IMG/VR virus record: IMGVR_UViG_2700989274_000005
Location: 1 to 20,931 of that record
Origin: a virus
Lineage: Duplodnaviria > Heunggongvirae > Uroviricota > Caudoviricetes
Strand: one strand, 5' to 3'
Length of the DNA stretch: 20,931 nucleotides
The notes beneath the pieces are model-generated. The model was not told the origin of the DNA. It saw only the letters and a list, made by a program, of their open reading frames with translations, and ran no database searches. The translations under genes were made by a program, and so were the position numbers. Of this stretch, positions 1-20,931 are shown piece after piece; positions within the stretch are counted from its first letter, which is position 1, and the number at the start of each line of letters is the position of its first letter.

Positions 1-1284
1 TTACTTCTTCGCCTCTGCAACCACTTTACTACCCACGCCGCGGTTATTGTATTCCCACATGCGGTTGTAGTTAGTGTCATTCAGATTGCGCTGTATTTCG
101 TCGTTATCATCTACGCTGCCGGTATTACCCGCAAACGGACGATTAGAGATCACCGCATCGGCCCACGGTTTAGCCGTGTTAAAACCTTCGTTGATGGCGC
201 TATCACGGATCACCACCTGACCGTTGGTATTGGCATCAACATCCAGCGAGCGGCCCAGTTGCGCCACACCATCACCGAAAGCATTGAAACGGCTGTTTAC
301 GGCGAGGAAACCGTAGTAAATGTTGGACAGCGTAGCCGGTGCAAACACATACGCTTCTTGCTGAGTACGTGAGTTCACCACGCGGAATTCGGTGTTATCG
401 AACACCACTGCGCCGCGACCAGAAACGATATCCACATCCCCTTCAATGTAGCTGTTGGTCACCAGCGTACGCGGCTGACGATTCGTTTCCAGACGGTTCT
501 GCACACCGCTGTTGGTGACAAAGAAGGTGTTCTGACGACCGAGAATGTTAACGTTGTTAATCTGTACCTGGTCACCATCAGTACGCAGTGCCACCGCCGG
601 ATGGTTACCTGCATCTACGCTATCGCCCAGCGTGTTTTCGATGGTCAGATTTTGCAGTTGCAGGCCATTGTTTTGTGACCAGAAGACCGCAGAGCAGAGA
701 ACACCGATACTGTCGCTGCGTTTGCTCTGGCAGCTATCGTACATATACCACGCTGGTTTACCTGGCATATATTTGCCGCGCGGGTTGACGTCGTGACGCC
801 AGTCGGCAGGGCTCATGCCACCATCAAGGGAAAGCCCAATCTTCACATCAATCGGTTTTTCACCTGTACCGTACAGAGTAATTCCACCCGGAGCGGCAGG
901 GACATATACCGTTCCCTGATACTCACCAGGCATCACGGCAATATACTGGCGCTTGTTGGTACGCTTGATAATTGCCGCATCTACCGCCGCCTGAATCGTG
1001 GTATGCGTTACACCTTGAGTGCCCGCCGGGCCGACAACAAAGTCAGGTTGCGCAGGCAGGGTAATCGGGGAAGGATTCCACGCTGCAGCACCTGGTGTCA
1101 GGGATGCAAAATAGTGTTGAGCATCGAAATTCTGCGCTTCTTTTGCCGACAGAATCGGGCGAGAAGAGGTACCAGGCGCGGTTTGATCAGAAGGACGTTG
1201 ATCGGGCGGGGTTGAGCTACAGGCGGTCAGCGTCACGCCAAAAGCCAATGCCAGCGCCAGACGGGAAACTGAAAATGTGTTCAC
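1..1284 (-). CDS. ybhC: YbhC-like outer-membrane lipoprotein (pectinesterase-family / acyl-CoA thioesterase), host chromosomal gene flanking attB
   Basis: 427-aa ORF with signal peptide and lipobox (LTAC); translation matches my recollection of E. coli YbhC; sits immediately beside the lambda att core, as ybhC does in K-12. Confidence 0.85.
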   Translation of the reverse strand: MNTFSVSRLALALAFGVTLTACSSTPPDQRPSDQTAPGTSSRPILSAKEAQNFDAQHYFASLTPGAAAWNPSPITLPAQPDFVVGPAGTQGVTHTTIQAAVDAAIIKRTNKRQYIAVMPGEYQGTVYVPAAPGGITLYGTGEKPIDVKIGLSLDGGMSPADWRHDVNPRGKYMPGKPAWYMYDSCQSKRSDSIGVLCSAVFWSQNNGLQLQNLTIENTLGDSVDAGNHPAVALRTDGDQVQINNVNILGRQNTFFVTNSGVQNRLETNRQPRTLVTNSYIEGDVDIVSGRGAVVFDNTEFRVVNSRTQQEAYVFAPATLSNIYYGFLAVNSRFNAFGDGVAQLGRSLDVDANTNGQVVIRDSAINEGFNTAKPWADAVISNRPFAGNTGSVDDNDEIQRNLNDTNYNRMWEYNNRGVGSKVVAEAKK

Positions 1285-1330
1285 AGGTTGCTCCGGGCTA
1301 TGAAATAGAAAAATGAATCCGTTGAAGCCT

Positions 1331-1345
1331 GCTTTTTTATACTAA
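1331..1345. other. attL: attL core (15-bp lambda att common core GCTTTTTTATACTAA)
   Basis: Exact lambda core sequence seen; left flank (tgaagcct) matches the attB bacterial arm, right flank matches the lambda P' arm. Confidence 0.9.
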
Positions 1346-1390
1346 GTTGGCATTATAAAAAAGCATTGCTTATCAATTTGTTGCAACGAA

Positions 1391-1421
1391 CAGGTCACTA
1401 TCAGTCAAAATAAAATCATTA
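1391..1421. promoter_or_regulatory. P' arm-type Int binding sites (P'1-P'3)
   Basis: caggtcactat / cagtcaaaat / aaaatcatta arm-type repeats seen, overlapping the int stop as in lambda. Confidence 0.7.
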
Positions 1422-2489
1422 TTTGATTTCAATTTTGTCCCACTCCCTGCCTCTGTCATCACGATACTGTGATGCCATGGTGTCCGACTTATGCCCGAGA
1501 AGATGTTGAGCAAACTTATCGCTTATCTGCTTCTCATAGAGTCTTGCAGACAAACTGCGCAACTCGTGAAAGGTAGGCGGATCCCCTTCGAAGGAAAGAC
1601 CTGATGCTTTTCGTGCGCGCATAAAATACCTTGATACTGTGCCGGATGAAAGCGGTTCGCGACGAGTAGATGCAATTATGGTTTCTCCGCCAAGAATCTC
1701 TTTGCATTTATCAAGTGTTTCCTTCATTGATATCCCGAGAGCATCAACATGCAATGTTGTTGGGATGGCAATTTTTACGCCTGTTTTGCTTTGCTCGACA
1801 TAAAGATATCCATCTACGATATCAGACCACTTCATTTCGCATAAATCACCAACTCGTTGCCCGGTAACAACAGCCAGTTCCATTGCAAGTCTGAGCCAAC
1901 ATGGTGATGATTCTGCTGCTTGATAAATTTTCAGGTATTCGTCAGCCGTAAGTCTTGATCTCCTTACCTCTGATTTTGCTGCGCGAGTGGCAGCGACAGG
2001 GTTTGTTGTTATATGGCCTTCAGCTATTGCCTCTCGGAATGCATCGCTCAGTGTTGATCTGATTAACTTGGCTGACGCCGCCTTGCCCTCGTCTATGTAT
2101 CCATTGAGCATTGCCGCAATTTCTTTTGTGGTGATGTCTTCAAGTGGAGCATCAGGCAGACCCCTCCTTATTGCTTTAATTTTGCTCATGTAATTTATGA
2201 GTGTCTTCTGCTTGATTCCTCTGCTGGCCAGGATTTTTTCGTAGCGATCAAGCCATGAATGTAACGTAACGGAATTATCACTGTTGATTCTCGCTGTCAG
2301 AGGCTTGTGTTTGTGTCCTGAAAATAACTCAATGTTGGCCTGTATAGCTTCAGTGATTGCGATTCGCCTGTCTCGGCCTAATCCAAACTCTTTACCCGTC
2401 CTTGGGTCCCTGTAGCAGTAATATCCATTGTTTCTTATATAAAGGTTAGGGGGTAAATCCCGGCGCTCATGACTTCGCCTTCTTCCCAT
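1419..2489 (-). CDS. int: Lambda integrase (tyrosine recombinase)
   Basis: 356-aa ORF; translation MGRRRSHERRDLPPNLYIRNNGYYCYRDPRTGKEFGLGRDRR... is near-identical to lambda Int as I recall it; adjacent to attL. Confidence 0.95.
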   Translation of the reverse strand: MGRRRSHERRDLPPNLYIRNNGYYCYRDPRTGKEFGLGRDRRIAITEAIQANIELFSGHKHKPLTARINSDNSVTLHSWLDRYEKILASRGIKQKTLINYMSKIKAIRRGLPDAPLEDITTKEIAAMLNGYIDEGKAASAKLIRSTLSDAFREAIAEGHITTNPVAATRAAKSEVRRSRLTADEYLKIYQAAESSPCWLRLAMELAVVTGQRVGDLCEMKWSDIVDGYLYVEQSKTGVKIAIPTTLHVDALGISMKETLDKCKEILGGETIIASTRREPLSSGTVSRYFMRARKASGLSFEGDPPTFHELRSLSARLYEKQISDKFAQHLLGHKSDTMASQYRDDRGREWDKIEIK

Positions 2490-2685
2490 TTCTGATCCTC
2501 TTCAAAAGGCTACCTGTTACTGGTCGATTTAAGTCAACCTTTACCGCTGATTCGTGGAACAGATATTCTCTTCCATCCTTAACCGGAGGAGGGAATATCC
2601 TGCATTCGCGCACCCATCGACGAACTGTTTCAAGGCTTCTTGGGCGTCGCTGGCGAGCGTTCCACTCCTGAAGTGTCAAGTACAT
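2467..2685 (-). CDS. xis: Lambda excisionase
   Basis: 72-aa ORF MYLTLQEWNARQRRPRSLETVRRW...; overlaps the int start by 23 nt as in lambda. Confidence 0.9.
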   Translation of the reverse strand: MYLTLQEWNARQRRPRSLETVRRWVRECRIFPPPVKDGREYLFHESAVKVDLNRPVTGSLLKRIRNGKKAKS

Positions 2686-2712
2686 CGCAAAGTCTCCGCA
2701 ATTACACGCAAG

Positions 2713-2735
2713 AAAAAACCGCCATCAGGCGGCTT
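2713..2735 (-). terminator. Putative intrinsic terminator for leftward transcripts upstream of xis
   Basis: On the minus strand: GC stem ccgcc/ggcgg (extendable with one G-U pair), 4-nt loop, followed by a U6 run. Confidence 0.45.
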
Positions 2736-2904
2736 GGTGTTCTTTCAGTTCTTCAATTCGAATATTGGTTACGTCTGCATGTGCTATCTGCGCCCACAGC
2801 ATCCAGTGGTCATAGCAGTCGCTGATGTTCTCGGCTTCGATAACTCTGTTGAATGGTTCTCCATTCTATTCACCTGTGACTCGGAAGTGCATTTATCATC
2901 TCCA

Positions 2905-2928
2905 TAAAAAAACTCGCCGTAGCGAGTT
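2905..2928 (-). terminator. Putative intrinsic terminator (minus strand), first of a tandem pair
   Basis: 7-bp inverted repeat aactcgc/gcgagtt with 4-nt loop, followed on the minus strand by a T6-7 run. Confidence 0.5.
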
Positions 2929-2931
2929 CAG

Positions 2932-2960
2932 ATAAAAGAAATCCTCGTCAGTGCGAGGAT
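2932..2960 (-). terminator. Putative intrinsic terminator (minus strand), second of a tandem pair
   Basis: 7-bp inverted repeat atcctcg/cgaggat with 6-nt loop, followed on the minus strand by a U-rich tract (uucuuuuau). Confidence 0.4.
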
Positions 2961-3132
2961 GCTGTTCATTGCTGCTATACACTTTTTTGCTCTCAACGTA
3001 AGCGGTAGCCCATTCTGTTGGGTTGGTGCAGTTGCTTTTAGGAAATGCTATTTACCCCTTAAATGTCGGCTGAAAGAGCTAAAATCCATGCAAAAAATTT
3101 ACGCAATTTTGTGTATTATTGTGCAGTAAGTA

Positions 3133-3735
3133 ATGAGCTATTTTCTGCGCAAAAAATGGATGGTAAATTTGTCCGGGTCAGGAAAAATTTTATGGGCGCT
3201 AAACATGAAAAAAGATTCGTATCCTTATTTGATTTGCATGACAGTTTCAGGGCTGATCTTTATTTTCCTTTTCTTCTGGTGGCGGGCAGATATCTACAGG
3301 GTCACGTTTCTTAATCAGAGTATATCCCACTATTACATTCTGTTTAGCATGGGAATAGCTTTTCTGTTATCTCTGTTTTGGGTTAAGAAGGGGATAGTAA
3401 AACAAAGCGGCTGGAAGAGTCTGTCAGCATACCTTAAGGTTTATGCAGGGATGTGCATATTTGCTGGATTTTTTCTGATTATACCCCTTACGACACTAAC
3501 TTATTTTTTGCCTGGAGAGACATCGTCTTACGTTGCACCGTATCGGTATACTTCCGGTAGTTCAAAAAGTTGTTCTGGAGCTGAGGTGGATGACCCCGAT
3601 CTACATGAGAATATTCGCATTTGCTATCCGTATGGCAATTATGAGTACGATAATATTATCTATGTTGAAAAGAAAATTAATATATTAGGTGCGGTAGTGA
3701 CATATGCACAGACCGCGCGTGATGATACTGAATGA
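3133..3735 (+). CDS. Hypothetical multi-pass membrane protein with cysteine-containing soluble C-terminal domain; low-GC cargo gene (start may be an internal ATG near 3205)
   Basis: 200-aa ORF in markedly AT-rich DNA; three hydrophobic segments by eye; opposite orientation to the pL-driven genes; occupies the ea8.5/ea22 position of lambda. No family recognised. Confidence 0.55.
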   Translation: MSYFLRKKWMVNLSGSGKILWALNMKKDSYPYLICMTVSGLIFIFLFFWWRADIYRVTFLNQSISHYYILFSMGIAFLLSLFWVKKGIVKQSGWKSLSAYLKVYAGMCIFAGFFLIIPLTTLTYFLPGETSSYVAPYRYTSGSSKSCSGAEVDDPDLHENIRICYPYGNYEYDNIIYVEKKINILGAVVTYAQTARDDTE

Positions 3736-3769
3736 TATAGTATATAGCGGGCAAGTTTTAGTTAATTTA

Positions 3770-3793
3770 TCGAGGTAATATAATTTACCTCGA
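3770..3793 (+). terminator. Perfect 9-bp hairpin downstream of the membrane-protein gene (possible terminator)
   Basis: tcgaggtaa-TATAAT-ttacctcga seen; followed by a moderately T-rich stretch. Confidence 0.35.
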
Positions 3794-3945
3794 CTCGTTT
3801 GTTCTGGTATTAATATTTCGCTTTACGACCGATTTTTATCTGATGATATCATGCGGTTTTCATATACTGACTTACTGTCTTTTCTCCGTTAGCGATTTTC
3901 TCCTGCTCAGCGATGATTTTATCTTTGGCTTCTAGTTAATTTCGC

Positions 3946-4167
3946 TCACTTCGAACCTCTCTGTTTACTGATAAGCTCCAGATCTTGCTGGCAACTGGCA
4001 CAAGTCCGACAACCCTGAACGGCCAGTCGTCTTCGTTCATCTATCGGATCGCCACACTCACAACAATGAGTGGCAGATATAGCCTGGTGGTTCAGGCGGC
4101 GCATTTTTATTGCTGTGTTGCGCTGTAATTCTTCAATTTCTGATGCTGAATCAATTATGTCTGCCAT
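3946..4167 (-). CDS. TraR/DksA-family C4 zinc-finger protein (lambda orf73-like)
   Basis: 73-aa ORF with a CxxC...CxxC spacing (CCECGDPIDERRRLAVQGCRTCASC) typical of TraR/DksA C-terminal zinc fingers; lambdoid b-region position. Confidence 0.6.
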   Translation of the reverse strand: MADIIDSASEIEELQRNTAIKMRRLNHQAISATHCCECGDPIDERRRLAVQGCRTCASCQQDLELISKQRGSK

Positions 4168-4222
4168 CTTTCATTAATCCCTGAATTGTTGGTTAATACG
4201 CTTGAGGGTGAATGCGAATAAT

Positions 4223-4243
4223 AAAAAAGGAGCCTGTAGCTCC
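4223..4243 (-). terminator. Putative intrinsic terminator (minus strand) between the 93-aa ORF and the TraR-like gene
   Basis: ggagc/gctcc stem with 5-nt loop, followed on the minus strand by a T6 run. Confidence 0.45.
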
Positions 4244-4265
4244 CTGATGATTTTGCTTTTCATGT

Positions 4266-4547
4266 TCACCGTTCCTTAAAGACGCCGTTCAACATGCCGA
4301 TCGCCAGGCTTAAATGAGTCGGTGTGAATCCCATCAGCGTTACCGTTTCGCGGTGCTTCTTTAGTACGCTACGGCAAATGTCATCGACGTTTTTATCCGG
4401 AAACTGCTGTCTGGCTTTTTTGATTTCAGAATTAGCCTGACGGGCAATGCTGCGAAGGGCGTTTTCTTGCTGAGGTGTCATTGAACAAGCCCCATGTCGG
4501 CAAGCATAAGCACACAGAATATGAAGCCCGCTGCCAGAAAAATGCAT
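4266..4547 (-). CDS. Hypothetical small b-region protein (lambda orf61 position; start may be internal)
   Basis: 93-aa ORF co-oriented with the neighbouring lambda-like small ORFs; identity not recognised with certainty. Confidence 0.4.
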   Translation of the reverse strand: MHFSGSGLHILCAYACRHGACSMTPQQENALRSIARQANSEIKKARQQFPDKNVDDICRSVLKKHRETVTLMGFTPTHLSLAIGMLNGVFKER

Positions 4548-4557
4548 TCAGTGGTTG

Positions 4558-4749
4558 TCATACCTGGTCTCTCTCATCTGCTTCTGCTTTCGCCACCATC
4601 ATTTCCAGCTTTTGTGAAAGGGATGCGGCTAACGTATGAAATTCTTCGTCTGTTTCTACTGGTATTGGCACAAACCTGACTCCAATTTGAGCGAGGCTAT
4701 GTGCCATCTCGATACTCGTTCTTAATTCAACGGGAGATGCTTTGTGCAT
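4558..4749 (-). CDS. Lambda orf63-like small protein
   Basis: 63-aa ORF immediately before the exo-proximal small ORF; size and position match lambda orf63. Confidence 0.5.
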   Translation of the reverse strand: MHKASPVELRTSIEMAHSLAQIGVRFVPIPVETDEEFHTLAASLSQKLEMMVAKAEADERDQV

Positions 4750-4910
4750 ACAGCTCCCCGTTTATTATTTATCTCCTCAGCCAGCCGCTGGGCTTTCAGC
4801 GGATTTCGGATAACAGAAAGGCCGGGAAATACCCAGCCTCGCTTTGTAACGGAGTAGACGAAAGTGATCGCGCCTACCCGGATATTATCGTGAGGATGCT
4901 TCATTGCCAT
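4722..4910 (-). CDS. Lambda orf60a-like small protein
   Basis: 62-aa ORF overlapping the exo start, as orf60a does in lambda. Confidence 0.45.
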
Positions 4911-5581
4911 TGCTCCCCATATACAAAACCAATTTCAGCCAGTGCCTCGTCCATTTTTTCGATGAACTCCGGCACCATCTCGTCAAAACTCGCCATGTAC
5001 TTTTCATTCCGCTCAACCACGACGTAATGCAGGCCTTCACGCTTCATGCGCGGGTCATAGTTGGCAAAGTACCAGGCATCTTTTCGCGTCACCCACATGC
5101 TGTACTGCACCTGGGCCATGTAAGCCGATTTTATTGCCTCGAAACCACCGAGCCGGAATTTCATGAAATCCCGGGAGGTAAACGGGCATTTCAGTTCAAG
5201 GCCGTTGCCGTCACTGCATAAACCATCGGGAGAGCAGGCGGTGCGCATATTTTCGTCGCGATAGATGATCGGGGATTCAGTAATATTCACGCCGGAAGTG
5301 AATTCAAACAGGGTTCTGGCGTCGTTCTCGTACTGTTTTCCCCAGGCCAGCGCCTTAGCATTAACTTCCGGAGCCACACCGGTGCAAACCTCAGCCAGCA
5401 GGGTGTGGAAGTAGGACATTTTCATGTCAGGCCACTTCTTTCCTGAGCGGGGCTTTGCTATCACGTTGTGAACTTCTGAAGCGGTGATGACGCCGAGCCG
5501 TAATTTGTGCCATGCATCATCCCCCTGTTCGACAACTCTCACGTCGATCCCGGTACGCTGCAGGATAATGTCCGGTGTCAT
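4901..5581 (-). CDS. exo: Lambda exonuclease (Red alpha)
   Basis: 226-aa [18 protein letters not shown]...; near-identical to lambda Exo as recalled; overlaps bet by 4 nt. Confidence 0.95.
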
Positions 5582-6363
5582 GCTGCCACCTTCTGCTCAG
5601 TGGCTTTCTGTTTAAGGAATCCAAGAGCTTTCACTGCTTCGGCCTGTGTCAGTTCTGACGATGCGCGAATGTCGCGGCGAAATATCTGGGAACAGAGCGG
5701 CAATAAGTCGTCATCCCATGTTTTATCCAGGGCGATCAGCAGAGTGTTAATCTCCTGCATGGTTTCATCGTTAACCGGAGTGATGTCGCGTTCCGGCTGA
5801 CGTTCTGCAGTGTATGCAGTATTTTCGACAATGCGCTCGGCTTCATCCTTGTCATAGATACCAGCAAATCCGAAGGCCAGACGGGCACACTGAATCATGG
5901 CTTTATGCCGTAACATCCGTTTGGGATGCGACTGCCACGGCCCCGTGATTTCTCTGCCTTCGCGGGTTTTGAATGGTTCGCGGCGGCATTCATCCATCCA
6001 CTCGGTAACGCAGATCGGATGATTGCGGTCTTTGCGGTAAATCCGGCATGTGCAGGATTCGTTGTCCTGTTCAAAGTCCATGCCGTCAAACTGCTGGTTT
6101 TCGTTGATGATGCGGGACCAGCCATCAACGCCCACCACCGGAACGATGCCGTTCTGCTTATCAGGGAAGGCGTAAATTTCTTTCGTCCACGGATTAAGAC
6201 CGTACTGGTTGGCGACGATCAGCAATGCGATGAACTGCGCATCGCTGGCATCACCTTTAAATGCCGTCTGGCGAAGAGTGGTGATCAGTTCCTGTGGGTC
6301 GACAGAATCCATGCCGACTCGTTCAGCCAGCTTCCCAGCCAGCGTTGCGAGTGCTGTACTCAT
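5578..6363 (-). CDS. bet: Lambda Bet (Red beta single-strand annealing protein)
   Basis: 261-aa [69 protein letters not shown]...; matches lambda Bet as recalled. Confidence 0.95.
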
Positions 6364-6368
6364 CCGTT

Positions 6369-6665
6369 TTATACCTCTGAATCAATATCAACCTGGTGGT
6401 GAGCAATGGTTTCAACCATGTACCGGATGTGTTCTGCCATGCGCTCCTGAAACTCAACATCGTCATCAAACGCACGGGTAATGGCTTTTTTGCTGACCCC
6501 GTGGCGTTGCAAATGATCGATGCATAGCGATTCAAACAGGTGCTGGGGCAGGCCTTTTTCCATGTCGTCTGCCAGTTCTGCCTCTTTCTCTTCACGGGCG
6601 ATCTGCTGGTAGTGACGCGCCCAGCTCTGAGCCTCAAGACGATCCTGAATGTAATAAGCGTTCAT
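6369..6665 (-). CDS. gam: Gam (RecBCD inhibitor), 98-aa GamS-length form
   Basis: 98-aa [24 protein letters not shown]... matching the C-terminal 98 aa of lambda Gam; AGGAG Shine-Dalgarno directly upstream; DNA upstream is not lambda-like. Confidence 0.9.
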
Positions 6666-6740
6666 GGCTGAACTCCTGAAAATGGCTGTGAAAATATCGC
6701 CCGCGAAATGCCAGGCTGATTAGGAAAACAGGAAAGGGGA

Positions 6741-7151
6741 TTAGTGATTCAGGCCGTTACCGCGTCCGTCGAGAAAAACTTCTACGAGCAAATCACGGGT
6801 ATAAGTGCGCTCGATGCCGCGATGCAGATAAAGCCGTCCGCGTAAATTAGCTGATGCAGTCCAGGTACCATCTTTGTGTTTGACCAGCATTCCTGGCATG
6901 ACCGCACCGCGATTAACGGTCTGCGTTCCGTAATGTTGATGAACCATAAAAACTCCTGCCCGTAAGCTGGGCTGCTGAACATATAGAGACTTCTGCGCGT
7001 ATTCAGGCGGTGGATGGCCGCCGGTTGTCATAACTAAGCCGCCTCGTTGAAGCGACTGAGGTATAAAGTGTTGTGTTGATTTCAGCTGGTCACACCGACG
7101 TTCACGCGTCCGTTTCACCCCTCGCACTCCCCGAAGCCTGCTGAAATTCAA
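6741..7151 (-). CDS. Hypothetical first gene of the early-left operon; Arg-rich N-terminus resembling N-family arginine-rich motifs; start codon uncertain
   Basis: Open frame begins at a TTG (7151). A GTG at 7118 has a GGGGAG Shine-Dalgarno and would start the protein at ...[15 protein letters not shown] (compare lambda N ...TRRRERRAEKQAQ). An internal ATG at 6947 has a strong AGGAG Shine-Dalgarno and gives a 68-aa product. Confidence 0.35.
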
Positions 7152-7224
7152 ACTGCGGATCTAAGCGGTCATCGCAACGGTGAAACAGGTGGTTACCGTA
7201 TCGTTGTGTCGTTGCGATGAATTT

Positions 7225-7300
7225 AATTTAAAACTATAGTTGTTTTATCGTCAACAACAAAAGTTGTTTTGTCGGTTGTTTTAAATATAACTGGTTGTAT
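7225..7300 (-). promoter_or_regulatory. Putative OL/pL: leftward promoter overlapped by repressor operator repeats
   Basis: Minus strand reads TTGACG-ataaaacaactatagtt-TTAAAT, nearly the same string as the putative pR. Cluster of GTTGTT-type half-sites (7239-7257, 7264-7280, 7293-7299). Confidence 0.5.
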
Positions 7301-7380
7301 TTAGGATGGATTTATTTTGTGACTTGCATCGCATAGCGATAACTGAAGTGAGGTGTGGTGGTTTTTTGGACGGTATGAGT

Positions 7381-7411
7381 TATGAGGGGGAGGAAAAGAA
7401 AACCCGGCGCG
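7381..7411 (-). terminator. Putative intrinsic terminator after the lipoprotein gene (minus strand)
   Basis: 7-bp GC-rich stem acccggc/gccgggt with 6-nt loop, followed on the minus strand by uuuucuuuucc; sits 18 nt beyond the lipoprotein stop. Confidence 0.55.
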
Positions 7412-7428
7412 GTTGCCGGGTATGATTA

Positions 7429-7809
7429 TCAGTCAGCCCAACCTGATTTCGAGTTTATTTGGGTTTCTGACATTGTGTATTTCTTAATCGTGTCATCGTT
7501 AAAAAGAATAGTAAGTTCTTTTTTCGTACCGTTCGTTCCATTATGGAATAATCCATAGAATGGAATAAAAGTGGTGCCATTAACTTTTACTTTTGCAAAG
7601 GCGTACTTCCAGATCTCGTTTCCACTGTCAGTATATGAAACAGCATCAGGAGAACCAAAGTAAGATTTAACCTCATTCTTGGTTGTTTTACCTTCCTGAA
7701 GTTTAGACTGGACACTAATTTCAGTTTCATTTTTGAGTTGCTGGTTGCCTGAAGAAGCACACCCAGCCAATACAGATGCCATCATGGCAGCGATTAGGAT
7801 TTTTCTCAT
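7429..7809 (-). CDS. Small lipoprotein cargo gene in the rexAB-equivalent position (between repressor gene and OL); possible SmpA/OmlA (BamE)-like fold
   Basis: 126-aa ORF MRKILIAAMMASVLAGCASS... with signal peptide and lipobox (LAGC); AT-rich; co-oriented with the repressor gene; has its own downstream terminator. Confidence 0.65.
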   Translation of the reverse strand: MRKILIAAMMASVLAGCASSGNQQLKNETEISVQSKLQEGKTTKNEVKSYFGSPDAVSYTDSGNEIWKYAFAKVKVNGTTFIPFYGLFHNGTNGTKKELTILFNDDTIKKYTMSETQINSKSGWAD

Positions 7810-8038
7810 TTTATGTTTCCATTCATTATAATCAGAAACATCTTAACATAATGATTCGAAATAAAAACCGCTACGAGATAGGGGGACATTTTGCTGACAG
7901 TAGCAACAAATCTCAGCTAACAACGAGAATATTTACTGAAATATGCAAACAGATTTGGCGTTCTTATAGAGAATTTAGTGCAATATCTAATCCGAGTGGT
8001 ATAAACCTTAACCTTCGCTCCCTTAAGTCGTAGATAAA

Positions 8039-8728
8039 TTAACCATGCTTCCTGTACGTCTGCGGCATGCTTCCAATGACCTTACCGAATATGAACACCC
8101 GGTTCATCTCGTCTTTCTCGATCGGGTCCCACGGCGAGTAGCTCTTGTTATCAGAGATAACCAGCAGCTTATCCTTCATCATTTGAAGACGTTTTACATG
8201 GGCAGTGTCGTCGTACAGAAACGCATAGATGCCATCACCGTCGAAAGATTTAACAGTGATATCAACGAACAGCAGGTCACCTGGTTCGATCGTCCCTGAC
8301 ATGCTGTCACCTCGCACGTTAATGATGCGGATATTTTCCGCCTTCCTGCCATCGAACATGTGACGAGCATCGTCAAACGAGTACTCAACCGAGCGTAGAA
8401 CTTCTACAAACTCACGGTTGATTACACCTGGCCCGGCACTGACTTCTATATCAAGAACGTCAATTTTGAAGTATTTGGAATGGCTGACAGTTGATTGTAT
8501 TGGTTGCACTGTACTGTCTGACATATTTCCAACGCCAGAAGATAACCATTCTGCGCGCACACCCAAAGCGTTCGCGATCTCCACGATTTTAGTTGTTTGG
8601 TTAGCTTTCCCTGTTTCGATTTTCTGAATAGCAGCCTGGCTAACCCCGACCAAATCCCCAAGCGCCTTTTGTGTAAGGCCTCGCGCTAATCTGGCTTCTT
8701 TAAGTCTTTCTGAGAGTGTTGTTTTCAT
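8039..8728 (-). CDS. CI-like prophage repressor (N-terminal XRE-type HTH, C-terminal S24 LexA-like autopeptidase domain)
   Basis: 229-aa ORF; HTH segment LTQKALGDLVGVSQAAIQKIETGK; C-terminal GDSM serine motif and KRL lysine motif typical of RecA-stimulated self-cleaving repressors; divergent from the cro-like gene. Confidence 0.85.
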   Translation of the reverse strand: MKTTLSERLKEARLARGLTQKALGDLVGVSQAAIQKIETGKANQTTKIVEIANALGVRAEWLSSGVGNMSDSTVQPIQSTVSHSKYFKIDVLDIEVSAGPGVINREFVEVLRSVEYSFDDARHMFDGRKAENIRIINVRGDSMSGTIEPGDLLFVDITVKSFDGDGIYAFLYDDTAHVKRLQMMKDKLLVISDNKSYSPWDPIEKDEMNRVFIFGKVIGSMPQTYRKHG

Positions 8729-8769
8729 AGATCAAATGTACAACCAAGGTTTTATTTCATCAAACGAAA

Positions 8770-8805
8770 ATGGTTGTTGACTAAAAACAACCATAGTTTT
8801 AATCT
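8770..8805 (+). promoter_or_regulatory. Putative OR/pR: operator palindrome overlapping a rightward promoter
   Basis: Perfect inverted repeat ATGGTTGTT-gactaaa-AACAACCAT (8770-8794); -35 TTGACT (8777-8782), 17-bp spacer, -10-like TAATCT (8800-8805); GGAGG Shine-Dalgarno before the cro-like ATG at 8833. Confidence 0.55.
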
Positions 8806-8832
8806 TTATTCGGATTAACCACGGAGGTTGTT

Positions 8833-9063
8833 ATGAACCCAGCAATCAAAACAGCGATCAATATCGTTGGTTCACAAAAGAAACTAGGCGATGCCTGCGA
8901 AGTTTCACAGCAGGCCGTCTATAAGTGGCTTCACAACAAAGCAAAGGTATCCCCTGAACATGTCGGCAGCATTGTTACGGCTACTGGTGGAGTTGTGAAG
9001 GCATACCAGATTCGCCCGGATCTTCCGAAGTTGTTTCCACACACCGAAAAGAACGCAGCTTAA
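8833..9063 (+). CDS. Cro-like HTH regulator (Cro/CI family)
   Basis: 76-aa ORF with HTH-like segment (QKKLGDACEVSQQAVYKW); first gene transcribed rightward from the operator region, divergent from the repressor gene. Confidence 0.7.
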   Translation: MNPAIKTAINIVGSQKKLGDACEVSQQAVYKWLHNKAKVSPEHVGSIVTATGGVVKAYQIRPDLPKLFPHTEKNAA

Positions 9064-9075
9064 ATTTCCATTTCA

Positions 9076-9084
9076 CGCTCTTTA
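9076..9084 (+). promoter_or_regulatory. boxA-like element (CGCTCTTTA) in nutR position
   Basis: Exact match to the boxA consensus, 13 nt after the cro-like stop, where lambda nutR lies; no canonical boxB hairpin seen next to it. Confidence 0.35.
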
Positions 9085-9132
9085 ACAATAAGCAATCAAC
9101 TTAACAGTCAATTCAAACTAAAGGAGTCAATT

Positions 9133-9672
9133 ATGCAACCACTTACATACCAACAGACTAGCGGATTTATTCCGACTGCGGTGATAAATCGTTCTCAAAC
9201 AAAACAAGCTCCAGGCCACGAAAAAATCCGTGATGCCGTCCGCGCCTGGTCGGCTGTAGATAATCAGGATGTCGTTGCCGCACTCATTGTGAATGAGTAT
9301 CGGGAGCAGGGCGACGGCACCATCGATTTCCCTGATGATGTCAGCCGTGCACGCCAGAAGCTGTTCCGCTTCCTCGATAACAAATTCGATTCTGAAAAAT
9401 ACCGAAATAACGTGCGTGAACTGACCCCGGCAATTCTGGCGGTACTACCGCTGGAATATCGCGGTTACCTGGTTGAGCAGGATAGCTTCATGACTCGGTT
9501 GGCTGAAATGGAAAAGGAACTCAGTGAGGCAAAACAGGCTGTCATTCTCAACGCACCACGCCACCAGAAACTGAAGGAAATGAGTGAAGGTATTGTGTCG
9601 ATGTTTCGTGTGGACCCGGATCTGGCTGGTCCATTAATGGCGATGGTGACCACCATGCTGGGGGCAATATGA
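9133..9672 (+). CDS. YdaT/CII-like prophage regulatory protein
   Basis: 179-aa ORF in the cII position; segment LTPAILAVLPLEYR resembles the YdaT-family segment I recall from Rac YdaT (LIPAILAILPRELR). Confidence 0.45.
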   Translation: MQPLTYQQTSGFIPTAVINRSQTKQAPGHEKIRDAVRAWSAVDNQDVVAALIVNEYREQGDGTIDFPDDVSRARQKLFRFLDNKFDSEKYRNNVRELTPAILAVLPLEYRGYLVEQDSFMTRLAEMEKELSEAKQAVILNAPRHQKLKEMSEGIVSMFRVDPDLAGPLMAMVTTMLGAI

Positions 9673-9758
9673 CAGGTTCAGAAATGGCGAAAGTCGGTCT
9701 GCGGGAACAGAACCGACTTTCAGGTGCAAATCGTAACACACTCATTGCGGGAGGAATT

Positions 9759-10688
9759 ATGGCAAACACTGCTGAGATATTCAATTTTCCAGTGCCGGAT
9801 GCGGCACAAAAGGAGCCGCGCGTGGCAGATCTCGATGATGGTTATACGCGCATTGCAAATGAGTTGCTGGAAGCTGTGATGCTGGCCGGATTAACACAGC
9901 ACCAGCTTCTGGTCTTCCTGGCTGTCATGCGCAAAACATATGGCTTTAATAAAAAACTGGATTGGGTGAGCAACGAGCAACTTTCCGAGTTGACCGGGAT
10001 ATTGCCGCACAAGTGTTCTGCTGCAAAAAGTGTTCTGGTAAAGCGTGGGATTTTTATTCAGAGCGGGCGGAATATCGGCATTAATAATGTGGTCAGTGAA
10101 TGGTCAACATTACCCGAATCAGGTAAGAAAAATAAAGTTTACCTGAAAGAGGTAAATTTACCTGAATCAGGTAAGAAAAGTTTACCCAAATCAGGTAAAG
10201 GCACTTACCCGAATCAGGTAAACACAAAATACAAACTAACAAAAGACAATATAAAACCTTTTTCGTCCGAGAATTCTGGCGAATCCTCTGACCAACCAGA
10301 AAACGATCTTCCTGTGGAGAAACCAGATGCTGCAATTCAGAGCGGCAGCAGGTGGGGGACAGCAGAAGACCTGACCGCCGCAGAGTGGATGTTTGACATG
10401 GTGAAGACCATCGCGCCATCAGCCAGAAAACCGAATTTTGCAGGGTGGGCTAACGATATCCGCCTGATGCGTGAACGTGACGGCCGTAACCACCGCGACA
10501 TGTGCGTGCTGTTCCGCTGGGCATGCCAGGACAACTTCTGGTCCGGTAACGTGCTAAGTCCGGCCAAACTCCGCGACAAGTGGACCCAACTCGAAATCAA
10601 CCGTAACAAGCAACAGGCTGGCGTGATAGCCGGAAAATCAAAACTCGACCTGACAAACACTGACTGGATTTACGGGGTGGATTTATGA
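9759..10688 (+). CDS. Replication initiator O-like protein (likely start at 9759; the longer frame opens at 9669)
   Basis: N-terminus MANTAEIFNF...VADLDDGYTRIANELLEA parallels lambda O (MTNTAKILNF...VADLDDGYARLSNMLLEA); GGGAGG Shine-Dalgarno before 9759; iterons inside the gene; stop overlaps the P start. Confidence 0.8.
   Translation: MANTAEIFNFPVPDAAQKEPRVADLDDGYTRIANELLEAVMLAGLTQHQLLVFLAVMRKTYGFNKKLDWVSNEQLSELTGILPHKCSAAKSVLVKRGIFIQSGRNIGINNVVSEWSTLPESGKKNKVYLKEVNLPESGKKSLPKSGKGTYPNQVNTKYKLTKDNIKPFSSENSGESSDQPENDLPVEKPDAAIQSGSRWGTAEDLTAAEWMFDMVKTIAPSARKPNFAGWANDIRLMRERDGRNHRDMCVLFRWACQDNFWSGNVLSPAKLRDKWTQLEINRNKQQAGVIAGKSKLDLTNTDWIYGVDL
10110..10222. repeat. Replication origin iterons (five 18-bp repeats, consensus TTACCyGAATCAGGTAAr) within the O gene, followed by an AT-rich stretch to about 10260
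   Basis: Repeats at 10110-10127, 10139-10156, 10158-10175, 10182-10199, 10205-10222, each internally palindromic (ttacc...ggtaa); encode repeated LPESGKK-like peptide in O; AT-rich tract follows. Confidence 0.8.
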
Positions 10689-11386
10689 AAAACATCGCCG
10701 CACAGATGGTTAACTTTGACCGTGAGCAGATGCGCCGGATCGCCAACAACATGCCGGAACAGTACGACGAAAAGCCGCAGGTACAACAGGTAGCGCAGAT
10801 CATCAATGGTGTGTTCAGCCAGTTACTGGCAACTTTCCCGGCGAGCCTGGCTAACCGGGACCAGAACGAACTGAACGAAATCCGCCGCCAGTGGGTTCTG
10901 GCTTTCCGGGAAAACGGGATCACCACGATGGAACAGGTTAACGCAGGAATGCGCGTAGCCCGTCGGCAGAATCGACCATTCCTGCCATCACCCGGGCAGT
11001 TTGTTGCCTGGTGCCGGGAAGAAGCATCCGTTACCGCCGGGCTGCCAAACGCCAGCGAGCTGGTTGATATGGTTTACGAGTATTGCCGGAAACGTGGCCT
11101 GTATCCAGATGCAGAGTCTTATCCGTGGAAATCAAACGCGCACTACTGGCTGGTTACCAACCTGTATCAGAACATGCGGGCCAATGCGCTGACTGATGCG
11201 GAATTACGGCGCAAGGCTGCCGATGAACTGGCCTGTATGACAGCGCGAATTAACCGTGGTGAGGCGATACCTGAACCAGTAAAACAACTTCCTGTCATGG
11301 GCGGGAGACCGCTTAATCGTGTTCAGGCTCTGGCGAAGATCGCAGAAATCAAAGCGAAGTTTGGGCTGAAAGGAGCAAGTGTATGA
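10685..11386 (+). CDS. P: Lambda replication protein P (DnaB helicase loader)
   Basis: 233-aa ORF MKNIAAQMVNFDREQMRRIANNMPEQYDEKPQVQQVAQIINGVF...; near-identical to lambda P as recalled. Confidence 0.95.
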   Translation: MKNIAAQMVNFDREQMRRIANNMPEQYDEKPQVQQVAQIINGVFSQLLATFPASLANRDQNELNEIRRQWVLAFRENGITTMEQVNAGMRVARRQNRPFLPSPGQFVAWCREEASVTAGLPNASELVDMVYEYCRKRGLYPDAESYPWKSNAHYWLVTNLYQNMRANALTDAELRRKAADELACMTARINRGEAIPEPVKQLPVMGGRPLNRVQALAKIAEIKAKFGLKGASV

Positions 11387-11670
11387 CGGGCAAAGAGGCA
11401 ATTATTCATTACCTGGGGACTCATAAGAACTTCTGTGCGCAGGACGTTGCCGCGGTAACAGGCGCAACCGTAACCAGCATAAATCAGGCTGCGGCTAAAA
11501 TGGCGCGGTCAGGAATCCTGGTCGTTGATGGTAAGGTCTGGCGAACGGTGTATTACCGGTTCGCTACCAGAGAAGAACGGGAAGGAAAGGTGAGCACGAA
11601 TCTGATTTTTAAGGAGTGTCGTCAAAGTGCCGCGATGAAGCGGGTGTTGGCTTTATATGGAAGAGAGTAG
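11383..11670 (+). CDS. ren: Lambda Ren
   Basis: 95-aa ORF MTGKEAIIHYLGTHKNFCAQDVAAVTGATVTSINQAAAKMARSG...; matches lambda Ren as recalled; overlaps the P stop. Confidence 0.85.
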   Translation: MTGKEAIIHYLGTHKNFCAQDVAAVTGATVTSINQAAAKMARSGILVVDGKVWRTVYYRFATREEREGKVSTNLIFKECRQSAAMKRVLALYGRE

Positions 11671-11734
11671 GTATGAGCAATTATTGTTACTAATTTTAGT
11701 TTTACGACATTCGTGATAACTAAATAATTGATGT

Positions 11735-11989
11735 GTGGAACTGAATTATAAAGGGGATGATGTTTTGGGAAATAAAGAAAATATCGATTGTAAGCACACA
11801 AGAAGCTCATGCTATAAAAACAAGCAGATGAAAGATGTTATTTATATTACATTGCCTAAACTCACTGAAGAAGAAGTAGAAATTTTTAAGGGACCAATGC
11901 ATAAAGCATTGCTTGCAGGGATAAATGTTACAAAAAAGGCAGTTTCTGATGCCCTGCTAAACAAAGGGATAAAAGTTGAATTTAAATAG
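11735..11989 (+). CDS. Hypothetical small protein in the AT-rich cargo slot (GTG start as listed; possible internal ATG start giving about 53 aa)
   Basis: 84-aa frame in AT-rich DNA, convergent with the 472-aa gene; weak ribosome-binding context, so coding status is uncertain. Confidence 0.3.
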   Translation: MELNYKGDDVLGNKENIDCKHTRSSCYKNKQMKDVIYITLPKLTEEEVEIFKGPMHKALLAGINVTKKAVSDALLNKGIKVEFK

Positions 11990-12005
11990 AGTAATTCAGT
12001 GGCAA

Positions 12006-12033
12006 CAATAGCACTCATTTGTGAGTGCTATTG
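12006..12033. terminator. Perfect 12-bp stem / 4-nt loop hairpin between the convergent cargo genes (possible bidirectional terminator)
   Basis: caatagcactca-tttg-tgagtgctattg seen; lies between the stop at 11989 (plus) and the stop at 12041 (minus). Confidence 0.5.
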
Positions 12034-12040
12034 AAATTTA

Positions 12041-13459
12041 TTAGAAAATAATGTTTGCTATATCCGAGATAGCATTTAAAGAACCTCTGTGGTCACTTCC
12101 TGTTTTAGGTAAAATATAGGAATATCGAGGGTCTTCATTATATGTTAACTTCCAGTGTTTTCCATCGCTTGACGCACTGAAACCTAAGTCCTTTAAATTT
12201 CTTTGTGTTGCGCTATCCATGCTTCTGTAACCTGTTAAAGTCCTTTTAAGTAATTGGCGGCGACTCTCGGTTTCTTTATTGTATTCATTATTGGCAATTA
12301 GGGATGATAAGATATGGTAGCTTCTACCAAATTCATTTTTATTTTTTATGGCAGTTTTTAGTGCGTCAATAATTATATTTTTGATTTCTCCATCAAAAAA
12401 ATCAGTCTCTTCACCAGCATTAAGCACAATGCTTCCTTGGGCTGAAGCTTGTGATTGAAGAGTGCGTACTCTGTGCTCTAAAGAGGAGATCTTATGCTTA
12501 AGATCTTCTATTTGGTCATCTTTCGCAACATTATCGGCTTCGTAAAGCGCCATCAGTTCGCGTGTGTATTCTCCTCTTTCTTTGAGTGAGTTAATAGAGT
12601 CTTTCGTTTTTCTGGTTTGTATCTCACTCCATCCACTATCTGAGACAGGAGCCATTGTAGTCGTAGCTCTTACAACATCATCAAATAACTCATCTTCAAA
12701 TTCTTTTGCGGTTTTCTCACCACGGCGATAAAAACTGATATTTTGACCCCGTGGCCAATAGATACCAACAGCACCAGCATAGGCATTTTTAGCATTTGTC
12801 TCATTTTTTAGCTTAATAGAAAATAGTCTATTGCTAGGCTCAATTAATACATGTGCTAATCCGCATACCTTTCTTGCAAGGCGTTCTGGGATGATATTGT
12901 GAGCATGTTCATTAAAAAAATACTTGGAGCTAACGTATATTATTGGTAGTCTGTTGTCAGTTTCACCATTTATAACTTTAGCTGCTATATTTAAATGTTC
13001 ATCAGTATCATCTAAGGAATGAGGTTCGACTGACACCTTGAAAATATCATCAAGACCACCAGAAAATTTATCAATCAATCTCATAACAACTAATGGTTTC
13101 TTAGGTTGCGGGGCTAGATAAGCTGCATCTTGGCTTACAACGCTAGATTCCACCTGAATCCACATGGTATCAGTTTTGAGATTTTTATTAATTGAAATAT
13201 CTGTTACCCATTTGTGTGGCTCAGATATTTTCGAATACCTAAAACAGCCTAAACTAGTATCTTTGTTTTTATAAGTTATTATATCAATTCTTTCATTTTT
13301 AGACTCTATGAAGTACTCCTCGCTTTTATAATCACATACTAATTGTGCTGGAATAAAAGTTGTATGTGGTGAGTCGTTTACCCAAGAAAAACATTCATTA
13401 AAGATCTCAGCTAGAGATGTGGAGTTTGAAACATAAAAACCAGTTGAGAAATATTTCAT
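12041..13459 (-). CDS. Orphan 472-aa protein, no recognised family; low-GC cargo gene antisense to the early-right operon
   Basis: 1.4-kb uninterrupted ORF in AT-rich DNA; AAGGA Shine-Dalgarno 7 nt before the ATG; no Walker A or HExxH seen; heptad-like charged segment around aa 300-340 (DDQIEDLKHKISSLEHRVRTLQSQ). Confidence 0.75.
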   Translation of the reverse strand: MKYFSTGFYVSNSTSLAEIFNECFSWVNDSPHTTFIPAQLVCDYKSEEYFIESKNERIDIITYKNKDTSLGCFRYSKISEPHKWVTDISINKNLKTDTMWIQVESSVVSQDAAYLAPQPKKPLVVMRLIDKFSGGLDDIFKVSVEPHSLDDTDEHLNIAAKVINGETDNRLPIIYVSSKYFFNEHAHNIIPERLARKVCGLAHVLIEPSNRLFSIKLKNETNAKNAYAGAVGIYWPRGQNISFYRRGEKTAKEFEDELFDDVVRATTTMAPVSDSGWSEIQTRKTKDSINSLKERGEYTRELMALYEADNVAKDDQIEDLKHKISSLEHRVRTLQSQASAQGSIVLNAGEETDFFDGEIKNIIIDALKTAIKNKNEFGRSYHILSSLIANNEYNKETESRRQLLKRTLTGYRSMDSATQRNLKDLGFSASSDGKHWKLTYNEDPRYSYILPKTGSDHRGSLNAISDIANIIF

Positions 13460-13476
13460 GAAATTTCCTTATTAAA

Positions 13477-13494
13477 AATGAGATTAATCTCATT
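13477..13494. promoter_or_regulatory. Perfect 18-bp palindrome just upstream of the 472-aa gene (candidate operator or regulatory hairpin)
   Basis: aatgagatt|aatctcatt seen 18 nt upstream of the start codon at 13459. Confidence 0.35.
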
Positions 13495-13734
13495 GGCTAT
13501 GATAATTGTTACCCTCCTTTGGATCTAGTGTTCATTTGACATAAGAACCTATTGATTCATCATAATCAACTCGCCATAATCATGTCATCGGAGCCTGAAC
13601 AACTCCGGTGACTTCTGCGCTTTGAGGGGACTCAAAGTGCAAACGACAATCAGAACACCTTTCAACCAGTCACAGATGCAGAAATGCACCTGCGATATCT
13701 TGCATCCAACGTTTGACCTCTGCGGAGGTGAAGC

Positions 13735-14190
13735 GTGAACCTCCCACAAGATGGTATCAAATTGCATCGCGGTAACTTCACCGCTATCGGTCGGCAGATC
13801 CAGCCTTATCTGGAGGACGGCAAATGCTTTCGCATGGTGCTTAAACCGTGGCGCGAGAGACGCAGTCTTTCCCAGAATGCACTCAGCCACATGTGGTACA
13901 GCGAAATCAGTGAATACCTCATCAGCAAGGGTAAAACGTTCGCCACTCCAGCTTGGGTAAAAGATGCTCTCAAACACACATATCTCGGTTATGAAACCAA
14001 AGACCTGGTTGATGTCGTAACCGGTGATATCACCACTATCCAGTCGTTACGCCATACCTCCGATCTTGATACCGGAGAGATGTATGTCTTCCTGTGTAAG
14101 GTTGAAGCCTGGGCGGTGAATATTGGCTGCCACCTGACTATTCCGCAGAGCTGCGAGTTCCAGCTGCTCCGCGACAAGCAGGAGGCGTAA
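13735..14190 (+). CDS. ybcN: YbcN-like nin-region protein (DLP12 ybcN family)
   Basis: 151-aa ORF with GTG start and GGAGG Shine-Dalgarno; size and position before ninE-ybcO-rusA match DLP12 ybcN. Confidence 0.6.
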
Positions 14191-14360
14191 TGGCTACACC
14201 GCTTATTCGTGTCATGAACGGACACATCTACAGAGTACCAGATCGTCGTAAGCGTAAACCGGAGCTGAAGCCTTCCGAAATACCAACACTGCTCGGATAT
14301 ACCGCCAGCCTGGTTGATAAAAAATGGTTGCGACTGGCAGCAAGGAGGAATCATGGCTGA
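14190..14360 (+). CDS. ninE: NinE (56 aa), not in the supplied ORF track
   Basis: Translated by hand: [56 protein letters not shown]; ATG overlaps the ybcN stop (taATG); ends 14360, overlapping the ybcO start. Confidence 0.65.
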   Translation: MATPLIRVMNGHIYRVPDRRKRKPELKPSEIPTLLGYTASLVDKKWLRLAARRNHG

Positions 14361-14643
14361 TTTGAGAAAAGCAGCGCGTAGTCGGGAATGCCAGGTAAGA
14401 ATCCCTGGCGTATGTAATGGCAACCCTGAAACGTCTGTACTGGCACATATCCGGCTGACTGGATTGTGCGGCACCGGTACCAAACCGCCAGACCTGATTG
14501 CCACCATTGCATGTTCTGCCTGCCACGACGAAATCGACCGCCGCACACATTTTGTCGATGCTGCATATGCAAAAGAATGCGCGCTGGAAGGTATGGCGAG
14601 AACACAGGTTATCTGGCTGAAAGAGGGGGTTATTAAGGCGTGA
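14353..14643 (+). CDS. ybcO: YbcO-like protein (DUF1364, cysteine-cluster putative nuclease); start at 14353 rather than 14314
   Basis: 96 aa from MADLRK... with AAGGAGGA Shine-Dalgarno; Cys cluster CQVRIPGVC...CSAC; lies directly before rusA as in DLP12. Confidence 0.65.
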
Positions 14644-15002
14644 ATACCTACAGCATCACATTACCCTGGCCTCCGAGCAATAATCGCTATTACCGCCATA
14701 ATCGCGGGCGCACGCACGTCAGCGCAGAGGGGCAGGCATACCGCGATAACGTCGCCCGAATCATTAAAAACGCAATGCTGGATATCGGCCTGGCTATGCC
14801 TGTGAAAATCCGCATTGAGTGCCACATGCCGGATCGCCGTCGCCGTGACCTGGATAATCTGCAAAAAGCCGCTTTTGACGCACTCACTAAAGCAGGTTTC
14901 TGGCTGGATGATGCTCAGGTCGTTGATTACCGCGTTGTGAAGATGCCTGTTACCAAAGGTGGGAGGCTGGAACTGACCATCACCGAAATGGGGAATGAAT
15001 GA
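14640..15002 (+). CDS. rusA: RusA Holliday-junction resolvase
   Basis: 120-aa [50 protein letters not shown]...; matches E. coli RusA as recalled. Confidence 0.9.
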
Positions 15003-15139
15003 TGTTTGAGTTTTATATGGCAGAACGTCTTCGCCACCGCTGGGGGCGTCTGCGCTTATATCGTTTCCCCGGTTCTGTTTTGACCGATTACCGAATACTG
15101 AAGAATTACGCCAAAACCCTGACAGGAGCAGGAGTATGA
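14999..15139 (+). CDS. ylcG: YlcG-like small protein (46 aa), not in the supplied ORF track
   Basis: Translated by hand: [46 protein letters not shown]; ATG overlaps the rusA stop; DLP12 gene order rusA-ylcG-Q. Confidence 0.55.
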
Positions 15140-15224
15140 AGTCAGAGATAACAATCAACTAATACTGTTTTGTTGATTTTTGCTTGTAATTGGCGTTCTG
15201 GTCTGATTTTTGTGGAGTAAGTTG

Positions 15225-15271
15225 ATGCGTGATATTCAGATGGTTCTTGAGCGTTGGGGAGCGTGGGCGGC
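15225..15271 (+). CDS. Q-like late antiterminator, 5' fragment only (first 15 codons), truncated by the assembly gap
   Basis: ATG at 15225 encodes MRDIQMVLERWGAWA..., the N-terminus of DLP12-type Q (QuuD) as recalled; runs into the N run at 15272. Confidence 0.6.
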
Positions 15272-15281
15272 NNNNNNNNNN
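15272..15281. other. Assembly gap (10 N) joining prophage sequence to an unrelated chromosomal locus
   Basis: Run of 10 N; upstream is the prophage Q start, downstream is the interior of an autotransporter gene. Confidence 0.95.
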
Positions 15282-15282
15282 C

Positions 15283-18200
15283 ATCGTCAATAACGAAGGC
15301 GAGAGCACTATCACCAATGGCGGCACCGGCACTCAGATCAACGGTAACGACGCCACCGCGAATAACAGTGGAAAAACCACTGTTGATGGAAAAGATTCCA
15401 CGGGTACCAAAATCGCGGGCAATATCGGCATTGTAAATCTGGATGGTAGCCTGACTGTTACAGGCGGTGCGCATGGTGTTGAGAACATTGGTGACAACGG
15501 CACGGTTAACAACAAAGGAGATATTGTTGTTTCCGATACTGGATCGATTGGCGTGCTCATCAACGGTGAGGGGGCAACAGTATCCAATACGGGTGATGTT
15601 AACGTTAGCAATGAAGCGACAGGGTTCAGCATCACAACCAACAGTGGGAAGGTTTCGCTGGCAGGCAGTATGCAGGTTGGCGATTTCTCGACCGGGGTAG
15701 ATCTTAATGGCAACAATAACAGCGTGACGCTGGCGGCAAAAGATCTAAAAGTGGTCGGGCAGAAAGCGACGGGCATAAACGTTTCTGGCGATGCGAATAC
15801 AGTGAATATCACTGGTAACGTTCTGGTTGATAAGGATAAAACCGCAGACAATGCGGCGGAATATTTCTTCGATCCATCCGTGGGTATCAACGTTTACGGC
15901 AGTGATAATAACGTGACGCTGGATGGAAAGTTAACTGTTGTATCAGACAGTGAGGTTACTTCTCGTCAGAGTAATTTATTTGATGGCAGCGCAGAGAAAA
16001 CGTCAGGTCTGGTTGTGATTGGCGATGGCAATACCGTTAATATGAATGGTGGACTTGAACTGATTGGAGAGAAAAACGCGCTTGCAGATGGGTCGCAGGT
16101 TGCTTCCTTGCGCACAGGATATAGTTATACCAGCGTTATTGTCGTTAGTGGTGAGTCGTCGGTATATCTGAATGGAGATACGACAATCAGCGGAGAATTC
16201 CCTCTGGGGTTTGCCGGGGTTATTCGGGTACAGGATAAAGCTTTGCTGGAAATTGGCAGTGGCGCTACGCTAACAATGCAGGATATTGACAGTTTTGAAC
16301 ATCATGGGACAAGAACCCCAGAACTTACTTATGCTGATTCCGGTGCGAAAATTGTTAATAAAGGTACTGTTGAAATTCAGAATTTAGGTTTTGCTTTTGT
16401 TACTGGTGAAAATACAACAGGTATAAATAGTGGCACGATCTCGTTATTACAAAATGGTAAAGATCCGGCACCGTCTCCCATTGTTTTACTGGCTACTAAC
16501 GGAGGGAGCGCCACTAATGCAGGTACGATCACAGGTAAAGTGACGGAACAACATAGCGTATTTAACAAGTATTCAACGGGCACATCGAATTCATTTATTT
16601 TTAATAACGATGTCAGTAGCATAACAGGGTTAGTCGCTCAATCGAATAGCACAATTATCAATACTGACAGCGGCATCATTGATTTGTATGGTCGTGGTAG
16701 TGTCGGCATGCTTGCTATAGCAGATTCAACAGCAGAAAATCAGGGTAAAATTACACTGGATTCTATGTGGGTACATGCAAATGACACTACCGCAATGCGA
16801 GATATAGCTAGCAACAGCGCCATTGACTTCGGTACAGGTGTGGGAGTTGGTACTGATAGTTATAGTGGTGCAGGGAAAAATGCAACAGCAATTAACCAAT
16901 TGGGCGGTGTTATAACTATTTATAACGCCGGCGCAGGTATGGCGGCCTATGGCGCCAGCAATACAGTTATTAACCAGGGGACGATTAACCTCGAAAAAAA
17001 TGGTAATTATGACGATAGTCTGGCAGCAAATACTCTGGTAGGGATGGCTGTTTATGAGCATGGTACTGCTATCAACGACCAGACGGGTGTTATCAATATC
17101 AATGTTGGTACTGGTCAGGCGTTTTATAACGATGGCACAGGAACAATTGTTAACTATGGTACAATCTGCACTTTCGGCGTGTGCCAATCGGGGAATGAGT
17201 ACAATAATACAGATGATTTCACCTCACTGATCTATACCGGTGGCGATACGATTACACGAAGCGGAGAAACTGTAACGCTAAATAAATCTGCTGCTGTGAC
17301 TGATAAGCTGGCTGGGAATGTTGTTAATAGCGGAACGCTTTCCGGTGATCAAATTACGGTATCAAGCGGTCTTCTGGAAAATACCAGCGGTGGCATCATC
17401 AATAACTTAGTAAAACTTGACAAGGGTGCCGTCATTAAAAATGCCGGGGTGATGACGAATAACGTCGATGTTAGCGGTGGAATCCTCAATAATGCCGGAG
17501 AAATGACTGCGCAAATTACCATGAATGCTGGTGCTGATAGTTCGTTAGTGAACAACACCGGAACCATCAATAAAATCGTGCAGAACGCGGGGGTATTCAA
17601 TAATAGTGGCAGTGTAACAGGGCGGATGATGTCGGCTGGCGGGGTCTTTAATAATCAAACTGACGGGGCGATTATGAGAGGTGCTGCGCTGACAGGTACT
17701 GCAGTGGCAAATAACGAAGGAACCTGGAACCTCGGAAGTAGTAGTGAGGGTAACAACACCGGGATGCTGGAAGTTAATAATAATTCAGCTTTCAATAACC
17801 GCGGCGAGTTTATTCTTGATAACGACAAGAATGCTGTGCACATCAACCAGTCCGGTACGCTTTATAATACCGGTCACATGAACATCAGTAATTCTTCCCA
17901 CAACGGAGCCGTTAATATGTGGGGCGGAAATGGTCGTTTTATCAATGACGGAACGATTGATGTTTCTGCGAAGTCACTGGTAGTCAGCGCTAATAATGCC
18001 GGCGATCAGAATGCCTTCTTCTGGAACCAGGATAACGGGGTCATCAACTTCGATCACGACAGCGCCAGTGCCGTGAAAGTCACCCACAGCAACTTTATTG
18101 CCCAGAATGACGGCATCATGAACATCAGCGGCACCGGTGCTGTGGCTATGGAAGGTGATAAGAACGCGCAGCTGGTTAACAATGGCACCATCAACCTCGG

Positions 18201-19863
18201 TACCGCAGGCACTACTGACACGGGTATGATCGGTATGCAACTCGATGCCAACGCCACGGCGGATGCGGTAATCGAAAACAACGGCACCATCAATATCTTC
18301 GCCAATGACTCGTTTGCATTTAGCGTACTGGGTACAGTAGGTCATGTGGTTAACAACGGCACGGTGGTGATTGCCGATGGGGTTACGGGTTCTGGACTGA
18401 TCAAGCAGGGCGACAGCATCAATGTTGAAGGTATGAACGGTAACAACGGTAATAGCAGCGAAGTGCATTATGGCGACTATACGTTGCCGGATGTGCCGAA
18501 GCCCAATACGGTTAGTGTAACGTCGGGAAGTGATGAGGCTGGTGGCAGCATGAACAACCTCAACGGCTATGTCGTCGGTACCAACGTTAACGGCAGCGCC
18601 GGGAAGCTGAAGGTTAACAATGCCAGCATGAACGGCGTGGAGATTAACACGGGCTTTACCGCTGGTACGGCAGACACCACTGTGAGTTTTGATAACGTAG
18701 TGGAAGGTAGCAACCTGACCGACGCTGACGCCATCACCTCAACGTCCGTGGTATGGACTGCCAAAGGCAGCACCGATGCCAGCGGTAACGTTGACGTCAC
18801 CATGAGCAAAAATGCCTACACCGATGTGGCAACAGATGCCTCGGTGAATGACATCGCGAAAGCACTGGATGCGGGTTACACCAACAACGAACTGTTTACC
18901 AGCCTGAACGTCGGCACGACTGCTGAACTGAACAGTGCTCTGAAACAGGTCAGCGGTAGCCAGGCGACCACGGTATTCCGCGAAGCGCGCGTGTTAAGCA
19001 ACCGCTTTAGTATGCTGGCAGATGCCGCGCCGAAAGTGGGTAACGGTCTGGCGTTCAACGTTGTCGCGAAAGGCGATCCGCGTGCCGAGTTAGGTAATAA
19101 TACCGAATACGACATGCTGGCATTGCGTAAAACTATCGACCTGAGCGAAAGCCAGACGATGAGTCTGGAGTACGGTATCGCTCGTCTCGATGGTGATGGT
19201 GCGCAGAAAGCGGGTGATAATGGCGTTACAGGCGGTTATAGCCAGTTTTTTGGCCTGAAACATCAGATGTCGTTCGATAACGGCATGAACTGGAATAACG
19301 CCTTGCGTTACGACGTTCACAACCTTGACAGCAGCCGCTCGATTGCATTTGGCAACACGAACAAAACGGCTGATACCGACGTGAAACAGCAGTACCTGGA
19401 GTTCCGCAGCGAAGGGGCGAAGACTTTCGAACCGAGCGAAGGACTGAAGGTTACGCCATATGCGGGTGTAAAACTGCGTCACACACTGGAAGGTGGCTAT
19501 CAGGAGCGCAATGCCGGAGACTTTAACCTGAATATGAACAGTGGCAGCGAAACGGCGGTGGACAGCATCGTCGGGCTGAAACTGGACTACGCAGGTAAAG
19601 ACGGCTGGAGCGCTAGCGCTACGCTGGAAGGCGGGCCGAACCTGAGCTACGCGAAGAGCCAGCGTACGGCAAGCCTGGCAGGCGCAGGCAGTCAGCACTT
19701 TAACGTCGATGACGGTCAGAAGGGCGGCGGCATCAATAGCCTGACAAGCGTCGGCGTGAAGTACAGCAGCAAAGAAAGTTCGCTGAATCTGGATGCGTAC
19801 AACTGGAAAGAGGATGGCATCAGCGATAAAGGCGTGATGCTGAACTTTAAGAAAACGTTCTAA
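15283..19863 (+). CDS. ydbA: YdbA-like autotransporter (beta-helical passenger plus C-terminal beta-barrel translocator), 5'-truncated at the gap
   Basis: About 1526 in-frame codons after the gap; Gly/Asn/Thr/Val-rich repetitive passenger; C-terminal about 280 aa with alternating barrel-like pattern ending in a terminal Phe (...LNFKKTF); followed by ydbC as in K-12. Confidence 0.8.
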   Translation: MVNNEGESTITNGGTGTQINGNDATANNSGKTTVDGKDSTGTKIAGNIGIVNLDGSLTVTGGAHGVENIGDNGTVNNKGDIVVSDTGSIGVLINGEGATVSNTGDVNVSNEATGFSITTNSGKVSLAGSMQVGDFSTGVDLNGNNNSVTLAAKDLKVVGQKATGINVSGDANTVNITGNVLVDKDKTADNAAEYFFDPSVGINVYGSDNNVTLDGKLTVVSDSEVTSRQSNLFDGSAEKTSGLVVIGDGNTVNMNGGLELIGEKNALADGSQVASLRTGYSYTSVIVVSGESSVYLNGDTTISGEFPLGFAGVIRVQDKALLEIGSGATLTMQDIDSFEHHGTRTPELTYADSGAKIVNKGTVEIQNLGFAFVTGENTTGINSGTISLLQNGKDPAPSPIVLLATNGGSATNAGTITGKVTEQHSVFNKYSTGTSNSFIFNNDVSSITGLVAQSNSTIINTDSGIIDLYGRGSVGMLAIADSTAENQGKITLDSMWVHANDTTAMRDIASNSAIDFGTGVGVGTDSYSGAGKNATAINQLGGVITIYNAGAGMAAYGASNTVINQGTINLEKNGNYDDSLAANTLVGMAVYEHGTAINDQTGVININVGTGQAFYNDGTGTIVNYGTICTFGVCQSGNEYNNTDDFTSLIYTGGDTITRSGETVTLNKSAAVTDKLAGNVVNSGTLSGDQITVSSGLLENTSGGIINNLVKLDKGAVIKNAGVMTNNVDVSGGILNNAGEMTAQITMNAGADSSLVNNTGTINKIVQNAGVFNNSGSVTGRMMSAGGVFNNQTDGAIMRGAALTGTAVANNEGTWNLGSSSEGNNTGMLEVNNNSAFNNRGEFILDNDKNAVHINQSGTLYNTGHMNISNSSHNGAVNMWGGNGRFINDGTIDVSAKSLVVSANNAGDQNAFFWNQDNGVINFDHDSASAVKVTHSNFIAQNDGIMNISGTGAVAMEGDKNAQLVNNGTINLGTAGTTDTGMIGMQLDANATADAVIENNGTINIFANDSFAFSVLGTVGHVVNNGTVVIADGVTGSGLIKQGDSINVEGMNGNNGNSSEVHYGDYTLPDVPKPNTVSVTSGSDEAGGSMNNLNGYVVGTNVNGSAGKLKVNNASMNGVEINTGFTAGTADTTVSFDNVVEGSNLTDADAITSTSVVWTAKGSTDASGNVDVTMSKNAYTDVATDASVNDIAKALDAGYTNNELFTSLNVGTTAELNSALKQVSGSQATTVFREARVLSNRFSMLADAAPKVGNGLAFNVVAKGDPRAELGNNTEYDMLALRKTIDLSESQTMSLEYGIARLDGDGAQKAGDNGVTGGYSQFFGLKHQMSFDNGMNWNNALRYDVHNLDSSRSIAFGNTNKTADTDVKQQYLEFRSEGAKTFEPSEGLKVTPYAGVKLRHTLEGGYQERNAGDFNLNMNSGSETAVDSIVGLKLDYAGKDGWSASATLEGGPNLSYAKSQRTASLAGAGSQHFNVDDGQKGGGINSLTSVGVKYSSKESSLNLDAYNWKEDGISDKGVMLNFKKTF

Positions 19864-19883
19864 TTTTTAGCATGTGATCCCTA

Positions 19884-19917
19884 AACCGCAACGCTGATAC
19901 AGGTTGCGGTTTTTTTA
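19884..19917 (+). terminator. Intrinsic terminator downstream of the autotransporter gene
   Basis: 9-bp stem aaccgcaac/gttgcggtt with 10-nt loop, followed by a T7 run. Confidence 0.75.
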
Positions 19918-20070
19918 TTGCCGGATGTGGTACGTGACGCGTTTTGTTTTGTGTCTTTCAGGACAATAGAGCAACTCATCCAGTAATCTTGTTTACACCT
20001 TCGCATTATTTATCTCTTTTCGTTTCTATACTGATTTTTCTTAATCCGTTTTATTACAGGGCAGGGTGCG

Positions 20071-20931
20071 ATGAGCAGCAATACATTTACTCTCGGTACA
20101 AAATCCGTTAACCGTCTTGGTTATGGCGCGATGCAACTGGCAGGTCCTGGAGTTTTTGGCCCCCCACGAGATCGCCACGTCGCTATAACCGTGCTGCGTG
20201 AGGCGCTGGCATTGGGCGTCAATCATATTGATACCAGCGACTTTTATGGTCCGCACGTCACCAATCAGATTATCCGCGAAGCGCTTTATCCTTACTCTGA
20301 CGACCTGACAATTGTCACTAAAATTGGTGCGCGGCGTGGAGAGGACGCATCCTGGTTGCCCGCATTTTCTCCTGCAGAGCTGCAAAAAGCGGTGCACGAT
20401 AATCTACGTAATCTCGGGCTGGACGTGCTGGATGTGGTTAACCTGCGCGTTATGATGGGGGATGGTCATGGCCCAGCGGAAGGATCGATTGAGGCCAGCC
20501 TGACCGTGCTGGCAGAGATGCAACAACAAGGCCTGGTAAAACATATTGGCCTGAGCAACGTCACACCGACGCAGGTTGCAGAGGCGCGCAAGATTGCCGA
20601 AATTGTCTGTGTGCAAAACGAATACAACATCGCGCACCGTGCTGATGATGCAATGATTGATGCTTTGGCCCACGATGGCATTGCCTACGTGCCGTTCTTC
20701 CCGCTCGGGGGCTTTACACCGCTGCAATCGTCCACACTTTCCGATGTTGCTGCGAGCCTGGGTGCAACACCAATGCAGGTGGCGCTGGCGTGGCTGTTAC
20801 AGCGTTCACCGAATATTTTGCTGATCCCAGGGACGTCTTCGATTGCGCATTTACGGGAGAATATGGCTGCTGAAAAATTGCAACTTTCTGAGGAAGTGTT
20901 GTCTACGTTGGATGGTATTTCGCGAGAATAA
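20071..20931 (+). CDS. ydbC: Aldo-keto reductase family oxidoreductase
   Basis: 286-aa ORF with aldo-keto reductase signatures (LGYGAMQL, IDTSDFYG); matches E. coli YdbC as recalled; stop codon is the last three bases of the window. Confidence 0.8.
   Translation: MSSNTFTLGTKSVNRLGYGAMQLAGPGVFGPPRDRHVAITVLREALALGVNHIDTSDFYGPHVTNQIIREALYPYSDDLTIVTKIGARRGEDASWLPAFSPAELQKAVHDNLRNLGLDVLDVVNLRVMMGDGHGPAEGSIEASLTVLAEMQQQGLVKHIGLSNVTPTQVAEARKIAEIVCVQNEYNIAHRADDAMIDALAHDGIAYVPFFPLGGFTPLQSSTLSDVAASLGATPMQVALAWLLQRSPNILLIPGTSSIAHLRENMAAEKLQLSEEVLSTLDGISRE

Follow-up and report, generated by a model that had tools for sequence, protein, structure and literature searches.

The stretch of DNA analysed here (20,931 nucleotides; the window) contains, in the xis-exo interval of a lambdoid prophage, a short AT-rich segment with a gene for a small membrane protein, which is read against the direction of the phage genes around it. 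The question raised by this locus is whether the gene is a moron, namely a cargo gene expressed on its own account in the lysogen, as the first-pass annotation had proposed, and if so, what such a protein would do at the membrane of the host.

Boundaries and Neighborhood of the Insert

In the alignment of the window with lambda, homology ended near position 2962 and picked up again near 3932. Together with base composition, this delimits an insert of 969 bp at 2963-3931, with a GC content of 0.38 and no counterpart in lambda. The flanking DNA differs in composition, with GC contents of 0.46 on the left (int-xis) and 0.51 on the right (TraR-to-gam), and the interval 2900-3945 as a whole gave 0.386, as compared with 0.47 for the window. 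In lambda, HK630, DE3 and others, the two flanks are present, with ea8.5/ea22 between them in place of the cassette. The cassette is thus present in some phages and cleanly absent from close relatives, with conserved genes on either side, and the earlier proposal that a low-GC segment of about 1 kb has replaced ea8.5/ea22 was confirmed. The same proposal had placed b-region open reading frames (ORFs) on the right flank, which turned out to be incorrect, as the neighbors on that side are the TraR-like orf73, orf63 and orf60a, genes of the exo-xis region.

Lambda ea8.5 and ea22 fill the same slot, bounded by the t-L4-type terminators and orf73/TraR, but they encode unrelated soluble proteins and lie on the opposite strand, in the pL operon. 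The ORF of the cassette (3133-3735, plus strand) is antiparallel to int, xis, the TraR-like gene, exo and bet. On the minus strand at 3849-3949, translation revealed the remnant of an ea22-family gene, consisting of a GTG start, the peptide MSEIN and a stop, and then, out of frame, a C-terminal coiled-coil fragment. The copies of the cassette gene borne by P2-like prophages of E. coli adjoin an intact Ead/Ea22 gene of 127 aa, at the position that matches this remnant.

The Coding Sequence and Its Start

The 200-aa ORF described previously is present at 3133-3735, but the conserved coding sequence within it is a membrane protein gene of 176 aa at 3205-3735 on the plus strand, as determined from the starts of homologs, upstream stops in relatives and dN/dS. 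The start at 3133 adds 24 codons that are not conserved. Apart from near-identical versions of the window copy, all homologs begin with MKK or MKN, and since the P2-borne copies contain in-frame stops within the region upstream of the 3205 start, the start at 3133 was ruled out. Annotations of this same gene disagree on the start codon, giving products of 188, 200 or 176 aa.

The gene is real. The alternative, that the ORF arose by chance in AT-rich filler DNA and yields no functional product, would accord with the non-conserved N-terminal extension of the annotated 200-aa form and with the weak Shine-Dalgarno sequence of the window copy. However, the 176-aa gene showed a dN/dS of 0.08-0.16 in comparison with the P2-borne copies, its reading frame was intact in 63 of 64 related copies, homologs have been kept across genera down to 33% identity, and the structure models are confident. 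The conservation data effectively refute a chance origin, to which we assign next to no probability.

A second, 56-aa ORF at 2959-3129 on the plus strand, which one record of phage 434 labels 'putative membrane protein', is probably not a gene. It matched no family in searches of Pfam, NCBIfam, PADLOC and PHROGs, and its DNA is confined to 434-type phages, the part to the left of about 3085 being absent from the P2-borne copies. We rejected it on these grounds.

Candidate Promoter, Repeats and Terminators

Upstream of the gene on the plus strand, we found a candidate sigma-70 promoter of the extended -10 type at 3141-3169, composed of TTTTCT (3141-3146) and TAAATT (3164-3169), separated by 17 nt of which the last three are TGG; it would place the transcription start near 3176. 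The TGnTAA of the extended -10-like element (3161-3169) and the upstream TTTT are kept in the phage-borne copies and also in the chromosomal copies of Citrobacter and Cedecea. A generic promoter scan made no call at this site. Judged from the sequence, the candidate is probably used.

Just upstream of it, three direct repeats in a 10-bp phase (TTACGCA, TTGTGTA and TTGTGCA) occupy 3099-3125 on the plus strand. The P2-borne copies keep two or three TTGTGCA-like repeats, some of them degenerate, and these elements are possibly the binding site of a regulator. The phage 434 record labels the TTGT-N6-TTGT upstream of the gene as a match to the CII consensus. A CII-activated promoter is, however, unlikely to explain the conservation of the repeats, because they persist in P2-like phages and their spacing to a usable -10 element is poor.

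The CII-like element and the exo-xis position bear on the possibility that the gene serves the development of the phage itself, for instance by taking the place of Ea8.5/Ea22 in the choice between lysis and lysogeny, or by modulating lysis or injection of the carrier. Genes of the exo-xis region are known to affect lysogenization and induction (PMC7093339, PMC3824215). On the other hand, the cassette gene runs antiparallel to the early operon, its product has no similarity to Ea8.5 or Ea22, the neighboring ea22 allele has decayed, and the gene also occurs in unrelated P2-like phages and at phage-free chromosomal sites. We consider a developmental role very improbable.

To the left of the insert, a scan, folding and alignment with lambda identified two tandem terminator-like hairpins on the minus strand at 2910-2960 (2941-2960 and 2910-2929), each followed by a T run. 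The pair folds with -22.8 kcal/mol (z-score -4.2), and none of 200 shuffled sequences was as stable. The t-L4 terminator annotated in the phage 434 record M60848 maps onto the 2941-2960 hairpin. These hairpins had been described as flanking the cargo gene; the minus-strand pair is indeed present, but as it is common to lambda, it belongs to the phage backbone rather than to the insert. On this alignment, the hairpins are backbone terminators of leftward transcription.

To the right of the gene, the perfect 9-bp hairpin noted before was recovered by scan and folding at 3770-3793 (z-score -2.9 on the plus strand). With its T-rich tail (CTCGTTTGTT, 3770-3803, plus strand), it is a candidate terminator for the cassette. 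A comparable, imperfect hairpin is found in the E. coli P2-borne copy. Rfam searches matched no RNA family.

Predicted Architecture and Topology of the Protein

Hydropathy analysis and an AlphaFold2 model of the 176-aa protein (pLDDT 85) bore out the earlier description of three hydrophobic helices followed by a Cys-containing soluble tail. The helices so delimited comprise residues 5-29, 38-61 and 70-101, and the transmembrane spans predicted within them, encoded at 3223-3507 on the plus strand, cover residues about 7-27, 40-60 and 76-101. Loop 1 is short, conserved and predicted to be periplasmic, and loop 2 is lysine-rich and predicted to be cytoplasmic. Net charges are approximately +1.3 in the N-terminal segment, +0.4 in loop 1 and +2.7 in loop 2, a distribution that favors an N-in/C-out topology in the inner membrane, which is accordingly the predicted one.

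The C-terminal domain of about 70 aa (3508-3717, plus strand) is modeled as a five-stranded beta-barrel, predicted to lie in the periplasm, and is the best conserved portion of the protein. It contains Cys123 (3571-3573) in a CSGA motif and Cys140 (3622-3624) in an IRIC motif, both of which are invariant in the family and probably form a disulfide within the barrel. Conservation as a whole is concentrated in the parts predicted to be periplasmic. The protein thus presents, as predictions, the features of an integral inner-membrane protein, with three hydrophobic helices, a positive-inside bias and a conserved external Cys pair. We also considered a lipoprotein, and discarded this reading, as the YLIC sequence is off the lipobox consensus and its Cys is not conserved.

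NfeD/YuaF-type proteins have three helices and a C-terminal OB-fold. The cassette protein shares with them this gross layout, its small beta-barrel coming after three transmembrane helices, as well as a similar total size, but neither family nor structure searches supported an NfeD-like identity.

Relationship to Phage 434 and to a Catalogued P2-Hotspot System

The interval 2900-3945 was 98.5-99.5% identical to phages 434, mEp332 and 2B8, and was carried by 905 of 5426 complete E. coli genomes (about 17%, or approximately one in six). In phage 434, where the interval DNA is 98.5% identical, the same gene lies in the same orientation and in the same place between t-L4 and the TraR-like gene, and is recorded as CPT_434_36 (OL657226, 'putative membrane protein'), as 'ORF-22+' in M60848 and as WP_000120065.1. 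These three records attach no function to it, and literature searches on 434, mEp332, the exo-xis region and the 434 genome record turned up nothing on the cassette gene. The first-pass annotation had held that its reading would fail if this were a common lambdoid gene of known function. The gene is indeed common, as its occurrence in 434 and in about 17% of complete E. coli genomes indicates, but its annotations carry no function.

A relative had been catalogued in the gpA-gpQ locus of P2-like prophages, which Rousset et al. (2022, PMC9122126) showed to harbor a range of anti-phage systems, among them old, tin and SieB. Their Table S5B lists, as system #4, a single protein with no Pfam match, described as '3 TM', with 470 occurrences. 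In a BLASTP comparison, the window protein and system #4 were 52% identical over residues 1-168 (E 5e-57), and the two share the layout of three helices and a CSGA/IxIC domain, whereas they differ in location, system #4 residing in the P2 hotspot and the window copy in the lambdoid exo-xis region. System #4 is missing from the table of tested systems in that study, hence it has no functional label (PMC9122126). The gene is common and already catalogued, in phage 434 and, as a family, in P2-hotspot system #4. The hotspot also holds cargo other than defense genes, such as ParM/StbB, DinI and Ea22.

Searches of Pfam and NCBIfam gave no match to the protein, and the PHROGs match was solely to a family of unknown function. 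No family in PADLOC-DB 2.0.0 matched at E <= 1, no PDB sequence profile matched, and a BFVD structure search returned nothing at E <= 0.001; structure searches yielded only generic small-barrel or helix matches. The suggestion of a membrane-level function fits the predicted topology and the periplasmic conservation; no known exclusion or defense protein proved to be homologous.

Two named candidates were compared directly. P22 SieA is, like the window protein, a small prophage-encoded inner-membrane protein encoded as a separate unit against the flow of the neighboring genes, and P22 sieA carries its own annotated promoter. Kinship was rejected (hhalign probability 0.2%), and the architectures differ, as the SieA sequence has a single hydrophobic segment at the N-terminus, two at the C-terminus, and no beta domain. 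HK97 gp15 and T4 Imm are further small inner-membrane superinfection exclusion proteins, and the mode of action of this group is the one proposed for the cassette protein. The 3TM component of Rst Hydrolase-3TM (pFR97) likewise has three transmembrane helices and two cysteines close to its C-terminal end, and its system is carried in a phage-satellite hotspot; it was rejected as well (hhalign probability 0.2%). That system requires a 290-aa HAD hydrolase partner, which the window gene does not have, and no hydrolase gene was found within 2900-3945. A 119-aa ORF beside some, but not all, of the Salmonella copies gave a sub-threshold match to LNS2 (E 0.034).

The presence of the gene in the P2 defense hotspot might also point to an abortive-infection effector, whose helices would form a pore or depolarize the membrane once the periplasmic domain senses infection, so that the cell dies before phage release. 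In support of this, the transmembrane proteins of known defense systems are believed to be suicide effectors (PMC9122126). Known transmembrane effectors are, however, paired with a sensing or signaling protein, whereas the cassette gene is solitary; the protein has neither a sensor partner nor a cytoplasmic domain, its cytoplasmic loop being short, and the chromosomal copy fixed in Enterobacter shows no sign of toxicity. We regard such an effector as improbable.

Distribution and Mobility of the Family

Diverged copies of the gene (47-80% identity) lie between the portal gene gpQ and the replication gene gpA in P2-like prophages of E. coli and Salmonella. The homologs at this position are L008-L014, L095-L100 and L102-L110, and the closest of these hotspot relatives are 71-80% identical to the window gene, which itself lies outside the gpA-gpQ locus. 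RefSeq annotates the E. coli P2-borne copy as a frameshifted pseudogene. More distant copies are solitary chromosomal genes, away from any phage genes, in Enterobacter, Klebsiella, Citrobacter, Cedecea and Pseudescherichia. In at least seven Enterobacter species, these copies are syntenic, in the order LysR-gene-GGDEF. Such syntenic chromosomal members without a prophage argue that the function is of direct use to the cell.

An exhaustive profile search collected 61 representative clusters, with one architecture wherever sequences were inspected, and the family was limited to Enterobacteriaceae. The same search gave a weak, multi-stretch match to a 3074-aa protein (P0124; E 3e-6).

The gene is mobile, and it moves with about 120 bp of upstream DNA containing the invariant extended -10-like element (TGnTAA); this DNA recurs with it in the P2-like gpA-gpQ hotspot and at several chromosomal sites. 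The neighboring genes were not conserved across the contexts examined, which indicates that it acts as a single gene. This recurrence of the gene with its conserved upstream DNA, its absence from lambda and most lambdoid phages, its low GC content and its orientation against the pL operon lend good support to the moron interpretation.

The solitary chromosomal copies raise the alternative that the protein is an envelope fitness or lysogenic-conversion factor unrelated to phage and acquired from Enterobacteriaceae chromosomes, such as an orphan immunity protein against a bacteriocin or contact-dependent toxin, or a factor in envelope-stress tolerance. Their spread over five genera, the synteny in Enterobacter, the confinement to one family of bacteria, and a membrane anchor bearing a conserved periplasmic domain with invariant cysteines are all consistent with this, and membrane-anchored immunity proteins, for example that for colicin M, resemble the cassette protein in layout. 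However, no toxin gene adjoined the gene in any context examined, no immunity protein was matched by sequence or fold, and the most numerous and most diverse copies are phage-borne, in a locus enriched for anti-phage systems. We consider an envelope factor of this kind unlikely, although it deserves to be kept in mind.

Discussion

We prefer the hypothesis that the gene is a self-expressed moron and that its product works on the periplasmic side of the inner membrane, with superinfection exclusion as the most likely role, and we give this proposal as a whole a probability of roughly 0.4. The segment would be an autonomous accessory cassette of 434-type lambdoid prophages, placed in the exo-xis region instead of ea8.5/ea22. 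An extended -10 promoter belonging to the cassette (about 3141-3169) would drive transcription, which would converge with that of the pL operon and probably end at the 3770-3793 hairpin. The 176-aa product would enter the inner membrane with its N-terminus inside, and would display at the periplasmic face a small, probably disulfide-bonded beta-barrel and the conserved first loop. Acting alone, without a partner gene, the protein would most likely shield the lysogen at the envelope by blocking the genome entry of superinfecting phages, that is, by superinfection exclusion without cell death. The proposal is favored by the recurrence of the gene as cargo of temperate phages, including the P2 hotspot, and by the conservation of the parts predicted to face the periplasm. 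Against it weigh the lack of homology to characterized exclusion or defense proteins, the generic nature of the structure matches, the chromosomal members without a prophage, the non-defense cargo of the P2 hotspot and the weak Shine-Dalgarno sequence of the window copy.

A broader and more doubtful proposition is that the gene represents a new family of single-protein, periplasm-facing superinfection-exclusion or defense factors, combining a three-helix membrane part with an OB-like barrel locked by a disulfide, which would be swapped between the lambdoid exo-xis and the P2 gpA-gpQ sites, carried by about one-sixth of complete E. coli genomes and by phage 434, and related to a gene that has become fixed in Enterobacter chromosomes. 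We put this forward tentatively.

Whatever its function, this is among the commonest unassigned cargo genes of the temperate phages of E. coli, found in its lambdoid form in 905 of 5426 complete genomes, and it ranks fourth in frequency among the cassettes of the P2 hotspot, with 470 occurrences. One of its carriers, phage 434, is a textbook model and open to direct manipulation. If the protein does not block phage entry, it would serve as a reminder that defense hotspots hold substantial non-defense cargo. If it does, the few proteins that block injection would gain a new fold, and part of the phage resistance pattern in many clinical lysogens of E. coli, Shigella and Salmonella would be explained.

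Genomic setting and borders of the low-GC segment

The window opens with ybhC on the minus strand (1-1284), and carries a lambda-type integrase gene (1419-2489) and an excisionase gene (2467-2685; Pfam Exc, E 4e-41) to the left of the interval 2900-3945. To the right, a TraR/DksA zinc-finger gene (3946-4167) and a DUF1382/orf63 gene are present, along with exo, bet and gam. These two sets of neighbors indicate a lambdoid prophage integrated at the lambda attachment site, with the interval forming part of its exo-xis region. In an alignment, lambda is near-identical to the window left of about 2962 and right of about 3932; between these breakpoints lambda carries ea8.5 and ea22, and the window 969 unrelated bases, bearing out the replacement of these genes proposed in the first-pass annotation. 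The AT-rich stretch of about 1 kb described there was also evident, as the GC content of 2900-3945 is 0.386, compared with 0.47 in the window as a whole and with 0.46 and 0.51 in the two flanks. All of the hairpins noted as flanking the gene are present. The left pair, two terminator-like minus-strand structures (2941-2960 and 2910-2929), each followed by a T run, folds far more stably than shuffled sequences (z-score -4.2). However, both occur in lambda too, the one at 2941-2960 matching t-L4 annotated in phage 434 record M60848, and they are therefore backbone elements outside the insert. In the adjacent lambdap35 homolog (2725-2892, minus strand; 55 aa in lambda, ORF55 of phage 434), codon 9 is changed from TGG to TAG; counting the window, this stop is seen in only 3 of 51 copies inspected.

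Further genes stand out elsewhere in the window. A second low-GC patch (7429-7809, minus strand), just left of a cI-like repressor gene (8039-8728), encodes a 126-aa lipoprotein with a signal peptide, a LAGC lipobox and a weak BamE-like Pfam match (E 1.6e-4), and looks like another moron-type insert. A 472-aa ORF lacking a Pfam domain (12041-13459, minus strand), located after the replication genes, gives a match (E 1e-9) to HEC-07, a PADLOC candidate defence family. Directly after a rusA-like gene, at the expected late-gene position, lies an ORF for a 1544-aa autotransporter (15229-19863, plus strand) with a BigA beta-sandwich, an autotransporter beta-domain and a masked run near its start (XXXX in translation). 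Its presence in place of late genes suggests that the prophage is truncated or remodelled.

The membrane gene and its predicted product

The 200-aa ORF reported on the strand opposite to the pL-driven genes exists on the plus strand at 3133-3735, but its conserved start lies further downstream. All homologs not near-identical to the window copy start with MKK or MKN, equivalent to residue 25 of this mechanical ORF, and the copies borne by P2-like prophages have in-frame stops within the 24 upstream codons. These comparisons place the true gene at 3205-3735, encoding 176 aa. The conserved start, a dN/dS of 0.08-0.16 between the window gene and P2-borne copies, and retention of the full reading frame in 63 of 64 closely related copies show that the gene is real and kept by purifying selection, and exclude a spurious ORF.

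Hydropathy and AlphaFold2 (pLDDT 85) gave three transmembrane helices with five beta strands after them, and the C-terminal 78 residues modelled on their own reached a pLDDT of 90. Together with the invariant cysteines, this agrees with the three hydrophobic helices and Cys-containing tail first noticed. Net positive charge is found at the N-terminus and in the helix 2-3 loop and is absent from loop 1, predicting an N-in orientation with a periplasmic C-terminal domain. This domain is the most conserved part of the protein, and the only residues that do not vary among 31 diverse members are two cysteines and one glycine; the cysteine pair fits a putative disulfide in the predicted periplasmic domain. 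The first periplasmic loop is conserved too, forming a short strand in the AlphaFold2 model.

Candidate expression signals

Conservation between the window and the P2-borne cassettes extends about 120 bp 5' of the start codon. The motif TGnTAA (3161-3166, within TGGTAAATT) and a TTTT 17 nt upstream of it, both kept even in Citrobacter and Cedecea chromosomal copies, read as a candidate extended -10 promoter with a weak -35 and an inferred start near 3176; a generic promoter scan did not flag this site. Directly 5' of it lie three 10-bp-phased direct repeats, TTACGCA, TTGTGTA and TTGTGCA (3099-3125, plus strand), which may form a regulator binding site. The phage 434 annotation marks two of the three as a CII consensus match. 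P2-borne cassettes have two or three TTGTGCA-like repeats, some degenerate, and in chromosomal copies the repeats are not conserved. Since they persist in P2-like phages, a host or general regulator may be likelier. Downstream, a perfect 9-bp hairpin (3770-3793, plus strand), with CTCGTTTGTT directly after it, is a plausible candidate terminator, partly conserved in an E. coli P2-borne copy.

Homologs and existing annotation

The gene sequence is neither rare nor new. The interval is 99.5%, 98.6% and 98.5% identical to phages mEp332, 2B8 and 434, respectively, and at least 80% of it was found in 905 of 5426 complete E. coli genomes (about 17%). The phage 434 record names the gene "putative membrane protein", and its 5' end already appears in the 1991 record M60848 as "ORF-22+". 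Although the gene is common, no name recovered carries a function: RefSeq labels it a hypothetical protein in E. coli (e.g., WP_000120065.1), and the protein-cluster source names are all "hypothetical", "membrane protein" or "transmembrane protein". Searches of Pfam, NCBIfam and PADLOC with the protein gave no match, and in PHROGs only the C-terminal domain matched, to family 1416 of unknown function. An exhaustive search with a profile, run against 1.84 billion representatives, recovered 61 clusters only, and in genome and protein searches the family was confined to Enterobacteriaceae. The remote homology search linked it to no characterised protein. Profile comparison gave a probability of 0.2% for P22 SieA and likewise for the 3TM component of Rst Hydrolase-3TM, and kinship with either was rejected. 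One protein matched in the exhaustive search, P0124 (3074 aa), showed eight weak matches to family-profile positions 122-158, the CSGA-to-IRIC stretch (E 3e-6), which could be a repeat of a related beta-hairpin unit, or chance.

Three genomic contexts

The genomic distribution is the most informative result, and comprises three kinds of context. Copies of 97-100% identity always adjoin the TraR-like gene, exo and bet of lambdoid prophages, which carry several different integrases. In E. coli and Salmonella, copies of 47-80% identity are found in P2-like prophages, between the portal gene and replication gene A. This cos-proximal gpA-gpQ locus, holding old and tin in P2, is a hotspot of anti-phage systems, and Table S5B of the survey lists, as system #4, a "3 TM" entry without Pfam domain and with 470 occurrences (Rousset et al. 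2022, PMC9122126). The system #4 protein is 52% identical to the window protein; its sequence is given in the Table S5 file only and is absent from the tested-systems table. The list of P2-hotspot cassettes already includes the gene, as an unnamed entry.

In several Salmonella hotspot copies (loci L008, 5284-5888, and L012, 5227-5831), an 81-aa and a 119-aa ORF precede the membrane gene, the latter having a DFDGV motif and a sub-threshold LNS2 (HAD-like) match (E 0.034). As both are missing beside other copies, they are not obligate partners. In the E. coli P2-like loci L095 (7069-8344) and L111 (6170-7445), a ParM/StbA and Plasmid_stab_B partition pair, the commonest hotspot content in Table S5B (4592 occurrences; PMC9122126), adjoins an Ea22-like gene and the membrane gene.

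A decayed ea22-family gene remains in the window (3849-3949, minus strand): a GTG-MSEIN start (3932-3949), overlapping the stop of the TraR-like gene, is followed by a stop codon and an out-of-frame C-terminal coiled-coil fragment. At exactly the same place, E. coli P2-borne copies have an Ead/Ea22 gene of 127 aa that is intact and runs convergent to the membrane gene (L095, 6622-7005), so both genes passed between lambdoid and P2-like phages as a pair. In the 434-type lineage, an internal deletion then led to decay of the ea22 allele.

In the third context, copies of 33-56% identity stand alone in the chromosome, with no phage genes beside them, arranged in Enterobacter as LysR-gene-GGDEF, syntenic in at least 7 species, and found at further sites in Klebsiella, Citrobacter, Cedecea and Pseudescherichia. 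The vertically inherited Enterobacter copies favor an envelope-fitness or immunity function unrelated to phage, the strongest alternative to phage exclusion, albeit in our judgment a less probable one. No neighbor was conserved across the contexts examined, suggesting that the protein works without a dedicated partner.

Proposed function

Taken together, the first-pass features were seen correctly and their interpretation, a moron possibly for superinfection exclusion, is reasonable. The single gene is mobile, self-contained and under strong constraint; it encodes an inner-membrane protein with a conserved surface that is predicted to be periplasmic, and its preferred locations are accessory sites in two families of temperate phages that are unrelated to each other. 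We prefer the hypothesis, with a probability of about 0.4, that it is expressed in the lysogen and that its product would protect the lysogen at the envelope, most likely through interference with the entry of incoming phage genomes. That the three helices instead form an abortive-infection pore seems improbable, and a role in the development of the carrier phage itself more improbable still. The gene belongs with the accessory membrane-protein cassettes of prophages, as an uncharacterised member that is very common and very easy to test.

What the first reader, a model, noticed from the sequence alone, without database searches (positions are those of the whole stretch)
7381..8038. Lipoprotein gene in the rexAB-equivalent position of the immunity region
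Seen: a 126-aa ORF with a textbook lipoprotein signal peptide (lipobox LAGC) lies between the repressor gene and the putative OL/pL. It is co-oriented with the repressor and followed by its own GC-stem terminator. Established: lambda carries the exclusion genes rexA/rexB in this position, co-expressed with cI in lysogens. Inference: a lysogenic-conversion or exclusion lipoprotein, for example one masking an outer-membrane phage receptor. A faint SmpA/OmlA (BamE)-like motif is seen by eye only.
Basis: partly seen in the sequence, partly recalled or inferred. Interest (0 to 1): 0.55.

Follow-up and report, generated by a model that had tools for sequence, protein, structure and literature searches.

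The report
Prophage cargo gene: BamE-like lipoprotein
A dormant lambda-like virus in E. coli carries, next to its repressor gene, a strongly conserved add-on gene for an outer-membrane lipoprotein that resembles the cell's BamE protein; its position suggests it protects or alters the host cell, but its function has never been tested.

Summary
A 126-aa lipoprotein ORF (7429-7809, minus strand; lipobox LAGC, Cys17) lies between cI (8039-8728) and OL/pL (7219-7304). It is co-oriented with cI and ends at a GC hairpin terminator (7402-7421).

Comparison with sibling phages shows that 7422-8038 is a swappable cargo slot. It runs from the cI stop codon to a terminator that belongs to the phage backbone. 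Sibling and related phages hold other cargo there, including known or candidate defence genes (PDC-M11, BstA).

The protein is a divergent BamE/SmpA-OmlA-fold lipoprotein with a 14-residue insertion in a family-specific loop, and that loop is the best-conserved segment among close relatives. Purifying selection is very strong (omega below 0.05).

Close relatives are almost all phage-borne and sit in two classic cargo slots: downstream of unrelated repressors, and between the tail chaperone and the tape measure gene (the HK97 gp15 slot). They usually carry a conserved extended -10 promoter motif.

No function is known. An envelope-level exclusion role is the best guess. Masking of the phage's own receptor is not favoured, because the gene is not linked to the receptor-binding J domain. 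This is a new variant of a known kind, of moderate interest.

The parts
7429..7809 (-). Lipoprotein gene, 126 aa. Signal peptide is aa 1-16, lipobox LAGC, lipidated Cys17 (codon 7761-7759), Ala at +2. The BamE/SmpA-OmlA-like domain covers about aa 30-122.
   Evidence: phrog_3135 (unknown function) matches at 2.9e-48. RefSeq names the identical protein 'BamE' or 'SEN1984 family lipoprotein'.
7534..7590 (-). Codons for aa 74-92 (VKVNGTTFIPFYGLFHNGT). This loop holds the 14-residue insertion relative to BamE. It is nearly invariant among close relatives, and Pro83 is nearly invariant across the wide family. AlphaFold confidence is low here. Predicted partner-binding surface (inference).
7840..7848 (-). 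Predicted extended -10 promoter element TGtTAAGAT (TG at 7848-7847, hexamer at 7845-7840). The predicted transcription start is near 7833, giving a leader of about 25 nt with a GGA Shine-Dalgarno sequence.
   Evidence: The motif TGnTAnnAT lies 36-43 nt upstream of the ATG in 43 of 68 distinct upstream sequences from both phage slots (44 carry it; one lies at 48 nt), often only about 15-25 nt after an upstream terminator. It was not found by the generic promoter scan. It is predicted, not mapped.
7810..8038 (-). AT-rich (33-39% GC) spacer between the cI stop codon and the lipoprotein start. It contains the promoter motif and a degenerate remnant of the upstream terminator seen in relatives (about 7862-7875).
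   Evidence: The remnant is not stable (z -0.41). There is no homology to sibling phages in this stretch.
7392..7421 (-). Rho-independent terminator (7-bp GC stem at 7421-7402 plus UUUUCUUUU). It is the backbone terminator of the immunity transcription unit (tIMM-like) and is shared with sibling phages that carry other cargo.
7422..8038 (.). Variable cargo slot. Homology to sibling phages PhiR47_2 and PhiR68_2 stops at the terminator stem and resumes exactly at the cI stop codon.
8039..8728 (-). cI-type repressor (HTH_3 + Peptidase_S24), upstream of and co-oriented with the lipoprotein gene.
7219..7304 (-). OL/pL: four RGTTGTW half-sites and the pL-like promoter TTGACG-18-TAAATT (7254-7225), reading leftward into kil-gam-bet-exo.
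8739..8832 (.). OR/pRM/pR region between cI and cro. It has four half-sites, including the perfect palindrome ATGGTTGTT-N7-AACAACCAT.

Best explanation
The segment 7422-8038 is cargo (a moron) inserted in the slot between the cI stop codon and the immunity-operon terminator of a lambda-like prophage. It encodes a Lol-sorted outer-membrane lipoprotein. Its periplasmic domain is a divergent BamE/SmpA-OmlA (BLIP-like) fold with a 14-residue, nearly invariant aromatic loop (FIPFYGLFHNG).

It is probably transcribed in lysogens in two ways: by read-through from pRM/pRE, because no stable terminator follows cI, and from its own extended -10 promoter (TGtTAAGAT).

Inferred mechanism: the lipid-anchored domain binds a conserved envelope component through the invariant loop. 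This changes the lysogen's envelope so that incoming phages, or other invading DNA or toxins, are stopped at or just inside the outer membrane. That would be superinfection exclusion in the broad sense.

Shown here: the anatomy, the cargo nature, the fold, the strong constraint and the recurrent slots. Inferred: lipidation, outer-membrane location, expression in lysogens, the binding partner and the exclusion phenotype.
For: Cargo nature:
- Sibling phages share the backbone on both sides of the slot but carry PDC-M11 (GevT/GevA) or two unknown genes there.
- GC content is 33-43% against 51-54% in the flanks.
- Identical or 98-99% identical lipoprotein genes are found with a different cI/cro pair (L103, L107).

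Recurrent slots among relatives of at least 60% identity:
- 63 loci lie downstream of, and co-oriented with, repressors of several unrelated types.
- 33 loci lie between the tail chaperone-like gene and the tape measure gene. This is the slot of the HK97 gp15 exclusion moron (PMC3594210).
- A Providencia relative lies between Q and the holin gene.

Expression logic:
- A conserved TGnTAnnAT motif sits at a fixed distance from the ATG in both slots. Tail-slot copies need their own promoter to be expressed in lysogens.
- A subgroup without the motif starts about 60 nt after the cI stop codon.

Fold:
- hhalign to E. coli BamE: 88.5% probability, E 2.7e-6.
- Pfam BamE matches 52 of 61 distant relatives.

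Constraint: omega below 0.05 with saturated synonymous sites.

Defence neighbourhood:
- BstA lies between cI and this gene in phage S107.
- The cI-N region is a known defence hotspot (PMC8585504).
- The tail slot also holds SocA/Panacea and YafO toxin genes and other small signal-peptide proteins.

Precedent: lipoproteins of E. coli temperate phages (mEpimmI) exclude phages experimentally (PMC11893012).
Against: - There is no experimental or database evidence of function. PADLOC gives no hit. The PHROG family has unknown function. Literature searches found nothing beyond the ROD21 annotation of SEN1984.
- The gene is not linked to the receptor-binding J domain and does not co-vary with tape measure proteins. 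Cor/Llp/Ltp-type exclusion proteins are usually tied to one of these.
- The extreme conservation is unusual for an arms-race protein.
- Distant family members sit in housekeeping or secretion contexts: nuo-rpmE, atpG-atpD, TpsA-TpsB, and F-type tra clusters. The fold therefore has non-defence uses.
- The promoter is only a conserved motif. The generic scan missed it and the -35 region is poor.
- The key loop is modelled with low confidence.
Confidence: 0.4

Rival explanations
1. BAM or Omp85 modulator. The protein is a phage-borne BamE paralogue that docks on BamA/BamD, or on another POTRA-containing Omp85-family machine. It would tune outer-membrane protein assembly in the lysogen, for example to accommodate the phage's own beta-barrel cargo or to alter envelope homeostasis. 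Any phage exclusion would be a side effect, for example on BamA-dependent phages or CDI toxins.
For: - Homology and fold match to BamE.
- A distant relative lies between a TpsA hemagglutinin and its ShlB/FhaC-type (Omp85 family) transporter in Paraburkholderia.
- Relatives lie inside F-type tra clusters next to outer-membrane components on 111 Burkholderia plasmids.
- PhiR26_1 itself carries three beta-barrel cargo genes: a porin, Lom and an omptin.
- Very strong conservation fits a conserved host partner.
Against: - The score is below Pfam's BamE cut-off and no NCBIfam BamE model is hit.
- The 14-residue loop insertion is absent from BamE.
- The allele is present in only 78 of 5426 E. coli genomes.
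- From general knowledge, many prophages carry nmpC, lom or ompT without this gene.
- The BLIP/BamE fold is a generic small binding module, also used by OsmE, BtiO and YjgB.
Confidence: 0.2
2. A general fitness or lysogenic-conversion factor unrelated to mobile-element exclusion. Candidates are a stress or osmotic-tolerance lipoprotein (OsmE-like), a serum-resistance or virulence factor (like the Bor, Iss and TraT lipoproteins), or an immunity or inhibitor protein against a periplasm-acting toxin or enzyme (BLIP-like or BtiO-like).
For: - The family name comes from SEN1984 in the Salmonella Enteritidis pathogenicity island ROD21.
- Bor/Iss-type lipoproteins are carried by the same kind of prophage.
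Against: - Close relatives occur in prophages of plant-associated, environmental and marine bacteria: Pectobacterium, Rouxiella, Buttiauxella and a Pseudidiomarina phage. This argues against a mammal-specific serum-resistance role.
- No toxin or effector gene is consistently adjacent.
- Immunity proteins usually diversify, whereas this one is under strong purifying selection.
- SEN1984 has no reported phenotype.
Confidence: 0.25
3. The gene serves the phage's own lytic cycle, for example tail or tape measure function, DNA ejection or lysis, rather than the lysogen.
For: A third of the phage-borne close relatives, and several distant ones (Klebsiella RAH1, Morganella, Pectobacterium, Pseudidiomarina), lie immediately upstream of the tape measure gene inside the late tail operon.
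Against: - The same gene (78-84% identical) sits in the immunity region of other phages, co-oriented with cI and opposite to late transcription.
- Many phages with the same tail and J genes lack it.
- It is flanked by terminators and has its own promoter motif in the tail slot.
- A Sec/Lol-exported lipoprotein cannot be a virion assembly chaperone in the cytoplasm (inference).
Confidence: 0.05

Closest known systems
BamE (SmpA/OmlA; Pfam PF04355), lipoprotein subunit of the beta-barrel assembly machine
   Different: It is prophage cargo, not a core chromosomal gene (78 of 5426 E. coli genomes). It scores below the Pfam cut-off and hits no NCBIfam BamE model. It carries a 14-residue conserved insertion (FIPFYGLFHNG loop) and a conserved C-terminal GWAD. 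RefSeq has renamed it from 'BamE' to 'SEN1984 family lipoprotein'.
Lambda rexA/rexB and Salmonella BTP1 bstA (cargo of the cI-to-pL slot)
   Same: Same slot, same orientation as cI, ending at a terminator before OL/pL. In phage S107 the lipoprotein shares the slot with BstA.
   Different: There is no sequence or architectural similarity. RexAB and BstA are cytoplasmic or inner-membrane abortive-infection systems, whereas this is a single exported lipoprotein.
HK97 gp15 moron (superinfection exclusion; between tail chaperone and tape measure gene)
   Same: A third of close relatives occupy exactly this tail-module slot as promoter-plus-terminator cassettes.
   Different: gp15 is a small YebO-like inner-membrane protein whose specificity depends on the incoming tail (PMC3594210). 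This protein is an unrelated outer-membrane lipoprotein that does not co-vary with tape measure proteins.
Cor (phi80/N15), Llp (T5), Lpp of mEpimmI phages, Ltp (TP-J34): phage lipoproteins that exclude superinfecting phages
   Same: Small phage-encoded lipoproteins expressed in the infected or lysogenic cell and acting in the envelope. The mEpimmI Lpp proteins are encoded in the structural cluster.
   Different: No detectable homology. Those proteins track the receptor or tape measure type of their phage. This one is not linked to the J receptor-binding domain.
Bor/Iss and TraT (lipoproteins of mobile elements that confer serum resistance or surface exclusion)
   Same: Outer-membrane lipoproteins carried as cargo by lambdoid prophages and plasmids. 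Distant relatives of this family sit in F-type tra clusters.
   Different: No sequence similarity. The family is also common in non-pathogenic environmental hosts.

Membership tests
Bacterial lipoprotein (Lgt/Lsp/Lnt substrate) | Signal peptide with a K/R n-region, a hydrophobic core and the lipobox [LVI][ASTVI][GAS]C with Cys at position 15-35 | tested here: met
   The sequence MRK-ILIAAMMASV-LAGC has Cys17. Cys17 is invariant in both alignments and Gly16 in the close one. Pfam LPAM_1 matches only weakly. SignalP and LipoP were not available.
Bacterial lipoprotein (Lgt/Lsp/Lnt substrate) | Actual lipidation and outer-membrane location | not testable with these tools
   The only indication is the +2 rule: Ala18, not Asp, predicts Lol export to the outer membrane.
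BamE (PF04355; BAM complex subunit) | Match to the SmpA_OmlA/BamE domain model above the curated threshold | tested here: not met
   21.8 bits against a cut-off of 23.2. No NCBIfam BamE model was hit. At family level, 52 of 61 distant relatives match at E up to 0.01 and hhalign gives 88.5% probability. Domain-level homology is therefore likely, but formal membership of this protein is not reached.
BamE (PF04355; BAM complex subunit) | Alpha-alpha-beta-beta-beta BamE/BLIP-like fold | tested here: met
BamE (PF04355; BAM complex subunit) | Single-copy core chromosomal gene | tested here: not met
   The gene is prophage cargo, present in 78 of 5426 E. coli genomes. Relatives of at least 60% identity are almost all in prophage slots.
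BamE (PF04355; BAM complex subunit) | Binds BamD/BamA and supports outer-membrane protein assembly | not testable with these tools
   No complex prediction or experiment was possible.
Moron (Juhala/Hendrix definition, as given in PMC3594210) | Extra DNA that is absent from otherwise related phage genomes | tested here: met
   PhiR47_2 and PhiR68_2 share both flanks but have other genes in the slot.
Moron (Juhala/Hendrix definition, as given in PMC3594210) | Base composition different from the neighbouring genes | tested here: met
   33-43% GC over 7400-8000 against 51-54% in exo-bet-gam-kil.
Moron (Juhala/Hendrix definition, as given in PMC3594210) | Own promoter and terminator | tested here: inconclusive
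   A conserved extended -10 motif lies 36-43 nt upstream of the ATG in 43 of 68 distinct upstream sequences (44 carry it, one at 48 nt), but it has not been mapped and the generic scan did not find it. A terminator is present, but in this phage it belongs to the backbone.
Moron (Juhala/Hendrix definition, as given in PMC3594210) | Expressed from the repressed prophage | not testable with these tools
   Inferred from co-orientation with cI, the lack of a stable intervening terminator, and the relatives fused directly to cI.
Lambda RexAB | Located between cI and OL/pL and co-transcribed with cI | tested here: met
   The position is met. Co-transcription is inferred.
Lambda RexAB | Homology to RexA or RexB; a two-protein sensor plus ion-channel system | tested here: not met
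   No RexA or RexB hit in Pfam, PHROGs or PADLOC. The slot holds a single exported lipoprotein.
Cor/Llp-type receptor-masking exclusion lipoproteins | Sequence homology to Cor, Llp or Lpp | tested here: not met
   The best PHROG is phrog_3135, of unknown function. tblastn against 50,697 phage records finds only 19 records, none of them Cor- or Llp-bearing model phages.
Cor/Llp-type receptor-masking exclusion lipoproteins | Genetic linkage or co-variation with the phage's receptor-binding protein | tested here: not met
   The J C-terminal 249 aa of PhiR26_1 is 96-100% identical in at least 40 listed other phages (55 records at 90% or more, including PhiR26_1) that lack the gene. The gene sits in the immunity or tape measure slot, not next to J or stf.
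Cor/Llp-type receptor-masking exclusion lipoproteins | Blocks adsorption or DNA entry of specific phages | not testable with these tools
   Needs plating and adsorption assays.
SEN1984 family lipoprotein (NCBI PGAP name) | Assigned to the family by NCBI's annotation evidence | not tested
   RefSeq names the identical protein WP_001226568.1 in this way in recent annotations. No matching model was found in NCBIfam release 20.0. The SEN1984 sequence itself was not available for comparison.

The most novel reading that the evidence does not exclude
A phage-borne BamE mimic. The lipoprotein would use its BamE-like body and the invariant FIPFYGLFHNG loop to dock on the BAM complex, or on another Omp85-family or outer-membrane machine, of the lysogen. 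It would lock or remodel that machine from the periplasmic side. This would create a new, receptor-independent way to close the outer membrane to incoming phages, CDI toxins or conjugative DNA, spread as a portable cassette among phages, plasmids and islands.
Probability: 0.12. Interest if true: 0.75.

Novelty: new variant of a known kind. Interest (0 to 1): 0.42.

Why it matters
Prophage cargo next to the repressor is among the most highly expressed prophage DNA in lysogens, and it has repeatedly yielded defence systems such as RexAB and BstA.

This lipoprotein family has three notable properties:
- It is widespread in prophages of Enterobacterales.
- It moves between the two classic exclusion slots of lambdoid phages.
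- It is under unusually strong purifying selection.

It has no tested function, and until recently it was mis-annotated as the housekeeping protein BamE. If it blocks phage or DNA entry by binding a conserved envelope machine, it would add a new structural class to envelope-level defences. It could also affect host range in phage therapy. If instead it modulates BAM, it would be a rare case of a virus tuning outer-membrane biogenesis. In either case the annotation 'BamE' in many genomes should be read with caution.

Tried and rejected
Searches that gave nothing useful:
- The generic sigma-70 scan found no promoter upstream of the gene on the minus strand. The TATAAT at 7830-7825 is palindromic and would cut off the Shine-Dalgarno sequence, so I rejected it in favour of the conserved TGnTAAGAT motif.
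- Rfam found nothing credible in 6600-9800.
- PADLOC had no hit for the lipoprotein.
- A PDB sequence search found only signal-peptide noise.
- NCBIfam hits covered the signal peptide only.
- The search for related loci with the distant alignment A3 failed because it had no conserved stretch.
- The afdb50 fold library was unavailable.
- Literature searches for SEN1984, PhiR26, PV340555, BamE-like phage proteins, SmpA/OmlA prophage proteins and GevT/GevA gave no functional data.

Ideas considered and dropped:
- By eye I compared the conserved upstream element with sigma-E, sigma-28 and sigma-54 promoters, an RcsB box, CsrA sites and a 5' UTR hairpin. None fitted consistently across relatives, and the inverted repeat I2 is not conserved in Citrobacter.
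- The plus-strand ORFs 7382-7558 and 7776-8033 have no support and overlap the conserved minus-strand gene or the spacer.
- A tape measure-specific target is unlikely. The lipoprotein stays 78-84% identical while neighbouring tape measure proteins are only 49-95% identical to the two reference proteins.
- A spanin (Rz1-like) role was rejected because the gene is not in the lysis cassette.
Full report
**What is in the window**

The window holds a lambda-like prophage of E. coli. Over 7300-8100 it is 100% identical to Escherichia phage PhiR26_1 (PV340555.1).

The left arm reads on the minus strand:
- exo 4901-5581
- bet 5578-6363
- gam 6369-6665
- kil at about 6741-7120
- a non-coding stretch
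- the 126-aa ORF at 7429-7809
- a 229-bp spacer
- cI at 8039-8728 (HTH_3 + Peptidase_S24)

On the plus strand follow a YdaS-like cro (8833-9063), a YdaT-like cII (9133-9672) and O.

The operator half-site RGTTGTW clusters at only two places, 7238-7299 and 8739-8832. Long inverted matches tie 7219-7304 to 8762-8811. A pL-like promoter (TTGACG-18-TAAATT) lies at 7254-7225 on the minus strand.

**The gene is real and encodes a lipoprotein precursor**

The N-terminus MRK-ILIAAMMASV-LAGC is a canonical lipoprotein signal peptide with Cys17. Cys17 is invariant in 37 close and 61 distant relatives, and Gly16 is invariant among the close ones. Ala at +2 predicts sorting to the outer membrane by the established Asp+2 retention rule.

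Against relatives from Citrobacter, Salmonella, Klebsiella and Serratia prophages, the mature part has dN of 0.07-0.12 (up to 0.20 for the most distant pair) while synonymous sites are saturated. Omega was 0.045 in the one pair where it could be computed. This is an old, strongly constrained gene.

**The slot and its borders**

Sibling phages from the same collection, PhiR47_2 and PhiR68_2, align with the window through pL/OL and up to and including the hairpin CCCGGC-N6-GCCGGG at 7402-7421. They align again exactly from the cI stop codon at 8039.

Between these points they carry different cargo:
- PhiR47_2 carries GevT/GevA, which match the PADLOC defence candidates PDC-M11A and PDC-M11B (2e-133 and 7e-52).
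- PhiR68_2 carries two unknown genes.

So 7422-8038 is a swappable cargo slot. The 'own terminator' is in fact the backbone terminator of the immunity unit (dG -14.1 kcal/mol, z -3.4). GC content is 33-43% in the cargo against 51-54% in the flanks.

In Salmonella phage S107 the same lipoprotein (82% identical) follows cI and BstA and precedes N. The literature describes the cI-N interval as a mosaic hotspot that holds rexAB in lambda and bstA in BTP1 (PMC8585504).

**A mobile cassette with two favourite homes**

I collected 147 loci that encode relatives and classified them against a panel of reference proteins. Among relatives of at least 60% identity:
- 63 loci lie downstream of, and co-oriented with, repressors of several unrelated types. 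These repressors range from 100% down to 22% identity to the window's cI, or belong to the S107, L003 or L002 types.
- 33 loci lie in the tail module, between the DUF6246 chaperone-like gene and the tape measure gene. This is the slot of the original moron, HK97 gene 15 (PMC3594210).

Other contexts:
- A 52% relative in Providencia lies between Q and the holin gene.
- More distant relatives (35-50% identity) occur in F-type tra clusters of 111 Burkholderia plasmids and on a ParAB contig.
- Others lie between a TpsA and its Omp85-type TpsB in Paraburkholderia, between atpG and atpD in Moraxella, next to nuo and ribosomal protein genes in Zetaproteobacteria, and in a Pseudidiomarina phage tail module.
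- RefSeq's family name refers to SEN1984 in the ROD21 island of S. Enteritidis, which has no known function.

**Transcription signals**

In both phage slots most cassettes have the same layout. An upstream rho-independent terminator comes first, followed after about 15-25 nt by TGnTA(A/G)GAT. The stretch TTCCGATTGCAATCAAnGGA then runs up to the ATG, and a second terminator follows the stop codon.

The TGnTAnnAT motif lies 36-43 nt before the ATG in 43 of 68 distinct upstream sequences (44 carry it; one lies at 48 nt). A -10 hexamer alone occurs in 7 more. Of the 17 sequences without either, 12 belong to a subgroup in which the gene starts about 60 nt after the cI stop codon.

I read the motif as an extended -10 promoter. 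In the window it lies at 7848-7840 on the minus strand. This is a prediction.

In the window the upstream terminator is degenerate (z -0.41). Read-through from pRM and the cassette's own promoter could therefore both drive the gene. All three arrangements fit expression in the lysogen.

**What the protein looks like**

Sequence evidence:
- Pfam BamE scores 21.8 bits, just under the cut-off of 23.2.
- 52 of 61 distant relatives hit PF04355.
- A family profile aligns to E. coli BamE with 88.5% probability, leaving a 14-residue insertion.

Structure evidence:
- Two AlphaFold models (pLDDT 67.9 and 72.1) give a confident alpha-alpha-beta-beta-beta-beta core. The loop at about residues 74-90 has low confidence.
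- The viral structure library returns SmpA/OmlA lipoproteins of Pseudomonas phages.

The low-confidence loop (VKVNGTTFIPFYGLFHNGT) is the most conserved segment among close relatives. Pro83 is nearly invariant across the wide family. I take the loop to be the likely interaction surface; this is an inference.

**Function**

Nothing is known. PADLOC has no model, phrog_3135 has unknown function, and the papers found give no data.

The slots, the neighbours (BstA, PDC-M11, SocA/Panacea, YafO and other small exported proteins) and the precedent of exclusion lipoproteins in E. coli temperate phages (PMC11893012) make envelope-level exclusion the best single guess.

- The J C-terminal domain of PhiR26_1 is 96-100% identical in at least 40 listed other phages (55 records at 90% or more, including PhiR26_1). 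These are absent from the 19 phage records that hold any homologue of the lipoprotein.
- The lipoprotein stays 78-84% identical next to tape measure proteins that are only 49-95% identical to the two reference proteins.

Strong conservation across genera points to a conserved host partner. The rival explanations are modulation of BAM or an Omp85-family machine, and a stress, virulence or immunity role. Neither is excluded.

**Verdict**

The gene is a portable, strongly constrained, BamE-fold lipoprotein cargo gene. It is a new variant of the known kind 'prophage-encoded envelope lipoproteins'. Interest is moderate.

Noticed in passing
window 15272-15282 (junction); 1-1284; 15229-20931: The prophage sits at the lambda attachment site, with ybhC (pectinesterase-like) at 1-1284 and a lambda-type integrase at 1419-2489. 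Its right arm stops after rusA, near 15272, and is joined to ydbA (BigA-like autotransporter, 15229-19863) and pdxI (20071 onward). These genes are not neighbours of ybhC in other E. coli, and none of 5426 complete genomes spans the junction. This is a truncated prophage with a rearrangement, or an assembly chimera.
   Followed up: partly
window 7140-7226 (minus strand): The 5' leader of the predicted pL transcript folds into an 11-bp stem enclosing a second stem (dG -20.8 kcal/mol, z -3.26). The sequence is nearly invariant in PhiR47_2 and also in PhiR68_2, whose operators differ. There is no N gene between pL and kil. This may be a put- or nut-like antitermination or regulatory RNA. Rfam has no match.
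   Followed up: partly
window 12041-13459 (minus strand): A 472-aa gene in the nin region is annotated 'PD-lambda-1' in PhiR26_1. It has no Pfam domain and only a weak PADLOC match (HEC-07, 1e-9). It is a second likely defence cargo gene in the same prophage.
   Followed up: partly
L167 3630-5058 (PhiR47_2); L168 3612-5067 (PhiR68_2): The same cI-to-terminator slot holds PDC-M11A/B (annotated GevT/GevA) in PhiR47_2 and two unannotated genes (341 and 149 aa) in PhiR68_2. The latter pair is an untested candidate system.
   Followed up: partly
L016 2989-3911 (Salmonella phage S107): BstA, which lies between cI and the lipoprotein, is split into two ORFs of 255 and 62 aa that match BstA profile positions 3-238 and 237-291. 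This is a frameshift or a sequencing error.
   Followed up: no
many loci, e.g. L002, L016, L022, L122, L130, L162 (upstream) and window 7402-7421, L024 (downstream): Very similar terminator sequences (CCCGGCCACCGCGCCGGGTTTTT-like) flank the lipoprotein cassette on both sides in different phages. They may serve as recombination joints for cassette exchange.
   Followed up: no
L006-L008 6381-6668 (Serratia prophages); L133/L154; L146/L148/L156: In the tail slot the lipoprotein is often followed by another small exported protein. In Serratia this is a 95-aa signal-peptide protein whose ATG overlaps the lipoprotein's stop codon. Elsewhere it is a second lipobox protein (MTRISVVAILSLILTGC).
   Followed up: no
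L063/L066 (Moraxella); L055 (Paraburkholderia); L018 (Burkholderia plasmids): Distant family members sit in unexpected places: between atpG and atpD inside the ATP synthase operon, between a TpsA hemagglutinin and its ShlB/FhaC transporter, and after traH in F-type transfer clusters.
   Followed up: partly
L169 (PhiR26_1 record 15616-16713, 18489-18782, 39522-40121, 46781-47734): PhiR26_1 carries an unusually rich set of envelope cargo genes besides the lipoprotein: an OmpD/NmpC-like porin, Bor, Lom and an omptin.
   Followed up: no
RefSeq E. coli genomes (hits H14-H38): The identical protein is named 'outer membrane protein assembly factor BamE' in most RefSeq genomes and 'SEN1984 family lipoprotein' in the newest ones. 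The older name is a likely over-annotation.
   Followed up: yes

Follow-up and report, generated by a model that had tools for sequence, protein, structure and literature searches.

What does a 472-codon gene of low GC content, running antisense in the ren-ybcN slot of a lambdoid prophage, do for its carrier, and is it a gene at all? These questions were addressed in a window of 20,931 nucleotides (the whole stretch of DNA analysed), in which the gene and its surroundings comprise the following features:

11662-13561, no strand: low-GC cargo cassette of 1.9 kb in the ren-ybcN slot of a lambdoid prophage, delimited by a homology break and its GC content of 34.6%
12041-13459, minus strand: 472-aa gene, an ORF with an ATG start (WP_042028685-type "hypothetical protein"), candidate defence protein
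11735-11989, plus strand: 84-aa ORF with a GTG start inside the cassette, coding status uncertain
12006-12033, no strand: hairpin with a perfect 12-bp stem and a 4-nt loop, between two convergent ORFs, terminator-like on the plus strand only
13466-13470, minus strand: Shine-Dalgarno sequence AAGGA, with a 6-nt spacer to the ATG
13477-13494, no strand: perfect 18-bp palindrome AATGAGATTAATCTCATT, made up of AATGAGATT followed by AATCTCATT, in the stretch from the putative promoter to the Shine-Dalgarno sequence
13559-13588, minus strand: sigma-70-like promoter candidate ATGACA-18-TATGAT (10/12 in a consensus scan), spanning the right cassette boundary

The 472-aa gene and its cassette

The 472-aa gene is real and is under strong purifying selection. 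The probability of 472 codons staying open by chance at this low-GC composition was about 1.4e-15, and comparison with a 77%-identical homologue gave a pS of 0.77 and a pN of 0.15 (pN/pS of about 0.19), with a dN/dS of about 0.18 to 0.26 where it was measurable. The reading of the ORF as a chance product, or as a decaying pseudogene in AT-rich junk DNA, could appeal to DNA that is AT-rich and horizontally acquired and to the label "hypothetical protein" that its product bears in every database. It has next to no probability left and is already refuted, because of the chance and selection statistics above and the size of the family (3,469 representatives, see below); the homologues, full-length and in the thousands, and the confident fold prediction also stand against it.

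The GC content was 35.6% in the gene, 34.6% in the cargo cassette and 51% in each flank. The gene is antisense to the O/P/ren genes and to the ybcN/ninE/rusA genes. On these points the results agree with an earlier note on this DNA, which had considered so long an AT-rich ORF unlikely to be due to chance, that composition changes abruptly against the flanks and that the gene opposes its neighbours. Sibling prophages that carry different cargo match this DNA up to 11649-11661 and again from 13562-13564; the 472-aa gene is the main gene of the 1.9-kb cassette thus delimited. Among 5,426 complete genomes of E. coli, 24 contained the same cassette, and the prophages that carried it were of the att-lambda/ybhC as well as the argU/DLP12 kind. 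A sibling prophage was also seen to carry BstA in its cI-adjacent slot.

The occupants of the ren-ybcN slot differ between prophages. From renD to ybcN, the DLP12 prophage of K-12 carries emrE, ylcJ, ybcK, ybcL, ybcM and ylcH, in agreement with the same note, and across the prophages compared the slot was occupied by one of three alternatives: the 472-aa gene, PD-Lambda-1 plus two ORFs, or emrE/ybcK/L/M. PD-Lambda-1 (DUF4041 + T5orf172/MUG113 nuclease; Vassallo et al. 2022) was found at ren-ybcN (E 1.9e-198) in a sibling prophage whose flanks are 98.9% identical, in exactly the same slot and also antisense. Like the 472-aa gene, it is a single gene whose product is coiled-coil at the centre and has a domain of nuclease type at the C-terminus; unlike it, its effector is a GIY-YIG-like DNA-directed domain, and the two proteins are unrelated in sequence and fold. 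The slot matches the prophage/satellite defence hotspots of Rousset et al. 2022, defined as positions flanked by conserved phage genes whose defence cargo, often validated, differs between related elements.

The signals around the gene were largely as first described. The hairpin downstream and the palindrome upstream were both found and both are perfect; the AAGGA is present at 13470-13466, with a spacer of 6 nt and not of 7. The hairpin would block rightward (pR-side) transcription running antisense into the 472-aa gene. Both inverted repeats were confined to the E. coli cassette, with none upstream of or beside homologues elsewhere; since they do not travel with the gene family, they were rejected as parts of the system.

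The 84-aa ORF was rejected as a partner or antitoxin. It had no match in Pfam, PADLOC, PHROG or NCBIfam and no tblastn match in the phage genome collection, and it was confined to E. coli and absent beside homologues elsewhere. In a single RefSeq genome it is annotated as "phospholipase D-like domain-containing".

Protein architecture and relationship to HEC-07

The AF2 model of the 472-aa protein had a mean pLDDT of 82.4 and was divided as follows, all on the minus strand:

13115-13459: domain 1 (aa 1-115), alpha+beta, AdoMetDC / spermine-synthase-N / START-like
12650-13102: domain 2 (aa 120-270), thioredoxin fold without CxxC, with the motif G200-x-A202-H203-V
12455-12631: coiled-coil helices (aa 277-335), beginning with an LYE-DN motif common to HEC-07
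12215-12454: low-confidence linker (aa 336-357) and three-helix bundle (aa 358-408), with invariant E351, E358 and R379
12044-12214: C-terminal HicA-like module (aa 416-472), predicted RNase effector
12155-12157: codon of the invariant His435, in G433-K434-H435-W-K437, aligned to the catalytic His23 of HicA

The layout proposed earlier from the letters was roughly right. Its charged heptad-like linker corresponds to the coiled coil, made of helices 277-295 and 300-335 in the model and 39% charged; its N-terminal region of 280 aa is in fact two domains (about 1-115 and 120-270), and its C-terminal domain of 125 aa resolves into a bundle of helices (358-408) and a 57-aa alpha-beta-beta-beta-alpha module. 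A motif scan of the 472-aa protein found no CxxC and agreed with the same source on the absence of Walker A, HExxH and PD-(D/E)xK motifs. The whole protein gave coiled-coil noise only against Pfam and NCBIfam, and the region of aa 277-335 had only coiled-coil matches in Pfam and the PDB; it aligned to HEC-07. In PHROGs, the sole match was phrog_2053, an unannotated family, on the C-terminus. Searches of PDB sequences returned coiled coils only with the whole-family profile, and nothing significant, HicA included, with the C-terminal profile.

Judged by profile comparison, the 472-aa protein is a distant homologue of HEC-07 (Hma-embedded candidate 07; Payne et al., bioRxiv 10.1101/2024.01.29.577857), a validated defence protein that was found embedded in Hma systems. 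The HEC-07 protein that was tested, WP_039244286.1 of P. aeruginosa NCTC13717 (549 aa), lowered plaquing in E. coli according to this preprint (10.1101/2024.01.29.577857). The PADLOC HEC-07 model PDLC04161 was matched by 44 of the 44 sampled family members (best 1.9e-14). The 472-aa protein scored 35.8 bits (E 1e-9) against PADLOC HEC-07, with its aa 83-334 on positions 107-366 of the 553 of the profile, while a true HEC-07 protein, P0344, scored 739.9 bits over positions 6-553. In all 44 members, the match ended at about position 372. The hhalign probability was 95.2% for the family against the tested HEC-07 and 97.3% against the HEC-07 family (E 1.7e-11, 340 columns, aa 8-367), and pairwise BLASTP of the 472-aa protein against HEC-07 gave an E of 2e-4. 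The similarity is remote, the identity being about 16-18%.

The two proteins are both single polypeptides, with an AdoMetDC/spermine-synthase-like N-domain (aligned to 3C6K for HEC-07 in the preprint), a second domain of thioredoxin fold without CxxC, the LYE-DN motif and a small C-terminal domain of RNase-toxin type with an invariant His. Invariant residues of the 472-aa family and of HEC-07 pair as W26/W48, W84/W104, D137/D155, G200-A202-H203/G216-A218-H219 and Y234/Y249, respectively, and the strongest conservation common to both lies at W26, R74, W84, T86, P122, D137, G200, A202, H203, Y234 and P236.

The C-termini are different. That of HEC-07 is described as RelE-like (PDB 4LTT), with a weak Pfam YhaV match and with His543 six residues from the end, whereas the 472-aa family has a HicA-like one, in which His435 stands 37 residues from the end. 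A merged MAFFT alignment had suggested that HEC-07 has a homologous C-terminus; hhalign of the two C-terminal profiles gave a probability of 1.6% and no support for it. The 472-aa protein lacks the RelE-family C-terminal RNase domain of HEC-07, is about 80 aa shorter, and is encoded by cargo of prophages, plasmids or a conjugative element rather than by an Hma-embedded gene. Because its HMM match is partial and weak and its C-terminus is different, filing it as HEC-07 (PDLC04158-04161) was rejected.

The HicA-like module and the distribution of the family

The C-terminal module of 57 aa has a recognisable HicA-type RNase toxin fold, and its activity is predicted. Compared with 48,164 chains, it placed HicA toxins at ranks 1, 2, 3, 6 and 14. 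HicA toxins (PF07927; PDB 6G26, 5YRZ, 1WHZ, 4P78, 6HPB) have the same dsRBD-like alpha-beta-beta-beta-alpha fold. The hhalign probability for the module against HicA was 89% (E 2e-6), with the invariant G426, H435 and K437 on G14, H23 and K25 of E. coli HicA, respectively; the G-x-H of the module corresponds to Gly22/His24 of B. pseudomallei HicA (PMC11594946), and the catalytic His of HicA has a functional role (PMC11594946). As in HicA, strand 2 begins with the His, which a Gly closely precedes, and across the family H435 is invariant and G433 at least 90% conserved. With Pfam PF07927, the 472-aa protein gave no match and 7 of 30 isolated modules matched below the gathering threshold (best E 0.0042); the PADLOC HicA-like model was matched by 6 of 44 family members (best 2.6e-5), and these HMM matches agree with the HicA reading but stay below threshold. 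The module differs from HicA in having about 415 aa of other domains ahead of it in one polypeptide and in its segment past the third strand, PKTGSDHRG... instead of the PRHP motif of HicA, and the gene differs from HicAB in having neither an adjacent nor a conserved HicB antitoxin gene.

The family of the 472-aa protein is large, unnamed, and rides on phages, plasmids and other mobile elements. An exhaustive profile search returned at least 3,469 cluster representatives (clusters at 50% identity), so that the label of orphan given to the gene in the earlier note has to be dropped; the best 150 of the 3,469 share the same layout of about 465 aa from end to end. By tblastn, no homologue was found in 50,697 sequenced phage genomes, and a literature search for an earlier characterisation of the family returned the HEC-07 preprint only.

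Genomic context was read from a sample of about 12 neighbourhoods and is not a statistical enrichment. A homologue in Morganella lies in a P2-like prophage between gpA and the portal gene; the gpA-gpQ locus of P2 is a defined P2 defence hotspot (PMC9122126). Others adjoin integrases at the ends of elements that abut two different chromosomal sites, one lies beside an Mrr-type gene in a conjugative element, and some are on 5.9-kb ColE1-type plasmids. Homologues were also found in toxin-antitoxin or defence islands, among Fic/HipA/BrnA genes or adjoining Schlafen-AlbA/HATPase genes, and a Caulobacter homologue follows uvrB, with no obvious defence neighbours. No conserved partner gene and no adjacent HicB was found across the sample; the 472-aa protein therefore behaves as a single-gene system.

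Fused HicA proteins have been described by Gerdes 2024 (mBio, PMC10865869). As this article describes them, Classes 13 and 14 are monocistronic and, like the 472-aa protein, have a large, partly coiled-coil N-terminal region before a C-terminal canonical HicA; they were proposed to act in phage defence through CapRel-like autoinhibition. Class 13 is given there as proteins of 340-440 aa with a mainly alpha-helical N-region and Class 14 as SMC-domain fusions; the 472-aa family (about 462-480 aa, two leading alpha/beta domains) departs from these descriptions in size and in its N-terminal folds. Neither WP_042028685 nor WP_053265998 was found in the supplement text, in which the lists for Classes 13 and 14 are cut short.

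Proposed function and competing explanations

The 472-aa protein is, in our view, rather probably a self-contained sensor-plus-RNase anti-phage or abortive-infection protein that serves as swappable cargo of a lambdoid prophage. The earlier note had proposed a lysogen-carried single-gene function of this kind; as a candidate this stands, with the HEC-07 homology, the HicA-type module, the slot of PD-Lambda-1, the hotspot positions and the absence of a partner behind it. It had also called the gene undescribed and of unknown function. The family is indeed unnamed, but the front end matches a described system and the C-terminus is a recognisable RNase toxin fold, and for these reasons a specific mechanism can be proposed. 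We infer expression in the lysogen, RNase activity, autoinhibition, a trigger and an abortive outcome, in the following order. The lysogen would make the protein from its own promoter, antisense to the early-right operon of the phage. The RNase module would be held inactive in cis or in a coiled-coil dimer, as a fused toxin-antitoxin in the CapRel sense, without a separate HicB. On sensing of another infecting phage by the front end, the HicA-like module would be released or assembled and would cleave RNA of the cell and of the phage without need of the ribosome; translation would then halt and the cycle of the infecting phage would not be completed. Competing phages would thus most likely be stopped through translation shutdown. 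The likeness to CapRel(SJ46), one prophage-encoded polypeptide with a translation-targeting toxin and an inhibitory, phage-detecting region (PMC10865869), is an analogy of mechanism only, since there is no relationship of sequence or fold and the toxin of CapRel is an N-terminal tRNA pyrophosphokinase.

It is possible, though doubtful, that the AdoMetDC/START-like domain and the thioredoxin domain without CxxC form an unrecognised, widespread infection-sensor cassette that evolution has coupled to two or more RNase toxin folds unrelated to each other (HicA in the 472-aa family, RelE in HEC-07). Such a cassette would have W26, R74, W84, T86, D137, G200-A202-H203 and Y234 as a pocket set invariant across the families. 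Because of the folds that the front end resembles, its ligand may be a small molecule (a polyamine, or a SAM-derived or nucleotide-like metabolite that infection changes) and not a phage protein, and the coiled coil would relay ligand binding to the RNase.

The roles of the two ends could be the reverse, the HicA-fold module being an RNA-binding sensor or targeting domain of dsRBD type and the conserved front end (invariant D137, H203, Y234, W26 and W84) the enzyme or effector, with a role in phage-host conflict kept and the RNase toxin given up. HicA has the fold of a dsRBD (PMC10865869), the strongest conservation shared with HEC-07 sits in the front end, whose folds are those of enzymes or ligand-binding proteins (AdoMetDC, START, thioredoxin), and a front end kept in both families beside C-termini that are not detectably related is what would be expected of a core activity. 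However, the His and the residues at a distance of two from it, a Gly on the N-terminal side and a Lys on the C-terminal side, match positions that HicA requires for function and have stayed invariant or nearly so in a very divergent family, so that mere RNA binding is hard to credit, and the thioredoxin domain lacks the catalytic CxxC. In modular defence proteins, the common pattern is a conserved sensor to which variable toxin domains are joined at the C-terminus. We consider this reversal unlikely. An "addiction" or stabilisation role, in which a fused toxin-antitoxin would aid retention of the mobile elements that carry it and have no part in anti-phage action, is quite unlikely. The HicA-like toxin domain and the lack of a separate antitoxin, carriage by plasmids, prophages, a conjugative element and integrative elements, and classical toxin-antitoxin genes near some homologues are all compatible with it, but post-segregational killing requires an unstable antitoxin and a stable toxin, for which a single polypeptide offers no obvious route; the homology of the front end to HEC-07, which reduces plaquing, and positions otherwise held by PD-Lambda-1 and old/tin-type genes also argue against it.

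A "moron" for prophage or host fitness outside genetic conflict, such as a lysogeny or metabolic regulator, would be in keeping with the non-defence genes emrE, ybcL and ybcM in the K-12 slot and with the one homologue past uvrB, in a chromosomal context that does not look mobile. It is very unlikely: the 472-aa protein matched no DNA-binding, transporter or metabolic family in Pfam, PADLOC, PHROG or NCBIfam, and the spread over unrelated types of mobile elements and over phyla, the toxin-fold C-terminus and the HEC-07 homology point to conflict systems.

If the reading as a sensor-plus-RNase defence protein is confirmed, a name as a single-gene defence system would replace the constant annotation "hypothetical protein" for a family with thousands of cluster representatives across Proteobacteria, which is carried by prophages (lambdoid and P2-like), integrative and conjugative elements and small plasmids and is essentially missed by current PADLOC models. 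It would extend the idea of HicA domains as fused defence effectors without HicB, and the ren-ybcN (nin-proximal) position would join the list of prophage defence hotspots, beside the cI-adjacent slot. Together, the 472-aa family and HEC-07 would present one conserved sensor scaffold with two RNase toxins, a natural experiment on the sensor and its coupling.

The 472-aa gene and its cassette

The prophage in the window is lambdoid and occupies the att-lambda site, next to ybhC. Its matches to complete E. coli genomes span positions 1-15271 and end at a run of ten Ns (15272-15281), which is a scaffold join with unrelated DNA beyond, since the genome matches stop at 15271; the window therefore lacks the prophage's Q, lysis and structural part. 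Neither of the two products encoded at 15283-20931, a 1,526-aa, N-terminally cut BigA-type surface protein (Pfam BigA_beta) and an aldo/keto reductase, is related to the prophage. The boundaries of the cargo were set by BLAST against sibling prophages: homology to them runs as far as the stop of ren, at 11649-11661, and picks up again at 13562-13564. The 1.9-kb cassette in between carries the following features:

11735-11989, plus strand: 84-aa GTG-start ORF
12006-12033: hairpin with a perfect 12-bp stem
12041..13459, minus strand: 472-aa gene, ATG-start ORF (ORF listing)
13470-13466, minus strand: Shine-Dalgarno AAGGA of the 472-aa gene
13477-13494: 18-bp palindrome

The full cassette was found in only 24 of the 5,426 complete E. 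coli genomes, in both att-lambda/ybhC and argU/DLP12-type prophages, and the 472-aa protein was always annotated as 'hypothetical protein'.

The 472-aa ORF codes for a protein and is under purifying selection. An open run of 472 sense codons has a probability of ~1.4e-15 at the cassette's own base composition, and comparison with a 77%-identical homologue gave a pN of 0.15, well below the pS of 0.77 (synonymous sites saturated), while dN/dS was 0.18-0.26 where dS was measurable; the earlier note had likewise judged chance unlikely. Its description of the locus also held for the abrupt composition change (GC ~33-37% in the block holding the gene, ~51% in the lambda-like flanks), the hairpin, the palindrome, the antisense orientation to the O/P/ren and ybcN/ninE/ybcO/rusA genes, the quoted content of the K-12 DLP12 slot and the lack of Walker A, HExxH and PD-(D/E)xK motifs in the protein; CxxC was likewise not found in the motif check. 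The proposed Shine-Dalgarno sequence is present, with a spacer of 6 nt instead of 7.

A sigma-70-like site lies upstream of the gene at 13588-13559 (minus strand) and is a consensus match only. A strong SD-like AAAGGAGGG at 13512-13520 (minus strand), 52 nt upstream of the ATG, is followed by no canonical start codon (only ATT/ATC/ATA) and is not kept upstream of homologues; its frame would end at a TGA overlapping the ATG. The 84-aa ORF has no family match and no homologue in phage genomes, is restricted to E. coli and is absent next to family members elsewhere. A 1-aa variant is labelled 'phospholipase D-like domain-containing protein' in one RefSeq genome, and a better SD (AAAGGGG) in the region precedes an out-of-frame 23-codon ORF at 11760. 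The 84-aa ORF may be a gene remnant, or non-coding.

A front end related to HEC-07 and a HicA-like C-terminus

The gene had been called an orphan; this did not survive an exhaustive HMMER profile search, in which 3,469 representatives passed E<=0.001 and 1,036 passed E<=1e-30. The top 150 were all end-to-end matches of ~460-480 aa. A word-indexed search gave 75 clusters of homologues, from Enterobacterales, Pseudomonas, Caulobacter and metagenomes. An AlphaFold2 model of the window protein, built on a 44-sequence alignment, had a mean pLDDT of 82.4 and five parts:

aa 1-115: alpha+beta domain
aa about 120-270: alpha/beta domain
helices 277-295 and 300-335: charged coiled coil
low-confidence linker, then 358-408: three-helix bundle
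aa 416-470: alpha-beta-beta-beta-alpha module

The sole PADLOC defence match of the window protein was the HEC-07 model (E 1e-9, aa 83-334), which was matched by all 44 sampled family members (best 1.9e-14). HEC-07 is reported to lower plaquing in E. coli and is described as combining an AdoMetDC-like domain (aligned to 3C6K), a CxxC-less thioredoxin-like domain and, at the C-terminus, a RelE-like RNase domain with His543 (10.1101/2024.01.29.577857). The tested sequence (P. aeruginosa NCTC13717, 549 aa) was taken from the preprint supplement and the protein collection. The family matched this protein with an hhalign value of 95.2% and a 27-member HEC-07 alignment with 97.3% (E 1.7e-11), window aa 8-367 being paired with HEC-07 aa 30-423 at ~16% identity; pairwise BLASTP of the window protein reached only E 2e-4. 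The merged alignment showed W26, R74, W84, T86, P122, D137, G200, A202, H203, V204, Y234 and P236 to be conserved in both families. Membership in HEC-07 was rejected: a true HEC-07 scored 740 bits end to end on the HEC-07 model while the window protein scored 36 bits, partially, which makes it a distant relative.

The HEC-07 C-terminus, which ends ...FRLYFFWDDESQIVVVGWLPSHLDNRAT, is RelE-like with a weak Pfam YhaV match. Both families have an invariant His (H435 in the window protein, H509 in HEC-07) within a short H-x-K...P-R-[YF]-x-[YF]-x-L motif. H509, in RHLK, is a second invariant His undiscussed in the preprint (10.1101/2024.01.29.577857), and HEC-07 505-525 around it resembles window 433-450 (GKHWK...PRYSYIL); homology of the two C-termini was unsupported (hhalign 1.6%).

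The C-terminal module was compared by structure with 48,164 chains.

HicA toxins among the structural matches of the C-terminal module (rank; chain; score)
1; 6g26_E; 5.2 (56/61 residues aligned)
2; 5yrz_D; 5.1
3; 1whz; 4.8
6; 4p78_D; 4.3
14; 6hpb_C; 3.7

The PADLOC HicA-like model matched 6/44 family members, exactly on this module, and HicA_toxin was the top Pfam family for isolated modules (7/30 matching, below threshold). Alignment to the E. coli HicA family gave hhalign values of 88.9-89.3% (E 2e-6) and placed G426, H435 and K437 on HicA G14, H23 and K25. By predicted model and by alignment, the C-terminus is HicA-like in fold and sequence. The HicA His is required for RNase activity or toxicity (EcHicA His23, BpsHicA His24, YpHicA3 His28), as is BpsHicA Gly22, two residues upstream, and HicB neutralises HicA by masking the His (PMC11594946); the family carries G433-K434-H435.

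The window protein has these fold and sequence relationships and conserved catalytic-type residues, and the invariant residues of the family form two clusters, in the front end (W26, S30, D137, P172, G200, A202, H203, E207, G229, P236) and in the last 50 residues (G426, F427, H435, D443, R445, Y446). The protein is probably a HEC-07-type infection sensor coupled to a HicA-like RNase that stops translation. It would be made in the lysogen, its gene insulated from rightward transcription by the plus-strand terminator-like hairpin, and the putative RNase would be kept inactive in cis or in a coiled-coil dimer until the front end senses infection, whereupon RNA would be cleaved and translation arrested. 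The main rival reverses the roles of the two ends, the front end being the effector and the HicA fold only binding RNA; we consider this unlikely. On the sensor-RNase reading, the family is best called a HEC-07-kind variant with the same sensor scaffold and a different RNase toxin fold. In addition, it may represent a new kind of fused HicA protein; it is unnamed and barely touched by current PADLOC models. Since defence systems often swap effectors as modules, the combination should seem plausible rather than startling to a specialist; the family is large and the RNase-defence hypothesis immediately testable.

Slots, mobile elements and neighbours

The 472-aa gene is a single-gene mobile cargo in a hotspot position. 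In a sibling prophage whose flanks are 98.9% identical, PD-Lambda-1 (E 1.9e-198) fills this slot, likewise antisense; Vassallo et al. validated this DUF4041 + T5orf172 protein. The 77%-identical homologue adjoins a P4-type integrase; the integrative element that ends there borders on two different chromosomal neighbourhoods. In Morganella a homologue is found in a P2-like prophage between gpA and the portal gene, where Rousset et al. place the P2 hotspot (PMC9122126), and in Serratia one is inserted antisense between the P2 tail genes S and V. An Mrr-type gene neighbours the Dickeya homologue, which is part of a conjugative element. In Klebsiella, homologues form the main cargo of 5.9-kb ColE1 plasmids, and in Pseudomonas they either occur among Fic, HipA-like and BrnA genes or adjoin a prophage integrase. 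A metagenomic homologue is beside Schlafen-AlbA/HATPase genes. The least suggestive context is that of Caulobacter, after uvrB. No conserved neighbour gene was found across the contexts examined.

One K. pneumoniae plasmid (NZ_CP028803.2, 5,897 bp), ColRNAI-type and mobilisable, has a 49%-identical homologue as its largest gene, alongside a RelE/ParE toxin gene; several clinical Klebsiella isolates have plasmids nearly identical to it. At two Pseudomonas loci (L009, 6126-7845; L024, 5094-6813) a HipA_C-like gene (326-327 aa) and a 247-248-aa gene, with a weak HIRAN match in one of the two, directly precede the homologue on the same strand. Not seen in Enterobacterales, this order may reflect either a three-gene arrangement specific to a lineage or the presence of a neighbouring system.

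Elsewhere in the window, a YdaT_toxin-domain protein (E 4e-30; 9133-9672, plus strand) takes the cII-like position after the cro-like gene, here and in sibling prophages. The sibling prophage of strain JS01 carries BstA (E 7e-122), a validated abortive-infection gene, in the cI-adjacent variable slot. In the window, a low-GC 126-aa ORF (7429-7809, minus strand) fills this slot (block ~7421-8039), immediately past the cI-like repressor gene. It matches BamE lipoprotein weakly and has no PADLOC match; the small lipoprotein may serve as a further exclusion or defence cargo. A low-GC 200-aa ORF without Pfam or PADLOC match (3133-3735, plus strand) lies between xis and the exo/bet region, and the block around it (~2945-3933) is replaced by other genes in JS01, which makes it a third cargo slot of the prophage.

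Follow-up and report, generated by a model that had tools for sequence, protein, structure and literature searches.

We analysed a window of 20,931 nt (the whole stretch of DNA under study), in which two blocks of sequence meet at a single run of exactly 10 N, the only N run present (Table 1). The left block carries the chromosomal gene ybhC and the left part of a lambdoid prophage and ends at base 15271. The right block starts at base 15282 and carries the 3′ part of a ydbA/BigA-type autotransporter gene, followed by pdxI.

Table 1. Features of the window, and contig ends and gene calls at the corresponding places in sibling assemblies
Feature	Position	Strand	Basis or remark
ybhC, chromosomal gene flanking lambda attB, 427 aa	1..1284	-	JS01 and K-12 annotation; Pfam Pectinesterase
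lambda att core GCTTTTTTATACTAA (attL)	1331..1345	+	exact match
lambda-type integrase, 356 aa, left prophage end	1419..2489	-	Arm-DNA-bind_1 and Phage_integrase (Pfam) on identical sibling gene
rusA, complete	14640..15002	+	coordinates transferred from EFF60 annotation
ylcG, final complete prophage gene before the break	14999..15139	+	coordinates transferred from EFF60 annotation
quuD-type Q antiterminator, 5′ fragment	15225..15271	+	15 codons and 2 nt; identity to known Q genes
chimeric mechanical ORF, no gene	15229..19863	+	GTG start, 1544 aa, crosses N run
10-N spacer between two contigs	15272..15281	.	N-run count; same spacer in sibling assemblies
ydbA/BigA-type autotransporter gene, 3′ part	15282..19863	+	frame from 15283, 1526 aa and stop
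ydbA passenger 294-nt tandem array, last 133 nt	15282..15414	+	TRF array of locus L002
BigA_beta domain	about 18565..18816	+	Pfam 87.7 bits, cutoff 24.3
C-terminal autotransporter beta-barrel PF03797	about 19177..19773	+	E = 1.2e-19, 71.5 bits, cutoff 26
pdxI (ydbC), usual ydbA downstream neighbour as in K-12	20071..20931	+	ORF and K-12 comparison
JRSK01 (RU1 BHI4), Q side	contig end 15207		10 N, then tRNA-like sequence beside asnB and nag genes
JRSD01 (RU1 LB9), Q side	contig end 15265		10 N, then yhdP-rng-maf-mreDCB
JRRZ01 (RU1 LB5), Q side	contig end 15269		10 N, then gltP-nrf
JRSE01 (RU1 LB10), Q side	contig end 15271		10 N, then nanR-nanATEK...gltD
JRSG01 (RU1 LB12), Q side	contig end 15271		10 N, then DUF1435, fhuF
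JRSS, JRSG, JRSB, JRRJ, ydbA side	contig start at equivalent of 15282		directly after N run
JRRN, ydbA side	contig start 62 nt further upstream		in repeat array
JRRS, ydbA side	contig start 66 nt further upstream		in repeat array
JRRM, ydbA side	contig start 450 nt further upstream		in repeat array
Sibling chimeric gene calls	L027 2183..6793; L028 2146..6793; L034 2150..6793; L035 1433..6793; L036 2114..6793		read across 10-N joins

The left block was compared with known lambdoid prophages. The lambda att core GCTTTTTTATACTAA had one exact match in the window, with 0 expected by chance; this single copy is the attL, and the search found no attR in the window. The integrase gene is followed by an early region with xis, exo, bet, gam, a cI-like repressor, O, P and ren, and the nin region then runs through ybcN, ninE, ybcO, rusA and ylcG to the start of quuD. 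The gene order is that of JS01 and EFF60, as in a lambdoid prophage at attB (between ybhC and ybhB) with a DLP12-type nin-Q region, and EFF60 differs from the window by 1 base over 1572 nt (window 13700..15271). The ATG at 15225 opens MRDIQMVLERWGAWA, and 47 nt are present up to the gap, which agrees with the earlier note, where a Q-like frame was described as cut after 15 codons by 10 N. These 47 nt are identical to the start of K-12 DLP12 quuD and to the Q genes of all other prophages compared. Full-length Q has about 125-127 aa with Phage_antitermQ (PF06530); the window has 15 codons only, and the 16-aa Q stub of two sibling assemblies (RU1 LB10 and LB12) gave only a weak PF06530 match. The Q in the window is thus the fragment of a family member and, as represented there, not a functional gene.

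In the closest prophage at ybhC, that of JS01, quuD is followed by a porin gene, essD, rrrD, and the terminase, head and tail genes, so the expectation that a complete lambdoid prophage has lysis, head and tail genes past Q holds for relatives located at ybhC. Compared with such a complete prophage, the window has the left 14 kb only and lacks Q past codon 15, the lysis and structural genes and attR. The prophage genes past codon 15 of Q are missing because the contig ends there, and no evidence of a deletion as the cause of the missing part was found.

The right block holds a 4.6-kb 3′ portion of the ydbA/BigA gene. Its first base, 15282, aligns with nt 2659 of the 7240-nt ydbA/BigA-type gene of RM9513 and with nt 1482 of ydbA fragment 1 in K-12. 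It lies upstream of both BigA_beta and the C-terminal barrel, which places the break inside the passenger, where the earlier note had also put it. The PF03797 match was obtained by scanning the last 350 aa alone (18811..19860) and was not reported when the whole 1526-aa fragment (15283..19863) was scanned; the repetitive passenger may suppress it through the HMMER filters. The NCBIfam model auto_BigA matched with E = 1.4e-282 over model positions 1091-1874 of 1875, and the score of 940 bits falls short of the 3400 that the model sets for full-length proteins, which is expected when a fragment of a homologue is scanned. The fragment therefore has the C-terminal barrel of a type Va autotransporter together with BigA-specific domains and BigA-model similarity, and shares with the E. 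coli ydbA / Salmonella BigA adhesin the auto_BigA match up to the model end, BigA_beta and the Autotransporter barrel. It contains no N-terminal signal peptide and no complete passenger, since the window lacks the 5′ part of the gene; RU1 LB9 does have that part, and BigA_N is found on its gene call.

Relative to the RM9513 gene, the window lacks the 5′ 2658 nt with most of a 294-nt repeat array. Tandem Repeats Finder (TRF) described this array in RM9513 (locus L002, 7011..9132) with a period of 294, 7.2 copies and 93% matches, and base 15282 corresponds to L002 position 9000. The arrays were compared over L002 7011..9132, L004 2393..4910, L029 1319..6793 and window 15282..15414. The copy number of the 294-nt (98-aa) unit varies: RM9513 has 7.2 units, K-12 four fewer, and the RU1 LB9 assembly six fewer than RM9513, a shortfall that probably comes from the assembler collapsing the array. 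K-12 ydbA carries IS2 and IS30 insertions, whereas the ydbA portion of the window has neither. A break at the K-12 IS2/IS30 site was considered and rejected, as these sites are located ~1.04 kb farther along the gene, where the window is uninterrupted.

The reading frame that crosses the gap was then inspected. It reads VIFRWFLSVGERGR-XXXX-IVNNEG: 14 out-of-frame codons from the Q start lead through the N run into the reading frame of ydbA. The ORF is a chimera, and the earlier suggestion that it is an artefact spanning the gap is borne out by this translation. Public gene calls in sibling assemblies, including proteins of 1536-1786 aa, likewise read across 10-N joins into ydbA (Table 1), one of them beginning beside a phage Nu1 terminase gene. 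These sibling calls are spurious chimeric proteins in public collections. Proteins such as the 1544-aa ORF and the similar sibling calls of 1526-1786 aa are spurious and can enter protein databases.

To find other assemblies of the same prophage, we performed exact-protein look-ups with the 472-aa nin-region protein and a 126-aa lipoprotein of the window, which led to five NCBI draft assemblies. The same prophage is present in JRSK01, JRSD01, JRSE01, JRRZ01 and JRSG01. Window 1..15271 and JRSG01000010 (RU1 LB12) showed 100.000% identity over 15,271 nt, free of mismatches and gaps, and the 13.2 kb adjoining the break (from 2041) are identical in RU1 BHI4, LB9, LB10 and LB5. The names RU1 LB5, LB7, LB9, LB10, LB12, BHI4 and BHI12 appear as assembly names in a published table (PMC9638481). 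E. coli RU1 is a human stool isolate, one clone of which founded twelve mutation-accumulation lines as well as LB and BHI populations, and the lines were sequenced as 100-bp paired reads; that paper gives no account of how the GenBank assemblies were built (PMC4263409). Descending from one clone, the sibling assemblies therefore represent a single genome, apart from a few mutations. The window most likely comes from another draft short-read assembly of this experimental-evolution series.

The Q-side ends of the siblings were then examined. In all five, the prophage contig stops within 64 nt of one point and is followed by exactly 10 N and by a different locus each time (Table 1; gene names of the partner loci were read from Pfam content and gene order).

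For the ydbA side, siblings were found by exact-protein look-up with the window's pdxI product. Eight assemblies of this accession series contain the window's right 5650 nt without any difference. Seven contig starts on this side are each preceded by 10 N and a different partner sequence, and the ydbA-side runs of 10 N number eight in seven assemblies. In three more siblings, ydbA repeat sequence lies directly upstream of the equivalent of 15282, and JRSD01 (RU1 LB9) covers paaX-paaY and all of ydbA in one stretch without N. Where assemblies extend upstream of the 15282 equivalent, they show the ydbA repeat ...gacggcgaccaggc|catcgtcaataacg..., never Q. One sibling assembly thus shows directly that, upstream of the fragment, ydbA goes on through its repeat array and is preceded by paaY-paaX. 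In a single record, JRSG01000010 (RU1 LB12), breaks occur at the same two bases as in the window. They lie near 1.37 Mb and 0.51 Mb, about 0.85 Mb apart, and each has another partner.

These observations bear on the possibility that the stretch is otherwise contiguous and that the 10 N replace a short genuine segment, taken out for example by a screen for contamination or adaptors. Screening software does at times write N runs. This explanation is contradicted by the siblings that have ydbA, not Q, directly upstream of the 15282 equivalent; moreover, the same 10-N spacer stands at other contig joins of the sibling records, and the flanks come from loci 0.66 Mb apart in K-12. We consider its probability practically nil.

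We next asked how the two flanks are arranged in complete genomes. We searched 5426 complete E. coli genomes with the whole window; none had a place covering at least 80% of it, and the Q-ydbA adjacency was found in 0 of 5426. An exact-pattern scan of genome_contigs for the junction with its N run gave no match. The best place covers 65% of the window, which is the left half alone. In K-12, the end of ybhC is at 807,281 and the ydbA break point at 1,466,873, with 0.66 Mb between them, close to the roughly 0.65 Mb given earlier. The two halves of the window keep the orientation they have in K-12 and also the order, with ybhC before ydbA.

The flanks are thus non-adjacent both in independent assemblies of the same clone and in complete genomes, and the spacer between them has the fixed length of 10 N seen in the sibling joins. 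The same breaking bases, with a different partner in each same-clone sibling, argue that the junction cannot be real. We conclude that it is almost certainly an artefact, the join of two unrelated draft-assembly contigs, one prophage and one chromosomal. The support for this interpretation is close to direct: a scaffolding or contig-ordering join had been proposed, and the same contig ends prove to have five (Q) and seven (ydbA) other partners through 10 N. Chance is not an issue for the junction, because the N run is a placeholder written by software. In the proposed course of events, separate short-read contigs would have been strung together with 10-N spacers. The left contig would run from ybhC and attL through int to rusA and ylcG and stop 47 nt into Q, and the software would have set this end beside the start of the ydbA contig, in an order uninformative about the chromosome. 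In the real genome, Q would presumably continue into the late genes and to attR next to ybhB, and the ORF at 15229..19863 would be the outcome of translating through the N run. Known 10-N contig joins in draft short-read assemblies have a fixed 10 N, partners that vary within a clone and gene callers that translate across the gap, and no feature of the window junction differs from these.

Two further explanations were weighed. The first is that a real, line-specific rearrangement (a translocation, or a duplication with insertion) joined Q to the interior of ydbA, the 10 N hiding a short stretch. The halves share the K-12 relative orientation, and with hundreds to thousands of generations of propagation behind the RU1 lines, line-specific events are possible in principle. 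Such an event would nevertheless have to fall exactly on two pre-existing assembly breakpoints that the siblings join elsewhere, and its product occurs in none of the 5426 complete genomes. If it had been a simple deletion, the line would have lost 0.66 Mb of chromosome; the ybhC-ydbA interval of 0.66 Mb contains essential genes. A real rearrangement is therefore extremely unlikely, and we give an equally slender chance to a genuine structural variant that used the assembler's repeat boundaries and is hidden behind a routine-looking 10-N join.

The second is reference-guided ordering, in which the contigs would stand in true order and orientation with the 0.66 Mb between them left unplaced (the remaining prophage, the chromosome from ybhB to paaY, and the 5′ part of ydbA). 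The K-12 orientation of both halves, with ybhC ahead of ydbA, is in its favor. The Q-side partners in the siblings (asnB/nag, yhdP/mre, nan/glt, gltP/nrf and fhuF), however, follow no consistent map order, the ydbA contig is preceded there by unrelated loci, and it would be odd for 0.66 Mb of ordinary single-copy chromosome to remain unplaced. This ordering is very unlikely, though slightly less so than a rearrangement, and if it were true the junction would be an artefact all the same.

With the junction taken as a contig join, we looked at why the contigs break where they do. The left end lies in a Q region that is multi-copy across other genomes: the ybcN-to-Q segment was found in 4023 of the 5426 complete genomes, at up to 4 places per genome. 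From 15208 into Q, the sequence is invariant in the ten prophages compared, and 15207 is a T/G polymorphism. This base, 18 nt upstream of the Q start codon, is T in K-12 and the window and G in EFF60 and in another ybhC prophage (locus L017); JS01 lacks one T of the run at 15207. The RU1 BHI4 contig ends at 15207, the last variable site before the invariant stretch into Q. The other end positions, 15265, 15269 and 15271, fit 15207+k-1 with k values of 59, 63 and 65, each of them odd and smaller than the read length of 100 nt. We infer that the assembler was unable to extend uniquely at the left break, the sequence from there being common to other lambdoid elements. A presumed second Q-bearing element of RU1, differing at 15207, would end a de Bruijn contig with the last k-mer holding 15207. 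This k-mer reading fits the three end positions and leaves the BHI4 end at 15207 itself unexplained.

The right contig start lies inside the 294-nt array, and a cause of the same kind, acting in the last unit of the ydbA array, presumably produced the right break. With the RM9513 array as a proxy, the sequence at the contig start shared only a 27-nt prefix with other repeat units; a k of about 65 was therefore not reproduced on this side.

The junction is not a biological feature and has no biological meaning; it serves only as a caution about data quality. Synteny should not be deduced from the contig order of these draft records, and this evidence does not justify scoring the prophage as truncated at Q or ydbA as 5′-deleted. 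Joins of this kind create spurious synteny as well as spurious proteins in public records.

Several other features of the window were recorded. The Rfam and tRNA scans of the window found no RNA genes. A 200-aa ORF (3133..3735, +) with several hydrophobic stretches adjoins xis, on the strand opposite to the early-left genes; it had no match in Pfam, NCBIfam or PADLOC, and the RU1 siblings and the ybhC prophage of locus L017 carry it as well. The 472-aa ORF used in the look-up (12041..13459, -) lies between the ren-like gene and ybcN, on the strand opposite to its neighbours. It matched the PADLOC candidate defence family HEC-07 (E = 1e-9), and Pfam and NCBIfam gave no match. Related prophages carry NACHT, SNIPE/T5orf172, HEPN or Bro-N genes at this position, and the slot between the ren-like gene and ybcN is therefore probably a defence-cargo hotspot.

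The 126-aa predicted lipoprotein (7429..7809, -) adjoins the cI-like repressor and showed a weak BamE-like match, below the cutoff (E = 1.6e-4). Its exact sequence occurs in 6772 blocks of the assembly collection, indicating that it is very widespread among lambdoid prophages. Finally, the window boundaries coincide exactly with two stop codons, that of ybhC at the start and that of pdxI at the end, and the window was therefore cut at annotated gene boundaries rather than at arbitrary positions.
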